Assembly: GCF_001677475.2 (NCBI RefSeq) | Contig: NZ_CP015229.1 | DNA length: 64,000 nucleotides | Strand: one strand, 5' to 3' | Source of the DNA: Escherichia coli | GTDB lineage: Bacteria > Pseudomonadota > Gammaproteobacteria > Enterobacterales > Enterobacteriaceae | Shown here: in pieces, positions 1 through 64,000 of the stretch | Layout: each line of letters opens with the position of its first letter | Position numbering within the stretch: position 1 is the stretch's first letter | Notes under the pieces: model-generated | What the model saw: the letters and a program-made list of their open reading frames with translations, nothing else | Told to the model about the DNA's origin: nothing | Databases searched by the model: none | Made by a program: the position numbers and the translations under genes

Positions 1-703
1 TCCCGGCCTCGATCTCATCATCCTGCTGTTGGCAGATCATGAAATGAACGCGTTCAGGATCGATATCGCCCAGCGTTTCACGGAATGCGGCAACCTGGTT
101 GTTTTCACAGCCCAGACCAATCACCAGCACTGCGCCTGCGTTCGGGTGGCGCACCATGTTTTGCAGCATGGTGCGGGTATTAATATGATCGTCGCCCAGC
201 TGTGAGCAGCCGTAGGTGTGGCTGAAGAGGAACACGCCATCGGTACCTTCGGCGTTGTTGGTCTCTTTCAGGAAACGATTTTGGATCTGCCGCGCGATGC
301 CGTTGACACAGCCCACGGTTGGCAGGATCCACAGCTCATTACGCACCCCGACATCGCCGTTAGCGCGACGATAGATCTGCACTTCACGATCTGCCGCTTG
401 CGCAGGCAGATCCTGAAAATCAGGTTGATAGCGATACTGATCCAGATCGCTCAGATTCGTGCGCGTATTGTGGGCGTGAACGTGTTCCCCCGCCGCAATA
501 TCCGCCAATGCATAACCAATCGGCAGGCCATATTTGATGACGTTGGCCCCTTTTGCGATATCCGTTAACGCAAATTTATGTCCACGAGCAACATCCTGGC
601 GCAGCGTAACAGTCTGGTTATCGACACTGACTTCTGTGCCTTCCGCCAAATCTGCTAAAGCGACCGCGACGTTATCCAGCGCATGGATCTTGATGTATTG
701 CAT
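1..703 (-). CDS. uxaA: Altronate dehydratase UxaA, N-terminal 234 codons (gene runs off window start)
   Basis: Reverse translation from 703 reads MQYIKIHALDNVAVALADLAE..., matching UxaA; lies immediately downstream of uxaC as in the uxaCA operon. Confidence 0.9.
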   Translation of the reverse strand, partial: MQYIKIHALDNVAVALADLAEGTEVSVDNQTVTLRQDVARGHKFALTDIAKGANVIKYGLPIGYALADIAAGEHVHAHNTRTNLSDLDQYRYQPDFQDLPAQAADREVQIYRRANGDVGVRNELWILPTVGCVNGIARQIQNRFLKETNNAEGTDGVFLFSHTYGCSQLGDDHINTRTMLQNMVRHPNAGAVLVIGLGCENNQVAAFRETLGDIDPERVHFMICQQQDDEIEAG

Positions 704-717
704 ATCAACCCCAGACC

Positions 718-2232
<1,515 letters not shown>

Positions 2233-2340
2233 TCAATAAACGTAGTTAAAAAAATTACTCTCAAAGTGGTAAATCTCGCTGCAGGCCGCGCCAGTACTGG
2301 CCTCGCTGTCGTCAGGTAATGTCCCTACAAATATTCGCAC

Positions 2341-2362
2341 ATTTGTGATGGCTCTCACCTTT
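2341..2362. promoter_or_regulatory. Candidate CRP site (TGTGA-N6-TCACC) in the divergent uxaCA/exuT control region
   Basis: tgtgatggctctcacc matches the CRP half-site consensus with correct 6 bp spacing; hexuronate genes are known to be catabolite controlled. Confidence 0.5.
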
Positions 2363-2363
2363 T

Positions 2364-2383
2364 AAAGTTGTATGACAAGTTAT
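2364..2383. promoter_or_regulatory. Candidate ExuR/UxuR-type operator (imperfect inverted repeat aaagttgtatgacaagttat)
   Basis: Near-palindromic; a highly similar motif recurs at 9343..9362 just upstream of exuR. Confidence 0.45.
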
Positions 2384-2612
2384 CTTTCTGCCGTCGCAAA
2401 TCATAAGTCGACGGAATGCAAATTGCCGATTCATTCATTTGTTAGATGAATCGGGTTAACCGGTACGGAAGCCGAATTAGCACGAAACTTTCATGGCAAC
2501 GTTCGGGGCGTGCCGGTTTTTTTTCGGTTACCCGGTCGTAACTAACATCTTCAGCCTCTGGCGGGATGATTGCCGCGCTTCCTGCGGATATAACAAAACG
2601 ATGAGGTTTTAC

Positions 2613-3911
2613 ATGCGTAAAATTAAAGGGTTACGTTGGTATATGATCGCACTGGTGACGCTCGGCACCGTGCTTGGTTACCTGACGCGTAACACTGTGG
2701 CGGCAGCTGCGCCAACTCTGATGGAAGAGTTAAACATCTCCACCCAACAGTATTCCTATATCATCGCAGCGTATTCTGCTGCTTATACGGTCATGCAACC
2801 GGTAGCGGGCTATGTACTGGATGTGCTGGGTACGAAAATCGGTTATGCAATGTTTGCTGTACTGTGGGCCGTGTTCTGTGGTGCAACCGCGCTGGCAGGT
2901 AGCTGGGGCGGCTTGGCTGTTGCTCGTGGTGCGGTCGGTGCCGCGGAAGCAGCGATGATCCCGGCGGGTCTGAAAGCCAGCTCCGAATGGTTCCCGGCGA
3001 AAGAGCGTTCCATCGCAGTAGGCTACTTTAACGTAGGTTCTTCGATTGGTGCGATGATTGCGCCGCCGCTGGTGGTATGGGCAATCGTGATGCACAGCTG
3101 GCAGATGGCATTTATCATCTCCGGTGCATTGAGCTTTATCTGGGCGATGGCATGGCTGATTTTCTATAAACATCCGCGCGACCAGAAGCATCTGACCGAT
3201 GAAGAACGCGACTATATTATTAATGGTCAGGAAGCCCAGCACCAGGTGAGTACGGCGAAGAAAATGTCCGTTGGTCAGATCCTGCGTAACCGTCAGTTCT
3301 GGGGTATCGCGCTGCCGCGTTTCCTGGCTGAACCGGCGTGGGGGACTTTCAACGCGTGGATCCCGCTGTTCATGTTTAAAGTTTACGGCTTTAACCTGAA
3401 AGAGATCGCGATGTTCGCCTGGATGCCGATGCTGTTTGCTGACCTCGGTTGTATCCTCGGTGGTTACCTGCCGCCGCTGTTCCAGCGTTGGTTTGGCGTA
3501 AACCTGATCGTCTCTCGTAAGATGGTCGTAACGCTGGGTGCGGTGCTGATGATTGGCCCAGGTATGATCGGTCTGTTCACCAACCCATATGTAGCGATTA
3601 TGCTGCTGTGTATTGGTGGTTTTGCTCACCAGGCACTGTCTGGCGCACTGATTACGCTCTCTTCTGACGTGTTCGGTCGTAATGAAGTCGCAACGGCAAA
3701 CGGTCTGACCGGGATGTCCGCATGGCTGGCAAGTACGCTGTTTGCGCTGGTTGTTGGTGCTCTGGCTGACACCATCGGCTTCAGCCCGCTGTTCGCAGTG
3801 CTGGCAGTGTTCGACCTGTTAGGCGCGCTGGTTATCTGGACGGTATTGCAGAACAAACCGGCGATTGAGGTGGCGCAGGAAACACATAACGATCCCGCCC
3901 CGCAACATTAA
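2613..3911 (+). CDS. exuT: Hexuronate transporter (MFS), 432 aa
   Basis: ORF 2493..3911; start at MRKIKGLRWYMIALVTLG (ATG 2613); multi-span membrane protein matching ExuT. Confidence 0.92.
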   Translation: MRKIKGLRWYMIALVTLGTVLGYLTRNTVAAAAPTLMEELNISTQQYSYIIAAYSAAYTVMQPVAGYVLDVLGTKIGYAMFAVLWAVFCGATALAGSWGGLAVARGAVGAAEAAMIPAGLKASSEWFPAKERSIAVGYFNVGSSIGAMIAPPLVVWAIVMHSWQMAFIISGALSFIWAMAWLIFYKHPRDQKHLTDEERDYIINGQEAQHQVSTAKKMSVGQILRNRQFWGIALPRFLAEPAWGTFNAWIPLFMFKVYGFNLKEIAMFAWMPMLFADLGCILGGYLPPLFQRWFGVNLIVSRKMVVTLGAVLMIGPGMIGLFTNPYVAIMLLCIGGFAHQALSGALITLSSDVFGRNEVATANGLTGMSAWLASTLFALVVGALADTIGFSPLFAVLAVFDLLGALVIWTVLQNKPAIEVAQETHNDPAPQH

Positions 3912-3934
3912 CGCTTAGCGTGAGTTTTAATGTC

Positions 3935-3965
3935 GAAGCCGCCTGTTCAGGCGGCTTCGTTGTTT
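3935..3965 (+). terminator. Intrinsic terminator after exuT (GC hairpin gaagccgcc/ggcggcttc then T-rich tract)
   Basis: Perfect 9 bp stem with 6 nt loop followed by gttgttt. Confidence 0.7.
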
Positions 3966-3988
3966 ATGCGTTTGCCCGGCCTATAGGG

Positions 3989-5074
3989 TTAATTGATGGT
4001 TGGTAGAGATGGAGTAAAAATTACCGATAGTTTCCCCATGTAATACCCGGCCTGTTTATCCATCACGCTAAATTTATCGACCGCCAGGGTTAATGGCGTC
4101 GGCACACACATGACAGCGTAACGAATTCCTGGCAGCACAACCGGACGAACGCGCTTCAGGTTGATGCTGTTCCAGACCATATTTTCATTGTTGCGAACAT
4201 CAATTTGCCCGCCCGTTTCCGGGTTATACATTTTTACCCGATAATCAATGCGTTCTGAGGCATCTGTCGATGTTCCTCCCTGACGATAGATCGAGAAGTC
4301 GCCATCTCTTCGTCCGGCAGCCGGGCGACCTTCATCTTTAAGCTGGATTTCATAACTGATAGCGTTGCCGTTAAAACCATCGTACAGGCACATATCCAGC
4401 GTGGTCAGATCCTGAGCATAGTTACTGCCATTGACGCTCCCCGTCGGGTGTAGATCCAACTGTACCCGTGGCGTGGCGTGGGCAAACTCAGGAAAGAAGA
4501 TATCGATATGGTTGGGATCGAGCGTATTAAGCGTGATATCCGCAACATAATCTGTTCCAGGAGTGGAAAAACGTAATTTAGCAGAACCTTCCCAGACGCC
4601 GCCGATTGGTAATTTTTTCATTTCGGCTTGTTCAAGATACAGGGTTACCGGCTTTGCAGTGGCAAGATGTTGAACATTATCATTACCCTTGCAGTAATAG
4701 CCATTACCATCAGTCAAATTCAGTTGCTTGCTCCATCCCTTGCATGGCCCTTCATCCCAGACTTCTGCGTTCATATAGCCCGTCAGTTTCACAGGCCAAC
4801 GCATACCGCTGCGCTTTTCAGTCAAGTAAATCTGCACTTTTGTCGTGTTTCCAGATGATGTGCAGGTCTGCTGCATATCAGAGAAGTTGCACTGATACCA
4901 TGCCCATGTAGTGTTGTAGTTGTACGCCGGTGGGGCTTCTTTGTTCCAGAAATAGTAATTCGCCCTCCCCGTCGCCAAATCGTAAGTTACATCCGCCGTA
5001 ACATTTTGGGCTGCCTGAACACCCGCAACCGAGCCCCAAAAGCAAAATAGTATGGCAATCAATCGCTTTCTCAT
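3989..5074 (-). CDS. Fimbrial tip/minor adhesin, class 5 (CfaE/CooD-like), 361 aa with signal peptide
   Basis: Size and motifs (KLPIGGVW, DLHPTG, DMCLYDGF, GYYMGKLSVIFTPS) resemble CfaE/CooD as recalled; last gene of a chaperone-pilin-usher-adhesin operon. Confidence 0.8.
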   Translation of the reverse strand: MRKRLIAILFCFWGSVAGVQAAQNVTADVTYDLATGRANYYFWNKEAPPAYNYNTTWAWYQCNFSDMQQTCTSSGNTTKVQIYLTEKRSGMRWPVKLTGYMNAEVWDEGPCKGWSKQLNLTDGNGYYCKGNDNVQHLATAKPVTLYLEQAEMKKLPIGGVWEGSAKLRFSTPGTDYVADITLNTLDPNHIDIFFPEFAHATPRVQLDLHPTGSVNGSNYAQDLTTLDMCLYDGFNGNAISYEIQLKDEGRPAAGRRDGDFSIYRQGGTSTDASERIDYRVKMYNPETGGQIDVRNNENMVWNSINLKRVRPVVLPGIRYAVMCVPTPLTLAVDKFSVMDKQAGYYMGKLSVIFTPSLPTIN

Positions 5075-7755
5075 GGTGCAACCTCCCTTTGCGCCGTTTG
5101 CACACTTTCGCGTAATTTAGGCTGTTTTAACTGCGCCTGAACCTGAATCGACTCTGGCAATTGCGAATAACTCACGACGCTACAAGTCACATCGCCGCTG
5201 TAACGAATGCTGGCGCGTTTCTTCACAACAGTCAGCGGACATTTAAGGAATTCGTGTCCGGAAAGCAGATACAGTTCTTTATCATTGCCGCTAATTTCCA
5301 GCGTAAATCCGCCATCTTCAGCCACCAATAACATGGTGCTGTTCAGACCAATCAGCGGGAATTTCTCTACTGATGCTGGCAATAACAAGCGACCAATATA
5401 GTTGTAGTTAAAGCTGGCAGTGACTTCGCGATAACGTAACTTACCGGGCAGCAACATTAATTCCCGGTTTCCCGCGCCATTGATAATATTGGTTGTTCCC
5501 TGCTGATTGCCCTGGTTGCTGTCCCTGACGTCAACAAAGCCCGACTGGAATCCAGCATAGGGGAACAACACACTGTCACTTTGACCAAGTTGCAGAGTTC
5601 TGCTGCCCGCAACCCGAGCTTCGAATTGCAGATCCTGGCTCTCTTCATCCTGTTCAGTAAATCCTTTTACATCGACTAATACAGCGCCGAGCAGATCATC
5701 TGTTCCACTGGCTCCCAGATTAATTCCGTAACGACTCACCGCCAGTGTGGAACTGTAAGTCCCTGTAAAGGCAGAAAGATGATCATGGTTCTTGCGATCG
5801 TAACTGTCTGATACGGTTCCGTTGAGATTACCGTACTGCCCTTCCCAACGACCATTAACCGCACTGTTTATGGTATCGGTGTTCAGGCCACCGACGGTTA
5901 CGCCAAGTTCTTTATGGCTGAATGAATCATTATAAAAGGTATGCGATAACTGCCATGAAGTTTGGTCGCCATCCTGATCGCTATAGCGATAGTCAGTCGA
6001 AACATTGGTTGAGTGACTGTTATTATTGCTGTCCATCGTTGGTGTATCAGATAACGAAAACGATAAGTACAATCCGTTGTCGTCGTTATCTCCGCCGTTG
6101 TCGTTACGATGGAAAACCCCGACAGAAGTGCTCAAAATCCAGTCACGCATTATAAAAGCGCGAGACGCGCTAAGCTGTACGGTTTCAGAAATACTTTGCG
6201 CAGAAGTCTGGCGAAGATAGTTATTTTCAAAACTCTGCTGTTTGTCCCAGCGTAAGCTGTCGTCGGTGTTATTTTGCGTGCGGGTATAACCCAGCATCAG
6301 GTTCCAGCCGATAAGATTCTGTGAAATCGTAGCGGATATGCTTTCATAACAGCTTAAGGCGTTGTAGCTATCTCTGCTGTCGGTTGTACAAGCATCTCCG
6401 TCGGAGTTGGTACGATAAAAGCCCAGCGTCGGCCATCCCGAATTACTCCAGTTAACCTGCTGCATATCACCTTTGCCGCCATCGTCATTGCGGAACAGGC
6501 TGGCACCTATGGCAAGATTCCCCGCCCCGCCTAAATCCGCCGTCCAGTTATTACCTAACTCGAAAGCATTCACATCATCGGCATTCGCCAGCCCTGCGTA
6601 GAGCTCATATTGTGGATGTAACGGCAGGCGAAAACCCAGTTGATAAGCTGAACTTTCGTCATCGGCAGCCTGGGAGGTGGTTTTACCGGCCTGTAAGAAC
6701 CACTGCGCATTTCCGTCCGTCAGCCCCCCTGTTTTGGTAAAAGGGACAAGTTCAGTGCGGGTGAGTTGGTTGTTCTCATAAACTTTTAACGCCACGCTGT
6801 AGCTGCCTGGCGGAAAGGAACCAGTATCAATAAATTGCGAACCACTATTGAGATAAAACGATCCCAGAAGTTGTTCATTACGATAAGCGTCAACACGAGA
6901 ATTGCGCGAAAGCAGGACCATTACTGGCGTTCCTTGCTGACTCTGCGCCTGGTTTAAATAACTGAGTGTTGACCCGATACGCATTCCATCGATTGCACCG
7001 AGTGGCAGAAAGTTAAAAGTAAAATTCCCGCCTTGTGCATTAAATAGCGTGCGGTTGTCCATTCGCCCCGCCTGCACATAATAACGACGTAAAAAATCAT
7101 AACGATAATAGAGATCGCTGACATCAGCATTATTATCGCTGACATCTTCTGCCTCATAGCCATTGAAATTCCAGTGCCCGCCAATATAACTATTCTCTGT
7201 GACACCCAGCGCACCATTGCCCTGAATGGAGAACGATTGGTAATCATCCTGCACCAGCACGTTAATATCCTGCTGATGAATAAATGCATTAATCGCGTTT
7301 CTGTCTGGATTTAAATATAGCGATTTTGAATTTAACGAGGAACTCCATTGGGGATTCAGAAAGAGGGTGGCGGAACTCTCTTCATCATTAAAAATAATGT
7401 CAACAGAATCGGTATTGAGAAAGCCACATCCTGAATCGGTCTGCGCAAAACCACAAGCCAGTTCACCATGACGCACCAGTGGTTGTGCCAGTCTCGCTTT
7501 TACGGCTTGAGTGATTTTTTGGTCTTTGGTATCCAGCTCCAGCTTATTATATAAACTTGCTGAATCCAGAAATGTTACGGCATCAAGATTAACCATTGCA
7601 TAATATTTACCGAGACTTTTCCCGGCATAATAGACTTCAATATACTCCTGCTGTCCCTGTGCAATAACCTCAAACCCAGCGGGAATTTTAGTTAATGCTG
7701 CCTTTGCCGGGCTGAGACTCGCCAGGATCAAAAGAGCCAGTAATTTTTTATCCAT
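5071..7755 (-). CDS. Fimbrial outer-membrane usher (CooC/CfaC-like), about 894 aa
   Basis: ORF 5071..7809 (912 aa); start preferred at MDKKLLALLILASLSPAKA (signal peptide, ATG at 7755, RBS agggt); large beta-barrel-type protein between pilin and adhesin genes. Confidence 0.85.
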   Translation of the reverse strand: MDKKLLALLILASLSPAKAALTKIPAGFEVIAQGQQEYIEVYYAGKSLGKYYAMVNLDAVTFLDSASLYNKLELDTKDQKITQAVKARLAQPLVRHGELACGFAQTDSGCGFLNTDSVDIIFNDEESSATLFLNPQWSSSLNSKSLYLNPDRNAINAFIHQQDINVLVQDDYQSFSIQGNGALGVTENSYIGGHWNFNGYEAEDVSDNNADVSDLYYRYDFLRRYYVQAGRMDNRTLFNAQGGNFTFNFLPLGAIDGMRIGSTLSYLNQAQSQQGTPVMVLLSRNSRVDAYRNEQLLGSFYLNSGSQFIDTGSFPPGSYSVALKVYENNQLTRTELVPFTKTGGLTDGNAQWFLQAGKTTSQAADDESSAYQLGFRLPLHPQYELYAGLANADDVNAFELGNNWTADLGGAGNLAIGASLFRNDDGGKGDMQQVNWSNSGWPTLGFYRTNSDGDACTTDSRDSYNALSCYESISATISQNLIGWNLMLGYTRTQNNTDDSLRWDKQQSFENNYLRQTSAQSISETVQLSASRAFIMRDWILSTSVGVFHRNDNGGDNDDNGLYLSFSLSDTPTMDSNNNSHSTNVSTDYRYSDQDGDQTSWQLSHTFYNDSFSHKELGVTVGGLNTDTINSAVNGRWEGQYGNLNGTVSDSYDRKNHDHLSAFTGTYSSTLAVSRYGINLGASGTDDLLGAVLVDVKGFTEQDEESQDLQFEARVAGSRTLQLGQSDSVLFPYAGFQSGFVDVRDSNQGNQQGTTNIINGAGNRELMLLPGKLRYREVTASFNYNYIGRLLLPASVEKFPLIGLNSTMLLVAEDGGFTLEISGNDKELYLLSGHEFLKCPLTVVKKRASIRYSGDVTCSVVSYSQLPESIQVQAQLKQPKLRESVQTAQREVAP

Positions 7756-7780
7756 GGCAACCCTGTAATCCATAACAACG

Positions 7781-7820
7781 ACTAAAATAGTTAAAATAAG
7801 GGAGGACAAGCCCCCCCTTT
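7781..7820 (-). terminator. Intra-operon hairpin (GGGGGG/CCUCCC stem, U-rich tail) between the pilin and usher genes; possible attenuator
   Basis: Minus-strand transcript ggggggg-cttgtc-ctccctt followed by auuuuaacuauuuu; position matches pilin/usher attenuators seen in other chaperone-usher operons. Confidence 0.4.
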
Positions 7821-7846
7821 ATTACGTATTAATTCTGTTATCCGGA

Positions 7847-8347
7847 TTAGATATCCTGGGACAGATAGATGCTTACCACACCACGGTAAATACCGGTTTC
7901 CAGTACACCTTTGGTGGTCTGAGCAAACATCAGGTTTTTAGCCAAAGAACCGTTGGTTAAAGCATCGGAAGCAAAAATTTTGGTTGCTTCGAAAGTGGTA
8001 GCGGCATCAGACTTGATTTCAGTACCACCCCAGGTCACAGTCAGCGGAACAGTTTTGCTGCCGTCCAGGTTATGAACCAGTTGCGCAGGGGAAACCAACT
8101 GCATTTTAATGTCTTTAGTAACATCGTTAGACCAAATTTTAGTCATCAACTGATAAGATTGCAGACCCTGACCCGGCAGATATTGCATTTCAACTGCTTT
8201 CGGCAGTGCGCTGTTATCGGTTTGCGTCATATCCAGGGCGGCATCAACGTTAGCTGTTACAGTAATATCTTTTTGTACTGCTAACGCGGAGCCTGCTACA
8301 GAGAATAACGCTGCTACCAGAAGAGATTTTGCAAATGCCTTTTTCAT
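7847..8347 (-). CDS. Major fimbrial subunit, class 5 (CooA/CfaB-like pilin), 166 aa with signal peptide
   Basis: ITVTANVDAALDMTQTDNSALP and C-terminal YRGVVSIYLSQ resemble CooA ISVTASVDPTVDLLQSDGSALP ... YQGLVSIIL as recalled. Confidence 0.85.
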   Translation of the reverse strand: MKKAFAKSLLVAALFSVAGSALAVQKDITVTANVDAALDMTQTDNSALPKAVEMQYLPGQGLQSYQLMTKIWSNDVTKDIKMQLVSPAQLVHNLDGSKTVPLTVTWGGTEIKSDAATTFEATKIFASDALTNGSLAKNLMFAQTTKGVLETGIYRGVVSIYLSQDI

Positions 8348-8376
8348 TACTATTCCTTCGTTTATGACAATGATAA

Positions 8377-9093
8377 TTAATGGATCGCCAGCTCAAACTC
8401 GCCATTATCCTTAGTGATCCAGTTATTATATTTGACAACGATCTTGTCGTAGCCAGATATGCTTTCAAGATTTATTTCCTGACCAGGGAAGATATTTTTA
8501 TTTACGGTCTGCATCTTACAATTATCTTTGCTATTATTTTTGCAATAAGCGATCGTTAAAAGTTTTAAACGTTGATTCCCTGCATTAAATAATTTTTTGG
8601 CAGGATTTACTTCTAACTTAGCAATAGGTTGTTGGGGTGGAACACTAACAACAATCCCCCAAATCAAGTTAACTGTTAACTGCATAGAGAGATCTTTTTT
8701 ATCTGTGGCAACGTCATCAATACTGGGAACTGCTTCAAATTTAACGCGGTAATTTTTCTCTTTTTGCTCTGGTTCCATTGCGACAAAGCGCACGGTTTTG
8801 CTGCTACCGGCTGGTAAGGCGAATTTGGGTGGCATAACGACCAGATGATTTGCATCACCGGATTTAATCTCAACTTCATTTTCCTGAGGCGTCGATGGAT
8901 TATCTATACGGAATACTGTCGCCTTGATATACTGAACTTCATTACTTTTAGATATTACACGAACGTTGCCTTCACCCTGACTATTAATAGAAACAGCCAT
9001 AGGATAAACAGTCATATTTGACTGTGCAAAAAAAGGAGCGAACACGAATAAAAGCGGCGTAAGCCGTGATAAGAGTTTAATTTTCGCCACCAT
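8377..9093 (-). CDS. Periplasmic fimbrial chaperone, class 5 (CooB/CfaA-like), 238 aa
   Basis: IYPMAVS, KSNEVQYIKATV and YRVKFEAV resemble CooB IYPISKD, KSKEIQYIKIYT and YRVYFEAV as recalled; first gene of the operon. Confidence 0.85.
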   Translation of the reverse strand: MVAKIKLLSRLTPLLFVFAPFFAQSNMTVYPMAVSINSQGEGNVRVISKSNEVQYIKATVFRIDNPSTPQENEVEIKSGDANHLVVMPPKFALPAGSSKTVRFVAMEPEQKEKNYRVKFEAVPSIDDVATDKKDLSMQLTVNLIWGIVVSVPPQQPIAKLEVNPAKKLFNAGNQRLKLLTIAYCKNNSKDNCKMQTVNKNIFPGQEINLESISGYDKIVVKYNNWITKDNGEFELAIH

Positions 9094-9342
9094 ATAGAAT
9101 TGATCTTACAAAATTGTTTCAAAAAAGTTAGTGCATTAGAAATGTAGATTTATTGTAAGTCAATATAAAAAATCATTTTTAGTTAATATTAATTTAAAAA
9201 GCGAAAAATTAAGTTACTGAAACATAGTAATTTTCACAATAGCGACGCTTAATTTTTAGGAATTTATAAATATTCACAATGTTAATTAAATACATTATTT
9301 CAATCACCATATTTATATATGAACAATGGCATACCCATAAAT
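9094..9342 (-). promoter_or_regulatory. Strongly AT-rich leader/promoter region of the fimbrial operon
   Basis: About 250 bp of very low GC with A/T tracts immediately upstream of the chaperone start; exact promoter elements not assigned. Confidence 0.4.
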
Positions 9343-9362
9343 AAAGTGGTATGATAACTTTG
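9343..9362. promoter_or_regulatory. Candidate ExuR operator upstream of exuR (aaagtggtatgataactttg)
   Basis: Matches the 2364..2383 motif at about 16 of 20 positions; sits 27 bp upstream of the exuR start. Confidence 0.45.
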
Positions 9363-9388
9363 TCCGCATTCCATTCCGGGAGACGCAT

Positions 9389-10165
9389 ATGGAAATCTCT
9401 GAACCACGCCGTTTGTACCAACAACTTGCTGCTGACCTGAAAGAGCGCATTGAGCAGGGCGTCTATCTGGTGGGTGATAAACTGCCCGCCGAACGTTTTA
9501 TTGCCGATGAAAAAAACGTCAGCCGAACGGTAGTTCGTGAAGCCATCATCATGCTGGAAGTTGAAGGCTATGTGGAGGTGCGTAAAGGTTCAGGTATTCA
9601 CGTGGTTTCCAACCAGCCGCGCCATCAGCAGGCGGCTGACGATAATATGGAATTTGCCAATTACGGCCCGTTTGAACTGTTACAGGCTCGCCAGCTTATC
9701 GAGAGCAATATTGCCGAGTTTGCCGCAACCCAGGTGACCAAGCAGGACATCATGAAATTGATGGCCATCCAGGAGCAGGCTCGCGGCGAACAATGCTTCC
9801 GCGATTCCGAGTGGGATTTGCAGTTCCACATTCAGGTAGCCCTGGCGACGCAGAACTCCGCCCTGGCGGCTATCGTTGAAAAAATGTGGACCCAACGTAG
9901 CCATAACCCGTACTGGAAAAAACTACACGAACACATTGATGCCCGTACTGTCGATAACTGGTGCGATGACCACGATCAGATCCTCAAGGCGTTAATTCGC
10001 AAAGATCCTCATGCTGCTAAGCTGGCAATGTGGCAGCATCTGGAAAACACCAAAATCATGTTATTTAACGAAACCAGCGACGATTTCGAGTTCAATGCCG
10101 ACCGCTATCTGTTCGCAGAAAACCCGGTAGTGCATCTCGATACGGCCACCAGCGGCAGCAAATGA
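9389..10165 (+). CDS. exuR: Hexuronate regulon repressor ExuR (GntR/FadR family), 258 aa
   Basis: [37 protein letters not shown]...; length matches ExuR. Confidence 0.93.
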
Positions 10166-10177
10166 AATTTCCATCCG

Positions 10178-10205
10178 ACAGGCGCTGCAATGCGCCTGTT
10201 TGCTT
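10178..10205 (+). terminator. Intrinsic terminator after exuR
   Basis: acaggcgctgcaatgcgcctgt hairpin followed by ttgctt. Confidence 0.6.
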
Positions 10206-10509
10206 CGTCGGTAAGCGAAAAGTATAAAGTGTCAGCCTGTGTAAATCCTCTCGCCACCCTCCCCTGTAATCAGCAAAATCAGACTCCACGGACATGTAAT
10301 TTTGATAACGAACAACGTTGACCTTTGTTACAATTAGATTCAATTTGAATTTATGCTTTTGAATGCTTTCTTATCTCACGATTTAACAGGGAATAGTTCA
10401 GGCTGTGTTGATGTATCAAACCCGCAAAACATACCAAAACAGCAATAACATTGCGGTAGTGCATCTTTTAAAACCAGCGTGGCGTTAACCGATTCACCAG
10501 GAATAATGA

Positions 10510-11172
10510 ATGGAACTTTTGACCCAATTGCTGCAAGCCCTGTGGGCGCAGGATTTTGAAACCCTGGCCAATCCGTCGATGATTGGCATGTTGTATTTTG
10601 TCTTGTTTGTAATTTTGTTCCTTGAAAACGGCTTGCTTCCGGCGGCCTTTTTACCGGGTGACAGTTTACTGGTGTTGGTCGGCGTATTGATTGCGAAAGG
10701 CGCGATGGGCTACCCTCAAACGATTCTGCTGCTGACTGTTGCCGCCAGCCTCGGTTGCTGGGTCAGCTATATTCAGGGGCGATGGCTGGGCAATACCCGC
10801 ACCGTACAAAACTGGCTATCTCATTTACCCGCGCATTATCATCAACGCGCACACCATCTTTTTCATAAACACGGTTTATCGGCGCTGTTAATTGGTCGCT
10901 TTATTGCATTTGTCAGAACACTGCTGCCGACGATTGCCGGATTATCAGGGCTGAATAACGCGCGCTTTCAGTTCTTCAACTGGATGAGCGGTCTGCTGTG
11001 GGTATTGATCCTGACAACTCTGGGTTACATGCTCGGCAAAACGCCGGTATTTTTAAAGTACGAGGACCAGCTGATGTCATGCCTGATGCTGCTCCCGGTG
11101 GTGCTGCTGGTGTTTGGCCTGGCAGGTTCTCTGGTCGTGTTATGGAAAAAGAAATATGGAAATCGGGGGTAA
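10510..11172 (+). CDS. yqjA: DedA-family inner membrane protein YqjA, 220 aa
   Basis: [33 protein letters not shown]...; DedA-like hydrophobic profile. Confidence 0.9.
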
Positions 11173-11175
11173 GGG

Positions 11176-11559
11176 ATGCAAAAACCTCGCATGTCGCTTC
11201 GTCAGCTAGCCTGGTCCGGCGCTGTTTTACTTCTGGTCGGCACACTGTTGCTGGCCTGGTCCGCGGTTCGCCAGCAAGAGTCTACGCTGGCGATTCGTGC
11301 CGTTCATCAAGGCACAACGATGCCAGACGGTTTTTCAATCTGGCATCACCTTGACGCTCACGGCATTCCTTTCAAAAGTATCACCCCCAAAAATGACACT
11401 CTGTTAATTACCTTTGACTCCAGCGACCAGAGTGCCGCCGCAAAAGCGGTCCTCGACAGAACATTGCCCCATGGCTACATCATTGCACAGCAGGACAATA
11501 ATAGTCAGGCTATGCAGTGGCTGACCCGGTTGCGGGATAACTCTCATCGCTTCGGATAA
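11176..11559 (+). CDS. mzrA: Modulator of EnvZ/OmpR MzrA, 127 aa
   Basis: [34 protein letters not shown]... Confidence 0.9.
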
Positions 11560-11705
11560 CTTCCTGTTATCCGAAACATATCACTGACTTTGGTGATTTC
11601 ACCGTAACTGTCTATGATTAATGAGGCGGTGGTTAACACTACCGCTTCGTTGTCTGGACAATCGTTCCTTTGTAATAGGTCCGAATCACAATGGAAGGTT
11701 CAAGA

Positions 11706-12074
11706 ATGAAATACCGCATCGCTTTAGCTGTTTCTCTTTTTGCTCTTAGTGCCGGTAGTTATGCCACTACCCTGTGTCAGGAAAAGGAGCAAAATATCCT
11801 TAAGGAGATCAGCTATGCCGAAAAACACCAAAACCAGAATCGTATTGACGGTCTGAATAAAGCCCTGAGTGAAGTCCGGGCCAACTGTTCAGATAGCCAG
11901 CTGCGTGCCGATCATCAGAAGAAAATCGCAAAGCAGAAAGATGAGGTGGCGGAACGCCAGCAAGATTTAGCCGAGGCGAAGCAAAAAGGCGATGCCGATA
12001 AGATTGCCAAACGCGAACGGAAACTGGCAGAAGTGCAGGAAGAGCTGAAAAAGCTGGAAGCGCGCGACTACTAA
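11706..12074 (+). CDS. yqjC: Periplasmic DUF1090 protein YqjC, 122 aa
   Basis: ORF 11691..12074; start at MKYRIALAVSLFALSAGSYA (signal peptide); charged coiled-coil-like C-terminus. Confidence 0.88.
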   Translation: MKYRIALAVSLFALSAGSYATTLCQEKEQNILKEISYAEKHQNQNRIDGLNKALSEVRANCSDSQLRADHQKKIAKQKDEVAERQQDLAEAKQKGDADKIAKRERKLAEVQEELKKLEARDY

Positions 12075-12111
12075 CTCACAATAGTCACTACTTACTCACC
12101 TGGAGAAAACT

Positions 12112-12417
12112 ATGTCGAAAGAACACACTACGGAACATCTGCGTGCTGAGTTGAAATCCCTTTCCGATACGCTGGAAGAGGTGCTTAGCTCATCTGGCGA
12201 GAAGTCGAAAGAAGAGTTGAGTAAGATTCGTAGCAAAGCGGAGCAGGCACTGAAACAGAGCCGTTATCGCCTGGGTGAAACCGGTGATGCCATTGCTAAA
12301 CAAACCCGTGTCGCGGCGGCGCGTGCCGATGAGTATGTGCGTGAAAACCCGTGGACGGGCGTGGGCATTGGCGCTGCAATCGGTGTAGTGCTCGGCGTTC
12401 TGCTGTCGCGTCGTTAA
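12112..12417 (+). CDS. yqjD: Ribosome-associated tail-anchored membrane protein YqjD (ElaB family), 101 aa
   Basis: MSKEHTTEHLRAELKSLSDTLEEVL... with C-terminal transmembrane segment. Confidence 0.9.
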   Translation: MSKEHTTEHLRAELKSLSDTLEEVLSSSGEKSKEELSKIRSKAEQALKQSRYRLGETGDAIAKQTRVAAARADEYVRENPWTGVGIGAAIGVVLGVLLSRR

Positions 12418-12419
12418 TT

Positions 12420-12824
12420 ATGGCGGACACTCATCACGCGCAAGGGCCCGGTAAAAGCGTTCTGGGCATCGGGCAGCGAATTGTTTCCATCATGGTTGAA
12501 ATGGTGGAAACACGTCTGCGGCTGGCGGTGGTGGAGCTGGAAGAGGAAAAAGCTAATCTCTTTCAACTTTTACTGATGCTGGGCCTGACGATGCTTTTCG
12601 CTGCATTTGGTCTTATGAGCCTGATGGTGCTAATTATTTGGGCGGTTGATCCGCAATATCGCCTGAATGCGATGATTGCCACCACCGTGGTGTTGCTGCT
12701 ACTGGCACTGATTGGCGGTATCTGGACGTTACGTAAATCGCGTAAATCCACCTTGCTGCGCCATACACGCCATGAGCTGGCAAACGATCGGCAGCTGCTC
12801 GAGGAGGAGTCCCGTGAGCAGTAA
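12420..12824 (+). CDS. yqjE: Inner membrane protein YqjE, 134 aa
   Basis: Start at MADTHHAQGPGKSVLG (ATG 12420) within ORF 12351..12824; two hydrophobic segments. Confidence 0.85.
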   Translation: MADTHHAQGPGKSVLGIGQRIVSIMVEMVETRLRLAVVELEEEKANLFQLLLMLGLTMLFAAFGLMSLMVLIIWAVDPQYRLNAMIATTVVLLLLALIGGIWTLRKSRKSTLLRHTRHELANDRQLLEEESREQ

Positions 12825-13113
12825 AGTCGAACGTGAACGACGTAAGGCGCAACTGCTTAGCCAGATCCAGCAACAACGGCTGGATCTTTCCGCCAGTCGT
12901 CGTGAATGGCTGGAGGCAACAGGCGCTTACGATCGTCGCTGGAATATGCTGCTAAGTCTGCGCTCCTGGGCGCTGGTTGGCAGTAGCGTGATGGCGATCT
13001 GGACGATTCGCCATCCTAATATGCTGGTCCGCTGGGCCAGACGCGGTTTTGGCGTATGGAGCGCCTGGCGTCTGGTTAAAACGACCCTCAAGCAGCAACA
13101 ACTTCGCGGTTAA
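12814..13113 (+). CDS. yqjK: Small protein YqjK, 99 aa (GTG start)
   Basis: VSSKVERERRKAQLLSQIQQQRLDLS...; overlaps the yqjE 3' end by 11 nt. Confidence 0.8.
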   Translation: MSSKVERERRKAQLLSQIQQQRLDLSASRREWLEATGAYDRRWNMLLSLRSWALVGSSVMAIWTIRHPNMLVRWARRGFGVWSAWRLVKTTLKQQQLRG

Positions 13114-13298
13114 CTTCCCTCTGGCCGGAGCCATTCCGGCCTTATCCCTCAAATTTTTTGAAGATTTTTGACAGTTTTCCTTGCTAACAATCATGTTTCA
13201 CCACGTTTATGATTCTCTCCATCGACAGCAACGACGCTAATACCGCGCCCTTGCACAAAAAAACAATCAGCAGCCTGAGTGGCGCAGTGGAGAGTATG

Positions 13299-13691
13299 AT
13301 GAAAAAATTAGAAGATGTTGGTGTACTGGTAGCGCGCATTTTAATGCCGATTCTGTTTATTACCGCAGGCTGGGGAAAAATTACTGGCTACGCGGGTACC
13401 CAACAATATATGGAAGCGATGGGCGTCCCGGGTTTTATGCTGCCGCTGGTGATTCTGCTTGAGTTTGGTGGTGGTCTGGCAATCCTGTTCGGTTTCCTGA
13501 CTCGCACCACAGCCCTGTTTACTGCGGGCTTTACGCTGCTGACGGCATTTTTATTTCACAGCAACTTTGCTGAAGGCGTCAACTCGCTGATGTTCATGAA
13601 AAACCTGACAATTTCTGGCGGATTCCTGCTGCTGGCAATTACCGGTCCGGGCGCGTATAGCATCGACCGCCTGCTGAATAAAAAGTGGTAA
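13299..13691 (+). CDS. yqjF: DoxX-family inner membrane protein YqjF, about 130 aa
   Basis: ORF 13209..13691; start chosen at MKKLEDVGVLVARILMPILFITAGW after a GGAG RBS; exact start uncertain. Confidence 0.8.
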   Translation: MKKLEDVGVLVARILMPILFITAGWGKITGYAGTQQYMEAMGVPGFMLPLVILLEFGGGLAILFGFLTRTTALFTAGFTLLTAFLFHSNFAEGVNSLMFMKNLTISGGFLLLAITGPGAYSIDRLLNKKW

Positions 13692-13717
13692 GCACGCGCT
13701 ATACTTAACGATAAAAA

Positions 13718-13742
13718 ACGAGGAGGAAGCTCCTCGTTTTTG
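13718..13742 (+). terminator. Intrinsic terminator after yqjF
   Basis: acgaggag-gaag-ctcctcgt hairpin followed by ttttt. Confidence 0.7.
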
Positions 13743-13760
13743 CTATTGGAGGAGAGAAAA

Positions 13761-14747
13761 ATGGGTCAACTGATTGACGGCGTCTGGCATGACACCTGGT
13801 ACGATACCAAATCTACCGGCGGTAAATTTCAACGTTCAGCTTCCGCATTTCGTAACTGGCTCACTGCCGATGGCGCTCCTGGCCCCACTGGCACAGGCGG
13901 TTTTATCGCTGAGAAAGATCGTTATCATCTCTATGTTTCACTCGCCTGCCCGTGGGCACACCGCACGCTGATCATGCGTAAACTCAAAGGACTGGAACCG
14001 TTTATTTCCGTTTCCGTAGTGAACCCGCTGATGCTGGAAAACGGCTGGACCTTTGATGACAGTTTTCCGGGAGCAACCGGAGACACGCTCTATCAACATG
14101 AATTTTTGTATCAGCTTTATCTCCACGCCGATCCACACTACAGCGGACGAGTTACTGTTCCCGTGCTGTGGGACAAAAAGAACCACACCATCGTCAGCAA
14201 CGAATCAGCAGAAATCATCCGCATGTTCAATACCGCGTTTGATGCGCTGGGCGCGAAAGCGGGTGATTACTACCCTCCAGCCCTGCAAACAAAAATTGAC
14301 GAACTTAACGGCTGGATTTATGACGCCGTTAACAACGGCGTGTATAAAGCTGGTTTTGCCACCAGCCAGGAAGCTTACGACGAGGCGGTGGCGAAAGTGT
14401 TTGAATCGCTGGCGCGACTGGAGCAGATTTTAGGCCAGCATCGTTACCTGACCGGCAATCAGCTAACCGAAGCCGATATTCGCCTGTGGACTACGCTGGT
14501 CCGTTTTGATCCAGTGTATGTGACCCACTTCAAGTGTGATAAGCACCGCATCAGCGATTACCTGAATCTGTATGGCTTCCTGCGCGATATCTACCAGATG
14601 CCGGGAATTGCCGAAACAGTCAATTTCGATCATATCCGTAATCATTACTTCCGCAGCCATAAGACCATCAACCCTACGGGGATTATTTCAATTGGTCCGT
14701 GGCAGGATCTCGATGAACCGCATGGACGAGATGTTCGCTTCGGTTAA
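13761..14747 (+). CDS. yqjG: Glutathionyl-hydroquinone reductase YqjG (Xi-class GST), 328 aa
   Basis: ORF 13740..14747; start at MGQLIDGVWHDTWYDTKSTGGKFQR; CPWAHR active-site motif present. Confidence 0.92.
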   Translation: MGQLIDGVWHDTWYDTKSTGGKFQRSASAFRNWLTADGAPGPTGTGGFIAEKDRYHLYVSLACPWAHRTLIMRKLKGLEPFISVSVVNPLMLENGWTFDDSFPGATGDTLYQHEFLYQLYLHADPHYSGRVTVPVLWDKKNHTIVSNESAEIIRMFNTAFDALGAKAGDYYPPALQTKIDELNGWIYDAVNNGVYKAGFATSQEAYDEAVAKVFESLARLEQILGQHRYLTGNQLTEADIRLWTTLVRFDPVYVTHFKCDKHRISDYLNLYGFLRDIYQMPGIAETVNFDHIRNHYFRSHKTINPTGIISIGPWQDLDEPHGRDVRFG

Positions 14748-14750
14748 AAA

Positions 14751-14778
14751 AGGCACCTTACGAGGTGCCTCTGATTAT
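14751..14778 (+). terminator. Intrinsic terminator after yqjG
   Basis: Perfect 8 bp stem aggcacct/aggtgcct with tacg loop, then T-rich tract. Confidence 0.55.
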
Positions 14779-14794
14779 TAGCTAAGTGCATGTT

Positions 14795-14889
14795 GGATGC
14801 GGCGTGAACGCCTTATTCAACCCACAAAACTTTTTATATTCAATATGTTGCAAGGACAGCGTAAGCCAGATAAGCGTAGTGCATCTGGC
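14795..14889. repeat. REP-like palindromic units
   Basis: gatgcggcgtgaacgccttattcaa and gccagataagcgtagtgcatctggc resemble E. coli REP consensus. Confidence 0.55.
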
Positions 14890-15030
14890 AATTTTGCACT
14901 TGTCATCAGTTTTAGCGCGCCTTCAAAGCACCTTATTAATTCATTGAACGAATATTTACTGCCATTTCATTCACGTCTATTCTTAATTTGCTGCTTTAAA
15001 AACAAGTGATTGAGCAAAATTGAGGCGAAA

Positions 15031-15396
15031 ATGGACTGGTATCTGAAAGTACTAAAAAATTATGTCGGTTTCCGGGGTCGTGCGCGGCGCAAAGAGTACT
15101 GGATGTTTATTCTGGTCAACATCATCTTCACGTTCGTGCTGGGGCTACTGGATAAAATGTTAGGCTGGCAACGCGCAGGTGGCGAAGGCATCCTGACGAC
15201 AATCTACGGTATTCTGGTGTTTTTACCGTGGTGGGCGGTTCAGTTCCGCCGCCTGCACGACACCGACCGCTCGGCGTGGTGGGCACTGCTATTCTTAATC
15301 CCGTTTATCGGCTGGCTTATTATCATCGTCTTTAACTGCCAGGCGGGTACGCCAGGCGAAAACCGCTTTGGACCAGATCCAAAACTGGAACCTTAA
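15031..15396 (+). CDS. yhaH: DUF805 inner membrane protein YhaH, 121 aa
   Basis: MDWYLKVLKNYVGFRGRARRKEYWMF... Confidence 0.88.
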   Translation: MDWYLKVLKNYVGFRGRARRKEYWMFILVNIIFTFVLGLLDKMLGWQRAGGEGILTTIYGILVFLPWWAVQFRRLHDTDRSAWWALLFLIPFIGWLIIIVFNCQAGTPGENRFGPDPKLEP

Positions 15397-15409
15397 AACA
15401 AATCTGCTC

Positions 15410-15437
15410 GCCGGATGTCTGACTCATCCGGCTTTTA
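15410..15437 (+). terminator. Intrinsic terminator after yhaH
   Basis: gccggatg...catccggc hairpin followed by tttt. Confidence 0.75.
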
Positions 15438-15637
15438 TCATTATGTTGATGAATGAATAATTTACTAATGTTTATTTAAAATATTTCAATGTCGTTATAT
15501 AAATTACCTATAAAAAATAACCATGTATTTATCTTAAATATCAAAACCTTTATAACATCCGAAAAAGAAAGATACGAATAGCATTTACACAATACCCGGA
15601 ATAGACTTTCGTCACTTTTAATTAAAGGGATGTTTTT

Positions 15638-15994
15638 ATGCAGTGGTATTTATCCGTATTAAAAAATTATGTTGGTTTCTCTGGTCGCGCACGTCGTAAA
15701 GAGTACTGGATGTTTACTCTGATTAACGCCATCGTCGGCGCTATTATCAATGTCATTCAATTGATTTTAGGTTTAGAGTTTCCATTCCTTTCTCTCATTT
15801 ACCTGGCAGCAACAATCATTCCGATCATTGCTCTGTGCGTTCGTCGTCTGCACGATACTGACCGTTCAGGTGCGTGGGCGCTTCTCTATCTGGTACCGAT
15901 CATTGGCTGGTTAGTTCTGTTTGTATTTGCCTGTTTAGAAGGCAATTCTGGCAGCAATCGTTACGGAAACGATCCGAAGTTTGGTTCAAATTAA
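15638..15994 (+). CDS. yhaI: DUF805 inner membrane protein YhaI, 118 aa (paralog of yhaH)
   Basis: MQWYLSVLKNYVGFSGRARRKEYWMF...; same fold signature as YhaH but in an AT-rich context. Confidence 0.88.
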   Translation: MQWYLSVLKNYVGFSGRARRKEYWMFTLINAIVGAIINVIQLILGLEFPFLSLIYLAATIIPIIALCVRRLHDTDRSGAWALLYLVPIIGWLVLFVFACLEGNSGSNRYGNDPKFGSN

Positions 15995-16004
15995 TCTTAG
16001 AATT

Positions 16005-16027
16005 GGGGCGATATTTCGCCCCTTTTT
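16005..16027. terminator. Bidirectional intrinsic terminator between yhaI and yhaJ
   Basis: ggggcgatatttcgcccc hairpin flanked by A/T runs. Confidence 0.75.
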
Positions 16028-16044
16028 ATTAACAATAACAAATA

Positions 16045-16941
16045 TTATTTTCCGCTAAAAAGTTTGGGAATTTCCCGCAGACACCAGGATTTCGCTTCCC
16101 CCATACTGTCACGACGCCAGGCCATAATAATATCGATCTCGCTGGTCGATTCCGGGCTGACGACACGCAACCGCCCTTCCGCAATATCTTTTTCGACCAT
16201 CGGATACGGCATCGTCGCCACGCCAAGCCCCGCCAGTAATGCCTGACGTTTATCTTCAATCGTGCTCACCGTTAAGCGCGGCTGTTTGTCCAGCAGCTGT
16301 ACGGTCAACACCGGGCGCTCACGCGCGGTATCCGCTACCGCAATTCCACGATATTTCACGCGCGTCACTTCAGATAACGGTTCCGGCTCCTGATGAATCG
16401 GGTGATCAGGCGCGGCAACGTAGACGTTCATTAAGGTATAGAGCTTTCGCGAGTTGATCTCCGACGAGGAACGAAAATGCATATCCGGCGCGATAACGAT
16501 ATCCGCCCGCCCCTGCTCCAGTCGTTCCCACGCCCCCGCCAGCACTTCGGTGATGATTGCCAGTTGGGTATTGGCTTTTGCCGCCAGTTTGTCAATTAAC
16601 GGGAAAAAGGCAGGTGTCGGTACCAGCGCTTCGGTCACAATGGTGAGATGCGTTTCCCAACCGCGTGCGAGAGCTTCCGCATCGGTAGTCAGTTTATCTG
16701 CGGCTTCCAGCAAAACGCGCCCTCGCTCCAGCAACATCCTCCCGACATTGGTGAATTTGGTGCGATGGCCCGAGCGGTCAAACAGCACCACATCCAGCTC
16801 TTCTTCCAGTTTTTGCATGGTGTAGCTAAGTGCTGAAGGCACGCGTCCCAGCTCATCCGCCGCCGCCGCAAAACTGCCCCGGCGATCGATCGCATCCATA
16901 ACCCGTAGTGCTTCCAGCGTTAATGCCCTTTCTTTGGCCAT
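16045..16941 (-). CDS. yhaJ: LysR-family transcriptional regulator YhaJ, 298 aa
   Basis: MAKERALTLEALRVMDAIDRRGSFAAAADELGRVPSALSYTMQKLEEEL (HTH); divergent from yhaK. Confidence 0.9.
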   Translation of the reverse strand: MAKERALTLEALRVMDAIDRRGSFAAAADELGRVPSALSYTMQKLEEELDVVLFDRSGHRTKFTNVGRMLLERGRVLLEAADKLTTDAEALARGWETHLTIVTEALVPTPAFFPLIDKLAAKANTQLAIITEVLAGAWERLEQGRADIVIAPDMHFRSSSEINSRKLYTLMNVYVAAPDHPIHQEPEPLSEVTRVKYRGIAVADTARERPVLTVQLLDKQPRLTVSTIEDKRQALLAGLGVATMPYPMVEKDIAEGRLRVVSPESTSEIDIIMAWRRDSMGEAKSWCLREIPKLFSGK

Positions 16942-17045
16942 TTCGTTCTCATTCAGGAAATTTGAACATACCGGGCAGAATATCTGGCTAACAATGTAGC
17001 GTCCAGCCCCTTACCATAAAAGGAAGTAAAGAGAGGTCAAGAATT

Positions 17046-17747
17046 ATGATTACTACCCGAACTGCCAGGCAGTGTGGACAAGCAGACTACGGATGGTTGC
17101 AGGCCCGGTATACTTTTTCCTTTGGACACTACTTCGACCCGAAATTGTTAGGCTATGCCTCCCTGCGCGTGCTTAACCAGGAAGTGCTGGCCCCAAGTGC
17201 CGCCTTTCAGCCGCGAACCTATCCCAAAGTCGATATTTTAAATGTGATTCTGGATGGAGAAGCTGAGTATCGCGACAGCGAAGGCAATCATGTTCAGGCC
17301 TGCGCTGGTGAGGTGTTGCTGCTCTCTACCCAGCCGGGTGTCAGCTATAGCGAACACAATCTCAGCAAAGACAAACCGTTAACGCGAATGCAGCTTTGGC
17401 TGGATGCCTGCCCGCAGCGAGAGAATCCGCTGATTCGAAAGCTGGCGCTTAATATGGACAAGCAGCAATTAATCGCCTCGCCAGAGGGTGCGATGGGAAG
17501 CCTGCAATTGCGCCAGCAAGTATGGCTGCATCATATTGTGCTCGACAAAGGCGAAAGTGCGAATTTCCAGTTGCATGGACCACGCGCGTATTTGCAATCG
17601 ATTCACGGGAAATTTCATGCACTTACGCATCATGAAGAGAAAGCGGCGCTGACCTGCGGTGATGGGGCGTTTATTCGTGACGAGGCTAACATTACGCTGG
17701 TTGCCGATTCCCCACTGCGCGCTTTGCTGATAGATTTGCCTGTCTAG
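17046..17747 (+). CDS. yhaK: Pirin-like bicupin protein YhaK, 233 aa
   Basis: MITTRTARQCGQADYGWLQARYTFSFGHYFDPKLLGYASLRVLNQ... Confidence 0.9.
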   Translation: MITTRTARQCGQADYGWLQARYTFSFGHYFDPKLLGYASLRVLNQEVLAPSAAFQPRTYPKVDILNVILDGEAEYRDSEGNHVQACAGEVLLLSTQPGVSYSEHNLSKDKPLTRMQLWLDACPQRENPLIRKLALNMDKQQLIASPEGAMGSLQLRQQVWLHHIVLDKGESANFQLHGPRAYLQSIHGKFHALTHHEEKAALTCGDGAFIRDEANITLVADSPLRALLIDLPV

Positions 17748-17769
17748 TTGTTTTTACAGGGAGATGATG

Positions 17770-17934
17770 ATGAGTAAAAAATCGGCCAAAAAGCGTCAGC
17801 CAGTGAAGCCCGTGGTGGCGAAAGAACCTGCTCGCACCGCCAATAATTTTGGCTATGAAGAGATGTTGAGCGAGCTGGAAGCCATCGTCGCGGATGCTGA
17901 AACGCGTTTAGCCGAGGATGAAGCTACCGCGTAA
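17770..17934 (+). CDS. yhaL: Small protein YhaL, 54 aa
   Basis: MSKKSAKKRQPVKPVVAKEPARTANNFGYEEMLSELEAIVADAETRLAEDEATA; below the ORF-track size cut-off, found by manual reading. Confidence 0.7.
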   Translation: MSKKSAKKRQPVKPVVAKEPARTANNFGYEEMLSELEAIVADAETRLAEDEATA

Positions 17935-17939
17935 AGACA

Positions 17940-18060
<121 letters not shown>

Positions 18061-18066
18061 TGGCGT

Positions 18067-19377
18067 TTATCTGGCCTTGCTCGCCATAATCTCGATAATC
18101 TGCCGATCCGTTTGCTGCATCGAATGGCTTGCTAACGCACACAGGTTGGCAATCGACTGCTCAACATCATGCGCCACAATCCCTTCATTGCCGGTCACGG
18201 CGGTATCATCCAGCGCCATTAACACCGCTTTCCACGCAGCCGAAGCACTGGTCGAAACCTTCATCGCGCAGCTGTTCGACGCTCCATCGCAAATCATGCC
18301 GCTGACATCGCCGATCATACTGCTGATCGCCATCGAGATGGTTTCATAACGCCCATCCACCAGCCATGCCATCCCGGCGGCGGCCCCCATTGCTGCGGTC
18401 GTTGCGGCACACAGCGCAGACAAACGCGGTAACTGGTTATGGATGTAAATCGCGCTCAAATGCGAAAGCATCAGCGCACGCGCCAACCTTTCATTATCGG
18501 CCCCGAAGTGTTCTGCTACCACCACCACGGGCATTGTTGCGGTGATCCCCTGGTTACCCGAGCCGGAGTTACTCATTGCCGGAAGCGTAGCGCCGCCCAT
18601 ACGCGCATCGGATGCCGCGCTGGTACGAATCACAATGGATGAAGAGAGATCTTTCGCCAGCAAACCGCGCGCGCACTGTTTTTCCAGCGTCGCACCAATA
18701 TGCAGCCCCCAGTTACCACTCAAACCTTCCTGCGATAACGCGCAATTTAGCTTCGCGGAATCGAGAATAAAGCGGATCGCCGCAAACGGGACTTCATTGA
18801 CGAACTTCAGGATCTCAGCCAGCGTCGTTCTGGAAAGCACCGATAGCGGAGACTCTTGCTCGCCCTCTGCCACACACGCCTGCTGGGTAAACACCACACC
18901 ATTGTGCGTCTCAATATGCACAATGTTGGTATGCCCGCCGACGATTGTGACACACGCCCACTTCTCACCGTTCCAGACTTTGGCGCGTGAGAAGAGGATT
19001 TCATCGCAAGGTTCCTGGATCTTAACTGAGACTTTCCCCGCCGCCAGCAGTGCTTTGGCATCGGCAATTGCCTGCGCTGTTGCGTCTTTCAGCACTTCCA
19101 GCCCGGCGTTAGCATTTCCACCTAACGCCCCCAGCGCCGCCGCAATCGGCAGCCCCACCATTCCCGTGCCGGGAACGGTGACGCCCAGACCGTTCTTCAT
19201 CAGATTTGGCGAAACCCAGGCTTCTACACGTTCAACCGGACCTTCCAGTTCTGCCGCAGCAACCGCCGCCGCCAGCGCCAGTGAAATCGGTTCAGTACAT
19301 CCCAGCGCCGGTTTTACTTCCTCCTGAACGGCGAGGATGTAACGCTGCCATAACGGATTTAAAGTCGAATCAAACAT
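18067..19377 (-). CDS. cyuA: L-cysteine desulfidase CyuA (YhaM), 436 aa
   Basis: [42 protein letters not shown]...; UPF0597 serine-dehydratase-like. Confidence 0.9.
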
Positions 19378-19404
19378 ATTAAAAACCTTAAAATTTCAGG
19401 TAAA

Positions 19405-20736
19405 TCAAGAAAATGCCAGGAACGGAGAAACACAAAGCAACAAACCAGTGACGATAATCAGGTACAAAGACATCCCTTTGTATTTGTGCAATGCCGGTAC
19501 TTTGTAAACCAGCCACGCCGGGATCAGGCACCCTACCATGCCGAAAATCGGGCTACAGATAGAGGTGAAGCTCAACACCGGTGCGTTCAGTACGATGGCG
19601 CTCCAGGCCAGCAAAATGGCGAAAATCATGATGCCGCGCTGAACAAGATTTTCGTTAATCTTCTCGGCAGGCATCTTGCGACGCAGGATGTTCATTACGA
19701 TCCCTTGCGTTGCTTCGCGAAAGCCTAAATAGACGCCAAAGAATGCAGTCATGACAGCAAAGATATTGAGAATGACGCTGACCACTTTCACCCACGCTGC
19801 GCCGTCACCGCTAATAAACTGTGCGGCAATCGCCAGCGCGGAAATATTCTGCTCGTAGGCTTTTACCGCTTCGTCATGTCCCATCGCCAGCGTGAACGAC
19901 ACGGCGTAGAAAAAGACGGTGACAAACAAAATGCCAAACGCGATATTCATTGCCCGCAATGCTTTATGCCGCGCCACTTCAATCGATTTTTCCCGCGAGC
20001 GATAAGAGATCACCATCGGGCTTAACGTCTGGATAAACAGAATCGACGTCAGGGTAAACGGCAGCGTAATAATGGCGTTTTTCACCAGCAGCCCCAGCGG
20101 CGGTAGCGAACCGACGTTATACAGATGCCACATTCCCACCATCGACACGCCCAGCGCCGCGACCACCAGCAGCTTGGTCAGCACCATGCCGGTCGAAATT
20201 TTGAATAACAATTTCTCGCCGCGTGAAGAGATCGCCACCAGAATGCAAATCAGTACCAGGCCATAAAAGGGACTGTCTGACAGCAACCCTTCCGTCACGC
20301 CGAAGGTATGCAGGTAGGAAGCACTATCGTTGGTAATGGCGGTGGAATAGACGAACATCCAAATCACCAGCATTACGAAATAGAGTGCACCTAACAGGAT
20401 GCCCCAGTTTTTACCTAAATAACCGCTGATGACGCTCGGGTAATCTTTACATTCTGGTGATTCTGCCAGCGTATTAATAAACAATCGCTGAAACAGATAC
20501 ATTGCCGGGTAACCAATCACCGATGAGAGCAAAAATACCCATAATCCCATCAAACCGACCTGCACCGGGAGAAAAACAATCCCCGCGCCAATCGCCATCC
20601 CGATACTCATAATCACCCAGCCGGTGTCAGTACTGTCGAATTTGATCGCTTCTCGCCACTCGCTCTCACTCATTCCAGCACGACCCGCCGGGGTCGAAGC
20701 GTCTGCAATGACGCCTTTATTCGATGCAATTTCCAT
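19405..20736 (-). CDS. cyuP: Cysteine/serine transporter CyuP (YhaO), 443 aa
   Basis: Multi-span membrane protein MEIASNKGVIADASTPAGRAGMSESEWREAIKFDSTDTGW...; upstream of cyuA in the same orientation. Confidence 0.9.
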   Translation of the reverse strand: MEIASNKGVIADASTPAGRAGMSESEWREAIKFDSTDTGWVIMSIGMAIGAGIVFLPVQVGLMGLWVFLLSSVIGYPAMYLFQRLFINTLAESPECKDYPSVISGYLGKNWGILLGALYFVMLVIWMFVYSTAITNDSASYLHTFGVTEGLLSDSPFYGLVLICILVAISSRGEKLLFKISTGMVLTKLLVVAALGVSMVGMWHLYNVGSLPPLGLLVKNAIITLPFTLTSILFIQTLSPMVISYRSREKSIEVARHKALRAMNIAFGILFVTVFFYAVSFTLAMGHDEAVKAYEQNISALAIAAQFISGDGAAWVKVVSVILNIFAVMTAFFGVYLGFREATQGIVMNILRRKMPAEKINENLVQRGIMIFAILLAWSAIVLNAPVLSFTSICSPIFGMVGCLIPAWLVYKVPALHKYKGMSLYLIIVTGLLLCVSPFLAFS

Positions 20737-20960
20737 AATTTCTCGCTCAATATTTTGTAGGGCTTATTATTTTTTTCCGAGCCGCATCAAGGCGATATGC
20801 GGTCTACGTTTTTGCAGGCGAGTTATTAGAATAAAGAAATGATACGCGCGAGGTCAGAGAAAATCTTCACAATCAAGACTTTGAAATAACGGAGATGGAT
20901 AAGAATTTTCTACTAAATTAATCGCAAGAGAATATTCATTCTCTATTTGCGGCAGATCAC

Positions 20961-20986
20961 AAAAAAAAGGTGCACATTTGTGCACC
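20961..20986 (-). terminator. Intrinsic terminator of the tdc operon (after tdcG)
   Basis: Minus-strand hairpin ggtgcacaaatgtgcacc followed by an 8 nt U-run. Confidence 0.8.
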
Positions 20987-21010
20987 CAAGGATGAAAGCT
21001 GACAGCAATG

Positions 21011-22375
21011 TCAGCCGCAGACCACTTTAATGGCCAGTCCTCCGCGTGATGTTTCGCGGTATTTATCGTTCATATCTTTGCCGGTTTCATACATCGTCTC
21101 GATCACTTTATCGAGTGAAACACGCGGTGCCGAGGTGCGGCGCATCGCCATCCGCGCGGCGTTTACTGCTTTCACGGCATTAATGGCATTACGTTCAATG
21201 CACGGGATTTGTACCTGTCCAGCAACCGGATCGCAGGTCAGCCCAAGGTTATGCTCCATCGCGATTTCCGCCGCATTGCATACCTGCGCCGGACTGCCGC
21301 CCAGTAGTTCAGTTAACCCTGCCGCCGCCATTGAACAGGCCACGCCAATCTCCCCCTGACAGCCGACCTCCGCGCCAGAGATGGAGGCGTTCATTTTATA
21401 CAGCGCGCCAATAGCCCCGGCTGCAAGAAAATAGCGGGCAATTGACCGCTCGTTTACCGGGCGACGGAACTTATCGTAATAAGCCAGCACTGCCGGAATA
21501 ATGCCGCACGCACCGTTAGTCGGTGCCGTTACCACACGCCCGCCAGCTGCGTTTTCTTCACTAACCGCCAGCGCGTACATATTGATCCAGTCGATGACAT
21601 TCATCGGATCGTTAGAGATGTTATCGCTGGAAACCAGCTGACGACGCAGCGCTACGGCACGACGCGGCACATTGAGCGGACCAGGCAGCACGCCTTCAGT
21701 GTTCATCCCGCGTTCAATACCGTCATGCATCACTTGCCAGATACGGGCAAACCCTGCGTCAATTTCCGCTTTGCTGCGCAGCGCCAGCTCGTTGTGCATC
21801 ATCAGGCCAGATATAGACAGGCCGTTGTAATCACACATTTTCAGCAGTTCACCTGCTGAGTGGAAATCGTAAGGTACGGACGTTTCGACATCGTGCGACA
21901 GGCCGAAGTGTTCTTCTTCGACAATAAACCCGCCGCCGACAGAGTAATAGGTTTTACTTAATAGCGCTTCCTGTCCCTTCCAGGCAGTGATCCGCATTCC
22001 GTTCTCATGGCGAGGCAACATTTCGGGATGGAAGATAATGTTCTTTGCTACAGGAAAATCAACAATATGCGCACCAGATGCCACTGGCAGCCGCCCGCTG
22101 CGCGTTACTAACTCTATAAATGCAGGGATCTCATCAATGACAACATCCTGCGGACTGTTTCCTGCCAGTCCCATGATAATGGCGACATCCGTGGCATGGC
22201 CTTTGCCCGTCAGTGACAACGACCCGTACAGATCGACCACAATATGGCTCGTCGCGGTTAATAAGCCGCTACTTTCCAGCCGATCAATAAAACTTTTTCC
22301 GGCATTCATTGGCCCCACGGTATGCGAACTGGAGAGACCAATCCCAATTTTGAAAATATCGAATGCACTAATCAT
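21011..22375 (-). CDS. tdcG: L-serine dehydratase TdcG, 454 aa
   Basis: [39 protein letters not shown]...; Fe-S serine dehydratase family. Confidence 0.92.
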
Positions 22376-22446
22376 ATCCACACCCTCGGATTGCCGTTCA
22401 GTGAAGTGGAGCGGAACGACCTTGCGACCATCCCGCTCACGAGGCT

Positions 22447-22836
22447 TTACGCACTACGTACTGCGATGGCTTCAATTTCCAGCTTCACATCTTTCGGCAA
22501 ACGCGCGACCTGCACACAGCTCCGGGTCGGGTAGGTCGCCTGATGCTCATCGAAGAACTGCTTATAGACTTCATTGATGGTGGCAAAATCATTCAGATCG
22601 GTGATGAACACGGTCATCTTGATGATATCACCCACGCTCAGCCCGGCAGCAACCACGATCGCTTTGACGTTTTCGAGGCTTAAACGCGCCTGATCTTGCA
22701 CATCAGCCGGGATCTCACCGGTCTGTGGGCAAACCGGAATTTGCCCGGAGGTGAAGACCATGCTGCCTAAATCAACGCCCTGAACATAAGGGCCGATTGC
22801 GCCTGGGGCACGTTGCGTTTCGATAATCTTTTTCAT
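22447..22836 (-). CDS. tdcF: Enamine/imine deaminase TdcF (RidA family), 129 aa
   Basis: ORF 22447..22899; start at MKKIIETQRAPGAIGPYVQGVDLG. Confidence 0.92.
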   Translation of the reverse strand: MKKIIETQRAPGAIGPYVQGVDLGSMVFTSGQIPVCPQTGEIPADVQDQARLSLENVKAIVVAAGLSVGDIIKMTVFITDLNDFATINEVYKQFFDEHQATYPTRSCVQVARLPKDVKLEIEAIAVRSA

Positions 22837-22849
22837 ACATCCTCCGGCG

Positions 22850-25144
22850 TCAGAGCGCCTGGGTAAAGGTACGTGAAATAACATCCTGTTGCTGTTCACG
22901 GGTCAGTGCGTTGAAGCGCACGGCGTAGCCAGAGACACGGATTGTCAGGTTAGGATATTTTTCCGGGTGCTCGATGGCATCCAGCAGCATTTCCCGATTC
23001 ATTACGTTGACGTTGAGGTGTTGACCGCCTTCGACATCCGCTTCGTGGTGGAAATACCCATCCAGCAGGCCGACAAGGTTGGTTTTACGTACTGGATCTT
23101 CTTTGCCCAGCGCCGCAGGCACGATCGAGAAGGTGTACGAGATCCCGTCTTTGGCGTAGGTGAACGGCAGTTTGGCCACCGACGTCAGCGAGGCTACCGC
23201 ACCTTTGCGGTCACGACCGTGCATCGGGTTAGCGCCCGGTGCGAACGGTGTACCCGCGCGACGACCGTCTGGCGTGTTACCGGTTTTCTGGCCGTACACC
23301 ACGTTAGAAGTGATAGTCAGAATCGACTGGGTGGGGACGGCGTTGCGATAGGTTGGCAGCGCTTTAATTTTCTTCATAAAGCGTTCAACCAGGTCGCAGG
23401 CAATACTGTCTACGCGCTCGTCGTTGTTGCCGTACTGCGGATATTCGCCGTCGATTTCAAAGTCCACCGCCAGGCCGTTTTCGTCACGGATTGGTTTCAC
23501 GCGGGCATATTTGATAGCGGACAGGGAGTCTGTTGCCACCGACAGGCCCGCGATGCCGCACGCCATCGTGCGATAGACATCACGATCGTGTAGCGCCATC
23601 AGCGAAGCTTCGTAGCTGTACTTGTCGTGCATGTAGTGAATGATATTCAGCGCGCTGATGTACTGCACCGCCAGCCAGTCCATGAAGTGATCGAGACTGT
23701 CCATCACTTTGTCGTAATCCAGCACGTCGTCCATCAGCGGTGCCATTTTCGGACCGACCTGAATCTTCAGCTTCTCATCCACCCCGCCGTTAATTGCGTA
23801 CAGCAGCGTTTTCGCCAGGTTAGCGCGTGCACCAAAGAACTGCATTTGCTTACCAATCACCATTGGGCTGACGCAGCAGGCAATCGCGTAATCGTCGCTG
23901 TTGAAGTCAGTGCGCATCAGATCGTCGTTTTCATACTGCAAGGAAGAGGTGACGATCGACACCTGCGCGGCATATTTTTTGAAGGCAATCGGTAATTCTT
24001 CCGACCAAAGAATGGTCAGGTTAGGTTCCGGTGCAGGCCCCATAGTGTGCAGGGTGTGCAAATAGCGGAAGGAGTTTTTGGTCACCAGCGTACGACCGTC
24101 CAGCCCCATCCCGCCGATCACTTCCGTCGCCCAGATGGGGTCGCCGGAGAACAGCGAATCAAATTCCGGTGTACGCAGGAAGCGTACCATACGGATCTTC
24201 ATGATGAAGTGATCGATCAGTTCCTGTGCCTGCTGCTCATTGAGGACGCCAGCTTTAAAGTCGCGCTCAATGTAGATATCGAGGAACGATGCCGTGCGCC
24301 CCAGCGACATCGCGCCGCCATTTTGCGATTTCACTGCCGCCAGATAAGCGAAGTAGAGCCACTGCACCGCTTCCTGTGCATTCTGCGCCGGGCGAGAGAT
24401 ATCAAAGCCATATTTCGCCGCCATTTCCTGAATCTGCAACAGCGCATGACGATGCTCTGCCAGCTCCTCACGCAGACGGATGGTGGCTTCCAGATCCTCG
24501 CCTTTTTCCAGACGAGACTGGAGATCGGCAAATTGCAGTTCGCGTTCACGTACCAGATAACTGATGCCATACAGCGCTACGCGGCGATAGTCACCGATAA
24601 TGCGCCCACGGCCATAGCCATCTGGTAAACCGGTCAGCACGCCAGATTTACGGCAGCGCAGCATATCCGGTGAGTAAACATCAAATACACCCTGGTTATG
24701 GGTTTTACGCAGATCGGTAAACAGATATTCAAATTCACTGTCCATTTCACGGCCATAGGCGTGGAATGAACTTTTAATCATATTAATGCCACCGAACGGA
24801 TGCAGCGCACGCTTTAATGGCGCATCCGTTTGCAGGCCCACTATTTTTTCCAGCGGCTGGTTAATATATCCCGCATCATGAGCGGTAATGGTGGTAGCAA
24901 TATTAGTATCGAAATCAACCGGCGCGTGGGTTGCGTTTTCGATACGAATGCCTTCCATCACTTTTTCCCACAATTCCGTGGTGGCTGGCGTCGCTTCGGC
25001 GAGAAAAGATTCATCACCTTCATACGGTGTATAGTTATGTTGAATAAAATCGCGGACATTAATTTCGTTTTTCCAGTCCGTACCTTTAAAGCCAAGCCAT
25101 GCGTCGGCGTACAGCTTATCGCTGGTATCAATATCTACCTTCAT
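22850..25144 (-). CDS. tdcE: 2-ketobutyrate/pyruvate formate-lyase TdcE, 764 aa
   Basis: Glycyl-radical enzyme with C-terminal RVSGYAVRF motif; [21 protein letters not shown]... Confidence 0.93.
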
Positions 25145-25177
25145 GAAAAATAATCTCTCTACAATACTTCAACTAAA

Positions 25178-26386
25178 TTATGCAAATTCTGCGGGCGCGT
25201 TCACTTTGCCTAAATGAATGGCATCCAAAGCAATCATTTTTTCTTCGTTGGTTGGGATAACGGCGCAAATGACACGCGCATTTTCACTGGAAACAATTCG
25301 CTCTCCACAGGAGTTAGAGCGATTATTCATTTCTGTATCAATCTCTACGCCTAATACAGCCAAATGTTCCATGACCAGACGACGAATTAAACTTGAATTT
25401 TCTCCTATTCCGCCGGTGAATATAATTCCATCCAGGCGACGTAATGAGGCTGCGTGTCCGGCAATATGACGGGCAATTCGGTGAACAAAGGTTTTAATTG
25501 CCAGTTGCGCGCGTTCGTGACCTTCATGCCAGGCTTTTTCCAGAACACGTAAATCCGAAGAAAGACCGGAAATACCTAATAACCCCGACTCTTTATTCAC
25601 TACGCGTTCCAGGTCACCCAGGCTCTGGTTGGTTTGGCTGGCGACCCAGGACATCGCACCAAAGTCGACATCACCACTGCGGGTACCCATCATCAAGCCT
25701 TCCAGCGGCGTCATTCCCATTGAAGTGTCAACACTCTGACCGTTGCGAACTGCGCAGATTGACGCGCCATTGCCAAGATGCGCCACAACCAGGCCGGAGT
25801 CATCTTCCGCCAGATTCAGCAAAGAATGTGCGCGCTGGGAAACATAGCGGTGCGACGTGCCGTGGAAACCATAACGGCGTACACCTAACTCTTCATAATA
25901 TTTCCACGGCAGGCCGTATAAATAAGCTTCCGGAGCCATCGTCTGGTGGAAACTGGTATCAAATACCGCCACCTGAGTTACGCCAGGAAATAATTGCTGT
26001 GCCGATTCAATACCACTTAAATTGGCGTAATTATGCAGGGGTGCCAGTGGAGAAACGCGACGGATATTATCAATGACTTCATCGGTAATAATGGCAGACT
26101 CGGTAAAAATACTGCCGCCGTGAGCGATGCGGTGGCCAATTAAGGCCACACTGTCATTTAAATTCCGTTTTTCCAGTTCAAATGCAATTGCCTTCAATGC
26201 ACCTTCGTAGCTGTGGTGAGCCAGCGGTGCTGGCTCTCCCCCATTTACGGATAAGAATGCATTTTCCGAGTTAATACCGTCGGCAATACCTGACATTAAT
26301 ACTTCACAGTCGCTGGCATCGAGTACGGAAAACTTAATCGAAGACGAACCACAGTTAATAACCAAAACAACCGGAAATTCATTCAT
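25178..26386 (-). CDS. tdcD: Propionate/acetate kinase TdcD, 402 aa
   Basis: ORF 25178..26398; start at [23 protein letters not shown]. Confidence 0.92.
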
Positions 26387-26411
26387 CTCTTTTCTCATCC
26401 TGAGTTACGGA

Positions 26412-27746
<1,335 letters not shown>

Positions 27747-27764
27747 CTATCCTCAACGAATTAA

Positions 27765-28754
27765 TTAAGCGTCAACGAAACCGGTGATTTGAGAGACGCG
27801 AGAAAGATCGATATTGCCGCCGGAAATAATACTGACGGTTTTTCTGTTTTGAATATATTGGTCTAATTTACCGCTTAATAATGCAGCACATGCCAGAGCG
27901 CCTGCGCCTTCGGTGACGACTTTATTGCGCTGAATTAAGGCAATCATACTGTTTCTGATTTCGTCTTCGCTGACCAGCACGATGTCATCGACTAATTCAC
28001 GAACGATTTCGTAAGTTAAATTACCCGGGCGGGCGACATCACAACCATCCGCCAGGGTGCCGGTAGTTCGGTGCGTAGTTATTTCTCCGGAGTGGAAAGA
28101 AGCCGCCATGCCGTGAACGTTTTCTGACTGTACGCCAATAACACGAATGGTCGGGTTAATAGATTTAATTGCCACCGCAATACCAGCAATTAAACCGCCA
28201 CCACCAATTGGCACAATCACGTTATCGACATCATAGAGATCTTCCATAATTTCCAGACCAATCGTTCCCTGGCCAGCAATCACTTTCGGATCATCGTAAG
28301 GTGGGATAAAAATACGGCCTTCCATTTCGACAATTTCGCTCACTTTAGCGATAGTGTCGTTGAAGTTATCACCATGCAGAACGACTTCAGCGGAGTAGTC
28401 GCACGTTGCCGCTACTTTGGATTTTGGCGCACCTTTTGGCATCACCACTTTACCGTCGATACCCAGCATCGCGCAGGAGAGGGAAACCCCTTGCGCATGG
28501 TTGCCCGCAGAACAGGCCACCACGCCTTTGCGTTTTTCCGCATCGGTCAGTGAACTTAATTTATTAAATGCGCCACGAATTTTAAATGAACCCGTACGCT
28601 GCATATTTTCAAACTTCAGGAATATTTCACCTTTGCAACGTTCACTAAAATAGTTGGAGCGAGGCATGCCTGTTTTATAAATTCGCCCAGCCAGTCGTTG
28701 TTTCGCTTCAATAATGTCATCAATAGCAACCGGCAGATCGTATGTAATATGCAT
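27765..28754 (-). CDS. tdcB: Catabolic threonine dehydratase TdcB, 329 aa
   Basis: PLP-enzyme motif FKIRGAFNK; [29 protein letters not shown]... Confidence 0.93.
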
Positions 28755-28852
28755 TATAAAACCTCTTCGCCTGAATTAAATATGTAGGTAACCGTAACCG
28801 ACACCTGCAAAACAGACAGGTGGATTATTTATGTTTAAATAAAAACAAATAA

Positions 28853-29791
28853 CTAACCAACTTCTATTAATTGCCTTCGTCTACACCCATTATAAGATGA
28901 ATACTCTTTGGCTAATTCCACCAAAACCGATGCTGCTTTTTTAATACGATAATTTTTCGACCATACCGCGGCATATTGTGCCACAGGTAATGTTTCTTCA
29001 ACCGGAATAGTAATAAATTGATTAGAACCAAAAGGTGACGTCATATCACAAGGAATTACAGTTAAGAAATCAGCATTGAGAACAAGATTATAAATTGTCA
29101 CGACTGAGTCGGTTTTAACGATGTTTTCAATACTGATGCCATTTCTTTGTAACGTAGTAAGCAGTTCGCTGTAGTACCCCATATTAGTTTGTGGCAACAC
29201 CCACTGTTCGTTCTTCAACGACTCCAGCGTGGTGGTGCCGGTGCATGTTCGGGACTTACTGGCTACCAGTACAAACTCGGACTCAAACAGCGGCTCAACA
29301 TGTAAATCCTGAAGCTTCATTTCTGCACTTAACGTACCAATCGCAAAATCCAGTCGACCGTCGCGGATTGCCGGTAAGAACGAAGACAGTTGCGCTTCAT
29401 ACATAGAAACCTGCGCTTTCGGGAACACCTCTTTGAACTTGTTGATCATCCCTGACATAAAAGTAAAACCAATCAATGAAGGAAAACCAAATGAAACTTC
29501 CACCACCGCCTCAGAAGACATACCGCTTATCTCATTAACCATATTTTTCATTTCACGGGTAATGGATTCGGAACGGGAGAGTAACAATTGACCGGCATGT
29601 GTTAATGTTACACCGGTATTTTTCCGCACCACTAATTCCACACCAAAATAATCTTCAATATCGTTAATGATTTTACTGACGGCTGGTTGAGTTAACCCTA
29701 ATTCTTTTGCAGCCGAGCCGATAGAGCCACTTCTAATGACTTCCTGAAAGACTACCAGGTGCTGCGTTTTCGGAAGAAGAATAGTGCTCAT
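28853..29791 (-). CDS. tdcA: LysR-family activator TdcA, 312 aa
   Basis: MSTILLPKTQHLVVFQEVIRSGSIGSAAKELGLTQPAVSKIINDIEDYFG. Confidence 0.92.
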   Translation of the reverse strand: MSTILLPKTQHLVVFQEVIRSGSIGSAAKELGLTQPAVSKIINDIEDYFGVELVVRKNTGVTLTHAGQLLLSRSESITREMKNMVNEISGMSSEAVVEVSFGFPSLIGFTFMSGMINKFKEVFPKAQVSMYEAQLSSFLPAIRDGRLDFAIGTLSAEMKLQDLHVEPLFESEFVLVASKSRTCTGTTTLESLKNEQWVLPQTNMGYYSELLTTLQRNGISIENIVKTDSVVTIYNLVLNADFLTVIPCDMTSPFGSNQFITIPVEETLPVAQYAAVWSKNYRIKKAASVLVELAKEYSSYNGCRRRQLIEVG

Positions 29792-30105
29792 AACGACCTA
29801 CGTTAATTACCTCATTGACGGCATGAAGTGTATCAAAATGAAATGAACAGGATATGTGCGACCACTCACAAATTAACTTTCAATACTTTCCAGGGTATCG
29901 TTATTACAATTAAATACCTTTAAATATCAACAAGTTAAAGTATAAAAATCAGCATAAAGCCTGATTTTTGTCAAAAAAAATGACGGGGATAACCATATTT
30001 TATGGCGATAACATCATTCGTTATGTGGTTAATACAAAAAAGGGGCTGAGACCATATTTCAAGCAATTACCGGATAATTACCAGGCAAAATTTGAGTTAA
30101 ATTTA

Positions 30106-30324
30106 ATGAGCAAGTTCTCAAATTTTATTATAAATAAACCATTTTCAGCGATAAATAATGCGGCACGTCACATTTTTTCACGCTATTTGTTGGAGAACAA
30201 ACATTTATTTTATCAATATTTTAAAATTTCGAATACAGATATTGATCATCTCGAACAATTGATTAACGTCAACTTTTTCTCTTCTGACAGGACGTCATTT
30301 TGTGAATGCAATCGTTTTCCATAA
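30106..30324 (+). CDS. tdcR: Small regulator TdcR, 72 aa
   Basis: ORF 29968..30324; start at MSKFSNFIINKPFSAINNAARHIFSRYLLENKHL gives the 72 aa form; divergent from tdcA; start not certain. Confidence 0.65.
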   Translation: MSKFSNFIINKPFSAINNAARHIFSRYLLENKHLFYQYFKISNTDIDHLEQLINVNFFSSDRTSFCECNRFP

Positions 30325-30549
30325 ATTCTTCTCCCCTCACAGGCGACGAATAGCATTTTGTGTTGAGGATCACAAAACGAATAATTGCTGGTCGCTGCGA
30401 TAAGGTCAGACAAAGACAACAAGGGGAATTTTCACAGAGCTTTTGATCGGCGTAGGCCACAGAATGTTGCTTCGTTTACTGTAACGCCGGGTAAATGAGC
30501 GTTTTTTGATAGTGCGAAAGAACCCTGCGAGGAAAATAAGCATCTATTA

Positions 30550-31119
30550 TTGTTTGTCATGATGACAAGGCAGGCATCAATGAAAGGCTTCCCAATTGCA
30601 CATATTTTTCACCCTTCAATCCCGCCAATGCACGCAGTGGTTAACAATCACAATAGAAATATTGATTATTGGACGGTAAAAAGAAAGTTTGCAGAAATTG
30701 TCTCCACCAATGACGTTAATAAAATATACAGTATAAGTAATGAACTGCGGAGAGTATTATCTGCAATTACTGCATTGAATTTCTATCAAGGCGATGTTCC
30801 TTCTGTCATGATCCGAATCCAACCGGAAAATATGAGTCCATTCATCGTAAATATTTCTACAGGAGAACATGACGATTATATCATACAAACATTAGATGTA
30901 GGCACTTTTGCACCTTTTGGCGAACAATGTACTTGCTCAGCCGTCAATCAAAAAGAGCTGGAATGTATTAAGGAGACGATTTCTAAGTATTGTGCAAAAT
31001 TCACCCGAAAAGAAGCCATCTTAACCCCCTCTGCGTACTTTAATAAAACCTGCATTACTTCAGGTTGTTGGCAAATTCTCTATTTTTCACCCGATCATTT
31101 TAATAATGATTTTTATTGA
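30550..31119 (+). CDS. yhaB: Uncharacterised protein YhaB
   Basis: 189 aa ORF in an AT-rich block; start ambiguous (MFVMMTRQ vs MKGF); recognised by position and sequence. Confidence 0.7.
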   Translation: MFVMMTRQASMKGFPIAHIFHPSIPPMHAVVNNHNRNIDYWTVKRKFAEIVSTNDVNKIYSISNELRRVLSAITALNFYQGDVPSVMIRIQPENMSPFIVNISTGEHDDYIIQTLDVGTFAPFGEQCTCSAVNQKELECIKETISKYCAKFTRKEAILTPSAYFNKTCITSGCWQILYFSPDHFNNDFY

Positions 31120-31140
31120 TTATTTATAAAGGATAAAATA

Positions 31141-32328
31141 ATGTTCCCTGTTTCATCAATTGGTAATGATATTAGTAGTGATTTAGTCCGTCGAAAAATA
31201 AATGACCTTCCTGGAAGCCCCATAGAAAATAACCTCGAAGCACTAGCACCAGGTATAGAAAAACTAAAACAGACCTCTATTGAAATGGTCACTTTACTTA
31301 ACGCATTACAACCAGGTGGGAAATGTGTTATCACTGGTGATTTTCAAAAAGAATTAGCGTACTTACAGAATGTAATTCTTTATAATGACTCGTCTCTTCG
31401 TATGGATTTTTTAGGTTATAACGCCCGAATTATCCAACGATCGGACAATACCTGTGCACTTACAATTAATGAACCGTTAAAAAACCAGGAAATATCTACA
31501 GGCAATATCAATGTTAATTGTCCATTAAAATATATTTACAATGAAATCAGGAGGTTAAGCGTAATCTTTAGTTGTGGAACTGGAGATATAGTTGATCTAT
31601 CCTCTCTGGACTTACGTAATGTCGATTTAGATTATTATGATTTCACAGATAAACATATGGCTAATACTATTTTAAATCCTTTTAAATTGGATTCAACAAA
31701 TTTTACTAATGCCAACATGTTTCAGGTTAATTTTGTTAGTTCAACACAAAACGCCACAATCTCCTGGGATTATTTACTAAAAATAACACCTGTTTTAACA
31801 AGCATTAGCGATATGTATTCTGAAGAAAAAATTAAGTTTGTCGAAAGTTGTTTAAATGAGCTTGGAGATATTACCGAAGAACAATTAAAAATTATGAGAT
31901 TTGCAATTATAAAATCTATACCAAGAGCAACTCTTACAGATAAATTAGAAAATGAATTAACAAAAGAAATATATAAAAGCTCATCGAAAATCAACAATTT
32001 CTTGAACAGGATTAAATTACCAGAGATGATAGATTTCTCATCAGAAAAAATACATAATTATATCGACATAATCATTGAAGATTATGAGAACATCAAAGAA
32101 AATGCTTATCTTGTCATTCCCAAAATTAATTATACTATAGATTTAAACATAGAAGACTCTAGCTCAGAAGAGTTACTTTCAGATAATGCCATCGAGAAAG
32201 ACGAAAATTCTCCGGACAATGGTTTTGAGGTCGGGGAATATAACACATATGAAGCATATAACTCAGAGAAGCAATATTTTACCAGAGAGGACTATACGTA
32301 TGATTACGACCTTTTAAATGCAATATAG
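31141..32328 (+). CDS. yhaC: Uncharacterised protein YhaC, 395 aa
   Basis: AT-rich ORF MFPVSSIGNDISSDLVRRKINDLPG...; contains a short pentapeptide-repeat-like stretch. Confidence 0.8.
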   Translation: MFPVSSIGNDISSDLVRRKINDLPGSPIENNLEALAPGIEKLKQTSIEMVTLLNALQPGGKCVITGDFQKELAYLQNVILYNDSSLRMDFLGYNARIIQRSDNTCALTINEPLKNQEISTGNINVNCPLKYIYNEIRRLSVIFSCGTGDIVDLSSLDLRNVDLDYYDFTDKHMANTILNPFKLDSTNFTNANMFQVNFVSSTQNATISWDYLLKITPVLTSISDMYSEEKIKFVESCLNELGDITEEQLKIMRFAIIKSIPRATLTDKLENELTKEIYKSSSKINNFLNRIKLPEMIDFSSEKIHNYIDIIIEDYENIKENAYLVIPKINYTIDLNIEDSSSEELLSDNAIEKDENSPDNGFEVGEYNTYEAYNSEKQYFTREDYTYDYDLLNAI

Positions 32329-32547
32329 ACTTAATAACTTCTTACAAAGTCTATTATTAATACCGTAGATATTCATGCATCTTACCCTGTGCACCAAAAG
32401 CAAAAACTTATCGACGCGGTTTTTTACGTACATCAGGTGAAACTGACCGATAAGCCGCTTTCTTTTGGGTATAGTGTCGTGGACAGTCATTCATCTTTCT
32501 GCCCCTCCAAAAGCAAAAACCCGCCGAAGCGGGTTTTTACGTAAATC

Positions 32548-32924
<377 letters not shown>

Positions 32925-32960
32925 GGCGCGCAGTATAGAGGGTTTGCGCGCCCTTGTCAC
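32925..32960 (-). promoter_or_regulatory. rnpB promoter (-35 GTGACA, 17 bp spacer, -10 TATACT)
   Basis: Hexamers placed 7 nt upstream of the mature 5' end; the -35 overlaps the garK stop codon. Confidence 0.7.
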
Positions 32961-34102
32961 CCCGCGTTGCGCATTCCAATCGCCAGTGTCGCGGCGATAT
33001 TACGTGAAGCACGGCAGATATTGTCATAAGCCCCGCGGAATGCTTCGTCCAACGTACCAATGCTGGTCAGTACGCTGAAGACCGCATCAATGCCATGCTG
33101 ATGTACAACGCCAACATCATCGGTCAGGCTACCCGCAATGCCAATCACCGGTTTATGGTACTTCTTCGCCACGTTTGCGACGCCAATCGGTACCTTGCCG
33201 TGAATACTCTGGCTGTCAATACGCCCTTCACCGGTGATCACCAGCGTACAATCGTGAATATGTTCCTCCAGATTCAGCGCCGTAGTGACGATTTCAATAC
33301 CACTTTTCAGTTCCGCACCAAGAAACGCCATCAGCGCCGCGCCCATACCGCCCGCAGCTCCTGCGCCGGGGACATCTTTCACATCAACATGCAGCGCTTT
33401 TTTAATGACATCGGCATAGTGAGAGAGGTTATTGTCCAGCTCGACAATCATCGCTTCACTGGCTCCCTTTTGTGGGCCAAAGATGCGCGATGCGCCGTTA
33501 TCGCCCACCAGCGGATTGGTGACATCACAAGCGACACGAATGGCGCAATCTTTTAAGCGCGGATCGAGGCCGGAAATATCAATATCATTCAGAGTATTAA
33601 GGCTACCACCGCCAAAACCAATTTCATTGCCGTTGGCGTCGCATAATTTCGCCCCCAGCGCCTGTACCATGCCTGCGCCGCCATCATTTGTGGCGCTGCC
33701 GCCAATGCCGATAATAATGTTTGTCGCGCCGCTCTCCAGCGCCTGCAGGATTAACTCGCCTGTGCCGCGTGAAGTGGTCACGAGTGGATCGCGTTTTTCC
33801 GCAGGTACCAGTTCCAGCCCACTGGCCGCCGCCATTTCAATAAACGCGGTTTTGCCATCGCCGGAGATCCCCCAACTGGCATTCACTTTCTCGCCCAGCG
33901 GCCCTGTAACCCAGGCGTGACGTTCGGAACCCTGGGTGGCTGCAATCATCGCTTCCACCGTTCCTTCGCCACCGTCGGCAACCGGAACAGAAACGTACTG
34001 TGCATCAGGAAAAATTTCCCGAAATCCTTTTTCTATCGCCTGCGCAACCTCGCTGGCAGATAAACTTTCTTTATAAGAGTCTGGGGCGATTACGATTTTC
34101 AT
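32957..34102 (-). CDS. garK: Glycerate 2-kinase GarK, 381 aa
   Basis: ORF 32957..34183; start at MKIVIAPDSYKESLSASEVAQAIEKGF. Confidence 0.92.
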   Translation of the reverse strand: MKIVIAPDSYKESLSASEVAQAIEKGFREIFPDAQYVSVPVADGGEGTVEAMIAATQGSERHAWVTGPLGEKVNASWGISGDGKTAFIEMAAASGLELVPAEKRDPLVTTSRGTGELILQALESGATNIIIGIGGSATNDGGAGMVQALGAKLCDANGNEIGFGGGSLNTLNDIDISGLDPRLKDCAIRVACDVTNPLVGDNGASRIFGPQKGASEAMIVELDNNLSHYADVIKKALHVDVKDVPGAGAAGGMGAALMAFLGAELKSGIEIVTTALNLEEHIHDCTLVITGEGRIDSQSIHGKVPIGVANVAKKYHKPVIGIAGSLTDDVGVVHQHGIDAVFSVLTSIGTLDEAFRGAYDNICRASRNIAATLAIGMRNAG

Positions 34103-34198
34103 ACCTATGCCTGTTACCACATGACGCCGGAGGGCGTTTCTCTTATTCGGCCTGGATTCCAGGCCCGGATTGCAATACGCCATCCGGGCACGACGTCA

Positions 34199-35083
34199 TT
34201 AACGAGTAACTTCGACTTTCGCCAGTTTTTCGTAGTAGCACGCCAGGGCGCTATGATCTGCCGTTCCTAAACCATCTGCTCGCAGTGCCTGCATCATCTC
34301 CATAACCGCAGCTGTGAGCGGCAGTTGCGCGCCGACGCCGTGGGAAGTATCCAGCGCATTTGCCAGATCCTTAATATGCAGATCAATACGGAAGCCCGGC
34401 TTGAAGTTGCGGTCCATCACCATCGGCGCTTTGGCATCCAGCACGGTACTGCCCGCCAGTCCACCGCGAATTGCCTGATACACCAAATCCGGGTTAACGC
34501 CCGCTTTGGTTGCCAGCGTTAACGCTTCTGACATCGCGGCAATATTCAGCGCCACAATGACCTGATTCGCCAGTTTGGTAACGTTACCTGCACCAATTTC
34601 CCCGGTATGCACCACGGAACCCGCCATCGCTTTCATCAAATCATAGTATTTGTCGAAAATAGCCTTGTCGCCGCCCACCATCACTGACAGCGTACCGTCG
34701 ATGGCTTTCGGTTCACCGCCGCTCACCGGGGCGTCCAGCATATCAATGCCTTTCGCTTTCAGCGCTTCGCTTATTTCACGGCTTGCCAGCGGTGCAATAG
34801 AACTCATATCGATCAATACCGTACCTGGCTTCGCGCCTTCAATAATGCCATTCTCACCCAGCGCCACCTCTTTCACATGAGGGGAGTTTGGCAGCATGGT
34901 TATGATGACGTCGCACTGTTCAGCGATCGCTTTAGCCGTAGAAGCTGTTTCTGCACCTGCAGCAATCACGTCAGCAATAGCTTCTGGGTTACGGTCAGCA
35001 ACCACCAGCGAGTAACCTGCTTTCAGAAGGTTTTTACTCATTGGTTTACCCATAATCCCCAGGCCAATAAAACCAACTTTCAT
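34199..35083 (-). CDS. garR: Tartronate semialdehyde reductase GarR, about 294 aa
   Basis: ORF 34199..35098; start at MKVGFIGLGIMGKPMSKNL (Rossmann GxGxxG); the exact ATG among MIDMTM is uncertain. Confidence 0.9.
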   Translation of the reverse strand: MKVGFIGLGIMGKPMSKNLLKAGYSLVVADRNPEAIADVIAAGAETASTAKAIAEQCDVIITMLPNSPHVKEVALGENGIIEGAKPGTVLIDMSSIAPLASREISEALKAKGIDMLDAPVSGGEPKAIDGTLSVMVGGDKAIFDKYYDLMKAMAGSVVHTGEIGAGNVTKLANQVIVALNIAAMSEALTLATKAGVNPDLVYQAIRGGLAGSTVLDAKAPMVMDRNFKPGFRIDLHIKDLANALDTSHGVGAQLPLTAAVMEMMQALRADGLGTADHSALACYYEKLAKVEVTR

Positions 35084-35118
35084 AGTCATATCAATCATCT
35101 CTCTTGTTGCGGTGGTGG

Positions 35119-35889
35119 TTATTTTTTAAAGGTATCAGCCAGTTTCTGAGTGGCAGAGCGGAAGACGCCGAGATCGCTGCCGACAGCCACAAACGTCGCG
35201 CCCCATTCCAGATAACGACGCGCATCGGCTTCGACCGGTGCGAGGATACCGCTGGGTTTGCCGTGCGCACTGGCACGGTTAAAAATATGCTGGATTGCTT
35301 TTTGTACATCCGGGTGCGAAGCATTGCCGAGATGGCCTAATGCCGCAGCCAGATCGCTGGGGCCGACGAAGATGCCGTCTACACCTTCGATAGCGGCAAT
35401 GGCATCGACGTTATCTACGCCCTGCTGACTTTCTATCTGGACCAGAATAGTGATGTTCTTGTTCGACTGAGCGAAATAATCCGCCACGGTGCCAAACATA
35501 TTGGCGCGGTGAGAAACGGAGACGCCGCGAATGCCTTCCGGCGGGTAACGAGTTGATGCCACCGCCTGCTCTGCTTCCTCTTTTGTTTCTACAAAAGGAA
35601 TCAGGAAGTTATAGAAACCGATATCCAGAAGACGCTTAATAATTACCGGCTCGTTGGTCGGCACTCGCACTACTGGCGCGCTGGCGCTGCCTTTCAGGGC
35701 CATTAACTGCGGAATAAACGTGGAGATATCGTTTGGCGCATGTTCGCCATCCAGCACCAGCCAGTCAAACCCAGCCAAACCAAGAACTTCAGTGCTAATC
35801 GGGTTAGAGAGTGCTGACCAGCAACCAATTTGTACCTGTTTCGCAGCCAGTGCGGCTTTGAATTTATTCGGGAAAACATCGTTATTCAT
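35119..35889 (-). CDS. garL: 5-keto-4-deoxy-D-glucarate aldolase GarL, 256 aa
   Basis: [53 protein letters not shown]. Confidence 0.92.
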
Positions 35890-35904
35890 CGCTTATACCT
35901 TTGC

Positions 35905-37239
35905 TTATTTCTGCAATTCCATACGTTTAATGTCGCCAACTACGAAGAGGTAGCAGACCATCGCCATCAGCGCTGAACATCCCACGAAAACCAGTGCTGC
36001 ATTGAAGGAGTGCAATTCACTTACCAGGTAGCCAATCACCAGTGGAGTGACAATGGAGGCAACATTGCCAAAGACGTTAAAGACGCCGCCGCAGAGGCCA
36101 ACAATCTCTTTCGGCGCGGTGTCAGAAATCACCGGCCAGCCCAGAGCACCAAATCCTTTGCCAAAAAAAGCCAGCGCCATCAGCATGACCACCAGCGTGG
36201 TGTTGTTGGTGTAGTTACATAAGATGATGGTGGAAGCCAGCAACATTCCCAGCACAATCGGTAGCTTACGTGCCAGGGTCAGGGATAAACCGCGTTTGAT
36301 CAGATAATCCGAGAAGACACCTCCCAGCACGCCGCCCGCAAAACCACACAGTGCCGGAATCGAGGCGACCAGACCCACTTTCAGAATCGACATGCCTTTT
36401 TCCTGCACCAGATAAATTGGGAACCAGGTGAGGAAGAACCAGGTAATGGTGTTGATAAAATATTGCCCGAAAAATACGCCCAGCATCATGCGGTTAGAGA
36501 GCAGTTGCTTGATGTAATGCAGTTTGGGACCGCTTGCTGCCGCGCTGCCCGGCTTTTTGTGGTCCATATCGACCACCGCGCCATTTTCAGAGATAAACTT
36601 CAGCTCTTCCGCAGACATACGTGGGTGATCTGTCGGGTTATGAATCAACTTGATCCACAGCGCCGTCAGCACAAAACCAATCACCCCCATAACGGTGAAG
36701 ACGTGCTCCCAGCCCCAGGCGAAAGTCAGCCAGCCAAGCAGCGGCGAAAAGAGCGCCAGCGAGAAATATTGCGCCGAGTTAAAGATGGCGGAGGCAGTAC
36801 CACGTTCTTTTGTCGGAAACCAGGCGGCGACAATACGGGCGTTCGCCGGGAATGATGGCGCTTCCGAGAACCCCAGCATAAAGCGCATAAAGAACATGGA
36901 GATCCCTGCCCAGGCCAGCGGGAACATATCAACAAAGCCTTGCAGGAAGGTGAACAGCGACCAGAAAAAGAGGCTGTAGGTGTAAACTTTTTTCGAGCCA
37001 AACTTATCAAGCAGCCAGCCGCCGGGAATTTGCATCAGCAGGTAGGCCCAGCCAAAAGCGGAGAAGATGTAACCCATCGAAACCGCACTTAACTGCAACT
37101 CTTTTGCCACTTCGGTACCAGCAATAGACAGCGTTGCACGATCGGCGTAGTTAACGGCGGTAACAATAAAAATAATCAGTAATATTAAATAGCGGGTATG
37201 CACGCCTTTCTTTTTTACGTCAACGGTGTCCAGAATCAT
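35905..37239 (-). CDS. garP: Galactarate/glucarate MFS transporter GarP, 444 aa
   Basis: MILDTVDVKKKGVHTRYLILLIIFIVTAVNYADRATLSIAG... Confidence 0.92.
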   Translation of the reverse strand: MILDTVDVKKKGVHTRYLILLIIFIVTAVNYADRATLSIAGTEVAKELQLSAVSMGYIFSAFGWAYLLMQIPGGWLLDKFGSKKVYTYSLFFWSLFTFLQGFVDMFPLAWAGISMFFMRFMLGFSEAPSFPANARIVAAWFPTKERGTASAIFNSAQYFSLALFSPLLGWLTFAWGWEHVFTVMGVIGFVLTALWIKLIHNPTDHPRMSAEELKFISENGAVVDMDHKKPGSAAASGPKLHYIKQLLSNRMMLGVFFGQYFINTITWFFLTWFPIYLVQEKGMSILKVGLVASIPALCGFAGGVLGGVFSDYLIKRGLSLTLARKLPIVLGMLLASTIILCNYTNNTTLVVMLMALAFFGKGFGALGWPVISDTAPKEIVGLCGGVFNVFGNVASIVTPLVIGYLVSELHSFNAALVFVGCSALMAMVCYLFVVGDIKRMELQK

Positions 37240-37613
37240 TTTATTTACCTCGGGTACTTATGCTGATTTTTATTATTATGGGGAAGGTGTTATTTATGAG
37301 TTTTATTTATGCCGTTACGACAATGAACTCGGGAATTAGTATAAGCAGCGGGAGAATAATAATCATTGTGCAAATGCTAATTTAATCAGTACTATTTAAA
37401 TATTATTTTGAGCATATGCACATAAGGTTGCGCGCTAAAGCACAGATTTGCGCTTTACCTTACCGGGCGGCACTGCAATCCCTGAAATGATTGACATTGA
37501 TCACATTTCTGCGTTTAAACTCCTGACATTCTTATTTCACCCAATGAAGTCATTTATTTTTAAATGAGACCAGGTCCTCATTTTAATAACCCCTGGCTGG
37601 AGAATATTGCACA

Positions 37614-39185
37614 ATGGCCAACATCGAAATCAGACAAGAAACGCCAACTGCGTTTTATATAAAAGTTCACGACACAGATAATGTGGCAATTATTGTTAAT
37701 GATAATGGCCTGAAAGCAGGAACGCGTTTTCCGGATGGGCTGGAATTAATTGAACATATTCCCCAGGGGCATAAAGTCGCATTGCTGGACATTCCGGCTA
37801 ATGGTGAAATTATTCGTTATGGCGAAGTGATTGGTTACGCCGTGCGCGCAATCCCACGCGGAAGCTGGATCGACGAATCAATGGTTGTACTACCGGAAGC
37901 GCCGCCGTTACACACGCTGCCACTGGCAACCAAAGTCCCGGAACCCTTACCGCCGCTGGAAGGATACACCTTTGAGGGCTATCGCAATGCCGATGGCAGC
38001 GTGGGCACTAAAAACCTGCTCGGCATCACCACCAGCGTCCACTGTGTAGCAGGCGTGGTGGACTATGTAGTAAAAATCATTGAACGCGATCTGCTACCGA
38101 AATACCCGAACATCGATGGCGTGGTGGGGCTGAATCATTTGTACGGCTGTGGCGTGGCGATTAACGCACCGGCGGCAGTTGTGCCTATTCGTACCATCCA
38201 CAATATTTCGCTGAACCCTAACTTTGGCGGCGAAGTAATGGTGATTGGTCTGGGTTGTGAAAAGTTGCAGCCTGAGCGCCTGCTGACTGGAACGGATGAT
38301 GTGCAAGCTATTCCAGTAGAAAGCGCCAGCATTGTCAGTTTGCAGGATGAAAAGCATGTCGGCTTTCAGTCCATGGTTGAGGATATTTTGCAGGTCGCCG
38401 AACGCCATTTGCACAAACTGAATCAACGGCAGCGAGAAACCTGTCCGGCTTCAGAACTGGTTGTCGGCATGCAGTGCGGTGGCAGCGATGCGTTTTCTGG
38501 CGTAACGGCAAACCCGGCGGTTGGGTATGCGTCTGATCTACTGGTGCGCTGCGGCGCAACGGTGATGTTTTCAGAAGTCACGGAAGTGCGTGACGCGATC
38601 CATCTGCTGACACCACGCGCAGTGAACGAAGAGGTCGGCAAACGGCTGCTGGAGGAGATGGAGTGGTACGATAACTATCTCAATATGGGAAAAACCGACC
38701 GCAGCGCCAACCCTTCGCCGGGCAACAAGAAAGGCGGTCTGGCAAATGTGGTGGAGAAAGCGCTCGGCTCCATTGCTAAATCGGGTAAAAGCGCAATTGT
38801 TGAAGTGCTGTCGCCTGGTCAACGCCCGACTAAACGCGGATTAATTTACGCCGCGACGCCAGCCAGCGATTTTGTCTGTGGCACGCAACAGGTGGCTTCG
38901 GGTATCACCGTGCAAGTGTTTACGACCGGTCGCGGTACGCCGTACGGCCTGATGGCGGTACCCGTCATTAAAATGGCAACCCGCACCGAGCTGGCGAACC
39001 GCTGGTTTGATTTAATGGATATTAATGCGGGCACCATCGCTACCGGCGAAGAAACTATTGAAGAGGTGGGCTGGAAGTTGTTCCACTTTATTCTCGACGT
39101 CGCCAGCGGGAAGAAGAAAACCTTCTCAGATCAATGGGGACTGCATAACCAGCTGGCGGTGTTTAACCCAGCACCGGTGACCTGA
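37614..39185 (+). CDS. garD: Galactarate dehydratase GarD, 523 aa
   Basis: [39 protein letters not shown]...; divergent from garPLRK. Confidence 0.92.
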
Positions 39186-39210
39186 TTTCTTTTGGAACTT
39201 TCCTCGCAAA

Positions 39211-39237
39211 ACATGGCCTTAGTGCCATGTTTTTATT
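39211..39237 (+). terminator. Intrinsic terminator after garD
   Basis: acatggc-cttagt-gccatgt hairpin followed by ttttatt. Confidence 0.65.
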
Positions 39238-39333
39238 GTTTAAAGTCCCCACGTCCATTAATAATGCATTTGCATTACCTTAGTTCAAGCTTATAATTTG
39301 AGCAGAAAACAGGCTGTAAAAGGACAGTGAATC

Positions 39334-39669
39334 ATGCCCGCTAATGCTCGCTCTCACGCTGTACTGACCACTGAATCAAAGGTCACGATACGCGGACAAA
39401 CAACTATCCCCGCGCCAGTGCGTGAGGCCTTAAAACTGAAGCCAGGCCAGGACAGCATTCATTACGAAATTCTGCCTGGTGGGCAAGTATTTATGTGCCG
39501 ACTGGGAGATGAACAGGAGGATCATACTATGAATGCATTTTTGCGTTTTCTGGATGCAGATATCCAGAACAACCCGCAAAAAACTCGTCCATTCAACATT
39601 CAACAAGGAAAGAAACTTGTCGCTGGCATGGACGTCAACATTGATGATGAGATTGGCGACGACGAATAA
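39334..39669 (+). CDS. prlF: Type II antitoxin PrlF (SohA), 111 aa
   Basis: MPANARSHAVLTTESKVTIRGQTTIPAPVREALKLKPGQ (AbrB/SpoVT-type DNA-binding N-terminus), acidic C-terminus. Confidence 0.9.
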   Translation: MPANARSHAVLTTESKVTIRGQTTIPAPVREALKLKPGQDSIHYEILPGGQVFMCRLGDEQEDHTMNAFLRFLDADIQNNPQKTRPFNIQQGKKLVAGMDVNIDDEIGDDE

Positions 39670-40133
39670 TGGATTTTCCACAAAGGGTTAATGGTTGGGC
39701 GCTATATGCTCATCCCTGTTTTCAGGAAACCTACGACGCTTTAGTTGCCGAAGTCGAGACATTAAAGGGAAAAGATCCTGAAAATTATCAGAGAAAAGCC
39801 GCCACAAAGTTATTGGCGGTAGTCCATAAAGTGATTGAGGAGCATATCACGGTCAATCCATCATCACCGGCATTCCGTCATGGCAAGTCGTTAGGCTCTG
39901 GGAAAAATAAAGACTGGTCACGGGTAAAATTTGGTGCTGGTCGTTATCGTCTCTTCTTTCGTTATAGTGAAAAAGAGAAAGTCATCATTCTGGGATGGAT
40001 GAACGATGAAAACACTCTGCGCACCTACGGTAAAAAAACAGATGCCTATACCGTATTCAGCAAAATGTTAAAAAGAGGACATCCTCCTGCCGACTGGGAA
40101 ACCCTCACCCGAGAGACAGAAGAAACCCATTGA
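39669..40133 (+). CDS. yhaV: Type II toxin YhaV (ribonuclease), 154 aa
   Basis: MDFPQRVNGWALYAHPCFQETYDALVAEVE...; start overlaps the prlF stop (ATGA). Confidence 0.9.
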   Translation: MDFPQRVNGWALYAHPCFQETYDALVAEVETLKGKDPENYQRKAATKLLAVVHKVIEEHITVNPSSPAFRHGKSLGSGKNKDWSRVKFGAGRYRLFFRYSEKEKVIILGWMNDENTLRTYGKKTDAYTVFSKMLKRGHPPADWETLTRETEETH

Positions 40134-40187
40134 TGGTGTTCACAATGCCCGCCGAACGCATTCGTGTTGACCAGCGGGCACCCTTTC

Positions 40188-40997
40188 TCACTCCCCGACC
40201 AGAATCACTTCAACCCCAGCCTTTCGCAGGCCTTCCAGACTATCCGCAGGAATGCCTTCATCAACAATGATCATGTCGATACGTTGAGTATCAATGATCT
40301 TATGTAAACTGGAACGATTGAACTTACTGGAATCGGTGACCACGATGATCCGTTCCGCAACTTCGCACATCCGACGGTTTAAACGGGCTTCATCTTCATT
40401 ATGCGTGCTGACACCGCGCTCCAGATCAATCGCATCTACGCCAAGAAACAGCATATCGAAGTGGTAATTTTGCAGCGATTGTTCAGCCTGATCGCCGTAA
40501 AAAGATTGCGACTGACGGCGCAAATGCCCGCCGGTCATCAGCAGCTCAACGCCTTCCGCTTCCAGCAACGCATTAGCCACGTTCATACCGTTGGTCATCG
40601 CAATTACGTCAGTGTGCTTGCGCATCAGACGAGCAATCTCAAAAGTGGTGGTCCCGGAATCGAGGATCACCCGATGACCTGGCTGAATCAACTCAACGGC
40701 AGCTTTCGCAACGCTGCGTTTCATCGCGGTGTTCAGCGCGCTTTTATCTTCCACTGATGGCTCGACTGACGGCGTCGTGCTATCGCAGATCAACGCGCCG
40801 CCATAGGCACGCACAGCGATCCCCTGCTTTTCCAGAAACGCCAGATCGTTGCGGATCGTCACAGTAGATACGCCATACAATGCCGACAGATCGTTAACCT
40901 GCACACTCCCTTGCTGTCGCAGACGCTGAATGATCTGTTCTCGTCGCTCGCTGGTGCCTGTCATTCGCTTCTCACCTGAAGCGTCGGTATTACTCAT
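40188..40997 (-). CDS. agaR: DeoR-family repressor AgaR, 269 aa
   Basis: [52 protein letters not shown]. Confidence 0.92.
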
Positions 40998-41016
40998 AGT
41001 AAGTCCTTTCGTAAAA

Positions 41017-41214
41017 CTTTCGTTTCATTTCGTTTTGCCTATTAACGCCTTTCTATTAAGCAAATGCAAGCCCACCTTACCCATTGGCGCAAGCTACTCT
41101 CGTTTCAGTGGCTTTCATTATGTTTCTTTTGTGAATCAGATCAGAAAACCATTATCTTTCGTTTTATTTTTATCTCACCATGACGCAGTATCAATTGAAA
41201 CAAAACGAAAGATC
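41017..41214. promoter_or_regulatory. Cluster of AgaR-operator-like motifs (TTTCGTTT repeats) in the agaR/kbaZ divergent region
   Basis: ctttcgtttcatttcgttttgcc (41017..41039), ctttcgttttatttttatc (41156..41174), inverted ttgaaacaaaacgaaagatc (41195..41214); fits the published AgaR site pattern as recalled. Confidence 0.55.
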
Positions 41215-41245
41215 AATATCGCAGTAATCTGAACTGGAGAGGAAA

Positions 41246-42526
41246 GTGAAACATCTGACAGAAATGGTGAGACAGCACAAAGAGGGTAAAACAAATGGGA
41301 TTTATGCCGTTTGTTCCGCACATCCGCTGGTGCTGGAAGCTGCAATCCGCTACGCCAGTGCAAACCAAACGCCGTTACTGATTGAAGCAACCTCCAATCA
41401 GGTGGACCAGTTCGGCGGTTATACCGGAATGACGCCCGCCGATTTTCGCGGCTTTGTTTGTCAGCTCGCCGACTCGTTGAATTTCCCACAGGATGCGTTG
41501 ATTCTGGGTGGCGACCATCTGGGTCCAAACCGCTGGCAAAATCTGCCTGCCGCTCAGGCAATGGCCAATGCCGATGATTTGATTAAAAGCTACGTGGCGG
41601 CAGGATTCAAAAAAATCCACCTTGATTGCAGCATGTCCTGTCAGGACGATCCAATTCCCTTAACTGATGACATCGTGGCTGAACGCGCCGCCCGTCTGGC
41701 GAAAGTGGCGGAAGAAACCTGTCGCGAACACTTTGGCGAAGCCGATCTGGAGTATGTCATTGGTACCGAAGTGCCGGTACCTGGCGGCGCGCATGAAACC
41801 TTAAGCGAGCTGGCGGTCACCACGCCGGATGCCGCCCGCGCCACGCTGGAAGCCCATCGTCACGCCTTTGAAAAGCAAGGTTTGAATGCCATCTGGCCAC
41901 GCATCATTGCCCTGGTGGTGCAACCCGGCGTCGAATTCGATCACACCAACGTTATTGATTATCAGCCCGCCAAAGCGAGCGCCTTAAGCCAGATGGTCGA
42001 AAACTACGAAACGCTGATTTTCGAAGCGCACTCTACCGATTATCAAACGCCGCAATCGCTGCGCCAGCTGGTGATTGACCACTTTGCCATTCTGAAAGTT
42101 GGCCCGGCGCTGACCTTCGCCCTGCGTGAAGCTCTGTTCTCTCTGGCAGCGATTGAAGAAGAACTGGTGCCAGCAAAAGCCTGTTCTGGTCTGCGTCAGG
42201 TGCTGGAAAACGTGATGCTCGACCGCCCGGAATACTGGCAAAGCCACTACCACGGTGACGGCAACGCGCGTCGTCTGGCGCGTGGTTATAGCTACTCGGA
42301 TCGCGTGCGCTATTACTGGCCGGACAGCCAGATTGATGACGCTTTCGCTCATCTGGTTCGTAATCTGGCGGATTCACCAATTCCGCTACCGCTCATCAGC
42401 CAGTATTTGCCGCTGCAATACGTGAAAGTTCGCTCCGGCGAGCTGCAGCCAACACCACGGGAACTCATTATCAACCATATTCAGGACATCCTGGCGCAGT
42501 ACCACACAGCCTGTGAAGGCCAATAA
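41246..42526 (+). CDS. kbaZ: Tagatose-bisphosphate aldolase subunit KbaZ (AgaZ), 426 aa, GTG start
   Basis: [61 protein letters not shown]. Confidence 0.92.
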
Positions 42527-42548
42527 GCAAAATAAAGAGGAACACGCT

Positions 42549-43022
42549 ATGCCAAATATTGTTTTAAGCCGGATTGATGAGCGTTTGATTCACGGTCAGG
42601 TCGGCGTTCAGTGGGTCGGATTTGCGGGGGCAAATCTGGTGCTGGTAGCCAACGATGAGGTTGCCGAAGATCCGGTACAACAAAACCTGATGGAAATGGT
42701 ACTGGCAGAAGGGATCGCCGTACGTTTCTGGACGCTGCAAAAAGTTATCGACAACATTCATCGCGCCGCCGATCGACAGAAAATCCTGCTGGTTTGTAAA
42801 ACACCTGCCGATTTCCTGACGCTGGTGAAAGGTGGCGTTCCGGTGAATCGCATTAACGTTGGCAATATGCACTACGCCAATGGCAAGCAACAAATCGCCA
42901 AAACGGTTTCTGTGGATGCGGGTGATATCGCAGCATTTAACGACCTGAAAGCCGCTGGGGTGGAATGCTTCGTTCAGGGCGTCCCGACAGAGCCTGCTGT
43001 GGACCTCTTTAAATTACTTTGA
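42549..43022 (+). CDS. agaV: N-acetylgalactosamine PTS IIB component AgaV, 157 aa
   Basis: ORF 42513..43022; start at MPNIVLSRIDERLIHGQVGVQW (mannose-family IIB). Confidence 0.9.
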   Translation: MPNIVLSRIDERLIHGQVGVQWVGFAGANLVLVANDEVAEDPVQQNLMEMVLAEGIAVRFWTLQKVIDNIHRAADRQKILLVCKTPADFLTLVKGGVPVNRINVGNMHYANGKQQIAKTVSVDAGDIAAFNDLKAAGVECFVQGVPTEPAVDLFKLL

Positions 43023-43032
43023 GGGATTCATC

Positions 43033-43812
43033 ATGGAAATCAGTCTGTTGCAGGCATTCGCGTTGGGCATTATCGCCTTTATCGCTGGCCTGGATATGTT
43101 TAACGGCCTAACCCATATGCACCGCCCGGTGGTCCTCGGCCCGTTGGTCGGGCTGGTACTTGGCGATCTGCATACCGGTATTTTAACCGGCGGTACGCTG
43201 GAACTGGTGTGGATGGGGCTGGCCCCGCTGGCAGGCGCACAGCCGCCTAACGTGATTATCGGTACTATCGTCGGCACGGCGTTTGCCATTACTACCGGCG
43301 TGAAACCCGATGTCGCGGTCGGTGTCGCCGTACCTTTCGCTGTCGCAGTACAGATGGGGATTACCTTCCTGTTCTCGGTGATGTCTGGCGTAATGTCCCG
43401 CTGCGACCGGATGGCGGAGAACGCCGATACACGCGGCATTGAACGCGTGAACTATCTGGCACTGCTGGCACTCGGCACTTTCTATTTTCTCTGCGCTTTC
43501 CTGCCTATCTACTTCGGCGCAGAACATGCCAAAACCATCATTGATGTCCTACCGCAACGATTAATCGACGGCCTCGGCGTCGCGGGCGGCATCATGCCAG
43601 CAATCGGTTTTGCCGTACTGCTGAAAATCATGATGAAAAACGTCTACATCCCCTACTTCATCCTGGGCTTTGTTGCCGCAGCCTGGCTCAAGTTACCGGT
43701 GCTGGCTATTGCTGCCGCCGCGCTGGCGATGGCGCTGATCGACCTGCTGCGTAAATCTCCTGAACCGACTCAACCTGCGGCACAGAAAGAGGAATTTGAA
43801 GATGGCATCTAA
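43033..43812 (+). CDS. agaW: N-acetylgalactosamine PTS IIC component AgaW, full length 259 aa
   Basis: MEISLLQAFALGIIAFIAGLDMFNG...; intact here, truncated in K-12 as recalled. Confidence 0.88.
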   Translation: MEISLLQAFALGIIAFIAGLDMFNGLTHMHRPVVLGPLVGLVLGDLHTGILTGGTLELVWMGLAPLAGAQPPNVIIGTIVGTAFAITTGVKPDVAVGVAVPFAVAVQMGITFLFSVMSGVMSRCDRMAENADTRGIERVNYLALLALGTFYFLCAFLPIYFGAEHAKTIIDVLPQRLIDGLGVAGGIMPAIGFAVLLKIMMKNVYIPYFILGFVAAAWLKLPVLAIAAAALAMALIDLLRKSPEPTQPAAQKEEFEDGI

Positions 43813-44680
43813 TCAAACCACCCTGCCGAACGTCAGTGAAAACGAAGAAACACTGCTGACAGGCGTCAATGAAAACGTGTATGAAGATCAGAGCATTGGC
43901 GCAGAGCTGACGAAAAAAGATATCAACCGCGTCGCCTGGCGTTCCATGCTGTTACAAGCGTCTTTTAACTACGAGCGTATGCAGGCTTCCGGCTGGTTGT
44001 ACGGTCTGCTGCCTGCTCTGAAAAAGATCCACACTAATAAACGCGACCTGGCGCGCGCCATGAAGGGGCATATGGGTTTCTTCAATACCCATCCGTTTCT
44101 GGTGACGTTTGTTATCGGCATTATCCTTGCGATGGAGCGTTCTAAGCAGGACGTTAACAGTATTCAGAGCACCAAAATTGCCGTCGGTGCGCCGCTCGGC
44201 GGGATTGGCGATGCGATGTTCTGGCTAACGCTACTGCCGATTTGTGGCGGGATAGGCGCAAGCCTCGCGCTACAAGGCTCTATTCTTGGCGCAGTCGTCT
44301 TTATTGTGCTGTTCAACGTGGTACACCTGGGGCTGCGTTTTGGTCTGGCGCATTATGCTTACCGCATGGGCGTGGCGGCGATTCCACTCATTAAAGCGAA
44401 TACCAAAAAAGTCGGCCATGCTGCGTCAATCGTTGGGATGACGGTAATCGGCGCGCTGGTGGCAACCTATGTTCGTTTAAGCACCACGCTGGAAATCACC
44501 GCTGGCGACGCAGTGGTTAAGTTACAGGCTGATGTTATCGACAAACTGATGCCTGCCTTCTTACCGCTGGTCTACACCCTGACCATGTTCTGGCTGGTAC
44601 GCCGCGGCTGGAGTCCGCTGCGCCTGATTGCAGTTACCGTGGTACTCGGCATCGTCGGTAAATTCTGTCATTTCCTTTAA
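43796..44680 (+). CDS. agaE: N-acetylgalactosamine PTS IID component AgaE, 294 aa
   Basis: Mannose-family IID profile; MKMASNQTTLPNVSENEETLLTGVNENVYEDQSIGAELTKKDINRVAWRS. Confidence 0.85.
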   Translation: MKMASNQTTLPNVSENEETLLTGVNENVYEDQSIGAELTKKDINRVAWRSMLLQASFNYERMQASGWLYGLLPALKKIHTNKRDLARAMKGHMGFFNTHPFLVTFVIGIILAMERSKQDVNSIQSTKIAVGAPLGGIGDAMFWLTLLPICGGIGASLALQGSILGAVVFIVLFNVVHLGLRFGLAHYAYRMGVAAIPLIKANTKKVGHAASIVGMTVIGALVATYVRLSTTLEITAGDAVVKLQADVIDKLMPAFLPLVYTLTMFWLVRRGWSPLRLIAVTVVLGIVGKFCHFL

Positions 44681-44697
44681 ATACAATGAGGTATTAG

Positions 44698-45132
44698 ATG
44701 TTAAGTATTATTTTGACAGGGCATGGCGGATTTGCCAGCGGCATGGAAAAAGCAATGAAGCAAATCCTCGGCGAGCAATCGCAGTTTATCGCCATCGATT
44801 TTCCGGAAACCTCAAGCACCGCGCTGCTTACATCGCAGCTTGAAGAGGCCATCGCCCAACTGGATTGTGAAGACGGCATTGTTTTTCTGACGGATTTGCT
44901 GGGCGGCACGCCGTTTCGCGTAGCTTCAACGCTGGCGATGCAAAAACCGGGCTGTGAAGTGATCACCGGCACCAATTTGCAACTGCTACTGGAGATGGTG
45001 CTGGAGCGCGAAGGGTTAAGCGGTGAAGAGTTCCGTGTGCAGGCGCTTGAGTGTGGACACCGTGGGCTGACCAGTCTGGTAGATGAGTTAGGCCGCTGCC
45101 ATGAAGAATGTCCGGTCGAGGAAGGAATATGA
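44698..45132 (+). CDS. agaF: N-acetylgalactosamine PTS IIA component AgaF, 144 aa
   Basis: MLSIILTGHGGFASGMEKAMKQILGEQ (mannose-family IIA). Confidence 0.85.
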   Translation: MLSIILTGHGGFASGMEKAMKQILGEQSQFIAIDFPETSSTALLTSQLEEAIAQLDCEDGIVFLTDLLGGTPFRVASTLAMQKPGCEVITGTNLQLLLEMVLEREGLSGEEFRVQALECGHRGLTSLVDELGRCHEECPVEEGI

Positions 45133-46262
45133 CACCCGTTTTGCGCGCCAGAAGGCTGCTGACTGAAGAGGGATGGCTCGATGACCATCAGTTGCGTATT
45201 GCTGACGGTGTAATCGCAGCAATCGAACCGATTCCAGTGGGCGTGACTGAACGCGATGCGGAACTGCTCTGCCCCGCTTACATCGACACCCATGTACACG
45301 GTGGTGCGGGCGTTGATGTAATGGATGACGCGCCGGATGTGCTCGACAAGCTGGCAATGCACAAAGCACGCGAAGGTGTCGGCAGTTGGTTACCGACCAC
45401 CGTAACCGCGCCGCTTAATACCATTCATGCGGCGCTGGAACGTATTGCTCAACGTTGCCAACGCGGCGGACCTGGTGCGCAAGTGCTGGGGAGTTATCTC
45501 GAAGGACCGTACTTCACGCCGCAGAATAAAGGTGCGCATCCGCCGGAGCTGTTCCGCGAGCTGGAAATTGCCGAGCTGGATCAATTGATTGCCGTTTCTC
45601 AGCACACCTTGCGCGTGGTGGCGCTGGCACCGGAAAAAGAAGGGGCATTGCAGGCCATCCGCCATCTTAAACAGCAAAACGTACGGGTGATGCTGGGGCA
45701 TAGCGCGGCGACCTGGCAACAAACCCGTGCCGCGTTTGACGCTGGTGCCGACGGCCTGGTGCATTGCTATAACGGGATGACAGGTTTACATCACCGCGAA
45801 CCGGGAATGGTTGGCGCGGGATTAACGGACAAGCGCGCCTGGCTGGAACTGATAGCCGATGGTCATCATGTGCATCCGGCGGCGATGTCGCTGTGTTGTT
45901 GCTGTGCGAAAGAGAGAATCGTGCTCATCACCGACGCGATGCAGGCAGCAGGGATGCCGGATGGTCGCTATACGTTATGTGGTGAAGAAGTGCAGATGCA
46001 CGGTGGCGTTGTCCGTACCGCGTCCGGTGGGCTGGCGGGCAGTACGCTGTCTGTCGATGCGGCAGTGCGCAACATGGTCGAGTTGACGGGCGTAACGCCT
46101 GCGGAAGCCATCCATATGGCGTCGCTGCATCCGGCGCGTATGCTGGGTGTTGATGATGTTCTGGGATCGCTTAAACCGGGCAAACGCGCCAGCGTCGTTG
46201 CGCTGGATAGCGGGCTGCATGTGCAACAAATCTGGATTCAGGGTCAATTAGCTTCGTTTTGA
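45129..46262 (+). CDS. agaA: N-acetylgalactosamine-6-phosphate deacetylase AgaA, 377 aa, full length
   Basis: ORF 45108..46262; start at MTPVLRARRLLTEEGWLDDHQLRIADG; NagA-like metal-binding HVHGG motif. Confidence 0.88.
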   Translation: MTPVLRARRLLTEEGWLDDHQLRIADGVIAAIEPIPVGVTERDAELLCPAYIDTHVHGGAGVDVMDDAPDVLDKLAMHKAREGVGSWLPTTVTAPLNTIHAALERIAQRCQRGGPGAQVLGSYLEGPYFTPQNKGAHPPELFRELEIAELDQLIAVSQHTLRVVALAPEKEGALQAIRHLKQQNVRVMLGHSAATWQQTRAAFDAGADGLVHCYNGMTGLHHREPGMVGAGLTDKRAWLELIADGHHVHPAAMSLCCCCAKERIVLITDAMQAAGMPDGRYTLCGEEVQMHGGVVRTASGGLAGSTLSVDAAVRNMVELTGVTPAEAIHMASLHPARMLGVDDVLGSLKPGKRASVVALDSGLHVQQIWIQGQLASF

Positions 46263-46339
46263 TGGTTTGCTCCTTTATTGGGCCTTCACTTCCCCCGTAA
46301 GGCCTTTCTTTTTCTTTCGTTGTGCTCTGTGCAGGGTAT

Positions 46340-46391
46340 CGGATGCGACGCTGACACATCTTCTTTGACCTACGGTACGCCGCATCCGGCA
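46340..46391. repeat. REP-like palindromic unit in the agaA/agaS intergenic region
   Basis: cggatgcgacgctg ... gtacgccgcatccgg inverted repeat. Confidence 0.5.
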
Positions 46392-46460
46392 ATCGGTGAA
46401 CATAGCGACGTCATCACGCAATCCTTTAATCTTCCCTTGTCTTTTCTTTCAACGATCACA

Positions 46461-46558
46461 AATTTCGTTTTATTTCCTTTTCCTCCATTGATCTTTCAGT
46501 TTCTTTTCTATAGATTTTGATCAACGAAATGTATCACCAAGTGAAACGAAACGAAAGG
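46461..46558. promoter_or_regulatory. AgaR-operator-like motifs upstream of agaS
   Basis: aatttcgttttatttccttttcc and inverted gtgaaacgaaacgaaagg. Confidence 0.5.
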
Positions 46559-46611
46559 TAAGCGAAAGCGACAACGCCCGACGTCAAGTTCATCAGACTA
46601 AGGATTGAGTT

Positions 46612-47766
46612 ATGCCAGAAAATTACACCCCTGCTGCTGCCGCAACCGGTACATGGACTGAAGAAGAGATCCGCCATCAGCCTCGCGCATGGATCCGTTC
46701 ACTCACCAACATCGACGCGCTACGTTCCGCGCTCAATAACTTCCTTGAACCGTTACTGCGCAAAGAGAATCTGCGGGTAATCCTGACCGGAGCCGGAACC
46801 TCGGCATTTATCGGTGACATCATCGCGCCGTGGCTCGCCAGCCATACCGGTAAAAACTTCAGCGCCGTACCGACCACCGATCTGGTCACCAATCCGATGG
46901 ACTACCTGAATCCAGCTCATCCACTGCTGTTGATCTCCTTCGGTCGATCCGGCAACAGCCCGGAAAGCGTCGCCGCCGTGGAACTGGCAAATCAATTTGT
47001 ACCCGAGTGCTATCACCTGCCGATCACCTGCAACGAAGCGGGCGCTCTTTACCAAAACGCGATCAACAGCGACAACGCGTTTGCCCTACTGATGCCCGCA
47101 GAAACGCACGATCGCGGCTTTGCGATGACCAGCAGCATTACCACCATGATGGCCAGCTGCCTCGCGGTTTTCGCACCTGAAACGATCAACAGCCAGAGCT
47201 TCCGCGACGTGGCGGATCGTTGCCAGGCGATCCTAACCTCACTGGGCGATTTCAGCGAAGGTGTGTTTGGTTACGCACCGTGGAAACGGATCGTTTATCT
47301 CGGCAGCGGTGGCTTACAGGGCGCAGCACGCGAGTCGGCGCTGAAAGTACTGGAACTGACGGCGGGTAAACTGGCGGCCTTTTATGATTCCCCGACCGGA
47401 TTCCGTCATGGACCAAAATCGCTGGTCGATAACGAAACGCTGGTGGTGGTATTTGTCTCCAGCCACCCTTACACCCGTCAGTATGATCTTGATCTGCTGG
47501 CTGAACTTCGCCGCGATAACCAGGCGATGCGCGTAATCGCTATCGCCGCGGAAAGCAACGACGTTATTACCGCCGGTCCACATATCATCCTGCCGCCGTC
47601 CCGTCACTTTATCGACGTTGAGCAGGCATTTTGCTTCCTGATGTACGCCCAGACGTTTGCACTGATGCAATCGCTGCACATGGGCAATACGCCGGATACC
47701 CCATCAGCCAGCGGCACCGTTAACCGCGTGGTGCAAGGCGTAATCATTCATCCGTGGCAGGCATAA
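46612..47766 (+). CDS. agaS: Galactosamine-6-phosphate deaminase/isomerase AgaS (SIS domains), 384 aa
   Basis: MPENYTPAAAATGTWTEEEIRHQPRAWIRSL... Confidence 0.92.
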   Translation: MPENYTPAAAATGTWTEEEIRHQPRAWIRSLTNIDALRSALNNFLEPLLRKENLRVILTGAGTSAFIGDIIAPWLASHTGKNFSAVPTTDLVTNPMDYLNPAHPLLLISFGRSGNSPESVAAVELANQFVPECYHLPITCNEAGALYQNAINSDNAFALLMPAETHDRGFAMTSSITTMMASCLAVFAPETINSQSFRDVADRCQAILTSLGDFSEGVFGYAPWKRIVYLGSGGLQGAARESALKVLELTAGKLAAFYDSPTGFRHGPKSLVDNETLVVVFVSSHPYTRQYDLDLLAELRRDNQAMRVIAIAAESNDVITAGPHIILPPSRHFIDVEQAFCFLMYAQTFALMQSLHMGNTPDTPSASGTVNRVVQGVIIHPWQA

Positions 47767-48639
<873 letters not shown>

Positions 48640-48805
48640 TCATTAGTTTTTTATGATTTATCCCAATGTACTTCCCGATTAATATCGGGGAGTGCCTTAA
48701 TGGAAAAGGAGATGACTAAACCTTAATAAATACATCAGTACAATATCGCAACAATAATATATTTAAAAAAATTATATTATTCAACTTTATGGTGAGGATT
48801 ACACA

Positions 48806-49282
48806 ATGAGCAGTCCAAATATTCTCTTAACCCGTATTGATAACCGTCTGGTTCATGGCCAGGTTGGCGTGACCTGGACATCCACCATCGGTGCAAATCT
48901 GCTGGTAGTCGTGGATGATGTTGTCGCTAACGATGATATTCAACAGAAATTAATGGGTATTACCGCGGAAACCTACGGCTTTGGCATTCGTTTCTTTACT
49001 ATCGAAAAAACCATTAACGTCATCGGCAAAGCTGCACCACACCAGAAGATCTTCCTGATTTGCCGTACGCCACAAACGGTACGTAAATTGGTAGAAGGTG
49101 GCATTGACCTGAAAGATGTCAACGTCGGCAATATGCATTTCTCGGAAGGGAAAAAGCAAATCAGCAGTAAAGTTTATGTCGATGACCAGGATCTCACGGA
49201 CTTACGTTTTATTAAACAACGTGGTGTGAATGTTTTCATTCAGGACGTCCCTGGCGATCAAAAAGAACAAATCCCTGACTAA
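48806..49282 (+). CDS. agaB: Galactosamine PTS IIB component AgaB, 158 aa
   Basis: MSSPNILLTRIDNRLVHGQVGVTW. Confidence 0.9.
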   Translation: MSSPNILLTRIDNRLVHGQVGVTWTSTIGANLLVVVDDVVANDDIQQKLMGITAETYGFGIRFFTIEKTINVIGKAAPHQKIFLICRTPQTVRKLVEGGIDLKDVNVGNMHFSEGKKQISSKVYVDDQDLTDLRFIKQRGVNVFIQDVPGDQKEQIPD

Positions 49283-49320
49283 ATCTAAAATCACCTTAAT
49301 ATTAGTTTGAGGTAATAAAA

Positions 49321-50124
49321 ATGCATGAAATAACCCTACTTCAGGGATTATCCCTGGCGGCGTTAGTTTTCGTTCTGGGGATTGATTTTTGGCTGGAAGC
49401 CTTATTTTTATTCCGCCCGATAATCGTTTGTACCCTAACTGGCGCTATTCTCGGTGATATTCAGACTGGCTTAATTACCGGTGGTCTGACAGAGTTGGCT
49501 TTCGCCGGATTAACCCCTGCAGGTGGTGTTCAGCCGCCCAACCCGATTATGGCGGGTCTGATGACCACCGTCATTGCATGGTCTACGGGCGTTGATGCCA
49601 AAACAGCAATTGGTCTTGGCCTGCCGTTTAGTTTGTTAATGCAGTACGTCATTCTGTTCTTCTATTCCGCTTTCTCATTATTTATGACCAAAGCCGATAA
49701 ATGCGCGAAAGAGGCGGATACGGCAGCGTTTTCCCGGCTTAACTGGACAACGATGCTCATCGTCGCTTCAGCGTATGCGGTGATTGCTTTCCTCTGTACT
49801 TACCTGGCACAAGGGGCGATGCAGGCGCTGGTGAAAGCGATGCCCGCCTGGTTGACCCACGGCTTTGAAGTGGCTGGCGGTATTCTGCCTGCCGTTGGTT
49901 TTGGCTTGCTGCTGCGCGTAATGTTCAAAGCGCAATATATCCCTTACCTGATCGCCGGTTTCCTGTTTGTTTGCTACATCCAGGTCAGCAACCTGTTGCC
50001 GGTTGCCGTACTGGGTGCAGGCTTTGCGGTGTATGAGTTTTTCAATGCGAAATCCCGGCAGCAAGCGCAACCGCAGCCCGTTGCCAGTAAAAATGAAGAA
50101 GAGGACTACAGCAATGGGATCTGA
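49321..50124 (+). CDS. agaC: Galactosamine PTS IIC component AgaC, 267 aa
   Basis: MHEITLLQGLSLAALVFVLGIDFWLEALFLFRPII... Confidence 0.9.
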   Translation: MHEITLLQGLSLAALVFVLGIDFWLEALFLFRPIIVCTLTGAILGDIQTGLITGGLTELAFAGLTPAGGVQPPNPIMAGLMTTVIAWSTGVDAKTAIGLGLPFSLLMQYVILFFYSAFSLFMTKADKCAKEADTAAFSRLNWTTMLIVASAYAVIAFLCTYLAQGAMQALVKAMPAWLTHGFEVAGGILPAVGFGLLLRVMFKAQYIPYLIAGFLFVCYIQVSNLLPVAVLGAGFAVYEFFNAKSRQQAQPQPVASKNEEEDYSNGI

Positions 50125-50905
50125 AATCAGTAAAAAAGATATCACCCGTCTGGGCTTTCGTTCGTCGCTGCTGCAAGCGAGCTTTAACTACGAAAGGATG
50201 CAGGCGGGCGGTTTTACCTGGGCGATGTTGCCGATCCTGAAAAAGATTTATAAGGATGACAAACCGGGCCTAAGCGCGGCGATGAAAGATAACCTCGAAT
50301 TTATTAATACCCACCCAAATCTCGTCGGATTCCTGATGGGGTTATTAATTTCGATGGAAGAAAAAGGAGAAAACCGCGACACCATTAAAGGCCTCAAAGT
50401 GGCACTGTTTGGCCCAATCGCCGGGATTGGCGATGCGATTTTCTGGTTTACTTTGTTGCCGATTATGGCGGGAATTTGCTCATCATTTGCCAGCCAGGGA
50501 AACCTGCTGGGGCCGATTCTATTTTTCGCCGTTTACCTGCTTATCTTTTTCCTGCGCGTCGGCTGGACCCACGTCGGTTATTCAGTCGGCGTGAAGGCGA
50601 TCGATAAAGTGCGAGAGAACTCGCAGATGATTGCCCGTTCGGCAACCATCCTCGGGATCACGGTAATCGGCGGGCTGATCGCTTCGTATGTGCATATTAA
50701 CGTGGTGACATCGTTTGCCATCGACAGTACCCACAGCGTCGCGCTGCAGCAGGATTTCTTCGATAAAGTCTTCCCGAACATTTTACCGATGGCCTACACC
50801 CTGCTGATGTATTACTTCCTGCGGGTGAAAAAAGCGCATCCGGTGCTGTTAATCGGCGTGACGTTTGTGCTCTCTATTGTTTGTTCCGCATTCGGCATTT
50901 TGTAA
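50114..50905 (+). CDS. agaD: Galactosamine PTS IID component AgaD, 263 aa
   Basis: ORF 49967..50905; start at MGSEISKKDITRLGFRSSLLQASFNYERMQ (ATG 50114, overlaps the agaC 3' end). Confidence 0.9.
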   Translation: MGSEISKKDITRLGFRSSLLQASFNYERMQAGGFTWAMLPILKKIYKDDKPGLSAAMKDNLEFINTHPNLVGFLMGLLISMEEKGENRDTIKGLKVALFGPIAGIGDAIFWFTLLPIMAGICSSFASQGNLLGPILFFAVYLLIFFLRVGWTHVGYSVGVKAIDKVRENSQMIARSATILGITVIGGLIASYVHINVVTSFAIDSTHSVALQQDFFDKVFPNILPMAYTLLMYYFLRVKKAHPVLLIGVTFVLSIVCSAFGIL

Positions 50906-51673
50906 ATGGAACGAGGCACTGCTTCTGGCGGTGCCTCTTTACTTAAGGAATTTCATCCTGTGCAAACCCTTCAGCAAGTTGAAAACTATACGGCGTTAAG
51001 TGAACGTGCCAGCGAATATTTATTGGCCGTGATCCGTAGCAAACCGGATGCCGTGATTTGCCTGGCGACCGGAGCCACGCCATTACTGACGTATCATTAT
51101 CTGGTAGAAAAAATCCACCAGCAGCAGGTTGATGTCAGCCAACTAACCTTCGTCAAGCTCGACGAATGGGTGGATCTGCCATTAACTATGCCTGGCACCT
51201 GCGAAACTTTCCTGCAACAGCATATCGTGCAGCCGCTGGGGCTACGTGAAGACCAGCTCATCAGCTTTCGCTCCGAAGAGATAAATGAGACAGAGTGCGA
51301 ACGGGTAACGAACCTGATTGCGCGCAAAGGCGGTCTGGATTTATGCGTTCTCGGATTGGGGAAAAACGGTCATCTTGGGCTGAACGAACCGGGAGAAAAC
51401 CTGCAACCGACCTGCCATATCAGTCAACTTGATGCCAGAACACAGCAACATGAGATGTTAAAAACCGCGGGCCGTCCCGTGACTCGTGGGATCACCTTAG
51501 GCCTGAAGGATATTCTCAATGCCCGCGAAGTTTTGTTACTGGTGACTGGCGAAGGAAAGCAGGATGCGACAGAACGTTTTCTCACGGCTAAAGTCTCCAC
51601 CGCTATCCCGGCTTCGTTTTTATGGCTGCATAACTATTTCACATGCATGATTGATGAGATGTGTCGTCGTTAA
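50906..51673 (+). CDS. agaI: Putative galactosamine-6-phosphate deaminase/isomerase AgaI (NagB-like), 255 aa
   Basis: ATG directly follows the agaD stop; MERGTASGGASLLKEFHPVQTLQQVENYTALSERASEYLLAV. Confidence 0.88.
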   Translation: MERGTASGGASLLKEFHPVQTLQQVENYTALSERASEYLLAVIRSKPDAVICLATGATPLLTYHYLVEKIHQQQVDVSQLTFVKLDEWVDLPLTMPGTCETFLQQHIVQPLGLREDQLISFRSEEINETECERVTNLIARKGGLDLCVLGLGKNGHLGLNEPGENLQPTCHISQLDARTQQHEMLKTAGRPVTRGITLGLKDILNAREVLLLVTGEGKQDATERFLTAKVSTAIPASFLWLHNYFTCMIDEMCRR

Positions 51674-51675
51674 CT

Positions 51676-51719
51676 CGCCTGCTACAGGCGTTGCAACGCT
51701 ATTCCTGCTGCGACGCCTG
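51676..51719. terminator. Inverted repeat between convergent agaI and rsmI (possible bidirectional terminator)
   Basis: acaggcgt ... acgcctgt 8 bp arms with a long loop; weak as a classic terminator. Confidence 0.3.
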
Positions 51720-51722
51720 TAA

Positions 51723-52586
51723 TCACTCTCCCTGCTGCTCCAGTGCATACTTATACAGCGCATTTTTCTTCACGCCGTGAATTTCTGCGGCCAGCGCCGC
51801 CGCTTTTTTCAGCGGCAGTTCTGCCTGTAGCAGCGCCAGCGTGCGCAGGGCATCGGCGGGTAAGTCTTCTTCCTGTGCTTTATGGCCTTCGACAATCAGT
51901 ACCATTTCGCCTTTGCGACGGTTTTCATCTTCTTTGACCCACGCCAGCAGCTCGCCAACGGGCGCGCCGTGAATGGTTTCCCAGGTTTTGGTCAGCTCAC
52001 GCGCCAGAACGACGTAGCGGGATTCGCCTAATACCGCAACGATATCTTCCAGGCTATCTAACAGACGGTGGGTAGATTCATAAAAAATCAGCGTGCGCGG
52101 CTCCGCTTCAATGGCTTTTAGCGCATCACGGCGGCCTTTTGATTTGGCAGGTAAAAAGCCTTCATAACAAAAACGATCGGATGGTAAACCCGCGGCGCTT
52201 AACGCAGTGATAGCAGCACACGGCCCGGGTAGCGGCACCACGAGAATCCCCGCTTCACGGCAGGTACGCACCAGATGGTAGCCAGGATCGTTAATTAGCG
52301 GCGTTCCGGCATCGGAAACCAGCGCAATGTTTTGCCCCTCTTGCAGCTTCGCCAGCAGCGTTTCGGCTTTTTGTTGTTCGTTATGGTCGTGCAGCGCAAA
52401 CAACCGAGCATTAATCCCAAAATGTTGCAGCAATAAACCGGTGTGACGCGTATCCTCGGCGGCAATCAGATCAACGGCCTGTAATACCTCCAACGCACGC
52501 TGGGTGATATCCGCCAGATTGCCGATTGGCGTCGGTACAATGTAAAGCTGGCCCTGAGAATTATCCGCCGATTGGTGTTGTTTCAT
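51723..52586 (-). CDS. rsmI: 16S rRNA C1402 2'-O-methyltransferase RsmI, 287 aa
   Basis: [48 protein letters not shown]. Confidence 0.92.
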
Positions 52587-52650
52587 TGTGTCGTCCGTAT
52601 TGCCGATTTAATATTGAGCATTGCGTAAAAAAAATATCACTGGATACATT

Positions 52651-54687
52651 ATGGTACCCTCAACATTTTCTCGTTTGAAAGCCGCGCGTTGTCTGCCTGT
52701 TGTTCTGGCAGCCCTGATTTTCGCCGGTTGTGGCACCCATACTCCCGATCAGTCCACTGCTTATATGCAGGGCACGGCGCAGGCTGATTCTGCCTTTTAC
52801 CTGCAACAGATGCAGCAAAGTTCTGATGATACCAGGATCAACTGGCAATTACTCGCCATTCGTGCACTGGTGAAAGAAGGTAAAACCGGACAGGCGATGG
52901 AGTTGTTTAACCAACTACCGCAAGAACTGAACGATTCTCAGCGTCGCGAGAAAACACTGCTGGCGGCAGAGATTAAACTGGCGCAGAAAGATTTTGCTGG
53001 CGCGCAAAACTTGCTGGCGAAAATCACACCTGCAGATTTAGAACAAAACCAGCAAGCGCGTTACTGGCAGGCAAAAATCGATGCCAGCCAGGGGCGTCCT
53101 TCCATTGATTTACTGCGCGCGTTAATTGCTCAGGAACCGCTGCTCGGCGCGAAAGAAAAGCAGCAGAATATTGACGCCACCTGGCAGGCGCTCTCCTCCA
53201 TGACTCAGGAACAGGCGAATACGCTGGTGATCAATGCCGACGAAAATATTCTGCAAGGCTGGCTGGATCTGCAGCGCATCTGGTTTGATAACCGTAACGA
53301 TCCCGACATGATGAAAGCCGGGATCGCCGACTGGCAGAAACGTTATCCGAACAACCCGGGCGCGAAAATGCTGCCAACGCAGTTGGTTAACGTAAAAGCG
53401 TTTAAACCCGCATCGACCAACAAAATCGCCCTGCTGTTGCCACTGAATGGCCAGGCAGCGGTATTTGGTCGCACTATTCAGCAAGGCTTTGAAGCGGCGA
53501 AAAATATCGGCACTCAGCCAGTGGCGGCTCAGGTAGCTGCCGCACCTGCCGCAGACGTAGCAGAACAACCTCAGCCGCAAACCGTGGATGGCGTTGCCAG
53601 CCCGGCACAAGCCTCGGTTAGCGATCTGACCGGTGAACAACCTGCGGCCCAGCCGGTGCCTGTAAGCGCCCCGGCGACAAGCACCGCAGCAGTAAGCGCA
53701 CCCGCAAATCCATCTGCAGAACTGAAAATCTACGATACCTCATCACAACCACTTAGTCAGATCTTAAGCCAGGTTCAGCAGGATGGCGCGAGTATTGTGG
53801 TCGGTCCGTTGCTGAAAAATAACGTTGAAGAGTTGCTGAAGAGCAACACCCCGCTGAACGTGCTGGCACTGAACCAGCCGGAGAATATCGAAAACCGCGT
53901 CAATATTTGTTACTTCGCGCTTTCACCTGAAGACGAAGCGCGCGATGCAGCGCGTCATATTCGTGACCAGGGTAAACAAGCGCCGCTGGTGCTGATCCCA
54001 CGCAGTTCATTGGGCGATCGCGTAGCCAATGCGTTTGCGCAAGAGTGGCAGAAACTGGGCGGCGGCACCGTTCTGCAACAAAAATTTGGTTCCACCAGCG
54101 AATTACGCGCGGGTGTTAACGGCGGTTCTGGTATTGCTTTAACGGGTAGCCCGATTACTCCCAGAGCGGCAACCGACTCCGGCATGACGACCAACAATCC
54201 AACGCTGCAAACCACGCCAACCGATGACCAGTTCACCAATAATGGCGGTCGTGTCGATGCGGTCTACATTGTGGCAACGCCGGGTGAAATCGCTTTTATC
54301 AAACCGATGATCGCCATGCGTAACGGTAGCCAGAGCGGTGCAACGCTGTACGCCAGCTCCCGCAGTGCGCAAGGGACCGCTGGCCCGGATTTCCGACTGG
54401 AGATGGAAGGTTTGCAGTACAGCGAAATCCCGATGCTGGCAGGCGGTAATCTGCCCTTAATGCAGCAGGCGCTCAGCGCGGTGAACAACGATTATTCGCT
54501 GGCTCGCATGTATGCGATGGGCGTTGATGCCTGGTCGTTGGCAAATCATTTCTCACAAATGCGCCAGGTTCAGGGTTTTGAAATCAACGGTAATACCGGA
54601 AGCCTGACGGCAAACCCGGATTGCGTGATTAACAGGAAGTTATCATGGCTACAGTACCAACAAGGTCAGGTAGTCCCCGCCAGTTAA
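52651..54687 (+). CDS. lpoA: Penicillin-binding protein 1A activator lipoprotein LpoA, 678 aa
   Basis: ORF 52621..54687; start at [28 protein letters not shown] (lipobox). Confidence 0.92.
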
Positions 54688-55040
54688 CCACCAAACAGAC
54701 CGGCGATGCGTGGGAAGCACAAGCGCGTCGCTGGCTGGAAGGCAAAGGACTGCGGTTTATCGCCGCTAACGTGAACGAGCGTGGCGGCGAGATCGATCTG
54801 ATAATGCGTGAAGGCCGGACCACCGTTTTTGTCGAGGTGCGTTACCGCCGCTCTGCGCTTTATGGCGGCGCGGCAGCCAGTGTGACCCGCAGCAAACAAC
54901 ACAAATTATTACAGACTGCCCGCTTGTGGCTCGCGCGTCATAATGGGAGTTTTGATACTGTGGATTGCCGGTTCGATGTGGTAGCCTTCACCGGGAATGA
55001 GGTTGAGTGGATTAAGGATGCCTTTAATGACCACTCATAA
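54645..55040 (+). CDS. yraN: UPF0102 protein YraN, 131 aa
   Basis: [38 protein letters not shown]...; overlaps the lpoA 3' end by 43 nt. Confidence 0.9.
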
Positions 55041-55059
55041 TTAAGGTTTAAGGATTAGC

Positions 55060-55650
55060 GTGCAAGAAAGAATTAAAGCTTGCTTCACTGAAAGCATTCA
55101 AACTCAAATTGCGGCGGCAGAGGCGCTTCCGGATGCCATCTCCCGTGCAGCCATGACGCTGGTTCAGTCTCTGCTCAATGGCAACAAAATCCTCTGTTGT
55201 GGTAATGGAACTTCCGCTGCCAATGCACAGCATTTTGCTGCCAGCATGATCAACCGTTTCGAAACGGAGCGGCCCAGCTTACCTGCCATTGCACTAAATA
55301 CTGATAATGTTGTCTTAACGGCGATTGCCAACGATCGCTTACATGATGAAGTGTATGCAAAACAGGTGCGGGCGCTGGGTCATGCGGGAGATGTATTGTT
55401 AGCCATTTCCACCCGTGGCAACAGCCGCGATATCGTAAAAGCAGTAGAAGCTGCCGTTACGCGTGATATGACCATTGTGGCATTAACTGGCTATGACGGC
55501 GGTGAACTTGCAGGTTTGTTAGGGCCACAGGATGTGGAGATCCGCATTCCTTCGCATCGTAGCGCTCGCATTCAGGAAATGCATATGCTGACGGTAAATT
55601 GCCTGTGCGATCTGATCGATAACACGCTTTTCCCTCACCAGGATGATTAA
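55060..55650 (+). CDS. diaA: DnaA initiator-associating protein DiaA (SIS domain), 196 aa, GTG start
   Basis: [50 protein letters not shown]. Confidence 0.92.
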
Positions 55651-55659
55651 GGAGAATAC

Positions 55660-56235
55660 ATGAAGGCATTATCGCCAATCGCAGTCCTTATTTCCGCGCT
55701 GCTGTTGCAAGGTTGTGTTGCCGCTGCCGTAGTGGGTACTGCTGCTGTGGGTACCAAAGCCGCAACTGACCCACGCAGTGTCGGCACCCAGGTGGACGAT
55801 GGTACCCTGGAAGTGCGCGTGAACAGCGCATTGTCGAAAGACGAACAGATTAAGAAAGAAGCACGCATTAATGTAACGGCCTATCAGGGCAAAGTGCTGC
55901 TGGTTGGGCAGTCACCAAACGCTGAACTTTCGGCTCGCGCTAAACAGATTGCTATGGGCGTAGACGGTGCCAACGAAGTGTATAACGAGATTCGCCAGGG
56001 GCAGCCGATTGGTCTGGGCGAAGCGTCTAACGATACGTGGATCACCACCAAAGTGCGTTCGCAGCTCTTAACCAGCGACCTGGTGAAATCGTCCAACGTG
56101 AAAGTGACTACCGAAAACGGCGAAGTGTTCCTGATGGGACTGGTGACTGAACGTGAAGCGAAAGCGGCGGCAGATATTGCCAGCCGGGTGAGCGGCGTGA
56201 AGCGGGTGACCACGGCGTTTACGTTTATTAAATAG
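55660..56235 (+). CDS. dolP: Outer-membrane lipoprotein DolP (YraP), dual BON domains, 191 aa
   Basis: MKALSPIAVLISALLLQGCVAAAVVG (lipobox). Confidence 0.92.
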   Translation: MKALSPIAVLISALLLQGCVAAAVVGTAAVGTKAATDPRSVGTQVDDGTLEVRVNSALSKDEQIKKEARINVTAYQGKVLLVGQSPNAELSARAKQIAMGVDGANEVYNEIRQGQPIGLGEASNDTWITTKVRSQLLTSDLVKSSNVKVTTENGEVFLMGLVTEREAKAAADIASRVSGVKRVTTAFTFIK

Positions 56236-56244
56236 CAGCCCCTT

Positions 56245-56338
56245 GTAATGCCTGATGCGACGCTTGCCGCGTCTTATCAGGCCTACAACGACGCAAACCG
56301 TAGGTCGGATAAGGCGTTTACGCCGCATCCGACATGTT
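56245..56338. repeat. REP pair (BIME)
   Basis: gcctgatgcgacgcttgccgcgtcttatcaggcctac and cgtaggtcggataaggcgtttacgccgcatccgaca. Confidence 0.8.
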
Positions 56339-57379
56339 TCAGGCCAACAGCGCCAGCCCGCCGACAATCACACCAGACACTGCCACCATCGCCCCTGTCA
56401 GCCATAAGGCTTTCGTCGGGAACGCTTTGCGCAGCATAATCAGTGACGGCAAACTCACGGCCGGGAGCGTCATCAACAATGCCAGCGCCGGAGCGGTTCC
56501 CATGCCTGCCAGCATCATCGTTTGTACAATTGGAATTTCTGCCGCCGTGGGAATGACAAACAAGCACCCTGCTACCGCCATCGCCACCACCCACATCAGG
56601 CTGTTATCGACAGCACCATCGGCATGGGGGAATAACCAGACGCGAGCGGCACCCAACACCAGTACTGCAAGGATATAAACCGGGATCGTACTCCAGAAAA
56701 GCGTCCATAGCGCCCTGCCCCAGCGGATAAAAAATCCGCCCTGCACTTCTGGCATGTCAATTTCGACCGGAGCCTGCGTTTGCGGTGTTTCACGCACCCA
56801 TTTTTGCACCAGCGTCGCAATCAGCAACACCATCACCAACCCCGCCACCAGACGAATCGCCGCCAAGCCCCAGCCGAGGACAAACCCCATAAACACCAGC
56901 GTCGCCGGGTTTAACAACGGATTCCCCATCCAGAATGCCAGCGCACCGCCCATCGATACCTGTTGGCGACGCATTCCCGCCGCGACCGGAGCCGCACAGC
57001 AGGTACACATCATACCCGGCAGCGAAAACAGCGTTCCCAGCAGCGTGCCGCGAAAGCGCGATTGCCCAAGCGTACGCAGCAACCAGTCACGCGGGATCAG
57101 CACCTGAATCAACGAACCGAGGATCACCCCCAGCACCGCCGCTTTCCATACCGCGAGGAAATAGATCATCGCGTAATCCAACGCCGCCTGCCACGGATTA
57201 GCATCCGCCTGCGCAAGGATAGATTTACCGATACTGTGGGTTTCGGCAGCAGTAAACGCTTTGCCGTAGTAAGGTTGCCATTTCACATACCAGAGACCAG
57301 CAATGACAACGAGAAAGAAAAGCGCGGGTTTCCACCACTGAATGGGCGTTGCCGCCTGAGATGAAGACTGACCAGTCAT
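56339..57379 (-). CDS. yraQ: Putative permease YraQ (UPF0718), 346 aa
   Basis: Polytopic membrane protein MTGQSSSQAATPIQWWKPALFFLVVIAGLWYV... Confidence 0.9.
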   Translation of the reverse strand: MTGQSSSQAATPIQWWKPALFFLVVIAGLWYVKWQPYYGKAFTAAETHSIGKSILAQADANPWQAALDYAMIYFLAVWKAAVLGVILGSLIQVLIPRDWLLRTLGQSRFRGTLLGTLFSLPGMMCTCCAAPVAAGMRRQQVSMGGALAFWMGNPLLNPATLVFMGFVLGWGLAAIRLVAGLVMVLLIATLVQKWVRETPQTQAPVEIDMPEVQGGFFIRWGRALWTLFWSTIPVYILAVLVLGAARVWLFPHADGAVDNSLMWVVAMAVAGCLFVIPTAAEIPIVQTMMLAGMGTAPALALLMTLPAVSLPSLIMLRKAFPTKALWLTGAMVAVSGVIVGGLALLA

Positions 57380-57451
57380 AGCATTCCCCAGGAATAAGTT
57401 ATGATAATTGAGCGCGTGAATATTACGCTCACTATCAATTCTTGGGAATAA

Positions 57452-58097
<646 letters not shown>

Positions 58098-58124
58098 TTA
58101 CAGAATTGTCTGCCTTGCGCTCCC

Positions 58125-58176
<52 letters not shown>

Positions 58177-58177
58177 A

Positions 58178-58712
<535 letters not shown>

Positions 58713-58733
<21 letters not shown>

Positions 58734-59156
58734 GTTACGTAGCCAGATCATTTTTTTACCAAAGCCCAGCGTGTTGTCGGTGAATTTGATTTCATCGAGC
58801 CGGATTTCCCACACCGGGGCCGACAGCATTCTGGCAACCGGAAAGCGACGGTTGTACGCCTTGCGTGCGAGGTCGCTTTCCTCACCTTCCAGTCTGCGGA
58901 TCTCGCCTTTAAATTGCACGCCGCGAATTAACGCTACCGTTTTCGGCTGACCGTTTACCGTTCCGGCAACTGCCGCCTGCGGCCCACTCATCTGCGCGTG
59001 GCGCGTTTTTTCTTCCGTCAAAATGTAGAAGGCAACTTTCTGCGCATCAAAAAGATAAAAGGCATTGGCGCACCACAATTCCCCTTCCTGCTGCACACAC
59101 CAGGAGACAACATGTTGTTTTGCCAGCCAACGGCTGATGGCGGTGAGTGTTTCCAT
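58713..59156 (-). CDS. yhbP: UPF0306 protein YhbP, 147 aa
   Basis: [36 protein letters not shown]...; 3' end overlaps yhbO convergently by 21 nt. Confidence 0.9.
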
Positions 59157-59206
59157 AGCGGTTCTCTTTTATACTGTGGGCCTGACCTTAACATGCGACG
59201 CAGACG

Positions 59207-59509
59207 ATGACACCCTGGTTTCTTTACTTGATCCGTACCGCCGATAATAAGCTTTATACCGGGATCACCACAGATGTCGAACGCCGCTATCAGCAGCACC
59301 AAAGCGGCAAAGGGGCGAAAGCACTGCGCGGGAAAGGAGAACTAACGCTGGCGTTTTCCGCGCCAGTGGGCGATCGTTCGCTGGCGTTACGGGCAGAATA
59401 TCGCGTTAAGCAACTGACCAAACGGCAAAAAGAACGTCTGGTAGCGGAAGGCGCAGGGTTTGCAGAACTGTTGAGCAGCCTACAAACCCCAAAGATTAAA
59501 AGCGATTGA
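59207..59509 (+). CDS. yhbQ: GIY-YIG domain protein YhbQ, 100 aa
   Basis: [31 protein letters not shown] (GIY-YIG motif). Confidence 0.9.
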
Positions 59510-59999
59510 AGTGCTCGTGATACTCAACCAGACCGGTTACGCCGTTCAGCGCGTCATCCGCTAAACGATGTACCTGGAAGGCGCTTTCAGTGCCCGGCCA
59601 GCGGCAACGCAGATCGTGATGCGCCGCCAGCTCAAAGCCGAAACGACTGTACAGCGCCGGATCGCCCAGCGTCACCACTGCGGCATAGCCGAACTCATTA
59701 AGCGAATCGAGTCCTTCATAGACCAGTTGGCGTGCCAGCCCCTGTCCACGGTATTTTTCATCAACCGCCAACGGTGCCATGCCGACCCATTGCAGGTCTT
59801 CGCCCTGCACATCAACCGGACTAAATGCCACATAGCCAATGACCTGACCTTCGTCATCTGTCGCCACCAGCCCCAGCGTCAGAAAGCCATCTTCACGCAG
59901 ATCGTGAACCAGCTTCGCTTCCGCATCGCTTTCGAATGAACGACGCAGCAGGGCATCAATACCCGGCGCATCAATGGGAATTTCTACTCGAATTAGCAT
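59496..59999 (-). CDS. yhbS: GNAT-family acetyltransferase YhbS, 167 aa
   Basis: [36 protein letters not shown]...; acetyl-CoA motif [10 protein letters not shown]. Confidence 0.9.
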
Positions 60000-60517
60000 G
60001 GTTCACCTACCGATGTCTGTTTGGTTTCAGGCGCGGTTTTCATTCCCGCCTCAACAAAATCCGCCAGTTGCAGCAGCATCATGCGTAAGGCTTTCGGCAT
60101 TTGCTCCAGTTCAATGGCGTCCATCAGGTTTTTCACATACAGCCCCAGCTCCGTATCGCCTTCAATCACCAGCCGACGCTGGAAGAAGAGCGTATCCGGA
60201 TCTTGTTTACGCGCCGCAATCATCAGCAGATCGCTGGCGTCGGCACTAAAACTCACATCAGCTTGCGCGTTCTGGCTAACGACCAGTTTGCCATTCACCA
60301 CCGAGGTAAACCATTGCAGGTCAATATCACGCACATGAATACTTAACCAGCGGCCTTCAAGAAACTCCAGCTCGCCATCATCCAGCGCCTGACGGAATTG
60401 CCAGCTTAAGACCTGCTCAAGAACCTGGCGTTTTAGCGCAAATGGCGTCAGTTTTACCGGTACACTCAACAGAGATGGCCCCAAATGCACAATACGGGAA
60501 CGCAGTTTATCCAACAC
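59993..60517 (-). CDS. ubiT: SCP2-domain protein UbiT (YhbT), about 174 aa
   Basis: ORF 59993..60541 begins at a TTG; preferred start is the GTG giving MLDKLRSRIVHLGPSLLSVPVKL; start uncertain. Confidence 0.82.
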   Translation of the reverse strand: MLDKLRSRIVHLGPSLLSVPVKLTPFALKRQVLEQVLSWQFRQALDDGELEFLEGRWLSIHVRDIDLQWFTSVVNGKLVVSQNAQADVSFSADASDLLMIAARKQDPDTLFFQRRLVIEGDTELGLYVKNLMDAIELEQMPKALRMMLLQLADFVEAGMKTAPETKQTSVGEPC

Positions 60518-60725
60518 GAGTTTTACTCCCTGTTTCAACAATCATCCTATTTTGCCATATCAGAAAAATAACATAGCGGTATAAATCAACAATTCCATAT
60601 GAAATTGCTGCTACCACCAATACAACTTTAACTGCCTTAAATCAAAAATTGTCGCAGCAAGGTTAACTAAAATCCCAGTTCGTTAACATTTTTGCGTTTT
60701 GATAGCGCAACCTTCAGGAAAAATT

Positions 60726-61721
60726 ATGGAGCTGCTCTGCCCTGCCGGAAATCTCCCGGCGCTTAAGGCGGCCATCGAAAACGGCGCAGATGCTGTTTAT
60801 ATCGGGCTAAAAGATGATACCAATGCCCGTCACTTCGCCGGCCTTAACTTTACCGAGAAAAAATTGCAGGAAGCGGTGAGTTTTGTCCATCAACATCGCC
60901 GCAAACTTCACATCGCGATTAACACTTTTGCGCATCCGGACGGTTACGCCCGTTGGCAGCGCGCCGTGGATATGGCGGCGCAGCTGGGTGCCGACGCGCT
61001 GATCCTCGCCGACCTCGCCATGCTGGAGTACGCCGCCGAGCGTTACCCGCATATTGAGCGTCATGTGTCAGTGCAGGCTTCGGCGACCAATGAAGAGGCG
61101 ATTAACTTTTATCATCGCCATTTTGATGTTGCCCGCGTGGTGCTGCCGCGCGTGTTGTCGATTCATCAGGTGAAACAGCTGGCACGGGTCACACCTGTAC
61201 CACTGGAAGTCTTTGCTTTTGGCAGCCTGTGCATTATGTCGGAAGGCCGTTGCTATCTGTCGTCGTATCTGACAGGTGAGTCGCCCAACACCGTGGGTGC
61301 GTGTTCTCCGGCCCGTTTCGTGCGCTGGCAGCAAACGCCGCAGGGGCTGGAATCTCGCCTGAACGAAGTACTGATCGACCGTTATCAGGATGGCGAAAAC
61401 GCAGGTTATCCGACGCTGTGTAAAGGGCGTTATCTGGTGGACGGCGAGCGCTATCACGCGCTGGAAGAACCCACCAGTCTCAATACCCTGGAACTGCTGC
61501 CGGAGTTAATGGCAGCGAATATTGCTTCGGTGAAAATTGAAGGCCGCCAGCGTAGCCCGGCGTATGTCAGCCAGGTGGCGAAAGTCTGGCGTCAGGCTAT
61601 CGACCGTTGTAAGGCCGATCCGCAAAACTTCATACCGCAAAGCGCGTGGATGGAGACGCTCGGGTCGATGTCCGAAGGCACGCAGACCACCCTTGGCGCG
61701 TATCACCGTAAATGGCAGTGA
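60726..61721 (+). CDS. ubiU: U32-peptidase-family protein UbiU (YhbU), 331 aa
   Basis: ORF 60699..61721; start at MELLCPAGNLPALKAAIENGADAVYIGL. Confidence 0.9.
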   Translation: MELLCPAGNLPALKAAIENGADAVYIGLKDDTNARHFAGLNFTEKKLQEAVSFVHQHRRKLHIAINTFAHPDGYARWQRAVDMAAQLGADALILADLAMLEYAAERYPHIERHVSVQASATNEEAINFYHRHFDVARVVLPRVLSIHQVKQLARVTPVPLEVFAFGSLCIMSEGRCYLSSYLTGESPNTVGACSPARFVRWQQTPQGLESRLNEVLIDRYQDGENAGYPTLCKGRYLVDGERYHALEEPTSLNTLELLPELMAANIASVKIEGRQRSPAYVSQVAKVWRQAIDRCKADPQNFIPQSAWMETLGSMSEGTQTTLGAYHRKWQ

Positions 61722-61729
61722 GAAAAGCA

Positions 61730-62608
61730 ATGAAATATTCCTTAGGGCCAGTGCTGTGGTACTGGCCAAAAGAGACGCTGGAAGAATTTTATCAGCAGGC
61801 CGCCGCCAGCAGCGCCGACGTGATTTATCTTGGTGAAGCGGTATGCAGCAAGCGCCGGGCAACCAAAGTTGGCGACTGGCTGGAGATGGCAAAATCACTC
61901 GCCGGAAGTGGTAAGCAGATTGTGCTCTCCACGCTGGCGCTGGTGCAGGCATCCTCTGAACTGGGCGAACTGAAACGCTATGTTGAGAACGGTGAGTTTC
62001 TGATTGAAGCCAGCGATCTCGGCGTGGTGAATATGTGCGCTGAACGCAAACTGCCGTTCGTCGCCGGGCACGCGCTGAACTGCTACAACGCGGTGACACT
62101 GAAAATATTGCTCAAACAGGGCATGATGCGCTGGTGTATGCCGGTGGAGCTTTCCCGCGACTGGTTGGTGAATCTGCTTAATCAGTGCGATGAGCTGGGC
62201 ATTCGCAACCAGTTTGAAGTGGAAGTCCTGAGCTACGGTCATCTGCCGCTGGCCTACTCCGCCCGCTGCTTTACCGCGCGTTCGGAAGACCGCCCGAAAG
62301 ATGAGTGTGAAACCTGCTGCATTAAGTATCCGAACGGGCGCAACGTGCTGTCGCAGGAAAACCAACAAGTGTTTGTACTCAATGGCATTCAGACCATGAG
62401 CGGCTACGTTTACAACCTCGGTAACGAGCTGGCATCCATGCAGGGATTGGTTGATGTGGTCCGCCTGTCACCGCAGGGTACTGACACTTTCGCGATGCTC
62501 GACGCCTTCCGCGCTAATGAAAATGGCGCGGCACCACTGCCGTTGACGGTAAACAGCGATTGTAACGGCTACTGGCGGCGGCTGGCCGGGCTGGAGCTGC
62601 AAGCGTAA
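61730..62608 (+). CDS. ubiV: U32-peptidase-family protein UbiV (YhbV), 292 aa
   Basis: ORF 61712..62608; start at MKYSLGPVLWYWPKETLEEFYQQAAASSADVIYLGEAVC. Confidence 0.9.
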   Translation: MKYSLGPVLWYWPKETLEEFYQQAAASSADVIYLGEAVCSKRRATKVGDWLEMAKSLAGSGKQIVLSTLALVQASSELGELKRYVENGEFLIEASDLGVVNMCAERKLPFVAGHALNCYNAVTLKILLKQGMMRWCMPVELSRDWLVNLLNQCDELGIRNQFEVEVLSYGHLPLAYSARCFTARSEDRPKDECETCCIKYPNGRNVLSQENQQVFVLNGIQTMSGYVYNLGNELASMQGLVDVVRLSPQGTDTFAMLDAFRANENGAAPLPLTVNSDCNGYWRRLAGLELQA

Positions 62609-62688
62609 GTAAATAGCTCACTTTGTTAACAACTTTAACTACTCTTTAATGCAGTATTAAAGATTAATCGGTAACAAAGTGAGCTGTT

Positions 62689-63696
62689 ATGACTGATAAA
62701 ACCATTCCGTTTTCGCTACTCGATCTGGCCCCTATTCCCGAAGGTTCTTCAGCGCGAGAAGCGTTCTCCCACTCTCTCGACCTCGCCCGTCTGGCTGAAA
62801 AGCGCGGCTATCATCGCTACTGGCTGGCTGAACACCACAATATGACCGGTATTGCCAGTGCTGCAACATCAGTATTGATTGGCTATCTGGCGGCGAATAC
62901 CACTACGCTGCATCTGGGGTCCGGCGGCGTGATGTTACCAAACCACTCACCGTTGGTGATCGCCGAACAGTTCGGCACGCTCAATACGCTCTATCCGGGG
63001 CGAATCGATTTGGGGCTGGGCCGTGCTCCGGGTAGTGACCAGCGAACCATGATGGCTCTACGTCGTCATATGAGCGGCGATATTGATAATTTCCCCCGCG
63101 ATGTCGCGGAGCTGGTGGACTGGTTTGACGCCCGCGATCCCAATCCGCATGTGCGCCCGGTACCGGGCTATGGCGAGAAAATCCCCGTGTGGTTGTTAGG
63201 CTCCAGCCTTTACAGCGCGCAACTTGCGGCGCAGCTTGGTCTGCCGTTTGCGTTTGCCTCACACTTCGCGCCGGATATGTTGTTCCAGGCGCTGCATCTT
63301 TATCGCAGCAACTTCAAACCGTCGGCACGGCTGGAAAAACCGTATGCGATGGTGTGCATCAATATTATCGCCGCCGACAGCAACCGCGACGCTGAATTTC
63401 TCTTTACCTCAATGCAGCAAGCCTTTGTGAAGCTGCGCCGTGGCGAAACCGGGCAACTACCGCCGCCGATTCAAAATATGGATCAGTTCTGGTCACCGTC
63501 CGAGCAGTATGGCGTGCAGCAGGCGCTGAGTATGTCGCTGGTGGGTGATAAAGCGAAAGTGCGTCATGGCTTGCAGTCGATCCTGCGCGAAACCGACGCC
63601 GATGAGATTATGGTTAACGGGCAGATTTTCGATCACCAGGCACGCCTGCATTCGTTTGAACTGGCGATGGATGTTAAGGAAGAGTTGTTGGGATAG
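62689..63696 (+). CDS. yhbW: Luciferase-like monooxygenase family protein YhbW, 335 aa
   Basis: [51 protein letters not shown]. Confidence 0.9.
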
Positions 63697-63699
63697 TGT

Positions 63700-63812
63700 G
63701 TCTTAACGCGGGAAGCCTTATCCGAGATGGCAACGCTGTCCTACGTAGGCCTGATAAGCGAAGCGCATCAGGCATTGTGTAGGCAGCAGAAATGTCGGAT
63801 AAGGCACCGCTG
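63700..63812. repeat. REP/BIME cluster
   Basis: gccttatccgagatggcaacgctgtcctacgtaggcctgataagcgaagcgcatcaggc and a further tcggataaggcaccgc unit. Confidence 0.75.
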
Positions 63813-63813
63813 A

Positions 63814-64000
63814 TTACTGATACACCGGCAGCAAATTAAAGCTCGATAAGATATGGACCAGTGCGTTGCCAACGCCAAATACCAGAATCAGCATAATCAT
63901 CGGCTTGCCGCCCCAGACGCGGAATTTCGGGCTACCAAAGCGTTTACGCGATGCGCGGGCCAACAGCGCCGGAACAATTGCCGCCCAGATGGTAGCCGCT
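63814..64000 (-). CDS. mtr: Tryptophan-specific permease Mtr, C-terminal 62 codons (gene continues beyond window end)
   Basis: Reverse translation ends ...[40 protein letters not shown] with stop at 63814..63816. Confidence 0.88.

Follow-up and report, generated by a model that had tools for sequence, protein, structure and literature searches.

Tandem DUF805 genes yhaH and yhaI of Escherichia coli: a nearly universal copy and an optional, AT-rich copy with two allelic forms

The window analyzed in this study, a 64-kb stretch of E. coli DNA (64,000 nucleotides), carries two adjacent plus-strand open reading frames at 15031-15396 and 15638-15994, and the ORF list bears out the positions given in the original prediction. 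RefSeq names the pair yhaH and yhaI/DUF805, flanked by yqjG and yhaJ. Both genes are on record in E. coli under these names, and the finding is largely ordinary. K-12 has yhaH (b3103) and yhaI (b3104) at the same place, in the same order and orientation, with yqjG and yhaJ on either side, but the yqjG-yhaH intergenic repeat region differs. As these are two annotated genes of unknown function, their re-description matters little in itself; the published link of YhaH to phages and the published control of yhaI by Ler and Cpx offer a route to the function of the very widespread DUF805 family.

Downstream of yqjG, the terminator scan identified a terminator-like hairpin (14751..14770, plus strand; 8-bp stem with five G-C pairs) that is conserved in the aligned E. 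coli loci. It is followed by a variable REP-like repeat insert (14771..14919), which shows 85-91% identity and 9-11-bp indels among E. coli strains and is missing from E. marmotae. The REP-derived naRNA4 family of Rfam matched weakly and below threshold at 14788-14822, and no Rfam family scored above threshold in 14000-17000. In the K-12 y-ome paper, yhaH was called "surrounded by repeat sites" (PMC11551758). The interval 14920..15030 (plus strand), with a GAGG Shine-Dalgarno sequence 6 nt upstream of the ATG, hardly varies from E. coli to E. marmotae, while the synonymous divergence of yhaH is 0.36; it presumably contains the yhaH promoter and 5' UTR. The consensus scan returned no sigma-70 consensus sites in 14700-16100.

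The yhaH gene (15031..15396, plus strand) encodes a 121-aa DUF805 inner-membrane protein and is followed by a REP-like terminator hairpin (15410..15432, plus strand; GCCGGATG...CATCCGGC and then a T-run), in which the terminator scan recognized an 8-bp stem with six G-C pairs plus TTTTATCATT. C. rodentium and Intestinirhabdus also have a terminator at this position. The AT-rich spacer (15397..15637, plus strand) is the presumed yhaI promoter region and a likely H-NS-type silencing site. By pattern search it contains a CpxR-box-like sequence on the minus strand (15461..15475, ATAAACATTAGTAAA, one mismatch to GTAAA-N5-GTAAA); the window has nine matches of this kind where 3.6 would be expected, and this box is weak and not statistically convincing. 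The yhaI gene (15638..15994, plus strand) encodes an accessory, fast-evolving DUF805 inner-membrane protein of 118 aa, in an allele other than that of K-12, and contains a dimorphic cassette at 15773..15945 (plus strand), which spans codons 46-103, namely the loop preceding TM2, TM2, the RRLHDTDRS loop and TM3. Between the convergent yhaI and yhaJ lies a hairpin terminator (16005..16022; 7-bp stem with six G-C pairs, plus TTTTTATTAA). The right-hand anchor of the locus is the LysR-type regulator gene yhaJ (16045..16941, minus strand; a 298-aa ORF annotated yhaJ by RefSeq), whose product shares 97% amino-acid identity with that of C. rodentium. Since each gene is followed by a terminator and the yhaI Shine-Dalgarno region is kept across genera, yhaH and yhaI probably form separate transcription units.

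Homology between the two proteins extends over the full length (63 of 118 positions identical, 53%; BLASTP E = 1e-44), and the paralogy proposed in the original prediction stands. Their assignment to DUF805 is also secure: both exceed the PF05656 gathering score of 25.7 bits, yhaH with 120.9 bits (E = 4.5e-35) over profile positions 1-111 and yhaI with 109.3 bits (E = 1.8e-31) over positions 1-110 of 111. For NCBIfam, the pair gave sub-threshold matches only. The motifs M[DQ]WYL.VLKNYVGF.GRARRKEYWMF and RLHDTDRS were found in both proteins, as had been noted. Among 48 diverse DUF805 sequences, the invariant columns are G16, R17, R20, E22, W24, M25, F26, R69, R70, H72, D73, N107, G110, P113 and K114, and the corresponding family motifs, GRxRRxEYWMF on the N-terminal side of TM1, the RRLHD loop and the C-terminal N..G..PK, are present in both proteins of the window. 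AlphaFold2 predicts a three-helix membrane bundle (mean pLDDT 90; helices 20-44, 50-73 and 78-99) with an N-terminal amphipathic helix, and a YhaH-GFP fusion was reported to localize to the membrane in a YidC-dependent manner (PMC3225971). The older annotation of yhaH and yhaI as "putative cytochrome" was rejected, as no resemblance to a cytochrome, in sequence or in structure, reached significance. No neighbour gene family recurred across 80 distant DUF805 loci, and the only large neighbour "clusters" at such loci turned out to consist of shadow ORFs antisense to the DUF805 gene.

The AT-richness of yhaI and its spacer relative to yhaH was borne out, though yhaI alone is only moderately unusual. 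The GC content is 51.9% in yhaH (GC3 62.3%) and 42.9% in yhaI (GC3 42.0%), against 50.3% for the window, while the first and second codon positions are nearly alike (46.7% in yhaH and 43.3% in yhaI). Some 13% of the 357-bp windows reach the AT content of yhaI, and among the long ORFs of the window its GC3 ranks at around the 5th-10th percentile. The 241-bp spacer has 27.8% GC, a value reached by less than 1% of the 241-bp windows in the 64 kb; its counterpart in C. rodentium is 223 bp long with 29.6% GC. As yhaI-type genes have a GC3 10-19 points below that of the flanking genes in all four genera examined, low GC is a long-standing trait of the yhaI lineage. On these sequence comparisons, the compositional contrast lies almost wholly at synonymous third positions and is a stable feature of that lineage rather than a mark of recent import. 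AT-richness of this kind, arising here without recent transfer, calls for caution in composition-based island calling.

Comparison with other genera bears on the age of the pair. The two genes share 56% nucleotide identity, and their synonymous difference of 0.79 is saturated. A tandem yhaH/yhaI pair adjoins yhaJ in C. rodentium; in Superficieibacter, which has three copies, the pair is syntenic at yhaJ, and Intestinirhabdus carries the yhaI type only, also syntenic. In the tree, the YhaH and YhaI lineages each form a multi-genus clade of their own (bootstrap 100% and 82%, respectively), the latter taking in both E. coli alleles, which are joined at 100%. The saturated synonymous sites, the syntenic pair next to yhaJ in other genera and the separate clades together show an ancient split, and the pair is older than the genus Escherichia. 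The two clades are not sisters and the deep nodes are without support; therefore, ancient independent acquisition of one copy, instead of tandem duplication, may also have given rise to the pair. The original prediction had offered two origins, a duplication with later divergence or a separate arrival of the second gene: its premise of paralogy is upheld by the full-length homology, and its argument from AT-richness is too simple in view of the ancient split and the shared low GC3. Between E. coli and C. rodentium, yhaI shows dN 0.335 and dN/dS 0.21 and yhaH dN 0.090 and dN/dS 0.047, and protein evolution is thus about 3.7 times faster in YhaI. A homologue scan of genome contigs that required exact 8-residue words reached distant taxa only (58% identity or less) and no Escherichia locus, and is thus unfit for one- versus two-copy species counts or for naming nearest relatives.

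The distribution of the two genes within E. coli differs sharply. Among 5426 complete E. coli genomes, the yhaH region was matched in 5419 and the yhaI region in 4406, yhaI being missing from about 19%. UPEC 536 has a single copy and no yhaI, O104:H4 has IS1 in place of yhaI, and frameshifted forms of yhaI occur on 345 and 190 contigs. Therefore, yhaH is the conserved, nearly universal copy and yhaI the optional one, repeatedly lost, replaced by IS1 or frameshifted. The three states of yhaI (absent, K-12 form and alternative form) may serve as a simple lineage marker and as a natural experiment on the need for the gene.

The new detail provided by this analysis is that E. coli yhaI exists in two forms, set by the sharply bounded 173-bp stretch at 15773-15945. 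The YhaH of the window is 100% identical to the protein of a K-12-like strain, and the neighbouring genes are the same ones. YhaI of the window is 85% identical to K-12 YhaI, and more than 1000 contigs encode precisely this protein. In its spacer, in its opening 45 codons and in its final 15, yhaI is essentially identical to that of K-12, but the window has the alternative 173-bp cassette, and RefSeq (PGAP) gives this allele no name. The cassettes differ at 55 of 173 bp (32%), as against 3 of the other 531 aligned bases, with dS 1.73, dN 0.22 and dN/dS about 0.13. All 18 amino-acid changes between the alleles map to TM2 and TM3 or right next to them (the cassette encodes these two helices out of three), and they are mostly conservative hydrophobic swaps inside the helices. 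The window type is present in 2291 genomes and the K-12 type in 2081, each class being about 98-100% uniform; among these 4372 genomes no further haplotype was found, and mosaic forms are rare. Regulatory divergence between the two genes, the explanation favored below, leaves the cassette unexplained, which counts against it.

The source of the cassette was sought in several places. A diversity-generating hypervariable cassette was rejected on the two haplotype classes among the 4372 genomes and the lack of a nearby reverse transcriptase, and gene conversion from yhaH was rejected on the low identity of both cassettes to that gene (50-55%). No donor closer than the 69% amino-acid identity between the two E. 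coli alleles was found among YhaI orthologues, phages, plasmids or in a search of 5.8 billion proteins, and matches of intermediate identity proved to be frameshifted or chimeric E. coli sequences. With its sharp boundaries, near-identical flanks and two uniform haplotypes, yhaI resembles the mosaic or dimorphic alleles of E. coli core genes that arise from short recombination tracts. It differs from them in that the dS of the tract, 1.73, is of about the same size as the E. coli-Citrobacter distance for yhaI (dS 1.6) and in that no donor was found.

Several findings in the literature concern the expression of the two genes. Ler activates yhaI 36-fold in EHEC, where the gene was described as lying on no recognizable island or mobile element (PMC3891560). 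When CpxR is overexpressed, yhaI goes up 3.2-fold on arrays and 40.3-fold by qPCR, and many CpxR targets in that report have no CpxR box (PMC2731931); the effects of Ler and CpxR on yhaI may be indirect. In Salmonella, YhaH protein climbs toward the stationary phase and is repressed by SdsR, which directly targets yhaH between -43 and +45 (PMC5137417). Taking these data with the composition and distribution described above, we give somewhat better than even credence to the view that yhaH and yhaI are anciently diverged paralogues, of which yhaI is the optional, fast-evolving and probably silenced copy, and that they have diverged mainly in regulation. Through its AT-rich spacer and gene body, yhaI would be subject to H-NS-type silencing and would be switched on only by relief of that silencing or by an activator; Ler (36-fold) and overexpressed CpxR (40-fold by qPCR) are published cases. 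The yhaH gene, by comparison, would be expressed, increased in stationary phase and adjusted by the small RNA SdsR. The codons of yhaI may be held AT-rich by low expression and weak constraint or by selection for silencer binding. In its AT-rich upstream and coding sequence, its dispensability, its patchy distribution among strains and its activation by Ler, yhaI resembles the E. coli genes that are silenced by H-NS and relieved by Ler. Unlike genes under xenogeneic silencing, yhaI is on no recognizable island or mobile element and would have held its chromosomal position since before the genera diverged.

A possible, though clearly less probable, account is that the Escherichia ancestor had lost yhaI and that E. 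coli outside the UPEC 536 lineage took it up again through homologous replacement of the yhaH-yhaJ region from another enterobacterium, the AT-richness and the cassette being traces of foreign DNA. E. marmotae and UPEC 536 share the same single-copy junction, in which yhaH ends in ...LEQE and a distinct hairpin follows, and this junction differs from a simple deletion of the two-copy sequence; it may fit re-acquisition of yhaI in other E. coli equally well as retention. Moreover, the tree puts E. coli YhaI together with Superficieibacter-like sequences (71% bootstrap) and not with Citrobacter, the genus that is closest by yhaJ, yhaK and yqjG, and the cassette dS of 1.7 shows that very divergent sequences coexist at the locus. 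On the other side, yhaI is found at precisely this site in three further genera, the lower GC3 is common to all yhaI orthologues examined, the tree incongruence depends on 118 residues and on 61% versus 64% identity, and the sampling of Escherichia does not extend to E. albertii, E. fergusonii or the cryptic clades. The boundaries of the yhaI segment also count against this account, as they showed no insertion-sequence ends, target-site duplication, direct or inverted repeats; no integrase or transposase ORF lies between yqjG and yhaJ in the window, and IS1 is found at the locus in derived variants of other strains only. A recent island or mobile element carrying yhaI was rejected on the lack of mobility signatures and on the syntenic orthologues in C. 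rodentium, Superficieibacter and Intestinirhabdus.

Inner-membrane host factors are known for the entry of phage genomes, such as ManYZ for lambda, PtsG for HK97 and NfrB for N4. YhaH is likewise an inner-membrane protein whose loss blocks specific phages and whose complementation restores infection, but it is much smaller and is not known to act in transport; the likeness covers YhaH only. Specifically, infection by PhiWec188 and PhiWec190 requires YhaH, and complementation restores sensitivity (10.1101/2024.11.29.626071, PMC12695924). Both YhaH and YhaI would present an invariant arginine-rich face, formed by GRxRRxEYWMF before TM1 and RRLHD between TM2 and TM3, together with the invariant C-terminal N..G..PK tail. 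Speculatively, the two proteins most likely serve as scaffolds or binding partners embedded in the membrane, with a part in envelope or stationary-phase physiology, and some phages may exploit them during entry.

An improbable reading is that DUF805 proteins are inner-membrane entry factors and that phage pressure keeps the presence or absence of yhaI and the two TM2-TM3 forms under balancing selection, with yhaI as a decoy or an alternative entry factor in one variant. The need of two phages for YhaH agrees with it, as do the intermediate frequencies of the three yhaI states (42%, 38% and 19%), the rarity of mosaics and the DUF805 genes carried by phages themselves (PHROG 12855, and an intact unannotated DUF805 ORF in Stx phages 75/02 and POCJ13). 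A still more doubtful extension joins these into one phage-facing module, in which YhaH is the entry factor, the presence or absence of yhaI and its co-adapted cassettes (dS about 1.7) form an old balanced polymorphism, and phage-borne DUF805 mimics exclude superinfecting phages. Against phage pressure, the low dN/dS of the cassette and the conservative swaps look like purifying and not diversifying selection, only two haplotypes exist, and no phage is known to use YhaI. The haplotypes also seem to follow lineage in the named strains. PADLOC defence models searched with YhaH and YhaI gave no family at an E value of 0.1 or below.

Chance or amino-acid content in two short genes is a very unlikely source of the compositional contrast: the genes are indeed short and the overall GC of yhaI is not extreme, but the gap of 20 points at third positions against 3 at first and second positions, the spacer below the 1st percentile and, in contradiction to this explanation, the recurrence of the gap in yhaI orthologues of four genera speak against it. 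It is hardly credible that yhaH was duplicated in tandem only recently, within Escherichia, and that the downstream copy then diverged fast: the genes are adjacent, on the same strand, of one domain and near-identical in their N-terminal and loop motifs, and tandem DUF805 arrays recur elsewhere (Polaribacter, Aquimarina and Hafnia), but the saturated synonymous sites and the syntenic yhaI orthologues of other genera (61-64% identical, closer than YhaH at 53%) refute this, and the separate multi-genus clade of each lineage and the lack of species-specific paralogue similarity suggesting gene conversion oppose it. The 5' ends of yhaH and yhaI do show a lower synonymous divergence (dS about 1). 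Recent gene conversion between the paralogues at this end was considered and rejected, as the shared AAAGAGTACTGGATGTTT is conserved across genera and in both lineages and the similarity is not species-specific.

The tandem, same-strand pair of DUF805 genes described in the original prediction was supported by the agreement of the open reading frames, the RefSeq names and the PF05656 matches. yhaH (15031-15396, plus strand; 121 aa, ATG at 15031) and yhaI (15638-15994, plus strand; 118 aa) are preceded by the Shine-Dalgarno sequences GAGG and AAGGGA, respectively, and RefSeq labels them yhaH and yhaI/DUF805, with yqjG (glutathionyl-hydroquinone reductase) and the convergent yhaJ (LysR-type regulator) as the flanking genes; yhaH and yhaI are already-known genes of an already-known family. 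Pfam PF05656 (DUF805) covers both proteins end to end (E = 4.5e-35 for YhaH and 1.8e-31 for YhaI), the quoted motifs were found in both, and the pairwise protein alignment extends over the full length (53% identity, E = 1e-44), so that paralogy holds.

The reported AT-richness of yhaI and its upstream spacer was also borne out: the GC content is 51.9% in yhaH (GC3 62.3%), 42.9% in yhaI (GC3 42.0%) and 27.8% in the 241-bp spacer (15397-15637). The two genes are only 3 points apart at codon positions 1 and 2, so the contrast lies essentially at synonymous sites. Of the 241-bp windows across the 64-kb window, fewer than 1% equal the spacer in AT-richness; yhaI is a moderate outlier only, with 13% of same-length windows equally AT-rich.

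The observation was thus confirmed, and its interpretation, duplication followed by divergence or independent acquisition of the second copy, was partly supported: the paralogy stands, and the composition reflects neither a recent duplication nor a recent import. In the codon alignment of yhaH and yhaI, the DNA identity is 56%, dN is 0.43 and the synonymous difference of 0.79 is saturated, which argues against a recent duplication; recent gene conversion between the two genes was looked for, and no sign of it was found. The yhaI-type gene has a GC3 of 0.58 in Citrobacter rodentium (flanking genes 0.72), 0.57 in Intestinirhabdus (0.70-0.76), 0.47 in Superficieibacter (0.61-0.66) and 0.42 in this window (0.55-0.62), a deficit of 10-19 points in all four genera, and the C. 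rodentium yhaH-yhaI spacer has 29.6% GC. Since this AT bias outlasts synonymous saturation, it is not a residue of recent import, and low GC is a stable feature of yhaI evolution.

Among the 5.8 billion proteins searched, the nearest YhaI relatives beyond E. coli and Shigella were 119-aa proteins with 60-68% identity; those with species names (61-64%) came from Superficieibacter electus, Intestinirhabdus alba, Citrobacter amalonaticus and C. rodentium, and these relatives from other genera are closer to YhaI than YhaH is (53%). In C. rodentium, yhaH is followed by a 223-bp spacer and by yhaI adjoining yhaJ-yhaK; this site holds three DUF805 genes in Superficieibacter, and in Intestinirhabdus a lone gene of the yhaI type between yqjG and yhaJ. 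In a neighbour-joining tree of DUF805 proteins (200 bootstraps), YhaH (100% support) and YhaI (82%) form separate clades that each include E. coli, Citrobacter and Superficieibacter, which dates the YhaH/YhaI split to before the divergence of these three. The deep nodes are unsupported, and an ancient tandem duplication and an ancient acquisition both fit. Of the two genes, yhaI evolves the faster: in the comparison with C. rodentium, yhaI has a dN of 0.335 (dN/dS 0.21) and yhaH one of 0.090 (dN/dS 0.047). Across Enterobacteriaceae, the yqjG-yhaJ site carries 1 to 3 DUF805 copies; the third gene of S. electus (L090 2619-3056) lies 5' of its yhaH and yhaI orthologues and encodes a highly divergent protein of 145 aa. 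In this species, yqjG is also followed by an inserted Ldh_2-family gene.

A REP-like hairpin followed by a T-run lies 3' of yhaH (15410-15432), and another hairpin lies between yhaI and yhaJ (16005-16022). Other genera carry a terminator at the position equivalent to the post-yhaH hairpin, and the ribosome-binding region of yhaI is conserved in them; on these grounds, yhaI most likely forms a separate transcription unit. Scans found no consensus sigma-70 promoter and no Rfam family at threshold, and a CpxR-box-like sequence (15461-15475) was statistically unconvincing. The AT-rich spacer and yhaI body probably form an H-NS-type silenced unit. Ler is an antagonist of H-NS silencing. In EHEC, yhaI rose 36-fold with Ler, a stronger response than any other gene outside the LEE island showed; the authors stated that yhaI is not on a mobile element (PMC3891560). 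With CpxR overexpressed in K-12, yhaI increased 3.2-fold on arrays and by 40.3-fold in qPCR (PMC2731931). In Salmonella, the small RNA SdsR targets yhaH directly, and the YhaH protein builds up as cells approach stationary phase (PMC5137417). These published data are consistent with a yhaI that is silent but inducible and a yhaH that is expressed.

About 110 bp upstream of yhaH (14920-15030) hardly differ between E. coli and E. marmotae despite a coding synonymous divergence of 0.36, suggesting a strongly constrained yhaH promoter and 5' UTR; the Salmonella SdsR target region maps to this stretch. Between the yqjG terminator and this region, a REP-like repeat insert (14771-14919) differs from one E. 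coli strain to another (85-91% identity, with indels of 9-11 bp) and is missing in E. marmotae; it contains a weak, sub-threshold Rfam naRNA4 match (14788-14822).

The distribution survey found both one- and two-copy arrangements: of 5,426 complete E. coli genomes, 5,419 matched the yhaH region and 4,406 the spacer and yhaI region. UPEC 536 has yhaH only, ending in ...LEQE and followed by a different 26-nt hairpin, TTAAGCACCTTG(T/C)AAAAGGTGCTTAA, directly before yhaJ. This junction is common to UPEC 536 (L003 4100-4200) and E. marmotae (L092 3330-3420), so the single-copy haplotype is either old or exchanged between species. It did not arise by simple deletion from the two-copy sequence. The C. 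freundii complex likewise has yhaH without yhaI, IS1 stands in place of yhaI in E. coli O104:H4 (L004 2500-3350), and frameshifted YhaI forms occur in hundreds of contigs. Absence, IS1 replacement and frameshifts together indicate that yhaI is dispensable. The pattern can be read as retention with repeated loss; loss of yhaI followed by its re-acquisition is the alternative, which we consider possible but rather doubtful.

In the C. freundii complex, an 864-bp stretch without a called gene (L094 2137-3000; 52% GC) separates yqjG from the lone yhaH, where the E. coli intergenic counterpart is 283 bp. In strain S1-SRL-01-C, IS1 lies within the yhaH region, to which RefSeq assigns three DUF805 CDSs. 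For positions 1-25000 of the window, the best match among the 5,426 complete E. coli genomes was only 95.3%, and only 1,897 genomes covered at least 80% of it. As identity reaches 97-100% in the genes near yhaH and yhaI, strong divergence or variability must lie elsewhere in 1-25000; the fimbrial (TcfC-like) cluster that the hits name is a possible site.

Two descriptive points are new, if modest: the three-state polymorphism of yhaI and a sharply bounded cassette within it. Of 58 differences from the K-12 allele across 15397-16100, 55 fall within 173 bp (15773-15945; 32% divergence), with almost identical sequence on each side. Within the cassette, dS is 1.73 and dN 0.22, a divergence close to the E. 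coli-Citrobacter distance for yhaI; with dN/dS this low, diversifying selection is disfavoured. The encoded segment runs from the loop that precedes TM2 through TM2 and the invariant RRLHDTDRS loop to TM3, and most of its 18 amino-acid changes exchange one hydrophobic residue for another inside TM2 and TM3. Searches of the 5,426 genomes with each cassette alone showed 2,291 genomes of the window type and 2,081 of the K-12 type; both classes are near-uniform, and mosaics are few. Comparison with yhaH ruled it out as the origin of either type, and searches of orthologues, phages, plasmids and the protein database turned up no donor. Two readings remain, a short tract imported from an unsampled relative or two old haplotypes with later-homogenised flanks; in the latter, a packed TM2-TM3 pair would resist break-up.

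The AlphaFold2 model is confident (pLDDT 90) and shows three long helices together with an N-terminal helix that is amphipathic. Invariant residues across 48 diverse members lie in GRxRRxEYWMF, RRLHD and the C-terminal N..G..PK, and charge counts under the positive-inside rule suggest a cytoplasmic arginine-rich face and a conserved periplasmic tail. The match behind the old 'putative cytochrome' label is non-significant (E = 0.13), and no recurrent gene neighbour was found across 80 distant DUF805 loci.

The single functional lead for these proteins, a recent one, is a link between YhaH and phages: an E. coli ST345 strain without yhaH is resistant to PhiWec188 and PhiWec190, and yhaH complementation restores sensitivity to both (10.1101/2024.11.29.626071, PMC12695924). 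Phage pressure behind the yhaI polymorphism is conceivable, yet weakly supported and very improbable. Phage DUF805 genes form PHROG 12855, and an intact DUF805 ORF that lacks annotation is present in the Stx phages 75/02 and POCJ13; given the role of YhaH as a phage host factor, this may be of relevance. In Shigella Stx phage 75/02 (L097 2471-2860), this ORF encodes 129 aa, about 40% identical to YhaI, and it lies antisense to the surrounding nin-region genes in a moron-like manner.

Follow-up and report, generated by a model that had tools for sequence, protein, structure and literature searches.

The prlF-yhaV toxin-antitoxin locus between garD and agaR in Escherichia coli, its likely operator and a heptanucleotide repeat in prlF

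Two overlapping reading frames lie between garD and agaR in a stretch of 64,000 nucleotides of Escherichia coli DNA (contig NZ_CP015229.1; we call the whole stretch the window), and an earlier note, made from the letters of the sequence, took them for the toxin-antitoxin pair prlF-yhaV. The question that the locus raises is whether an intact module is really present, how its two products might be kept in balance, and whether growth arrest is the right way to think about its role.

The identity and setting of the pair

We have very little doubt that the two frames are the prlF-yhaV operon, a type II toxin-antitoxin system of the E. coli chromosome, and that it is intact and stands where it usually does, between garD and agaR. 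The ORF listing bears out the coordinates first assigned to the two frames, the precedence of the antitoxin and the overlap of the genes:

39334..39669, + strand: prlF (sohA), antitoxin and autorepressor gene; ORF of 111 aa, assigned by PF15937, NF007429 and identity to K-12 b3129
39669..40133, + strand: yhaV, toxin gene for a RelE-fold ribosome-dependent mRNA endonuclease; ORF of 154 aa, assigned by PF11663 and identity to K-12 b3130

The names originally given to both proteins are confirmed at curated family thresholds. PrlF matches the Pfam family PrlF_antitoxin (PF15937) with an E-value of 6.2e-42 and 142.2 bits (cut-off 32) and the NCBIfam PrlF equivalog NF007429 with 1.4e-50 and 170 bits (cut-off 125), and YhaV matches Toxin_YhaV (PF11663) with 7.8e-54 and 181.9 bits (cut-off 35), covering profile positions 1-137 of 138. 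Direct comparison with MG1655 shows that PrlF (111 of 111 residues) and YhaV (154 of 154) are 100% identical to the K-12 proteins. The earlier note had named inactivating substitutions in the catalytic residues of YhaV as the observation that would count against its reading; identity to the tested K-12 proteins means that such substitutions are absent, there being none at all relative to K-12, catalytic or other. The acidic tail ascribed to PrlF is also present (MDVNIDDEIGDDE), with seven acidic residues among the last 13.

At the nucleotide level the window departs from MG1655 at five positions in 1,002 bp (39199, 39201, 39246, 40115 and 40181), all of them non-coding or silent (the change at 40115 is synonymous) and none functionally relevant as far as can be judged from the sequence. 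The operator, the -35 and -10 boxes and the Shine-Dalgarno sequence described below are untouched by these differences, and the K-12 locus has the same gene order, 1-nt overlap, flanks, promoter, operator and Shine-Dalgarno sequence. When these 1,002 bp are used as a query, a match to the locus is found in 5,167 of 5,426 complete E. coli genomes (about 95%), and RefSeq uses the names prlF/yhaV throughout the matches listed.

The flanking genes are those found in K-12 and other strains. Upstream, garD (galactarate dehydratase) corresponds to an ORF of 523 aa that ends at 39185, and downstream agaR, an ORF of 269 aa on the - strand (40188..40997), is convergent with yhaV. The spacers of 148 bp to garD and 54 bp to agaR equal the intergenic lengths published for K-12. 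The placement of the pair between gar and aga was thus given correctly, but the description of aga as a sugar-acid locus was not, since aga is an N-acetylgalactosamine/galactosamine (amino-sugar) locus. The pair has already been characterised and its proteins are identical to those of K-12; its identification adds nothing new, and the locus serves here mainly as a positive control for the first-stage reading of the DNA.

Some variation among strains can be recorded for the surrounding sequence. Positions 39200-40229 (1,030 bp) show zero differences from strain W5-6, although the flanks differ by about 2%, and the 25 kb from 39001 to 64000 have a best match to any complete E. coli genome of 98.3%. 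This patch free of divergence points to recombination or to an unusually low diversity within its allele class. A prlF-yhaV allele that is 97.5-98.6% identical occurs in about one third of genomes. Elsewhere, the window differs from K-12-like strains in having a CS1-type fimbrial operon between exuT and exuR and in lacking yraHIJK.

The likely operator and the probable coupling of translation

The elements that would govern expression of the pair are as follows:

39208..39233, + strand: garD intrinsic terminator, a hairpin AAAACATGGC-6 nt-GCCATGTTTT followed by a T-run; perfect 10-nt inverted repeat, returned by the terminator scan
39262..39277, no strand assigned: candidate PrlF or PrlF-YhaV operator TAATGCAttTGCATTA, palindrome TAATGCA-tt-TGCATTA; perfect inverted repeat of 7+7 nt overlapping the -35 box
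39269..39297, + strand: predicted sigma-70-type promoter; -35 TTTGCA at 39269-39274, 17-nt spacer, -10 TATAAT at 39292-39297
39320..39324, + strand: prlF Shine-Dalgarno sequence AAGGA, 9 nt before the ATG; anti-SD duplex -5.3 kcal/mol
39667..39671, + strand: TAATG stop/start overlap of prlF and yhaV, the probable site of translational coupling; read directly from the sequence
40146..40180, no strand assigned: possible terminator hairpin shared by the convergent yhaV and agaR, weak; predicted stem GCCCGCC...GCGGGC

The garD terminator has a predicted RNA fold of -16.9 kcal/mol (z = -3.6) and would insulate the prlF promoter from garD read-through. The predicted prlF promoter, which has ten of twelve consensus matches and is the best in the region, could also be read with an alternative -35 box (TTGCAT, 39270-39275), and its -35/-10 arrangement is retained in Cedecea and in a Salmonella plasmid. 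A promoter-like site inside the operon (39641-39670, nine of twelve matches) is unsupported, the number of such sites in the region being within the range expected by chance. At the other end, the predicted fold of the 40146-40180 hairpin does not stand out from those of shuffled sequences (z = -1.27), and the terminator scan missed it; we regard it only tentatively as a terminator of yhaV and agaR.

A search for palindromes upstream of prlF had been suggested at the outset, and it yields the phylogenetically conserved palindrome at 39262-39277, the only match to the pattern in the window. Taken alone, such a match is not improbable if up to two mismatches are allowed, and it then arises in 40 of 100 shuffles. 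Its assignment as the likely operator of PrlF is made because its core, AATGCAnTTGCATT, is conserved upstream of homologues where the DNA is otherwise unrelated. A scan for YhaV loci that required exact peptide words returned eight, a sample for footprinting and not a census. The core is found 51-79 nt upstream of prlF or its homologue in six loci, namely those of the window, E. albertii, Pseudocitrobacter, Cedecea davisae, the Salmonella plasmid and a Pantoea megaplasmid. The Pseudocitrobacter locus, which encodes a YhaV 83% identical to that of the window, has the core upstream of its prlF. In Cedecea davisae (YhaV 65%), where the genomic context differs, it forms part of a perfect 20-bp palindrome, GGTAATGCAATTGCATTACC; the Salmonella plasmid (YhaV 66%) carries it upstream of the prlF homologue, and the Pantoea megaplasmid (YhaV 55%) has two tandem copies of the operator. 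In Cedecea and on the two plasmids, nothing else in the upstream DNA is related. The assignment agrees with the report that a PrlF2-YhaV4 complex binds a promoter palindrome cooperatively (PMC7781912). The 16-bp operator, through this core, may be used to find PrlF-family operators elsewhere.

The two genes meet in the sequence GACGAATAATGGATT, read as GAA-TAA-TGG, in which the prlF stop codon TAA (39667-39669) shares its last nucleotide with the yhaV start codon (39669-39671). The earlier note was right that stop and start overlap, but it gave the motif as ATGA, an overlap of four nucleotides, where the junction reads TAATG and one nucleotide is shared. A TAATG or TGATG overlap is found also in E. 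albertii, Pseudocitrobacter, Cedecea and the Salmonella plasmid. No Shine-Dalgarno sequence precedes yhaV; the 20 nt before its ATG pair only weakly with the anti-SD sequence (-2.7 kcal/mol), and in a position too far upstream. Because the genes overlap in this way and the second lacks a Shine-Dalgarno sequence, the arrangement suggests that ribosomes finishing prlF go on to translate yhaV, and this fits published data for a single transcript from which the antitoxin is translated more than the toxin (PMC5535158). Both features are relevant for the modelling of toxin-to-antitoxin ratios.

In proposing a mechanism for the operon, we join what is observed in this DNA, namely which genes these are, how they are laid out, that the likely operator is conserved and what fold is predicted for the toxin, to the toxicity, neutralisation, PrlF2-YhaV4 complex, DNA binding and ribosome dependence that come from the literature on the identical K-12 proteins. 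The sigma-70 promoter (-35 39269-39275, -10 39292-39297) would drive a bicistronic prlF-yhaV mRNA. PrlF, as a dimer of the AbrB/MazE type, would bind the palindrome over the -35 box and repress its own operon, with YhaV acting as co-repressor. Since prlF has its own Shine-Dalgarno sequence and yhaV has none, its ATG overlapping the prlF stop codon as TAATG, synthesis of the toxin would depend on synthesis of the antitoxin and stay below it. Free YhaV, a RelE-fold endonuclease, would cut mRNA in the ribosomal A site and so bring about arrest of translation and growth, and PrlF would neutralise it by direct binding. In K-12, growth arrest by YhaV and rescue by PrlF are documented (PMC8546651; PMC7781912); the pair was described by Schmidt et al. 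2007 (J Mol Biol 372:894), as cited in PMC7781912 and PMC8546651. That first report is listed in a table of PMC8546651 as having called the cleavage ribosome-independent; ribosome-dependent cleavage of mRNA by YhaV is attributed to Choi et al. 2017 and Culviner et al. 2021 in later accounts (PMC8546651; PMC7781912; PMC11980606).

Protein folds and related systems

Structural prediction places YhaV among the RelE/ParE toxins. The AlphaFold2 model, built on a family alignment of 38 sequences, has a pLDDT of 90.4 and a pTM of 0.87, and when it is compared with the PDB by Foldseek, ranks 1-45 (E < 0.5) are taken without exception by toxins, or toxin domains, of the RelE/ParE type, among them PfiT, RelE, HigB, HigB2, YoeB, ParE and the RelE-like Cami1 (best E-value 1.2e-4); unrelated folds rank only below these. 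The predicted structure of YhaV thus has the RelE/ParE fold. No chain of the RelE family was found in the PDB with the YhaV sequence (phmmer, E <= 1) or with the 38-sequence profile (E <= 10). Because there is no match at the level of sequence, membership of the superfamily rests on the predicted fold together with the Pfam and literature classification. The active-site residues of RelE are K52, K54, R61, R81 and Y87. The YhaV family has 26 invariant residues, including W10 and a set of basic and aromatic ones (R85, K87, R92, R98, R118, Y120 and K123), and every one of them is present in the YhaV of the window. One substitution among them, W10G, was selected in laboratory chemostats as a presumed loss-of-function allele (PMC5960147). 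As a point of record, the structure labelled 'YhaV, PDB 2KHE' in a figure of one review (PMC7781912) is Thermus RelE.

For PrlF the signal is weaker. The MazE_antitoxin and AbrB models match residues 15-39, in each case below the curated threshold (PF04014, 19.5 bits with a cut-off of 24.7; TIGR01439, 27.1 bits with a cut-off of 28.3). Searching the PDB with a PrlF profile gives three AbrB-family regulators as best matches, weakly (E = 0.28-0.43); the single sequence gives no match there, and neither PrlF nor YhaV, for which no solved structure exists, is detectably similar in sequence to the solved RelE or MazE structures. The AlphaFold2 monomer model, of low confidence (pLDDT 62), has a beta-alpha-beta-beta N-terminus. 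These matches are consistent with an AbrB/MazE assignment of residues 15-39 that stays below threshold in three independent tests.

PrlF-YhaV has been said to combine parts of two classical families, a MazE-type antitoxin and a RelE-like toxin (PMC3021852), and the comparison with known systems can be arranged along these lines. On the side of the toxin, RelBE, HigBA, YefM-YoeB and PfiAT have the fold of the YhaV model in common with it, as well as ribosome-dependent cleavage (according to the literature), an antitoxin-first order and autoregulation. RelE, Mycobacterium RelE1 and RelE2, HigB2 and PfiT match the model with Foldseek probabilities of 0.97-1.00 and TM-scores of 0.6-0.79 (target-normalised). 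YhaV differs from RelE-type toxins in being about 60 residues longer, with extra helices at both the N- and C-terminus of the model. Its antitoxin differs too, RelB being of the ribbon-helix-helix type whereas PrlF, on its sub-threshold matches, is of the AbrB/MazE type. On the side of the antitoxin, MazE has an acidic C-terminal tail in common with PrlF, but its partner in MazEF is MazF, whereas the partner of PrlF is the RelE-like YhaV.

Pairs of the PrlF/YhaV family with the same two-gene architecture occur on plasmids, including Salmonella p21-SA00706-0, Pantoea megaplasmids and plasmids of the Roseobacter group, and the family is found on 328 plasmid records, of which 175 are predicted to be conjugative. 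The two pairs examined, from Salmonella and Pantoea, have the operator core and toxins with 54-66% identity. In the Pantoea pair the operator is present in two tandem copies and the genes are separated by 6 nt, whereas the pair of the window has one operator and a 1-nt overlap. Such plasmid-borne pairs are presumably addiction modules.

A heptanucleotide repeat and the role of the module

Within prlF there is one further feature that bears on what the operon does:

39592..39605, + strand: (TTCAACA)x2 tandem repeat inside prlF, the wild-type copy number and a known slippage hotspot; seen in the sequence

Duplication to one copy more is a recurrent laboratory mutation of prlF, and has been described as the exact Lon-activating mutation of earlier prlF studies (PMC7686311; PMC12107188). 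The classical prlF1 insertion lies near the 3' end of prlF (PMC7781912), and this fits the +1-copy allele.

These alleles are among the reasons to consider that the principal role of the locus is regulatory, with PrlF (SohA) modulating Lon and phenotypes of the envelope and of proteostasis, and YhaV serving mainly as co-repressor. The gene was discovered as a suppressor in protein export (prlF1), and the database names SohA and htrA suppressor protein persist. The 7-bp duplication raises Lon activity, has been selected repeatedly in laboratory evolution, and alters ompF and sodB expression and drug resistance (PMC7781912; PMC7686311; PMC12107188); moreover, reviews list the condition that induces YhaV as unknown (PMC7781912). 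However, the phenotypes linked to Lon were seen with mutant alleles, which de-repress the operon as well and could act through YhaV (PMC7686311). The link to Lon is mechanistically unexplained, a regulatory role is compatible with the toxin-antitoxin mechanism, and the sequence itself offers nothing that bears on it. As the main role of the locus we think it improbable.

A role in abortive infection against phage seems to us very unlikely. Several type II systems with toxins of the RelE superfamily do defend against phage (PMC9519451; PMC11980606), a prlF-yhaV homologue adjoins phage antirepressor genes on the Salmonella plasmid, and a member of the family appears in one Vibrio phage record. 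Yet neither PrlF nor YhaV has a match among the 5,027 PADLOC defence models (PADLOC-DB v2), even at E <= 1, the locus is set among core metabolic genes, outside any defence island or prophage, and the literature examined contains no phage phenotype of prlF-yhaV. The first reading had also held the pair to be the sole toxin-antitoxin or defence-type module in the window, and this has held up. PADLOC finds no complete defence system among 78 non-overlapping ORFs of the window, an Rfam scan returns rnpB (RNase P RNA) only, and RefSeq annotation of the syntenic regions names no further toxin-antitoxin pair. The individual PADLOC matches can be set aside. The single strong one, to PD-T4-2_B (2e-30), is TdcF in the tdc operon, a domain-level match confined to the C-terminal RidA/L-PSP domain (positions 168-292 of 294); AgaR and ExuR match WYL, CasR and Csa3 as generic helix-turn-helix models; and the matches of YqjD (to LeoC), YhbW and UbiT are at chance level or domain level.

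That the operon is a decayed remnant, with an inactive toxin or uncoupled genes, is hardly credible. Decay is common among chromosomal toxin-antitoxin loci; in some E. coli genomes the locus is missing or prlF is disrupted, in one Escherichia sp. genome yhaV lies divided between two contigs, and chemostats readily select yhaV alleles that have lost function (PMC5960147). Here, however, both proteins are 100% identical to a K-12 pair of shown toxicity and neutralisation, nothing in the promoter, operator, Shine-Dalgarno sequence or overlap is damaged, and 26 of 26 family-invariant YhaV residues are present.

Beyond the laboratory, (TTCAACA)n proves to be a real length polymorphism of natural E. 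coli and Shigella. Proteins in the databases are exactly equal to simulated alleles with n = 5, 7, 8, 9, 10, 11, 13, 16, 17, 19 and 25, and further proteins indicate n = 12, 18, 20 and 30 or more; between them the expanded alleles occupy all three reading frames. Shigella sonnei is the source of many of these proteins, and some bear the wrong name 'HsdR'. One complete E. coli genome has 19 copies and a prlF called a pseudogene by PGAP, so that expanded alleles are mis-called in more than one way, and metagenome contigs carry 3, 5 and 18 copies. The repeat is absent in E. albertii, two other Escherichia sp. genomes, E. coli strain E69, Pseudocitrobacter and Cedecea. We found no description of natural (TTCAACA)n expansions in the literature searched.

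We raise, as a speculation that we consider rather less probable than its negation, that the repeat in E. coli and Shigella may act as an acquired, reversible contingency switch. Were this true, any change in copy number not divisible by three would exchange the acidic tail of PrlF, with which it binds the toxin, for another sequence, and alleles in the frame of n = 1 mod 3 would read through the yhaV start codon to 39691. Changes in copy number would de-repress the operon and alter Lon activity, drug tolerance and possibly the activity of the toxin, heritably and yet reversibly. In this way the repeat could make a toxin-antitoxin module a source of heritable heterogeneity in the tolerance of stress and drugs.

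Divergence at prlF-yhaV and across its surroundings

Across the 1,030 bp from 39200 to 40229 the window shows 0 differences from E. coli W5-6, while either flank differs at about 1 site in 50, a rate at which roughly 15-20 differences would be expected in a segment of this length. The extent of the segment is exactly that of the prlF promoter, prlF, yhaV and the spacer. This absence of differences between divergent flanks suggests that the identity to W5-6 derives either from a recombination patch or from a sweep of the prlF-yhaV allele. About one-third of genomes carry another class of allele, with an identity of 97.5-98.6%.

The 25 kb from 39001 to 64000 reach a top identity of only 98.3% among the 5,426 complete E. 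coli genomes of RefSeq, so the source strain belongs to an E. coli lineage with no close representative in that set. Over the 7-kb stretch around prlF-yhaV, identity is about 91-92% both to E. albertii and to E. coli strain E69.

The heptanucleotide repeat in prlF

Within prlF lies a short tandem repeat, also located in several comparison loci:

39592-39605, inside prlF: 7-bp tandem repeat, (TTCAACA)x2
L016 591-723, and L019, L021 and L024: prlF repeat in comparison loci

The window carries the wild-type count of two copies. Natural prlF alleles of E. coli and Shigella contain from 3 to more than 30 copies of TTCAACA and represent all three reading frames; the complete genome NZ_CP123329.1 has a tract of 19 copies, and metagenome contigs have tracts of 3, 5 and 18. 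Simulated alleles with 5-25 copies have exact matches among database proteins. A change of +1 copy is the recurrent laboratory mutation and fits the classical prlF1 allele; in the literature searched, no paper describing the expanded natural alleles was found. The repeat is absent from prlF in E. albertii, in the other Escherichia sp. genomes compared and in other genera.

Homologous loci and PDB entries

In Escherichia sp. MOD1-EC7003, two contigs (L010 and L011) share a split yhaV whose reading frame diverges past about residue 73, and the DNA 5' of the putative prlF operator is also unlike the garD terminator; the locus has probably been disrupted by an insertion sequence or rearranged. The Salmonella plasmid homologue (L014 1-1153) adjoins genes for the phage antirepressors Rha and KilAC, a neighbourhood suggestive of a phage-plasmid. 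On a Pantoea plasmid (L015 1030-1135), the homologue has two putative operator palindromes in tandem and an orphan Phd/YefM antitoxin gene directly upstream.

Sequence comparison detects no relative of YhaV or PrlF among the chains of the PDB. PDB 2KHE, labelled 'YhaV monomer' in a review (PMC7781912), is the RelE of Thermus thermophilus.

Fimbrial operons and a partial defence-system match

Two further features of the window are considered here:

3958-9371, between exuT and exuR: CS1-type (alternate chaperone-usher) fimbrial operon of four genes
22450-22899, minus strand: tdcF, a RidA/L-PSP-family deaminase

The operon, which K-12-like strains lack, encodes a major subunit, a chaperone, a TcfC-like usher and a CfaE/CblD-like tip adhesin. 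Among the 5,426 complete E. coli genomes its top identity reaches just 88.7%, so the operon is a divergent allele. Conversely, K-12-like strains carry yraHIJK (about 5.5 kb) between agaI and rsmI, whereas this fimbrial operon is missing from the window (51630-51730), as it is from strain 50579417. The yhaC-rnpB interval (32394-32570) gives several alignments to the reference strain, staggered relative to one another, which indicates tandem repeats of about 90-115 bp with a copy number unlike that of W5-6.

TdcF matches the PADLOC model PD-T4-2_B at 2e-30, with the match limited to positions 168-292 of the 294 in the profile, its C-terminal domain. This partial match is an easy origin of false-positive 'defence gene' calls.

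Follow-up and report, generated by a model that had tools for sequence, protein, structure and literature searches.

The repeated T-rich motifs beside agaR, kbaZ and agaS in the stretch of Escherichia coli DNA analysed here (64,000 nt, hereafter the window) are very probably operators for the repressor AgaR at the three promoters PR, PZ and PS of the GalNAc/galactosamine (aga/gam) cluster. As such they are already known elements, almost unchanged from those of E. coli K-12. We make this assignment on five grounds: the sequence hardly differs from K-12 DNA reported to be bound by AgaR, a published AgaR site matches positions 41017-41035, the 24-nt consensus attributed to AgaR recurs exactly at two sites, an intact AgaR that is 100% identical to K-12 AgaR (tblastn) is encoded in cis, and conservation of the sites is strong from genus to genus.

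The operator we propose would be a T-rich site of ~24 bp built from TTTCR or TTTYR pentamers around the core TTTCRTTTYRTTT. In 2004, Ray and Larson reportedly derived a 24-nt AgaR consensus, WRMMTTTCRTTTYRTTTYNYTTKK, with this same core; a full-text literature search for the consensus string returned no match.

The initial annotation had assigned the repeats to positions 40998-46611. Both ends of that range do carry motifs, and all high-scoring sites are confined to 41007-41214 (agaR/kbaZ) and 46459-46567 (upstream of agaS), but the rest of the range is the kbaZ-agaVWEFA operon. A simple sigma-70 scan of both spacers did not call PR, PZ or PS; its sole candidates were two on the minus strand of the agaR-kbaZ spacer, with none ahead of agaS. 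Because such a scan misses CRP-dependent promoters, the promoter hexamers listed below are our own reading and are named putative. The features of the two control regions are as follows, with PWM scores and with mismatches counted against the 24-nt consensus.

40188..40997, minus strand: agaR (so annotated in a close E. coli record), encoding a 269-aa repressor of the DeoR family
41007..41037, plus strand: agaR-promoter operator cluster, in which a degenerate TTTCGTAA (41007) precedes the exact 24-nt site AAACTTTCGTTTCATTTCGTTTTG (41014-41037; cores at 41018, 41023 and 41028), 0 mismatches, PWM 27.4
41041..41069, minus strand: putative PR (agaR promoter), -35 TTGCAT at 41069-41064, 17-nt spacer, -10 GTTAAT at 41046-41041
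41109..41132, plus strand: weaker AgaR site TGGCTTTCATTATGTTTCTTTTGT, which runs into the CRP-like site, 2 mismatches, PWM 14.7
41130..41145, plus strand: CRP-like site TGTGAATCAGATCAGA, 1 mismatch to TGTGAN6TCACA
41153..41176, plus strand: AgaR site TATCTTTCGTTTTATTTTTATCTC in the likely kbaZ core promoter (PZ), PWM 25.0
41191..41214, minus strand: AgaR site GATCTTTCGTTTTGTTTCAATTGA in inverted orientation, past PZ and ahead of the kbaZ start codon, PWM 24.8
41246..42526, plus strand: kbaZ, which starts with GTG and heads the kbaZ-agaVWEFA operon, Pfam GatZ_KbaZ-like (1.9e-202), identity also from existing annotation
46280..46318, plus strand: terminator-like hairpin GGGCCTT...AAGGCCT followed by TTTCTTTTTCTTT, directly after the agaA stop, of putative role
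~46330..46410, no strand: REP-like palindromic stretch, the one segment of the spacer whose structure is not that of K-12
46445..46460, plus strand: CRP-like site, a candidate for CRP binding, right half good (TCACA, 46456-46460), left half poor
46459..46482, plus strand: AgaR site CAAATTTCGTTTTATTTCCTTTTC ahead of the core promoter of agaS, 2 mismatches, PWM 22.9
46488..46516, plus strand: putative PS (agaS promoter), -35 TTGATC at 46488-46493, -10 TAGATT at 46511-46516
46537..46567, minus strand: inverted operator cluster, the exact site 46537-46560, TACCTTTCGTTTCGTTTCACTTGG, with cores at 46549 and 46544, 0 mismatches, PWM 27.8 (the top match of the whole window), plus TTTCGCTT at 46560-46567
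46612..47766, plus strand: agaS, first gene of agaS-kbaY-agaBCDI, two Pfam SIS domains, identity also from annotation

The putative PS hexamers match at 8 of 12 positions, which is below the threshold of the sigma-70 scan, and a weak AgaR-like TTTCAGTTTCTTTT lies inside this promoter (PWM 11.3 at 46490-46513).

Comparison with E. coli K-12

The K-12 aga regulon, with PR, PZ (kbaZ) and PS (agaS), matches the window in its genes, its spacers and the positions of its sites. The agaR-kbaZ spacer is 99% identical to its K-12 counterpart, with 5 of 281 aligned positions different and none of them in a core, and the promoter-proximal agaS region (170 bp) is ~95% identical. Both sites that match the 24-nt consensus exactly are present in the window strain and in K-12 at equivalent positions, and the K-12 copies of 41109-41132 and 46459-46482 each have 1 mismatch to it, as against 2 in either window copy. 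Substitutions relative to K-12 fall at degenerate flank positions (41111, 41195, 41214, 46478, 46548 and 46560). Window and K-12 positions correspond one to one, except for a 1-bp indel in the agaS spacer.

Upstream of PS, the window has a complete operon (agaW, agaE, agaF, agaA), whereas K-12 has a 2.3-kb deletion that corresponds to ~43409-45703 of the window. The initial annotation was right that K-12 agaA is truncated, but the truncation is at the 5' end, and the deletion does not reach the 3' end of agaA or the spacer beyond it. Given these limits of the deletion, K-12 retains 559 bp at the 3' end of agaA together with all of the agaA-agaS spacer, so that the suggestion of a promoter context for agaS that may differ from K-12 is not supported. 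The alignment of the agaS upstream region with K-12, proposed at the outset as a check, points the same way: the post-agaA hairpin, all operators, the putative -35 and -10 elements and the RBS align, and only the REP-like stretch is rearranged. The latter corresponds to the low-identity columns 110-200 of the spacer alignment and lies >40 bp upstream of the first agaS operator. We keep 'terminator-like' and 'REP-like' as descriptive labels only; the hairpin, which is identical in K-12, has an MFE of -10.9 kcal/mol, not better than that of shuffled sequences, and the folding energy of the REP-like stretch is likewise no better than that of shuffles.

We consider it unlikely, though not negligibly so, that the motifs are AgaR operators while the agaS control region works differently from that of K-12. 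The intact agaA upstream and the rearranged REP-like stretch could be taken to favor such a difference, as could a putative -35 of TTGATC where K-12 has TTGAAC, a downstream agaS operator that reads TTTCGTTTCGTTT in the window and TTTCGTTTCATTT in K-12, and the different induction levels of EDL933 and E. coli C (PMC3668189). However, the K-12 deletion ends well before the agaA stop, the hairpin, operators, putative -10 and RBS are collinear with K-12 at equal spacing, and the operator change, A/G, falls on the R of the consensus, a degenerate position. If agaS control does differ from K-12, the effect would be quantitative rather than a change of context. Among E. coli genomes, the agaA-agaS spacer is 80-97% identical, compared with 95-99% for the 7.8-kb region.

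The strain carries the complete 13-gene aga/gam cluster, very probably under standard AgaR/CRP-type control, and promoter and operator data from K-12 should therefore be directly transferable to it. The value of this result lies mainly in annotation, with little beyond.

AgaR and its known operators

The AgaR protein encoded beside the first array contains the Pfam domains HTH_DeoR (1.9e-21) and DeoRC (3.3e-55). In the passage of PMC3668189 that cites Ray & Larson 2004, AgaR is stated to bind the three promoters of agaR, kbaZ and agaS and to repress transcription from them. The PkbaZ site has also served as the AgaR operator of a synthetic promoter, on which it confers AgaR-dependent repression; barring one extra T in the text, its sequence (Table S3 of PMC8667592) is that of window positions 41017-41035. 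Together with the two exact consensus matches, this PkbaZ match (PMC8667592) bears out the early impression that the motif fits the AgaR binding pattern.

It is very improbable that the motifs are bound mainly by another protein, such as a different sugar regulator, a nucleoid protein that recognizes T-tracts, or CRP, with AgaR acting elsewhere or indirectly. CRP-like elements do overlap two of the sites, and nucleoid proteins commonly target T-tract DNA, but the literature statement of AgaR binding to all three promoters speaks against this view, as does the function of one of the sequences as an AgaR operator in isolation. Moreover, strong sites lie essentially only beside agaR and agaS in 80 related loci, which fits a local, dedicated regulator.

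CRP may nonetheless act at these promoters alongside AgaR. Other genera retain the left half (TGTGA/TGCGA) and the spacing of the CRP-like site at 41130-41145, and likewise GATCACA directly upstream of the agaS operator. The strict CRP pattern is found in only 6 of 75 agaR-kbaZ spacers, the right half being variable, and a conserved full CRP site across the spacers is not claimed. Ray and Larson (2004) reportedly described CRP dependence of the aga promoters, and it is partly on this ground that we regard 41130-41145 as a putative CRP site.

Enrichment and conservation of the sites

The whole 64 kb window has 8 exact copies of TTTCGTTT, both strands included, where 3.5 matches are expected. 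As the initial annotation had described, several copies in both orientations are present in both control regions: seven of the eight (41018+, 41028+, 41157+, 41203-, 46463+, 46544- and 46549-) are confined to the 248-bp agaR-kbaZ spacer and the final 150 bp of the agaA-agaS spacer. The exact TTTCGTTT(T/C)ATTT form proposed there is found at 41018, 41157 and 46463, and minus-strand copies are close variants, namely TTTCGTTTTGTTT at 41198-41210 and TTTCGTTTCGTTT at 46544-46556. With up to 1 mismatch, the 13-mer TTTCRTTTYRTTT has 10 matches in the window against 1.15 expected, 8 of them in the two control regions, and 6 matches to this core are exact. A scan with the 24-nt consensus gave two sites with 0 mismatches and two with 2, where 0.18 would be expected at up to 3 mismatches, and the six best independent PWM matches in the window are all inside the two control regions.

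An enrichment over background had been predicted for a proper motif scan, and it is clearly present. The null consisted of dinucleotide-preserving shuffles of each spacer itself, which control for its own AT-rich composition. Four copies of TTTCGTTT are observed in the agaR-kbaZ spacer (shuffle mean 0.06), a count reached in 0 of 5000 shuffles, and three in the agaA-agaS spacer (shuffle mean 0.10), reached in 1 of 5000. The observed 13-mer counts are reached in none of 5000 shuffles for either spacer.

Conservation was assessed in 80 related loci fetched around agaR, from ~75 other Enterobacterales species (1.2 Mb). TTTCRTTT occurs at 18/kb in the control regions (75 agaR-kbaZ spacers and 59 agaS upstream regions) and at 0.2/kb elsewhere in the 1.2 Mb, and every one of the 75 agaR-kbaZ spacers has at least 2 copies. 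Outside Escherichia, TTTCGTTT ranks first among the 8-mers of both sets of control regions, is found in 123 of 125 regions, and per base is 95-fold commoner there than across the remainder of the loci. At a threshold of at least 20 bits, 484 of 486 PWM matches in the 80 loci lie in the two control regions, although this specificity test is partly circular for the training loci of the matrix, which was built from non-Escherichia sites only. No further AgaR-type clusters, for example before agaB, were found in the 80 loci, with 2 stray matches in 1.2 Mb. The AgaR regulon that Leyn and colleagues reportedly predicted in 2012 by comparative genomics for Enterobacterales/Proteobacteria is reported to be alike in its conserved T-rich motif adjoining agaR-kbaZ and agaS.

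Positions are fixed to +/-1 bp across loci. Relative to the kbaZ start, conserved cores begin at -229, -219, -133 and -89 in direct orientation and at -36 in inverted orientation, with the -133 site (41109-41132) in place in 55 of 75 loci, the -89 site (41153-41176) in 66 of 75 and the -36 site (41191-41214) in 68 of 75. Before agaS, the conserved layout is a direct/inverted pair ~93 bp apart. At least 95% conservation of columns is seen in 41014-41037 (74 distinct spacers), 41153-41176 and 46537-46560; 41109-41132, 46459-46482, the putative PS hexamers and the stretch 41043-41071, which overlaps the putative PR, also form conserved blocks. By contrast, the linker of ~40 bp that separates the agaR-side from the kbaZ-side operators, at ~41072-41108, is unconserved.

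That the repeats merely reflect composition, as chance TTTCGTTT-like words in T-rich or AT-rich intergenic DNA that bind nothing specific, is effectively refuted: both spacers are indeed AT-rich (GC 0.37 for agaR-kbaZ, 0.44 for agaA-agaS), one-mismatch octamer variants are also frequent outside the two regions (75 of 92 in the window), and an AT-rich region outside the cluster scores up to 19.4 by PWM, but the shuffles reach the observed counts in at most 1 of 5000 cases and ~70 species share both the sequence and the placement of the sites, with a pairwise identity of 83% for operator 24-mers versus 35% for the linker.

This AT-rich region, 29472-29852, was considered as a third cluster and rejected as a chance occurrence. 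It lies in tdcA as annotated in the close E. coli record, has TTTCATTT instead of CG cores, and gives scores of <=19.4, within the null range. The eighth TTTCGTTT, at 25063, is isolated and falls within tdcE as annotated in the same kind of record.

A possible mode of repression

The layout of the sites suggests how AgaR may act. PR and PZ share the divergent agaR-kbaZ spacer and PS lies ahead of agaS; in each control region, several sites would lie on or beside the core promoter and the first stretch to be transcribed. From the reading of PR given above, agaR transcription would start near 41034, inside the operator, and this operator set could thus mediate autorepression. PZ would be bracketed by two direct sites and one inverted site, overlapping the CRP-like site, and PS by one direct and one inverted site. 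Without inducer, oligomeric AgaR would occupy the operators, perhaps cooperatively, and block transcription; growth on GalNAc or GalN, the presumed source of the inducer, would release it.

The distances between operators are nearly invariant. The agaR-side operator and the -89 operator are 139-142 bp apart in 62 of 64 loci despite the unconserved linker between them, the -89 site and the inverted site are 53 bp apart in 49 of 51 loci, and the direct (+) and inverted sites before agaS are 92-94 bp apart in 42 of 44 loci. Such spacing tentatively points to one AgaR oligomer bridging sites in a phased DNA loop, an idea we hold to be somewhat less probable than its absence. If it were true, the divergent PR and PZ would be repressed as a single unit. 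AgaR is not known to form DNA loops. The conserved arrangement of operators might inform an experiment on looping, or help in designing GalNAc-responsive expression parts.

Other DeoR-family regulators of E. coli, namely GlpR, DeoR, GatR and FucR, resemble AgaR in their HTH_DeoR and DeoRC architecture, in having several operators per promoter roughly whole helical turns apart, and in placing some operators downstream of the start site and alongside CRP-like elements. DeoR and GlpR operators are palindromic sites, whereas the AgaR half-site is a TTTCR pentamer repeat. Streptococcus AgaR1 and AgaR2 share the name and the pathway, GalNAc/GalN catabolism, but belong to the GntR family, use different palindromic operators and are not homologous to the AgaR described here (PMC4694137, PMC5018945).

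Motif arrays in the aga control regions

The complete E. coli aga/gam cluster lies at 40188-51673 of the window, as placed by open reading frames (ORFs), Pfam domains and the annotation of a collinear close E. coli record. Its 7.8-kb core shares 95-99% identity with 5,325 E. coli records and ~98% with K-12, and the window thus represents an ordinary E. coli that, like E. coli C, carries the whole cluster. AgaR is intact, with HTH_DeoR and DeoRC domains (Pfam), and the protein is 100% identical to that of K-12.

Features of the cluster (genes placed by ORF, Pfam and annotation of the close record)
40188-40997, - strand: agaR
41246-42526: kbaZ, GTG start
after kbaZ: agaV, agaW, agaE, agaF and agaA, the last ending at 46262
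46263-46611: agaA-agaS spacer, 349 bp
46612-47766: agaS, followed by kbaY and agaBCDI
41018+, 41028+, 41157+, 41203-: exact TTTCGTTT copies, agaR-kbaZ spacer
46463+, 46544-, 46549-: exact TTTCGTTT copies, end of agaA-agaS spacer

The initial annotation described repeats of this motif, in both orientations, in both control regions, and the description holds: seven of the eight exact TTTCGTTT copies in 64 kb (3.5 expected) fall there, on both strands. The longer core TTTCRTTTYRTTT gives 10 matches with at most one mismatch against 1.15 expected, eight of them in the two control regions. Since both spacers are AT-rich, each was shuffled on its own (5000 shuffles each, dinucleotide content preserved). 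The observed octamer counts were attained in 0/5000 shuffles of the agaR-kbaZ spacer and 1/5000 of the agaA-agaS spacer, and the 13-mer counts in 0/5000 for either, so that the motif is enriched over background.

Several lines of comparison support its further proposal that the TTTCGTTT arrays are AgaR operators, namely the intact, identical AgaR, near-identity to K-12, and matches to a 24-nt consensus and to an experimentally used site. The 24-nt consensus that Ray and Larson reportedly derived in 2004, WRMMTTTCRTTTYRTTTYNYTTKK, occurs without mismatch at 41014-41037(+) and 46537-46560(-) and with two mismatches at 41109-41132(+) and 46459-46482(+); at up to three mismatches, 0.18 matches are expected in the window. 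Window positions 41017-41035 equal the PkbaZ sequence CTTTCGTTTCATTT(T)CGTTT, which served as the AgaR operator in a synthetic-promoter study that measured AgaR-dependent repression (PMC8667592). PMC3668189, citing Ray & Larson 2004, reports AgaR binding at the agaR, kbaZ and agaS promoters and states that agaR deletion makes agaA and agaS constitutive. AgaR operator arrays are thus an already known regulatory feature, here in a new strain, and the finding is of low interest overall.

The agaS promoter context in K-12

The 2.3 kb deleted in K-12 correspond to window ~43409-45703, beginning within agaW and ending within agaA, in agreement with PMC3668189. The initial annotation was therefore right that agaA is truncated in K-12, but its suggestion that the agaS promoter context might differ finds no support: K-12 retains the hairpin that resembles a terminator, the final 559 bp of agaA and the entire spacer with all operators, and the context is therefore the same. 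The alignment of the agaS upstream region that it had called for reveals only minor differences (93% identity across the spacer, ~95% over the last 170 bp), clustered in a rearranged REP-like stretch at ~46330-46410. In the agaR-kbaZ spacer, 5/281 aligned positions differ, none inside motif cores, and K-12 carries the same AgaR-type sites in the same places. The putative agaS -35 element is TTGATC in the window and TTGAAC in K-12. A one-base change at a degenerate R position of the downstream agaS operator (TTTCGTTTCGTTT in the window, TTTCGTTTCATTT in K-12) explains why three exact TTTCGTTT copies precede agaS here and two in K-12.

The agaA-agaS spacer (46263-46611) shows 80-97% identity across complete E. 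coli genomes, compared with 95-99% for the surrounding 7.8 kb, and this variability sits in the REP-like palindromic stretch (46330-46410). Compared with K-12, this stretch lacks a ~27-nt segment and has gained a ~30-nt one, with flanking GCAATC repeats. The hairpin (GGGCCTT...AAGGCCT) and its T-rich tail, at 46280-46318 directly 3' of the agaA stop, are identical in K-12. The tail, CTTTCTTTTTCTTTCGTT, is weakly AgaR-site-like (PWM score 10.5 in the window, by the AgaR-site matrix built here; three consensus mismatches in K-12).

Conservation and spacing of the operators across genera

A single AgaR scan of species-representative genomes yielded 80 loci from Escherichia, Citrobacter, Klebsiella, Raoultella, Enterobacter, Kluyvera, Salmonella (arizonae/diarizonae), Yersinia, Serratia, Buttiauxella, Cedecea and others. 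Once agaR, kbaZ and agaS had been placed in each locus, 75 agaR-kbaZ spacers and 59 regions upstream of agaS could be compared. Both sets hold 18 copies of TTTCRTTT per kb, against 0.2 per kb in the other 1.2 Mb. In a motif-free count of control regions outside Escherichia, the commonest 8-mer is TTTCGTTT (363 copies, 123/125 regions), with a per-base frequency ~95-fold above the rest of the loci. When the PWM was trained on non-Escherichia sites only and run over the window, all six top independent matches (22.9-27.8 bits) fell in the two control regions; across the 80 loci, 484 of 486 matches of at least 20 bits did so, in a test that is partly circular. Conserved blocks among 74 distinct spacers coincide exactly with operator positions, and further blocks cover a CRP-like TGTGA element, putative promoter hexamers and ribosome-binding sites; conservation is absent over the ~40 bp that separate the agaR-side from the kbaZ-side elements. 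Pairwise identity is 83% for operator 24-mers and 35% for the linker.

Core starts in the window (relative to the kbaZ start codon)
41018/41028: -229/-219, direct
41113: -133, direct, weak
41157: -89, direct
41210: -36, inverted

Each of these positions holds to +/-1 bp in most species, and the agaR-kbaZ spacer measures 248-251 bp in 67/75 loci even though its central ~40 bp are unconserved. The agaR-side core lies 139-142 bp from the -89 core in 62/64 loci, the -89 site 53 bp from the inverted site in 49/51, and, before agaS, the direct site 92-94 bp from the inverted one in 42/44. Spacings close to whole helical turns, together with a linker of fixed length, would fit cooperative AgaR binding or looping. 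That operator spacing is so strictly conserved between genera is the only mildly new element, and it makes a looping model testable.

A third PWM cluster at 29472-29852, comprising several moderate TTTCATTT-type matches (at most 19.4 bits) where the close E. coli record has tdcA coding sequence, probably reflects chance, because it scores within the range of random 64-kb sequence and lacks the CG core. Some genera (loci L015, L016, L025, L054, L076 and others) have agaS only ~2-3 kb from kbaZ (vs ~5.3 kb) or no detected agaA, which indicates cluster variants without some agaVWEFA genes; AgaR-type sites still lie upstream of agaS in them.

A probable mode of repression

A plausible agaR promoter (PR) on the - strand combines TTGCAT (41069-41064), a 17-nt spacer and GTTAAT (41046-41041), and would start inside the operator at 41014-41037, so that AgaR may repress its own gene. 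At the kbaZ promoter (PZ), the weak operator 41109-41132 overlaps a CRP-like site with one mismatch (41130-41145); the strong operator 41153-41176 would cover the likely core promoter, and the inverted operator 41191-41214 would lie in the early transcribed region. At the agaS promoter (PS), operator 46459-46482 adjoins the right half of a CRP-like site (46456-46460), a weak AgaR-like repeat lies within a plausible -35/-10 pair (46488-46493, 46511-46516), and the inverted operator cluster 46537-46567 probably lies downstream of the start. An AgaR oligomer on these operators may exclude RNA polymerase and CRP, and a GalNAc/GalN-derived inducer, whose identity is described as unclear (PMC4694137), would release it.

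At the edges of the cluster, the prlF-yhaV toxin-antitoxin pair (39334-40133) lies directly downstream of agaR and convergent with it, as in K-12. At the other end, rsmI (51723-52586, - strand) comes directly after agaI, and the yraHIJK fimbrial genes that follow agaI in K-12 are absent. The K-12 alignment ends at 51630, 43 bp ahead of the agaI stop, and therefore the agaI C-terminus is unlike that of K-12 (255 aa in the window, 251 aa in K-12).

Follow-up and report, generated by a model that had tools for sequence, protein, structure and literature searches.

A complete, apparently functional aga/gam regulon of the E. coli C type retains the segment deleted in K-12

The 64-kb stretch of Escherichia coli DNA analysed here (the window) carries an aga/kba cluster at 40188-51673. 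The genes lie in the order agaR, then kbaZ-agaV-agaW-agaE-agaF-agaA, then agaS-kbaY-agaB-agaC-agaD-agaI, and 43033-46262 begins exactly at the agaW start and ends exactly at the agaA stop. The genes, with their NCBIfam scores, and the AgaR operator-like sites returned by a pattern search are listed below.

40188-40997, minus strand: agaR (NF040755 AgaR, 465.9 bits, cut-off 260)
41014-41037 and 41109-41132, plus strand: AgaR operator-like sites in the divergent agaR/kbaZ promoter region (Pr/Pz), with 0 and 2 mismatches
41246-42526, plus strand: kbaZ (agaZ), predicted non-catalytic subunit of tagatose-1,6-bisphosphate aldolase, 426 aa, GTG start (NF012002, 895.8 bits, cut-off 707)
42549-43022, plus strand: agaV, predicted GalNAc PTS EIIB, 157 aa (NF008508, 319.9 bits, cut-off 180)
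43033-43812, plus strand: agaW, predicted GalNAc PTS EIIC, 259 aa, ATG start (NF040757, 410.8 bits, cut-off 300; PF03609)
43802-44680, plus strand: agaE, predicted GalNAc PTS EIID, 292 aa (NF040760, 617.6 bits, cut-off 500, model positions 1-292/292; PF03613)
44698-45132, plus strand: agaF, predicted EIIA common to the GalNAc and GalN PTS, 144 aa (NF040761, 219 bits, cut-off 130)
45129-46262, plus strand: agaA, predicted GalNAc-6-P deacetylase of the NagA family, 377 aa (TIGR00221 nagA, 289.9 bits, cut-off 225.65)
46459-46482, plus strand, and 46537-46560, minus strand: AgaR operator-like sites in the agaS promoter region (Ps), with 2 and 0 mismatches
46612-47766, plus strand: agaS, predicted GalN-6-P deaminase/isomerase, 384 aa (TIGR02815 agaS_fam, 631.9 bits, cut-off 529.2)
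47779-48639, plus strand: kbaY (agaY), predicted catalytic subunit of tagatose-1,6-bisphosphate aldolase, 286 aa (NF009375, 664.3 bits, cut-off 542)
48806-49282, plus strand: agaB, predicted GalN PTS EIIB, 158 aa (NF007288, 281.6 bits, cut-off 180)
49321-50124, plus strand: agaC, predicted GalN PTS EIIC, 267 aa (NF007289, 407.2 bits, cut-off 300)
50114-50905, plus strand: agaD, predicted GalN PTS EIID, 263 aa (NF007359, 456.5 bits, cut-off 400)
50906-51673, plus strand: agaI, NagB-like protein, 255 aa (NF007291, 471.2 bits, cut-off 271)

Other genes that the pathway needs, ptsH, ptsI, nagA and that for tagatose-6-P kinase, lie outside the window. The gene products were compared by global alignment with those of two annotated E. 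coli references, ATCC 8739 and AST215. All 13 genes were present, and their order and orientation matched the annotation of both strains; the best RefSeq matches to the cluster are annotated with the identical arrangement. The reading frames were uninterrupted and full length, with no internal stops across the 13 genes, and 12 of the 13 products aligned to ATCC 8739 without gaps and at equal lengths, the exception being agaI at its 3' end. AgaV (157/157), AgaW (259/259), AgaF (144/144), AgaC (267/267) and AgaD (263/263) were 100% identical to ATCC 8739, as were AgaS (384/384), AgaE, AgaR (269/269), AgaB and AgaD to AST215. Identities to ATCC 8739 were 268/269 for AgaR, 157/158 for AgaB, 291/292 for AgaE (single change I224V) and, with no gaps, 421/426 for KbaZ and 372/377 for AgaA. 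AgaI aligned without gaps to AST215 (252/255), and its C-terminal ~13 residues were unlike those of the 251-aa form of K-12 and ATCC 8739. We attribute this different end to the absence here of the yraHIJK fimbrial operon, which lies 3' of agaI in both of those strains. All 13 products passed NCBIfam cut-offs, 11 of them through specific equivalog models; for the other two, the model passed was the nagA equivalog (AgaA) or one at subfamily level (AgaS). HMM coverage was near the whole model in every product, from AgaE (1-292/292) to AgaA (6-379/380).

An earlier sequence-only reading had described agaW, agaE, agaF and agaA as full-length open frames, and the ORF list, the gapless alignments and the equivalog HMM scores all confirm this. 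The other genes that it listed (agaV, agaB/C/D, agaS, agaI, kbaY and kbaZ) are also present and intact by alignment and NCBIfam, as is agaR. Hidden frameshifts, which it had named as a finding that would overturn it, were looked for in the 13 genes and not found, and the comparison it proposed with an E. coli C-type cluster, made here with ATCC 8739, gave the full 13-gene set in the same order without frameshift or stop. Its lengths for agaW (259 aa), agaF (144 aa) and agaA (377 aa) stood, whereas that for agaE (294 aa) did not. The agaE open frame at 43796-44680 encodes 294 aa from an upstream TTG; we take the protein to be 292 aa because the ATG at 43802 is the RefSeq start in AST215 and ATCC 8739 and fits the NCBIfam AgaE model over 1-292/292. 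The agaA open frame (45108-46262) comprises 384 aa, and 377 aa from the annotated ATG at 45129. The last 11 nt of agaW are also the first of agaE, and the agaA start overlaps the agaF stop (ATGA). Two antisense ORFs, at 43014-43439 (141 aa) and 44694-45362 (222 aa), were rejected as spurious; neither has a Pfam match and each lies opposite a strongly conserved coding frame.

Relative to ATCC 8739, the four genes of 43033-46262 showed 81 synonymous and 6 non-synonymous differences (pN/pS 0.025), agaW contributing 16 synonymous and no non-synonymous ones. The pN/pS was 0.00-0.10 in every single gene, indicating purifying selection. Pfam searches returned EII-Sor, EIID-AGA, EIIA-man and Amidohydro_1, and the IIA, IIB, IIC and IID parts of a mannose-family PTS EII complex are all present in AgaVWEF (PF03610, PF03830, PF03609 and PF03613). 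The family HMMs of the ManXYZ-type mannose/fructose/sorbose PTS matched AgaW, AgaE, AgaF and AgaV; the ManXYZ-specific models scored under cut-off, whereas the Aga-specific equivalogs scored over it. Unlike in ManXYZ-type systems, the EIIA here is a separate polypeptide common to two transporters. His9 of AgaF (in TGHGG) and His15 of AgaV (in IHGQV) lie in conserved motifs and are candidate phosphorylation sites, a role that we presume from IIA-Man and IIB-Lev. AgaA resembles NagA of the NagA/NagB GlcNAc pathway, in that it matches the nagA equivalog and aligns end to end with solved NagA structures (residues 4-374 to 7nut). Its motifs HVHGG (55-59), LEGPY (124-128), LGHS (189-192), VHCYN (211-215) and ITDAM (267-271) probably supply the metal/catalytic set (HxH, E, H, H, D) of NagA-family amidohydrolases. 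We use the names agaW, agaE, agaF and agaA for the full genes and read the PGAP label 'nagA' on agaA as that of a paralogue. KbaY is identical at 285 of 286 residues to the solved structure 1GVF and has the HLDHH, GTAHG and VLHGAS motifs.

By blastn and junction alignments, K-12 MG1655 was found to lack 2,305 bp corresponding to window positions 43409-45713 or, equivalently, 43399-45703. CGCTGCGACC (43399-43408) and CGCGGCGACC (45704-45713) border the deletion and share an exact GCGACC microhomology. The cut falls after codon 125 of agaW, leaving a K-12 agaW' of 125 native and 8 out-of-frame codons; agaE, agaF and codons 1-195 of agaA are gone. The resulting agaW'-'agaA junction, in which CGCTGCGACC is directly followed by TGGCAAC, does not occur in the window, where its flanks are 2,305 bp apart. 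In this deletion variant (Aga- Gam-) the flanks and remaining aga genes are co-linear with the window at 97.5-98.3% identity, and the agaA-agaS spacer holds another REP-like stretch. These alignments bear out the statement in the earlier reading that the K-12 deletion truncates agaW and agaA and removes agaE and agaF, and they agree with the "2.3 Kb deletion" described in the K-12 aga cluster (PMC3668189). Of 5,426 complete genomes of E. coli, 4,930 (~91%) carry the segment that K-12 has lost, and 371 (~7%) carry the K-12 junction. The intact aga cluster is the majority, normal state of E. coli and not a speciality of this strain; K-12 is the exception.

The AgaR consensus gave four matches in 64 kb compared with 0.18 expected, all of them in the two aga promoter regions. 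The consensus used was one that we take to be that of Ray & Larson 2004, and we call the sites operator-like. In an alignment of five strains, the CTTTC/GAAAG repeats of the agaS-promoter sites were conserved. The agaR/kbaZ intergenic region is 98% identical to K-12. The lower identity of the agaA-agaS spacer to K-12 (85.9%) was considered as a peculiarity of the window and rejected, the alignment showing instead a REP-like replacement specific to K-12. A REP-like palindrome also lies upstream of the Ps AgaR sites here, at ~46335-46400. A crude scan of 40900-51800 for sigma-70 promoters and terminators gave no promoter-like match at Pz or Ps on the plus strand and fewer sites than in shuffled controls, so it is no evidence against promoters there.

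The closest described system is the 13-gene aga/gam regulon of the E. coli C / ATCC 8739 type, reported as Aga+ Gam+ (Brinkkötter et al. 2000, as cited in PMC3668189). ATCC 8739 has these 13 genes, identically ordered and oriented, an agaA-agaS intergenic region of the same type and the same AgaR-site repeats, and those proteins that are not identical are 98-99.7% identical. It differs by ~2% at the nucleotide level, nearly all synonymous, by an agaI of 251 rather than 255 aa and by yraHIJK, which follows agaI there but is absent here. O157:H7 strains also have agaW/E/F/A, as in the window; EDL933 and Sakai are Aga+ Gam-, and the spinach-outbreak isolates are Aga- (PMC3668189). Their pathway-disabling changes are amber mutations at codon 8 of agaC and codon 72 of agaI and, in some isolates, AgaF G91S (PMC3668189). 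None of these three defects was found in the window genes, which keep Gln8 in AgaC, Gln72 in AgaI and the wild-type Gly91 in AgaF. Judged from its sequence, 40188-51673 is very probably a complete E. coli C-type aga/gam regulon that looks functional, with 43033-46262 being the part that K-12 lost. This is the ancestral, already described state.

The mechanism can be carried over by near-identity from published work on E. coli C and O157:H7, the Aga+ Gam+ phenotype of E. coli C and the aga gene roles being given in PMC3668189. AgaR would keep Pr, Pz and Ps repressed in the absence of GalNAc and GalN; once either is available, Pz would drive kbaZ-agaV-agaW-agaE-agaF-agaA and Ps agaS-kbaY-agaB-agaC-agaD-agaI. 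GalNAc would be taken up and phosphorylated through the mannose-family PTS formed by AgaV (IIB), AgaW (IIC) and AgaE (IID), and GalN taken up through AgaB, AgaC and AgaD, with AgaF as the single EIIA and phosphate source for both systems. GalNAc-6-P would be deacetylated by AgaA or NagA, and the GalN-6-P deaminated and isomerised to tagatose-6-P by AgaS. A kinase encoded outside the cluster would phosphorylate tagatose-6-P, and KbaY/KbaZ would cleave the tagatose-1,6-bisphosphate. In the published work, agaI proved dispensable, nagA could stand in for agaA, and the real GalN-6-P deaminase was AgaS (PMC3668189); the intactness of agaA therefore weighs less here than that of agaW, agaE and agaF. 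From the E. coli C phenotype we infer, on good grounds, that the source strain would be Aga+ Gam+, growing on GalNAc and GalN, and the cluster is presumably expressed there.

Two alternatives concern the DNA itself. The apparent full-length frames might be pseudogenes or mis-called frames concealing frameshifts or premature stops. Twelve of the 13 proteins, however, are gapless and of the same length against two references, the 255-aa AgaI is gapless to AST215, and the HMM matches extend over almost the whole model for every product. Moreover, 7,134 bp of the sequence match at 100% identity an independent draft assembly that an exact-protein look-up had pointed to (GCA_019140065.1, contig ABBDJY010000006.1), and we give this reading next to no probability. 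The segment 43409-45713 might instead not be ancestral but have entered a K-12-like deleted cluster recently by horizontal transfer, and the four genes, with a GC content of 55.7% that is a little higher than the 50.3% mean of the window, would fit such an origin. Yet 91% of complete E. coli genomes have the segment at this position, and its divergence from ATCC 8739 (pS ~0.10) is close to that seen in the neighbouring agaS. The K-12 junction also lies inside the agaW and agaA frames, leaving two truncated genes in line with their intact counterparts, a pattern characteristic of a deletion. An insertion is extremely unlikely.

Two further alternatives accept the cluster as intact and concern what it does. 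The cluster may be silent or impaired, rendering the strain Aga- and/or Gam-, through missense changes or through a defect elsewhere (general PTS, kinase or regulation). Several substitutions are specific to the window relative to both references (KbaY R92S, KbaZ L160R, AgaA H3P and K104E, AgaI S165N and A169T), and there is a precedent in O157:H7 spinach isolates, where the single change AgaF G91S abolishes GalNAc use (PMC3668189). The KbaY S92 codon in its 56-nt context had an exact match in 0 of 5,426 complete E. coli genomes, so S92 appears to be lineage-specific rather than a common polymorphism. Structural homologues nevertheless differ at position 92 (E in 8q57, K in 2fjk), which is not part of the HLDHH, GTAHG or VLHGAS motifs; from this variability we judge S92 to be probably benign. 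The low pN/pS of each gene points to selection that still maintains function, AgaA has a redundant counterpart in NagA (PMC3668189), and a protein identical to this AgaA was found in 87 blocks of a public assembly index, suggesting a widespread lineage and not a decaying clone. An impaired cluster thus seems unlikely. An exact 43-mer scan across the GTDB species representatives gave no match. The closest complete RefSeq E. coli genome is only 98.6-98.7% identical, and it is conceivable, if very improbable, that the strain belongs to an under-sampled E. coli lineage, marked by KbaY R92S and KbaZ L160R, in which the aldolase pair or the regulon has shifted in specificity or regulation relative to E. 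coli C.

An intact regulon of the E. coli C type, the reading that we favour, would be relevant to gut colonisation, since GalNAc and GalN are mucin-derived sugars. The Aga phenotype also serves as a marker, as in the Aga- O157:H7 outbreak isolates. Beyond correct annotation the importance of the locus is small; it is a reminder to annotators that K-12 is an atypical reference for aga, and the analysis yields, as a by-product, a base-level map of the K-12 deletion together with its frequency. For at least one of the genomes that carry the K-12 junction, a chicken is the recorded host.

The segment at 43033-46262 carries four consecutive plus-strand reading frames, taken from the ORF list of window 36000-54000 and translated:

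43033-43812, plus strand, agaW, 259 aa from an ATG start
43796-44680, plus strand, agaE, 294 aa counted from a TTG
44698-45132, plus strand, agaF, 144 aa
45108-46262, plus strand, agaA, 384 aa

The starts annotated by RefSeq in AST215, the closest complete genome, and in ATCC 8739 correspond here to ATG 43802 for agaE (292 aa) and ATG 45129 for agaA (377 aa), and the 292-aa AgaE covers the NCBIfam AgaE model from 1 to 292 of 292. On these grounds, the gene coordinates and lengths of the sequence-only reading stand for agaW, agaF and agaA, while its 294 aa for AgaE gives way to 292 aa. The agaW/agaE overlap is 11 nt and the agaF/agaA overlap is ATGA, and inspection revealed purine-rich stretches upstream of all four starts. 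The junctions are of the translationally coupled operon type.

Hidden frameshifts and stops were sought in all 13 genes of the aga/kba cluster by translation and global alignment to the annotated proteins of ATCC 8739 and AST215. No internal stop was found in any of the 13 genes, and 12 of them aligned gap-free at lengths equal to both references, confirming the earlier observation of an intact cluster. AgaI has 255 aa, as in AST215; the ATCC 8739 form is 4 residues shorter and its last ~13 residues are unlike. AgaW (259/259), AgaE (291/292), AgaF (144/144) and AgaA (372/377) were identical or nearly so to ATCC 8739, and AgaV, AgaC and AgaD were also 100% identical. In nucleotide sequence, 81 synonymous and 6 non-synonymous changes separate the four genes from ATCC 8739 (pS 0.10, pN 0.0025, ratio 0.025), and pN/pS was ≤0.10 for each cluster gene, a pattern of continued selection rather than decay. 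An assembly error is unlikely, because the draft GCA_019140065.1, an independent NCBI assembly, has 100% identity to the DNA here across 7,134 bp.

All 13 products scored above the curated cut-offs of their NCBIfam profiles.

NCBIfam scores in bits, with cut-offs in brackets
AgaV, 319.9 (180)
AgaW, 410.8 (300)
AgaE, 617.6 (500)
AgaF, 219 (130)
AgaA, 289.9 (225.65), nagA equivalog
AgaS, 631.9 (529.2), subfamily model
KbaY, 664.3 (542)
KbaZ, 895.8 (707)
AgaI, 471.2 (271)
AgaR, 465.9 (260)
AgaB, 281.6 (180)
AgaC, 407.2 (300)
AgaD, 456.5 (400)

The Pfam families of AgaW, AgaE, AgaF and AgaA are EII-Sor, EIID-AGA, EIIA-man and Amidohydro_1, respectively; two long antisense ORFs opposite these genes had no Pfam match. 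Solved NagA structures align to AgaA end to end, and AgaA retains the motifs HVHGG, LEGPY, LGHS, VHCYN and ITDAM, which we take from NagA to bear the metal ligands and the catalytic Asp. His9 of AgaF lies in TGHGG and His15 of AgaV in IHGQV; both are putative phosphorylation sites on the model of IIA-Man and IIB-Lev. KbaY is identical to the crystallised 1GVF at 285 of 286 positions, the sole change being R92S at a position occupied by E or K in homologous structures.

The sequence-only reading had also stated that K-12 carries truncated agaW and agaA and has lost agaE and agaF, and the comparison with K-12 agrees with this. In the MG1655 annotation agaW and agaA are pseudogenes and agaE and agaF are absent. 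Blastn of the window against K-12 gave co-linear blocks at 36332-43408 and 45704-51630 that overlap by 10 bp in K-12. Together with the junction alignments (left flank CGCTGCGACC, right flank CGCGGCGACC, GCGACC exact in both), this overlap places the segment missing from K-12 at window 43409-45713, or 2,305 bp. Of AgaW, K-12 agaW' thus retains codons 1-125, after which 8 out-of-frame codons lead to a stop, and 'agaA keeps codons 196-377 alone. The mapped loss is the '2.3 Kb deletion' to which the Aga- Gam- phenotype of K-12 was attributed (PMC3668189). K-12 agaBCD is intact yet annotated as cryptic because the shared EIIA, encoded by agaF, is lost. Three defects have been reported for O157:H7, namely the AgaF substitution Gly91Ser (Aga-) and amber stops at codon 8 of agaC (Gam-) and codon 72 of agaI (PMC3668189); in contrast, protein alignment revealed AgaF Gly91, AgaC Gln8 and AgaI Gln72 in the window.

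Published work has shown that agaI is dispensable, that nagA can stand in for agaA, and that agaS, proposed to encode GalN-6-P deaminase, is essential (PMC3668189). Since agaI is dispensable and agaA replaceable, the functionally decisive genes of the focal segment are agaW and agaE, for the GalNAc permease, and agaF, whose EIIA serves both sugars. The genotype is the E. coli C type of the aga/gam regulon, known for a long time, and an Aga+ Gam+ phenotype would be expected, though a handful of lineage-specific substitutions, and genes beyond the window, may bear on it. The earlier interpretation that both sugars should be usable is supported.

The 14-kb cluster was matched in 5,425 of 5,426 complete E. 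coli genomes, and window 43500-45500, the 2-kb core of the segment deleted in K-12, was present at ≥80% coverage in 4,930 of them (90.9%). The K-12 agaW'-'agaA junction, represented by a 200-bp probe (positions 6973-7172 of the K-12 locus L002), was contiguous in 371 (6.8%). Laboratory derivatives are among its carriers, and so is at least one isolate whose recorded host is chicken (TUM12357), so the deletion is not confined to strains labelled K-12 laboratory stock. An intact cluster is the norm and K-12 the exception; the state found here is ordinary and already known.

AgaR sites were searched for with a consensus after Ray & Larson 2004. Four matches with ≤3 mismatches were found in the 64 kb, against 0.18 expected:

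41014 and 41109, agaR-kbaZ spacer, candidate AgaR sites, consensus match
46459 and 46537, agaA-agaS spacer, candidate AgaR sites, consensus match

These fall in exactly the regions bound by AgaR, at Pr, Pz and Ps (PMC3668189). A crude sigma-70 scan was uninformative, with fewer promoter-like sites than in shuffled controls and none on the plus strand in these two regions. Identity to K-12 is 98% in the agaR-kbaZ spacer; in the agaA-agaS spacer it is only 86%, because K-12 alone has a different ~60-bp REP-like stretch in a five-strain alignment. In that alignment the window, ATCC 8739, AST215 and L005, a further compared strain, share one common type, and CTTTC/GAAAG repeats are conserved. The window's own REP-like palindromic stretch lies at 46335-46400, and K-12 differs at the same spot.

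Among the 5,426 complete RefSeq E. coli genomes, the best match reached about 98.6-98.7% identity in the aga region, against ~97.8% elsewhere. A window-specific 43-mer had no match among GTDB species representatives. An index of public assemblies has the exact AgaA protein in 87 blocks, and contig ABBDJY010000006.1 of GCA_019140065.1 provides the 7.1 kb identical to the window. The source is a natural E. coli-type lineage without a representative among the complete genomes.

At 51631-51729 the window lacks the yraHIJK fimbrial operon, which spans ~5.5 kb in both K-12 and ATCC 8739, and the agaI-rsmI gap is ~99 bp, an arrangement shared by AST215; the break falls within the 3' end of agaI and yields the 255-aa AgaI, with a C-terminus unlike the 251-aa K-12 form. 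At 32422/32423, beside rnpB (32548-32924, minus strand), the rnpB-yhaC interval of ATCC 8739 is ~286 bp longer; RNase P RNA was the sole Rfam gathering-level match in the window. At 63748, just past yhbW, the window has no counterpart of the IS621 (IS110-like) element found between yhbW and mtr in AST215. Compared with AST215, ATCC 8739 and K-12, window 9343-63928 showed no unmatched block resembling an inserted element. Between exuT and exuR, a ~5.4-kb block at 3958-9342, absent from AST215, holds four minus-strand ORFs (361, 912, 166 and 238 aa). At this site an operon for CS1-type fimbriae, with genes for major subunit, chaperone, TcfC-like usher and CfaE/CblD tip adhesin, is annotated in 1,902 of 5,426 E. 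coli genomes, and since the best identity to the window is just 88.8%, the block is a strongly divergent allele.

Follow-up and report, generated by a model that had tools for sequence, protein, structure and literature searches.

The closest described counterpart of the locus analyzed here is yraHIJK (b3142-b3145), the cryptic chaperone-usher operon of E. coli K-12. The MG1655 annotation gives the order agaD, agaI, yraH, yraI, yraJ, yraK, rsmI (on the minus strand) and lpoA, which agrees with an earlier sequence-only reading of the DNA analyzed here in placing the four yra genes between agaI and rsmI. An ancestral reconstruction led González-Alba et al. 2019 (PMC6896753) to the view that the yra operon was acquired by the E/B1/A lineage only, and by mRNA profiling the yra operon and a CS1-type operon were found to be expressed specifically in A/B1 urinary isolates (PMC4128348). 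Prevalence data for Yra are presented in the figures of Wurpel et al. 2013 (PMC3559732), the main text of which carries no usable statement on the matter. The identical chromosomal position in the 64,000-nucleotide stretch of E. coli DNA studied here (the window) lacks all four genes and holds 99 bp of empty-site sequence instead. Lineage membership, following the distribution in PMC6896753, explains the absence; the junction itself, with its 49-bp spacer, the linked AgaI tail, its conservation in E. albertii and the alternative toxin-antitoxin and LysR/MBL alleles, is not described in that study.

The left side of the junction is formed by agaI (50906-51673, plus strand, 255 aa), the last gene of the aga cluster, which encodes galactosamine-6-phosphate isomerase. 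The ORF matches the corresponding NCBIfam equivalog (NF007291) with 471 bits against a cut-off of 271, its upstream neighbours are agaB, agaC and agaD by NCBIfam, and matching RefSeq genomes also annotate it as agaI. The convergent gene on the right is rsmI (yraL; 51723-52586, minus strand, 287 aa), encoding the 16S rRNA (cytidine1402-2'-O)-methyltransferase (NF011570, 626 bits, cut-off 502). The ORF coordinates confirm that the two stop codons are separated by exactly 49 bp (51674-51722), as the sequence-only reading had noted, and its statement that yraHIJK is missing at the K-12 position also holds: this spacer is all that lies between agaI and rsmI, with no subunit, chaperone, usher or adhesin gene, and searches of the 64-kb window with K-12 YraH, YraI, YraJ and YraK (tblastn) and with the K-12 yra segment (blastn) gave zero matches. 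This is a structural presence/absence difference, for which chance is not at issue. Farther upstream, the window carries an intact agaW-agaE-agaF-agaA stretch of about 2.3 kb (43409-45703) that is deleted in K-12, where agaW and agaA are annotated pseudogenes.

Blastn and sliding-window identity place the segment that differs from K-12 at 51631-51729. In 200-bp windows, identity to K-12 is 97-100% on both flanks, as far as 51630 on the left and starting at 51730 on the right; in between, homology collapses, and 99 bp replace 5484 bp of K-12 (L001, 6996-12479) comprising the agaI tail, a 400-bp AT-rich region upstream of yraH, yraHIJK itself, a hairpin and the last codon of rsmI. Both breaks (51630/51631 and 51729/51730) are sharp and fall within coding sequence, of agaI and rsmI respectively, and the alignments reveal no direct repeats or mobile-element ends at the yra boundaries. 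The G+C content of the K-12 yra segment is 45.1%, compared to 50.7% and 53.6% in its flanks. One candidate origin of the 49 bp, a remnant of the K-12 yra flanks, was rejected, as the only matches with the K-12 yraK-rsmI hairpin are two 6-base words (GTTGC/AACGCT), too weak for homology.

The left break, 43 bp within agaI, delimits a haplotype-specific 3' tail (51631-51673, plus strand), so that AgaI ends in LWLH-NYFTCMIDEMCRR in the window and in LWLH-SNFICLINT in K-12, the two tails being diverged but recognisably related homologs. The tail type tracks the absence of yra: E. albertii and L003 (labelled E. coli E69 but representing a species of its own) have the window type and E. whittamii has the K-12 type. 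On the other side RsmI has 287 aa in the window vs. 286 aa in K-12, the additional C-terminal Glu lying within the haplotype-specific segment. The window carries the protein ends of the empty allele (AgaI of 255 aa ending in DEMCRR, RsmI of 287 aa ending in QQGE), and in yra-less strains RefSeq annotates agaI as a 768-bp and rsmI as an 864-bp gene. The 3' end of rsmI recurs as a boundary in L005 (the GTDB species representative labelled E. coli SCPM-O-B-8794), where the whole aga cluster is missing (window 39282-51722) and the gap ends on the right precisely at the stop codon of rsmI (window 51723).

Within the spacer lies a conserved stem-loop (51683-51721; TACAGGCGTTGCA...TGCGACGCCTGTA), the window having the hairpin TACAGGCG...CGCCTGTA typical of the empty allele. 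Its minimum free energy is -24.5 kcal/mol (z = -3.6) on the plus strand and -24.3 kcal/mol (z = -2.5) on the minus strand. Five genomes retain the structure (-23 to -29 kcal/mol), and in L003 one base pair shows a compensatory change from G-C to A-U; a single such change among five sequences is thin evidence for a function of the hairpin. Since the G+C-rich stem has no U-tract directly 3' of it on either side (neither strand has a T-run), it does not qualify as a canonical intrinsic terminator, and a bidirectional terminator of that type was rejected; a terminator-pattern search gave zero sites in the spacer, and an Rfam search of 51000-52400 gave no match at E <= 1. The hairpin may instead be a common 3'-end structure of both convergent transcripts, protecting or terminating them. 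The sole sites returned by the pattern search lie inside the 3' end of rsmI (51787-51803, plus strand), where a G+C-rich hairpin followed by T6 (GCGGCCAGCGCCGCCGCTTTTTTC) lies in antisense orientation to rsmI, some 115 bp beyond the stop codon of agaI. It could terminate read-through from aga; such sites are no commoner than in shuffled sequences.

A yra-less junction is not unusual, contrary to what the sequence-only reading had implied. Of 5426 complete E. coli genomes, searched with a 1.7-kb query spanning the junction, 1835 have agaI and rsmI contiguous, ST131, APEC IMT5155 and other ExPEC among them, and the K-12 yra segment found yraHIJK DNA in 3523 of the 5426, chromosomal in every case; the restriction to certain lineages is already published (PMC6896753). 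Our reading of the lineages rests on named strains among the 5426 genomes, with ST131 and APEC IMT5155 (ExPEC/B2) among those without yra and K-12, O157, O103, O111 and O121 among those with it. About one in three E. coli have the empty allele, namely non-E/B1/A lineages such as B2 strains including ST131; the genome studied here is one of them, and its missing yraHIJK is an ordinary, already known and common lineage polymorphism. The best identity of the window to any of the 5426 genomes is 95.3% for positions 1-25000 (lowered by the fimbrial allele discussed below) and 98.2% for 40000-64000, and its source lineage is therefore poorly represented among complete RefSeq genomes. In strains that have the yra operon it is often damaged, with IS1 or IS1203 inside yraJ or yraK (hits H48, H59 and H66) and, in O121:H19 FWSEC0006 (L084, 16626-17706), with a frameshifted yraK.

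Complete E. coli genomes show four alleles at the agaI-rsmI site: the empty allele with the 49-bp spacer (~1822 genomes), a 0.85-kb toxin-antitoxin allele with RelE/ParE and HTH genes (~13), a 2.4-kb allele with a LysR regulator and an MBL-fold hydrolase (up to 64) and the 5.4-kb yraHIJK allele (~3523), the tally being approximate and about 4 of the 5426 genomes falling outside it. In E. coli XJ6-3 (L085, 2275-3125, equivalent to window 51675-51721) and 12 others the toxin-antitoxin pair stands between both stop codons in place of the spacer, and gene ends of the yra-less type are kept. Up to 64 further genomes carry short end-remnants in common with this cassette; the content of two of these, LHM10-1 (L089, 4001-6421) and O145:H28 RM12581 (L090, 975-3066), was examined, and in both a LysR regulator and an MBL-fold metallo-hydrolase lie between agaI and rsmI. 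The end remnants that the LysR/MBL and toxin-antitoxin alleles have in common measure 122 bp and 66 bp. In RM12581 a MalY/PatB gene and a PTS IIB fragment also take the place of the aga side.

Replaceable cassettes for surface structures or accessory functions, set between conserved core genes, are exchanged by flanking homologous recombination, the textbook case being the O-antigen cluster between galF and gnd. The agaI-rsmI site is similar to cassettes of this type in its sharp identity breaks at conserved flanks, its several unrelated alleles and cassettes that appear older than their flanks; unlike them it has few alleles, one of which is empty. Because the breaks are sharp, the gene tails are linked to the haplotype and several unrelated alleles are found, we infer that whole haplotypes may be exchanged as cassettes through homologous recombination within the conserved parts of both flanking genes. 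In that case the 49-bp gap would be the "empty" allele of an old cassette site with several alleles, immediately downstream of rsmI. Taken as a whole, this reading, with haplotypes swapped by flanking recombination and the hairpin as a common 3' end, appears to us quite probable.

The age of the alleles was approached by an RsmI-anchored scan with one genome per GTDB species, in which 80 loci are listed, without representatives of E. coli, E. fergusonii, E. marmotae and E. ruysiae. E. albertii aligns to the window across the junction in one 9.9-kb HSP with 91.4% identity, and L003 does so at ~94%. The spacer is exactly 49 bp long in the window, E. coli 1190, ST131 strain 4993, E. albertii and L003; compared to that of the window it is identical in E. 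coli 1190 and differs at 2 bases in ST131, 1 in E. albertii and 10 of 49 in L003. Independent recent deletions would not leave the same junction in all of these genomes, so that a fresh deletion scar is rejected and the empty junction is old.

The yra operon is likewise found at the same boundaries in other species, its proteins showing 83-90% amino acid identity to K-12 in E. whittamii and 53-65% in Escherichia sp. MOD1-EC7003, and the AT-rich region upstream of yraH is recognisably homologous between K-12 and both of these. Four-fold-site divergence from K-12 is 0.43-0.45 for the yra genes vs. 0.20-0.32 for flanking genes in E. whittamii, and 0.58-0.72 vs. 0.15-0.36 in MOD1-EC7003. With the yra genes diverged more than the flanks, the cassette alleles either coalesce deeper than the species or evolve faster, and the excess could partly reflect relaxed or diversifying selection and the lower G+C content rather than age. 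Recent introgression of yra from E. whittamii into E. coli was also considered and rejected, as it is at odds with yra genes that are more, not less, diverged than their flanks.

The sequence-only reading had further pointed to a different fimbrial operon, of class 5, about 42 kb away. Such an operon is indeed present between exuT and exuR (3989-9093, minus strand; identified from the ORFs and NCBIfam), about 42-47 kb from the junction. It is of the alternate chaperone-usher type (CS1/Tcf/Cbl): a chaperone gene is followed by those for the major subunit, the usher and the tip adhesin, and all four have homologs among the Tcf/CS1/Cbl proteins; the NCBIfam matches are to TcfA (2.5e-40), CblA/TcfB (1e-36), TcfC (2.9e-165) and TcfD (6e-31), all far below the equivalog cut-offs. 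The gene order and the matches to TcfA-D and CblA are as in the class-5 or alpha fimbriae, i.e. CS1, CFA/I, Tcf of Salmonella Typhi and the cable pilus of Burkholderia; the operon in the window differs from these named systems in the sub-cut-off scores and in its chromosomal location between exuT and exuR. The exuT-exuR site holds an operon in 1917 of the 5426 complete E. coli genomes, nearly all 82-88.6% identical to the window allele. This allele is divergent, nearly all of the matches in the 1917 genomes falling in the 80-90% band with a best full-length identity of 88.6%, and its tip-adhesin end (the first ~1.1 kb of the query) is unaligned in most of them; the exact adhesin protein of the window is present in public draft assemblies.

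The two fimbrial loci were read in the earlier note as a fimbrial repertoire swap, a description that is not supported, as all four combinations occur among the four genomes examined. K-12 has yra, by the MG1655 annotation, and no class-5 operon, exuT and exuR being presumably adjacent there; O121:H19 FWSEC0006 has both, ST131 strain 4993 has neither, and the window has the class-5 operon without yra. A functional swap, in which the class-5 operon at exuT/exuR compensates for or excludes the yra operon, would fit the state of the window itself, but that every combination is covered argues against it. Moreover, 1917 class-5 and 3523 yra genomes together outnumber the 5426 searched, which means that some genomes belong to both sets, and the carriers of class-5 operons include O26 strains in addition to O121:H19 FWSEC0006. 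Mutual exclusivity, i.e. the two operons never or rarely being together, is not what we find, and both are co-expressed in A/B1 isolates (PMC4128348). We consider a functional swap highly improbable. The two loci vary independently in the four genomes examined, a coupled exchange is not supported, and the class-5 operon is unrelated to the question of yra.

Two other accounts of the missing operon invoke deletion. That this strain or a near relative recently lost yraHIJK, starting from a K-12-like ancestor, might be expected from the presence of the operon at this position in K-12 and 65% of genomes, as well as from the frequent degradation of fimbrial operons by IS insertions and by frameshifts in yraJ and yraK. 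It is not borne out by the junction, where 99 bp of different sequence stand in place of any K-12-type remnant, where AgaI has a haplotype-linked tail of diverged but homologous sequence and where the length is identical in 1835 E. coli genomes, E. albertii and L003. With an empty junction conserved across species, a recent deletion is essentially refuted, and we give it hardly any credence. A more distant loss is harder to dismiss. In that account yra beside rsmI would be ancestral in Enterobacteriaceae, and the empty allele would derive from one ancient deletion followed by vertical and recombinational spread, the reverse of the published acquisition by E/B1/A. The boundaries are orthologous and the upstream region is common to three Escherichia species, and in Klebsiella, Citrobacter sp. 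MGH106 and Superficieibacter rsmI faces a convergent yra-like operon whose usher is 63-69% identical to YraJ. Against this, agaI and rsmI are immediate neighbours, with no yra, in E. albertii, several Citrobacter, Enterobacter, Trabulsiella and Phytobacter, and within E. coli parsimony favours a gain in E/B1/A (PMC6896753). An ancestral operon with an ancient loss seems to us unlikely. It is also possible, and we offer this tentatively, that the locus is multi-allelic across species, the empty and yra alleles predating the Escherichia splits and having been kept or re-exchanged by flanking homologous recombination.

For the genome studied here, the absence of yraHIJK from this site marks it as belonging to a yra-less lineage and implies nothing special about its adhesin repertoire; beyond correct annotation it is of little importance. 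Modest value is added by the base-level description of the junction, with its sharp breakpoints, conserved hairpin and four alternative cassettes, and only this description and the multi-allelic, apparently trans-species character of the site are mildly new. As an empty allele of an old cassette site, the junction would belong to a small recombination-exchange hotspot beside rsmI that might be of use as a marker for typing or as an illustrative case of how cassettes are replaced. If true, the reading of its alleles as trans-species would revise the published view that the E/B1/A lineage simply "acquired" yra.

Follow-up and report, generated by a model that had tools for sequence, protein, structure and literature searches.

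The divergent gene cluster near the end of the stretch of Escherichia coli DNA analysed here (64,000 nucleotides, hereafter the window) is almost certainly the ubiT(-yhbS)/ubiU-ubiV locus, which encodes the O2-independent branch of ubiquinone-8 biosynthesis and is controlled by FNR from the region between the divergent genes. The cluster is already characterised in E. coli, the K-12 locus having been described before (Pelosi 2019, PMC6747719; Arias-Cartin 2023, PMC10470549; Kazemzadeh Ferizhendi 2024, PMC10990095), and nothing new is added to it here. Gene identities, cysteine ligands, the presence of the FNR sites F1 and F2, identity to K-12, and the cross-species conservation of the sites and their spacing to the -10 elements were computed in this study. 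FNR dependence, anaerobic induction, the heterodimer with its clusters and the prephenate donor are taken from published experiments on identical sequence.

Gene content and conservation of the ubiT/ubiUV locus

On the minus strand, ubiT (yhbT, 59993..60517) encodes a 174 aa protein with an SCP2 domain, an accessory factor in the anaerobic synthesis of ubiquinone, and has a GTG start codon and a GGGAG Shine-Dalgarno sequence at 60526..60530. It is followed by yhbS (hqbA, 59496..59999, minus strand), a GNAT acetyltransferase gene that comes second in the ubiT transcription unit and whose first 7 nt (ATGCTAA) overlap the end of ubiT. On the plus strand, ubiU (yhbU, 60726..61721) encodes a 331 aa subunit of the O2-independent hydroxylase and ubiV (yhbV, 61730..62608), which begins 8 nt after the ubiU stop, encodes its 292 aa partner; both are 4Fe-4S proteins of the U32 family. 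The open reading frame positions given for ubiT, ubiU and ubiV in the original prediction were exact.

Pfam searches detected an SCP2 domain in ubiT (E = 7.9e-20) and Peptidase_U32 in ubiU (E = 1.6e-67) and ubiV (E = 1.2e-9). All three products passed the corresponding NCBIfam equivalog models, namely NF047962 (SCP2_dom_UbiT, 153.6 bits against a cutoff of 46.9), NF047963 for UbiU (560 bits against 440, residues 1-331 aligning with profile positions 1-331) and NF047965 for UbiV (362.3 bits against 275). The eight 4Fe-4S cysteine ligands of UbiU and UbiV were defined by Pelosi 2019 (PMC6747719), and all are present: four of four in UbiU (C169, C176, C193 and C232, CX6CX16CX38C) and four of four in UbiV (C39, C180, C193 and C197, CXnCX12CX3C). 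The original prediction of an O2-independent UbiT/UbiU/UbiV hydroxylation module with a shared divergent control region is thus upheld, both by the equivalog models and by publication for identical sequence.

All but two of 5426 complete E. coli genomes (5424) contain the 3.4 kb ubiTUV segment, annotated ubiT/ubiU/ubiV. Compared with K-12 ubiT (b3157) and ubiU-ubiV (b3158-b3159), genes, order and orientation are all shared, F1, F2, both -10 elements and all Fe-S cysteines are alike, and only allelic differences separate the two loci. The control region matches that of K-12 MG1655 without a single difference in 208 bp (100% identical). UbiT is identical to the K-12 protein, the gene differing by 1 nt, and nucleotide identity is 97.4% for ubiU and 98.1% for ubiV. 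Two residues differ in UbiU (V190I and I303V) and two in UbiV (A26T and V274A), with the window residue given first and the K-12 residue second. Judged from gene order in other species, the ubiT/ubiUV arrangement is no chance juxtaposition. Among 110 UbiU-encoding loci of other species, ubiV lies directly 3' of ubiU in all 87 that were testable, and ubiT is a divergent neighbour in 80 of the 110, with a further 11 showing a divergent ubiT about 2.4 kb away. Similarly, yhbS is the next gene 3' of ubiT at 59 of the 72 loci of other species where this could be tested.

For the K-12 proteins, a UbiU-UbiV heterodimer performing prephenate-dependent, O2-independent hydroxylation has been published (PMC6747719, PMC10990095), with the oxygen of anaerobic ubiquinone (UQ) hydroxylation donated by prephenate (PMC10990095); the published basis for the catalytic role of UbiUV is genetics and isotope labelling. 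Binding of lipid or UQ intermediates by UbiT, and its need for anaerobic UQ8, have been published for the identical K-12 protein and the P. aeruginosa homologue (PMC6747719). Co-transcription of yhbS with ubiT has been demonstrated by RT-PCR; yhbS has no role in UQ synthesis and has been published as the Hfq regulator HqbA. By this scheme, UbiU and UbiV of the window would form a heterodimer in which each subunit holds one 4Fe-4S cluster through four cysteines. The pair would be required anaerobically for the three ring hydroxylations carried out by UbiI, UbiH and UbiF with O2, prephenate would supply the oxygen atoms, and UbiT would act as the SCP2 lipid-binding accessory factor, the proposed anoxic counterpart of UbiJ.

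FNR sites and promoters in the divergent control region

The divergent control region, which separates the start codon of ubiT from that of ubiU (60518..60725), spans 208 bp rather than the 180 bp originally reported. It had been proposed that an FNR motif scan of this interval would test the module, the lack of an FNR site counting against it. With the consensus TTGAT-N4-ATCAA, a strict scan allowing up to two mismatches returned no matches in 60518..60725, yet two experimentally validated sites with three mismatches do lie there. F1 (60632..60645, minus strand; TTGATTTAAGGCAG on the minus strand and CTGCCTTAAATCAA on the plus strand) activates the ubiUV promoter, ubiUVp, and F2 (60576..60589, TTGATTTATACCGC on the minus strand) activates ubiTp2. 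Both match seven of ten consensus positions with one perfect half-site each, no other 14-mer of the control region comes within three mismatches of the consensus, and the exact sequence of each occurs once in the window. Taking the absence of an FNR site as a refutation is unsafe and would have misled; we reject the strict scan as a valid test because the validated F1 and F2 have three mismatches. A consensus-only search misleads at this locus, since both functional sites carry three mismatches and a single consensus half, and it would wrongly refute a proven case of FNR control.

The motif alone is not decisive at relaxed thresholds either, FNR-like sites of the quality of F1 and F2 (7/10) occurring at 5.3 per kb across the window and sites with one perfect half and up to three mismatches at 1.1 per kb. 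Conservation and spacing to the -10 element are far better identifiers of FNR sites here than match score. In a sample of 73 orthologous intergenic regions from other species, an F1-like site (NTG-N6-ATCAA) was present in 68, against approximately 2.3 in shuffled sequences. A TAnnnT hexamer lies exactly 22 nt past this site in 62 of the 68 loci, and every other offset from 14 to 30 was seen in zero to two loci. F2 is kept as TTGAT-N4-nCCGC across the Enterobacteriaceae, Serratia, Rahnella and Edwardsiella, and TGGCA(A/G)AAT is found at the same offset from it in most F2-bearing Enterobacterales loci.

In the window, the -10 hexamer of ubiUVp (TAAAAT, 60668..60673, plus strand) lies 22 nt after F1, and transcription probably starts at about 60680..60682. 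F1 has its centre 29.5 bp upstream of where this hexamer begins, which corresponds to -41.5. The FNR-dependent ubiTp2 has an extended -10 element (TGgCAAAAT, 60549..60557, minus strand) 21 nt after F2 in the direction of ubiT, with a probable start near 60542, which places the F2 centre at about -40.5. Class II FNR-activated promoters have an FNR site centred near -41.5, and both F1 and F2 fit this class in position and in their FNR dependence. Unlike class II FNR promoters, however, F1 and F2 each contain one consensus half only, the other half being conserved across orders. The spacings agree with the published mapped starts, with F1 36 nt upstream of the ubiUV start and F2 33 nt upstream of ubiTp2 (Arias-Cartin 2023, PMC10470549).

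FNR-dependent anaerobic induction has been published for the identical 208-bp sequence (PMC10470549). In K-12, point mutations in F1 (mutF1) abolish UbiV production without O2, and mutF2 and deltaF2 remove the anaerobic induction of UbiT with its basal level kept (PMC10470549). Neither UbiU nor UbiV is present in aerobic cells or, on western blots, in delta-fnr, and anaerobic delta-fnr cells contain almost no UQ8 (PMC10470549). A second laboratory found UbiT induced roughly 35-fold anaerobically in an FNR-dependent, ArcA-independent manner. Furthermore, yhbT/yhbU is named in both genome-wide FNR binding studies (ChIP-chip and ChIP-seq), and the F1 sequence is the ChIP-chip site called for yhbT/yhbU. 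Under anoxia, FNR on the weak F1 (about -41.5 from ubiUVp) would switch on ubiUV and FNR on the weak F2 (about -40.5 from ubiTp2) would boost ubiT-yhbS, with a distal FNR-independent promoter, ubiTp1, expected to provide basal UbiT in air.

Generic searches added little to the locus. A sigma-70 scan missed both ubiUVp and ubiTp2, its sole match (9/12) being at 60699..60727 and running into the ubiU start codon. A terminator scan gave five matches where 5.7 were expected, neither ubiV nor yhbS being followed by one, and an Rfam scan of the whole window at gathering thresholds found rnpB only and nothing at the ubiT/ubiUV locus. Separately, a conserved hairpin is present between ubiV and yhbW, upstream of yhbW; its arms are essentially invariant and so give no covariation evidence for or against it.

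Conservation of the control region is not confined to the consensus half of each FNR site. In both F1 and F2 the non-consensus half is also kept from Escherichia to the Vibrionaceae or Serratia, with CTGCC of F1 retained in 51 of 68 loci and nCCGC of F2 likewise conserved, and GGTTAAC and TCGTTAACA blocks flank the -10 element and start of ubiUVp, conserved where the nearby spacer varies. The E. albertii control region is also more conserved than the flanking genes (98.1% identical, against 93.5% for ubiT and 94.6% for ubiU). Such a pattern would be in keeping with a second factor that binds the region besides FNR, which we consider unlikely. To our knowledge, the GTTAAC blocks bear no convincing resemblance to ArcA, NarL, IHF or IscR motifs, and the conserved blocks could be assigned to no known motif. 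UbiT is unaffected by ArcA, and induction is abolished by point mutations in F1 and F2 alone (PMC10470549). Part of the conservation may moreover come from overlapping core promoter elements such as those of ubiTp1. In the ubiT orientation, 17 bp separate the TTGATT consensus half of F1 from a conserved TATTGG/TATTGA block, so this half may also serve as the -35 element of ubiTp1, the constitutive promoter. We regard it as doubtful that the control region carries information beyond the two FNR boxes already published. If it did, this would mean a tuned low affinity for FNR, an FNR-driven switch from promoter p1 to p2 and/or a second regulator of anaerobic ubiquinone synthesis.

The cyuPA and tdc operons in the same window

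The original prediction also grouped ubiTUV with cyuPA and tdc as a plausible co-regulated anaerobic neighbourhood. The coordinates on which this drew were right, cyuA-cyuP and tdcG to tdcA occupying 18067..29791 on the minus strand, but the neighbourhood itself was not supported: 30.2 kb and about 35 unrelated genes lie between, and FNR sites are not enriched. A larger anaerobic island of ubiTUV, cyuPA and tdcABCDEFG would be in keeping with the presence of the three units in one 64-kb window and with the anaerobic expression of all three, which for cyuPA and tdc is established knowledge. A site of the FNR ChIP-chip target 'yhaB' (TTGATTAACGTCAA, 30259..30272) also lies beside tdcR. Nevertheless, co-regulation as an island is very improbable. 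The window contains 41 FNR-like sites with up to two mismatches, against 35.5 +/- 5.4 expected, and neither tdc nor yhaO/yhaM is named in the main text of the two genome-wide FNR binding studies. The units are transcribed from separate promoters, the intervening genes include rnpB, gar, prlF-yhaV, aga, rsmI, lpoA, diaA and dolP, and both spacing and intervening content vary among strains, with indels of 2.3 to 5.5 kb.

Related U32 proteins and the aerobic pathway

The U32 family includes proteins of other functions, and two further readings of ubiU and ubiV were rejected on model scores. That they are U32 peptidases or collagenases with no link to quinone synthesis, as the Pfam family of both genes, the RefSeq name still given to ubiV ('U32 family peptidase') and its 439.7 bits on the generic PRK15447 model might suggest, has next to no probability given that both proteins pass their equivalog models and carry the Fe-S cysteine ligands, and that published genetics and spectroscopy identify them as Fe-S proteins needed for anaerobic UQ hydroxylation (PMC6747719, PMC10990095). 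It is just as improbable that they are paralogues hydroxylating RNA (TrhP- or RlhA-like) and not quinones: prephenate-dependent RNA hydroxylases do exist in the family (PMC10990095) and ubiU partially matches the TrhP model, but at 165.3 bits it is far under the cutoff of 534, against 560 over a cutoff of 440 for UbiU, and the conserved pairing with ubiV and a divergent SCP2 gene is the UbiTUV signature.

Beyond the K-12 locus, these RNA-modifying enzymes and the aerobic hydroxylases are among the nearest known systems to UbiU and UbiV. TrhP (tRNA ho5U) and RlhA (23S rRNA ho5C) share with UbiUV the U32 fold and an O2-independent, prephenate-linked hydroxylation, whereas their substrates are RNAs and they lack an SCP2 partner. 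With prephenate as an organic source of oxygen, the locus opens O2-independent ubiquinone synthesis to facultative anaerobes, and it supports respiration with nitrate, pyrimidine synthesis under anaerobic conditions and the transition from anoxia to oxic conditions. The aerobic system of UbiI, UbiH and UbiF with UbiJ carries out the same three ring hydroxylations on the UQ precursor and likewise has an SCP2 accessory protein. UbiI, UbiH and UbiF are, however, flavin monooxygenases that use O2, whereas UbiUV are 4Fe-4S proteins of the U32 family, take oxygen that derives from prephenate and are produced only when O2 is low or absent.

The ubiT and ubiU-ubiV genes

The divergence of ubiT from ubiU-ubiV was confirmed by ORFs and by concordant Pfam and NCBIfam equivalog matches, and the predicted gene coordinates are exact according to the ORF list and sequence. 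The ubiT gene (59993..60517, minus strand, 174 aa) has its annotated GTG start at 60515..60517, with GGGAG ahead of it; the mechanical ORF reaches further, to a TTG at 60541. On the plus strand, ubiU (60726..61721, 331 aa) and ubiV (61730..62608, 292 aa) are separated by 8 nt. The control region between the start codons, 60518..60725, measures 208 bp rather than the 180 bp first proposed. Pfam detected SCP2 in ubiT and Peptidase_U32 in both ubiU and ubiV, and the equivalog models scored 153.6 bits for UbiT (cutoff 46.9), 560 bits for UbiU (cutoff 440) and 362.3 bits for UbiV (cutoff 275). All published 4Fe-4S cysteine ligands (8/8) are in place, namely C169/C176/C193/C232 of UbiU and C39/C180/C193/C197 of UbiV (PMC6747719). 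Relative to MG1655, the intergenic region is unchanged over all 208 bp, ubiT has one changed nucleotide and an identical protein, and UbiU and UbiV have two amino acid differences each. The equivalog scores, cysteines and near-identity to K-12 support the original prediction of an O2-independent ubiquinone module.

Of 5426 complete E. coli genomes, 5424 carry the 3.4-kb ubiTUV stretch, annotated as ubiT/ubiU/ubiV; just 27/5424 match 59400..62800 at ≥99% identity. Divergence from K-12 is patchy over 59496..63696, at 0–0.2% in the intergenic region and ubiT versus 1.9–4.2% in ubiU, ubiV and yhbW, a pattern that points to a recombination boundary close to where ubiU starts, to the control region being under strong constraint, or to both. 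Identity to E. albertii is 98.1% in the intergenic region against 93.5% in ubiT and 94.6% in ubiU, which is consistent with dense regulatory content.

FNR sites in the control region

The whole window was scanned for TTGAT-N4-ATCAA with up to two mismatches and compared with shuffles; FNR-like matches were not enriched (41 versus 35.5 ± 5.4), and there were none in 60518..60725. The original prediction had named the lack of an FNR site and of anaerobic induction as grounds for its refutation, and at this threshold no site is found, yet the strict scan would mislead because two validated sites, F1 and F2, lie in the region; the test is therefore unsafe. F1, TTGATTTAAGGCAG, precedes the ubiUV transcription start by 36 nt, and F2, TTGATTTATACCGC, lies 33 nt upstream of ubiTp2, the proximal FNR-dependent ubiT promoter, and 19 nt downstream of the distal ubiTp1 (Arias-Cartin et al. 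2023, PMC10470549). Both match the window exactly, in one copy and reading on the minus strand (F1, 60632..60645; F2, 60576..60589). Each combines a perfect half-site with another half carrying three mismatches, and they are the only 14-mers in the control region within three mismatches of the FNR consensus. Sites of this quality occur window-wide at 5.3 per kb (1.1 per kb when one half must be perfect), hence motif score by itself is weak evidence.

The decisive support for FNR control comes from published experiments, and those on the K-12 control region apply directly to the window sequence, since the two regions are identical. Five-nucleotide mutations of F1 abolished anoxic UbiV production, F2 mutations removed the anaerobic induction of UbiT and kept its basal level, UbiU and UbiV were undetectable in air and likewise in a delta-fnr strain, and anaerobic UQ8 was nearly nil in the latter (PMC10470549). 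The yhbT/yhbU site from FNR ChIP-chip is exactly the F1 sequence (PMC1802558), and yhbUV is on the FNR ChIP-seq list (PMC3688515). A second laboratory found UbiT anaerobic induction of ~35-fold, dependent on FNR and independent of ArcA (PMC10710024).

Conservation of the locus and its promoters

Searching a one-genome-per-species collection with a degenerate DNA pattern for the UbiU N-terminus gave 120 loci, 110 of which encode true UbiU; these are related species, hence the locus counts are not independent events. In all testable loci (87/87) ubiV directly follows ubiU, and ubiT is adjoining and divergent in 80 of the 110. In 11 more (Vibrionaceae and Plesiomonas) ubiT is divergent but ~2.4 kb away. 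Here a 685-aa PAS-PAS-GGDEF-EAL gene (c-di-GMP turnover), encoded on the ubiU strand, separates ubiT from ubiU (2167..4224, minus, in locus L025, and in 10 other Vibrionaceae/Plesiomonas loci), and might connect c-di-GMP with redox or O2 sensing and with anaerobic UQ synthesis. The GNAT gene yhbS (hqbA; 59496..59999, minus strand), with a 7-nt overlap at the ubiT stop, comes immediately after ubiT in 59 of the 72 testable loci (L005-L124), Vibrionaceae included. It is co-transcribed with ubiT and its product regulates RNA binding by Hfq (PMC10710024); the linkage is conserved despite its published lack of a role in UQ synthesis.

Among 73 cleanly delimited intergenic regions, 68 carry an F1-like NTG-N6-ATCAA on the ubiU strand, versus a mean of 2.3 and maximum of 7 in dinucleotide shuffles. 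A TAnnnT hexamer (TAAAAT, TACACT, TAGAAT etc.) follows exactly 22 nt downstream in 62/68; each of the remaining offsets between 14 and 30 has it in 0–2 loci. The distance between the site centre and the first -10 base is thus 29.5 bp, equivalent to a centre at -41.5. In the window this places the ubiUVp -10, TAAAAT, at 60668..60673 and a probable start at ~60680..60682. F2 is kept as TTGAT-N4-nCCGC, with an extended -10 element, TGGCA(A/G)AAT (60549..60557, minus strand; probable ubiTp2 start ~60542), 21 nt beyond it, in Enterobacteriaceae, Serratia, Rahnella, Edwardsiella, Dickeya and Acerihabitans.

The non-consensus halves of F1 (CTGCC, 60632..60636; 51/68 loci) and F2 (GCGGT/nCCGC, 60576..60580) are also conserved, as are GGTTAAC (60661..60667) just 5' of the ubiUVp -10, TCGTTAACA (60680..60688) at ~+1 to +9 of ubiUVp, and CCAATA (60617..60622; TATTGG/TATTGA on the ubiT strand), 17 bp from the F1 half TTGATT. 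Spacer positions beside the sites vary freely in the same alignment, therefore the conservation is position-specific. These are minor residual details; with low probability they would carry regulatory content beyond F1 and F2, and TTGATT and CCAATA (TATTGG) may act as the -35 and -10 of ubiTp1.

The ubiV-yhbW gap (62609..62688) is 100% identical to K-12, against 95.8–98.1% for the flanking genes, and holds a nested hairpin with outer arms AGCTCACTTTGTTA (62615..62628) and TAACAAAGTGAGCT (62672..62685), inner arms TCTTTAAT and ATTAAAGA, and an RNA minimum free energy of -28.8 kcal/mol (z = -4.75). Its 3' arm spans the yhbW ribosome-binding region, 3 nt ahead of the ATG at 62689. Enterobacteriaceae keep the two arms even where the interior has gained ~65 nt (L068, L011, L089); no covariation was seen in the arms across the compared loci because they are invariant. 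The hairpin could serve as an anti-Shine-Dalgarno element or form a transcript end.

Genomic neighbourhood and published mechanism

A co-regulated anaerobic neighbourhood with cyuPA and tdc, also proposed originally, is not supported. The positions given for these operons are correct (cyuA, 18067..19377; cyuP, 19405..20736; tdcG..tdcA, 21011..29791), but they are 30.2 kb from ubiT, with ~35 unrelated genes in between (tdcR, yhaBC, rnpB, gar, prlF-yhaV, aga, rsmI, lpoA, yraN, diaA, dolP, yraQR and yhbOPQ), and FNR-like motifs lack enrichment. Gene content from tdc to ubiT varies among strains, and tdc and yhaO/yhaM are unmentioned in the main text of the FNR ChIP-chip (PMC1802558) and ChIP-seq (PMC3688515) studies. 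We find no evidence of co-regulation past each unit's own-promoter response to anoxia. A one-mismatch FNR box, TTGATTAACGTCAA, at 30259..30272, beside tdcR in the tdcR-yhaB interval, is the 'yhaB' FNR ChIP-chip target (PMC1802558).

The sole Rfam match in the window is rnpB (RNase P RNA, class A; 32548..32924, minus strand, 319.7 bits). Relative to K-12, the exuT-exuR interval has a 5.4-kb insertion (3958..9342) whose minus-strand genes make up a fimbrial operon of the CS1/Cbl (alternate chaperone-usher) type, with a CblD-like protein, TcfC-type usher, CS1 major subunit and PapD-like chaperone; the 5.5-kb yraHIJK fimbrial operon of K-12 is missing at ~51630..51730. The aga cluster is intact at 43408..45704, where K-12 has its known agaW-agaA deletion.

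All three hydroxylations of the O2-independent pathway need UbiU and UbiV (PMC6747719), with prephenate the source of the oxygen atoms (PMC10990095). The two proteins pair as a heterodimer, each binding one 4Fe-4S cluster, and UbiT is an SCP2 accessory factor, the putative anaerobic counterpart of UbiJ (PMC6747719). FNR bound at F1 switches on ubiUVp, and at F2 ubiTp2, with FNR-independent ubiTp1 making UbiT available in air, which matters for the anoxic-to-oxic shift. Class II FNR promoters have the site centre at -41.5, and the F1-ubiUVp spacing shows the same geometry. All elements of the ubiTUV finding were published before, so the locus represents a known system in its type organism.
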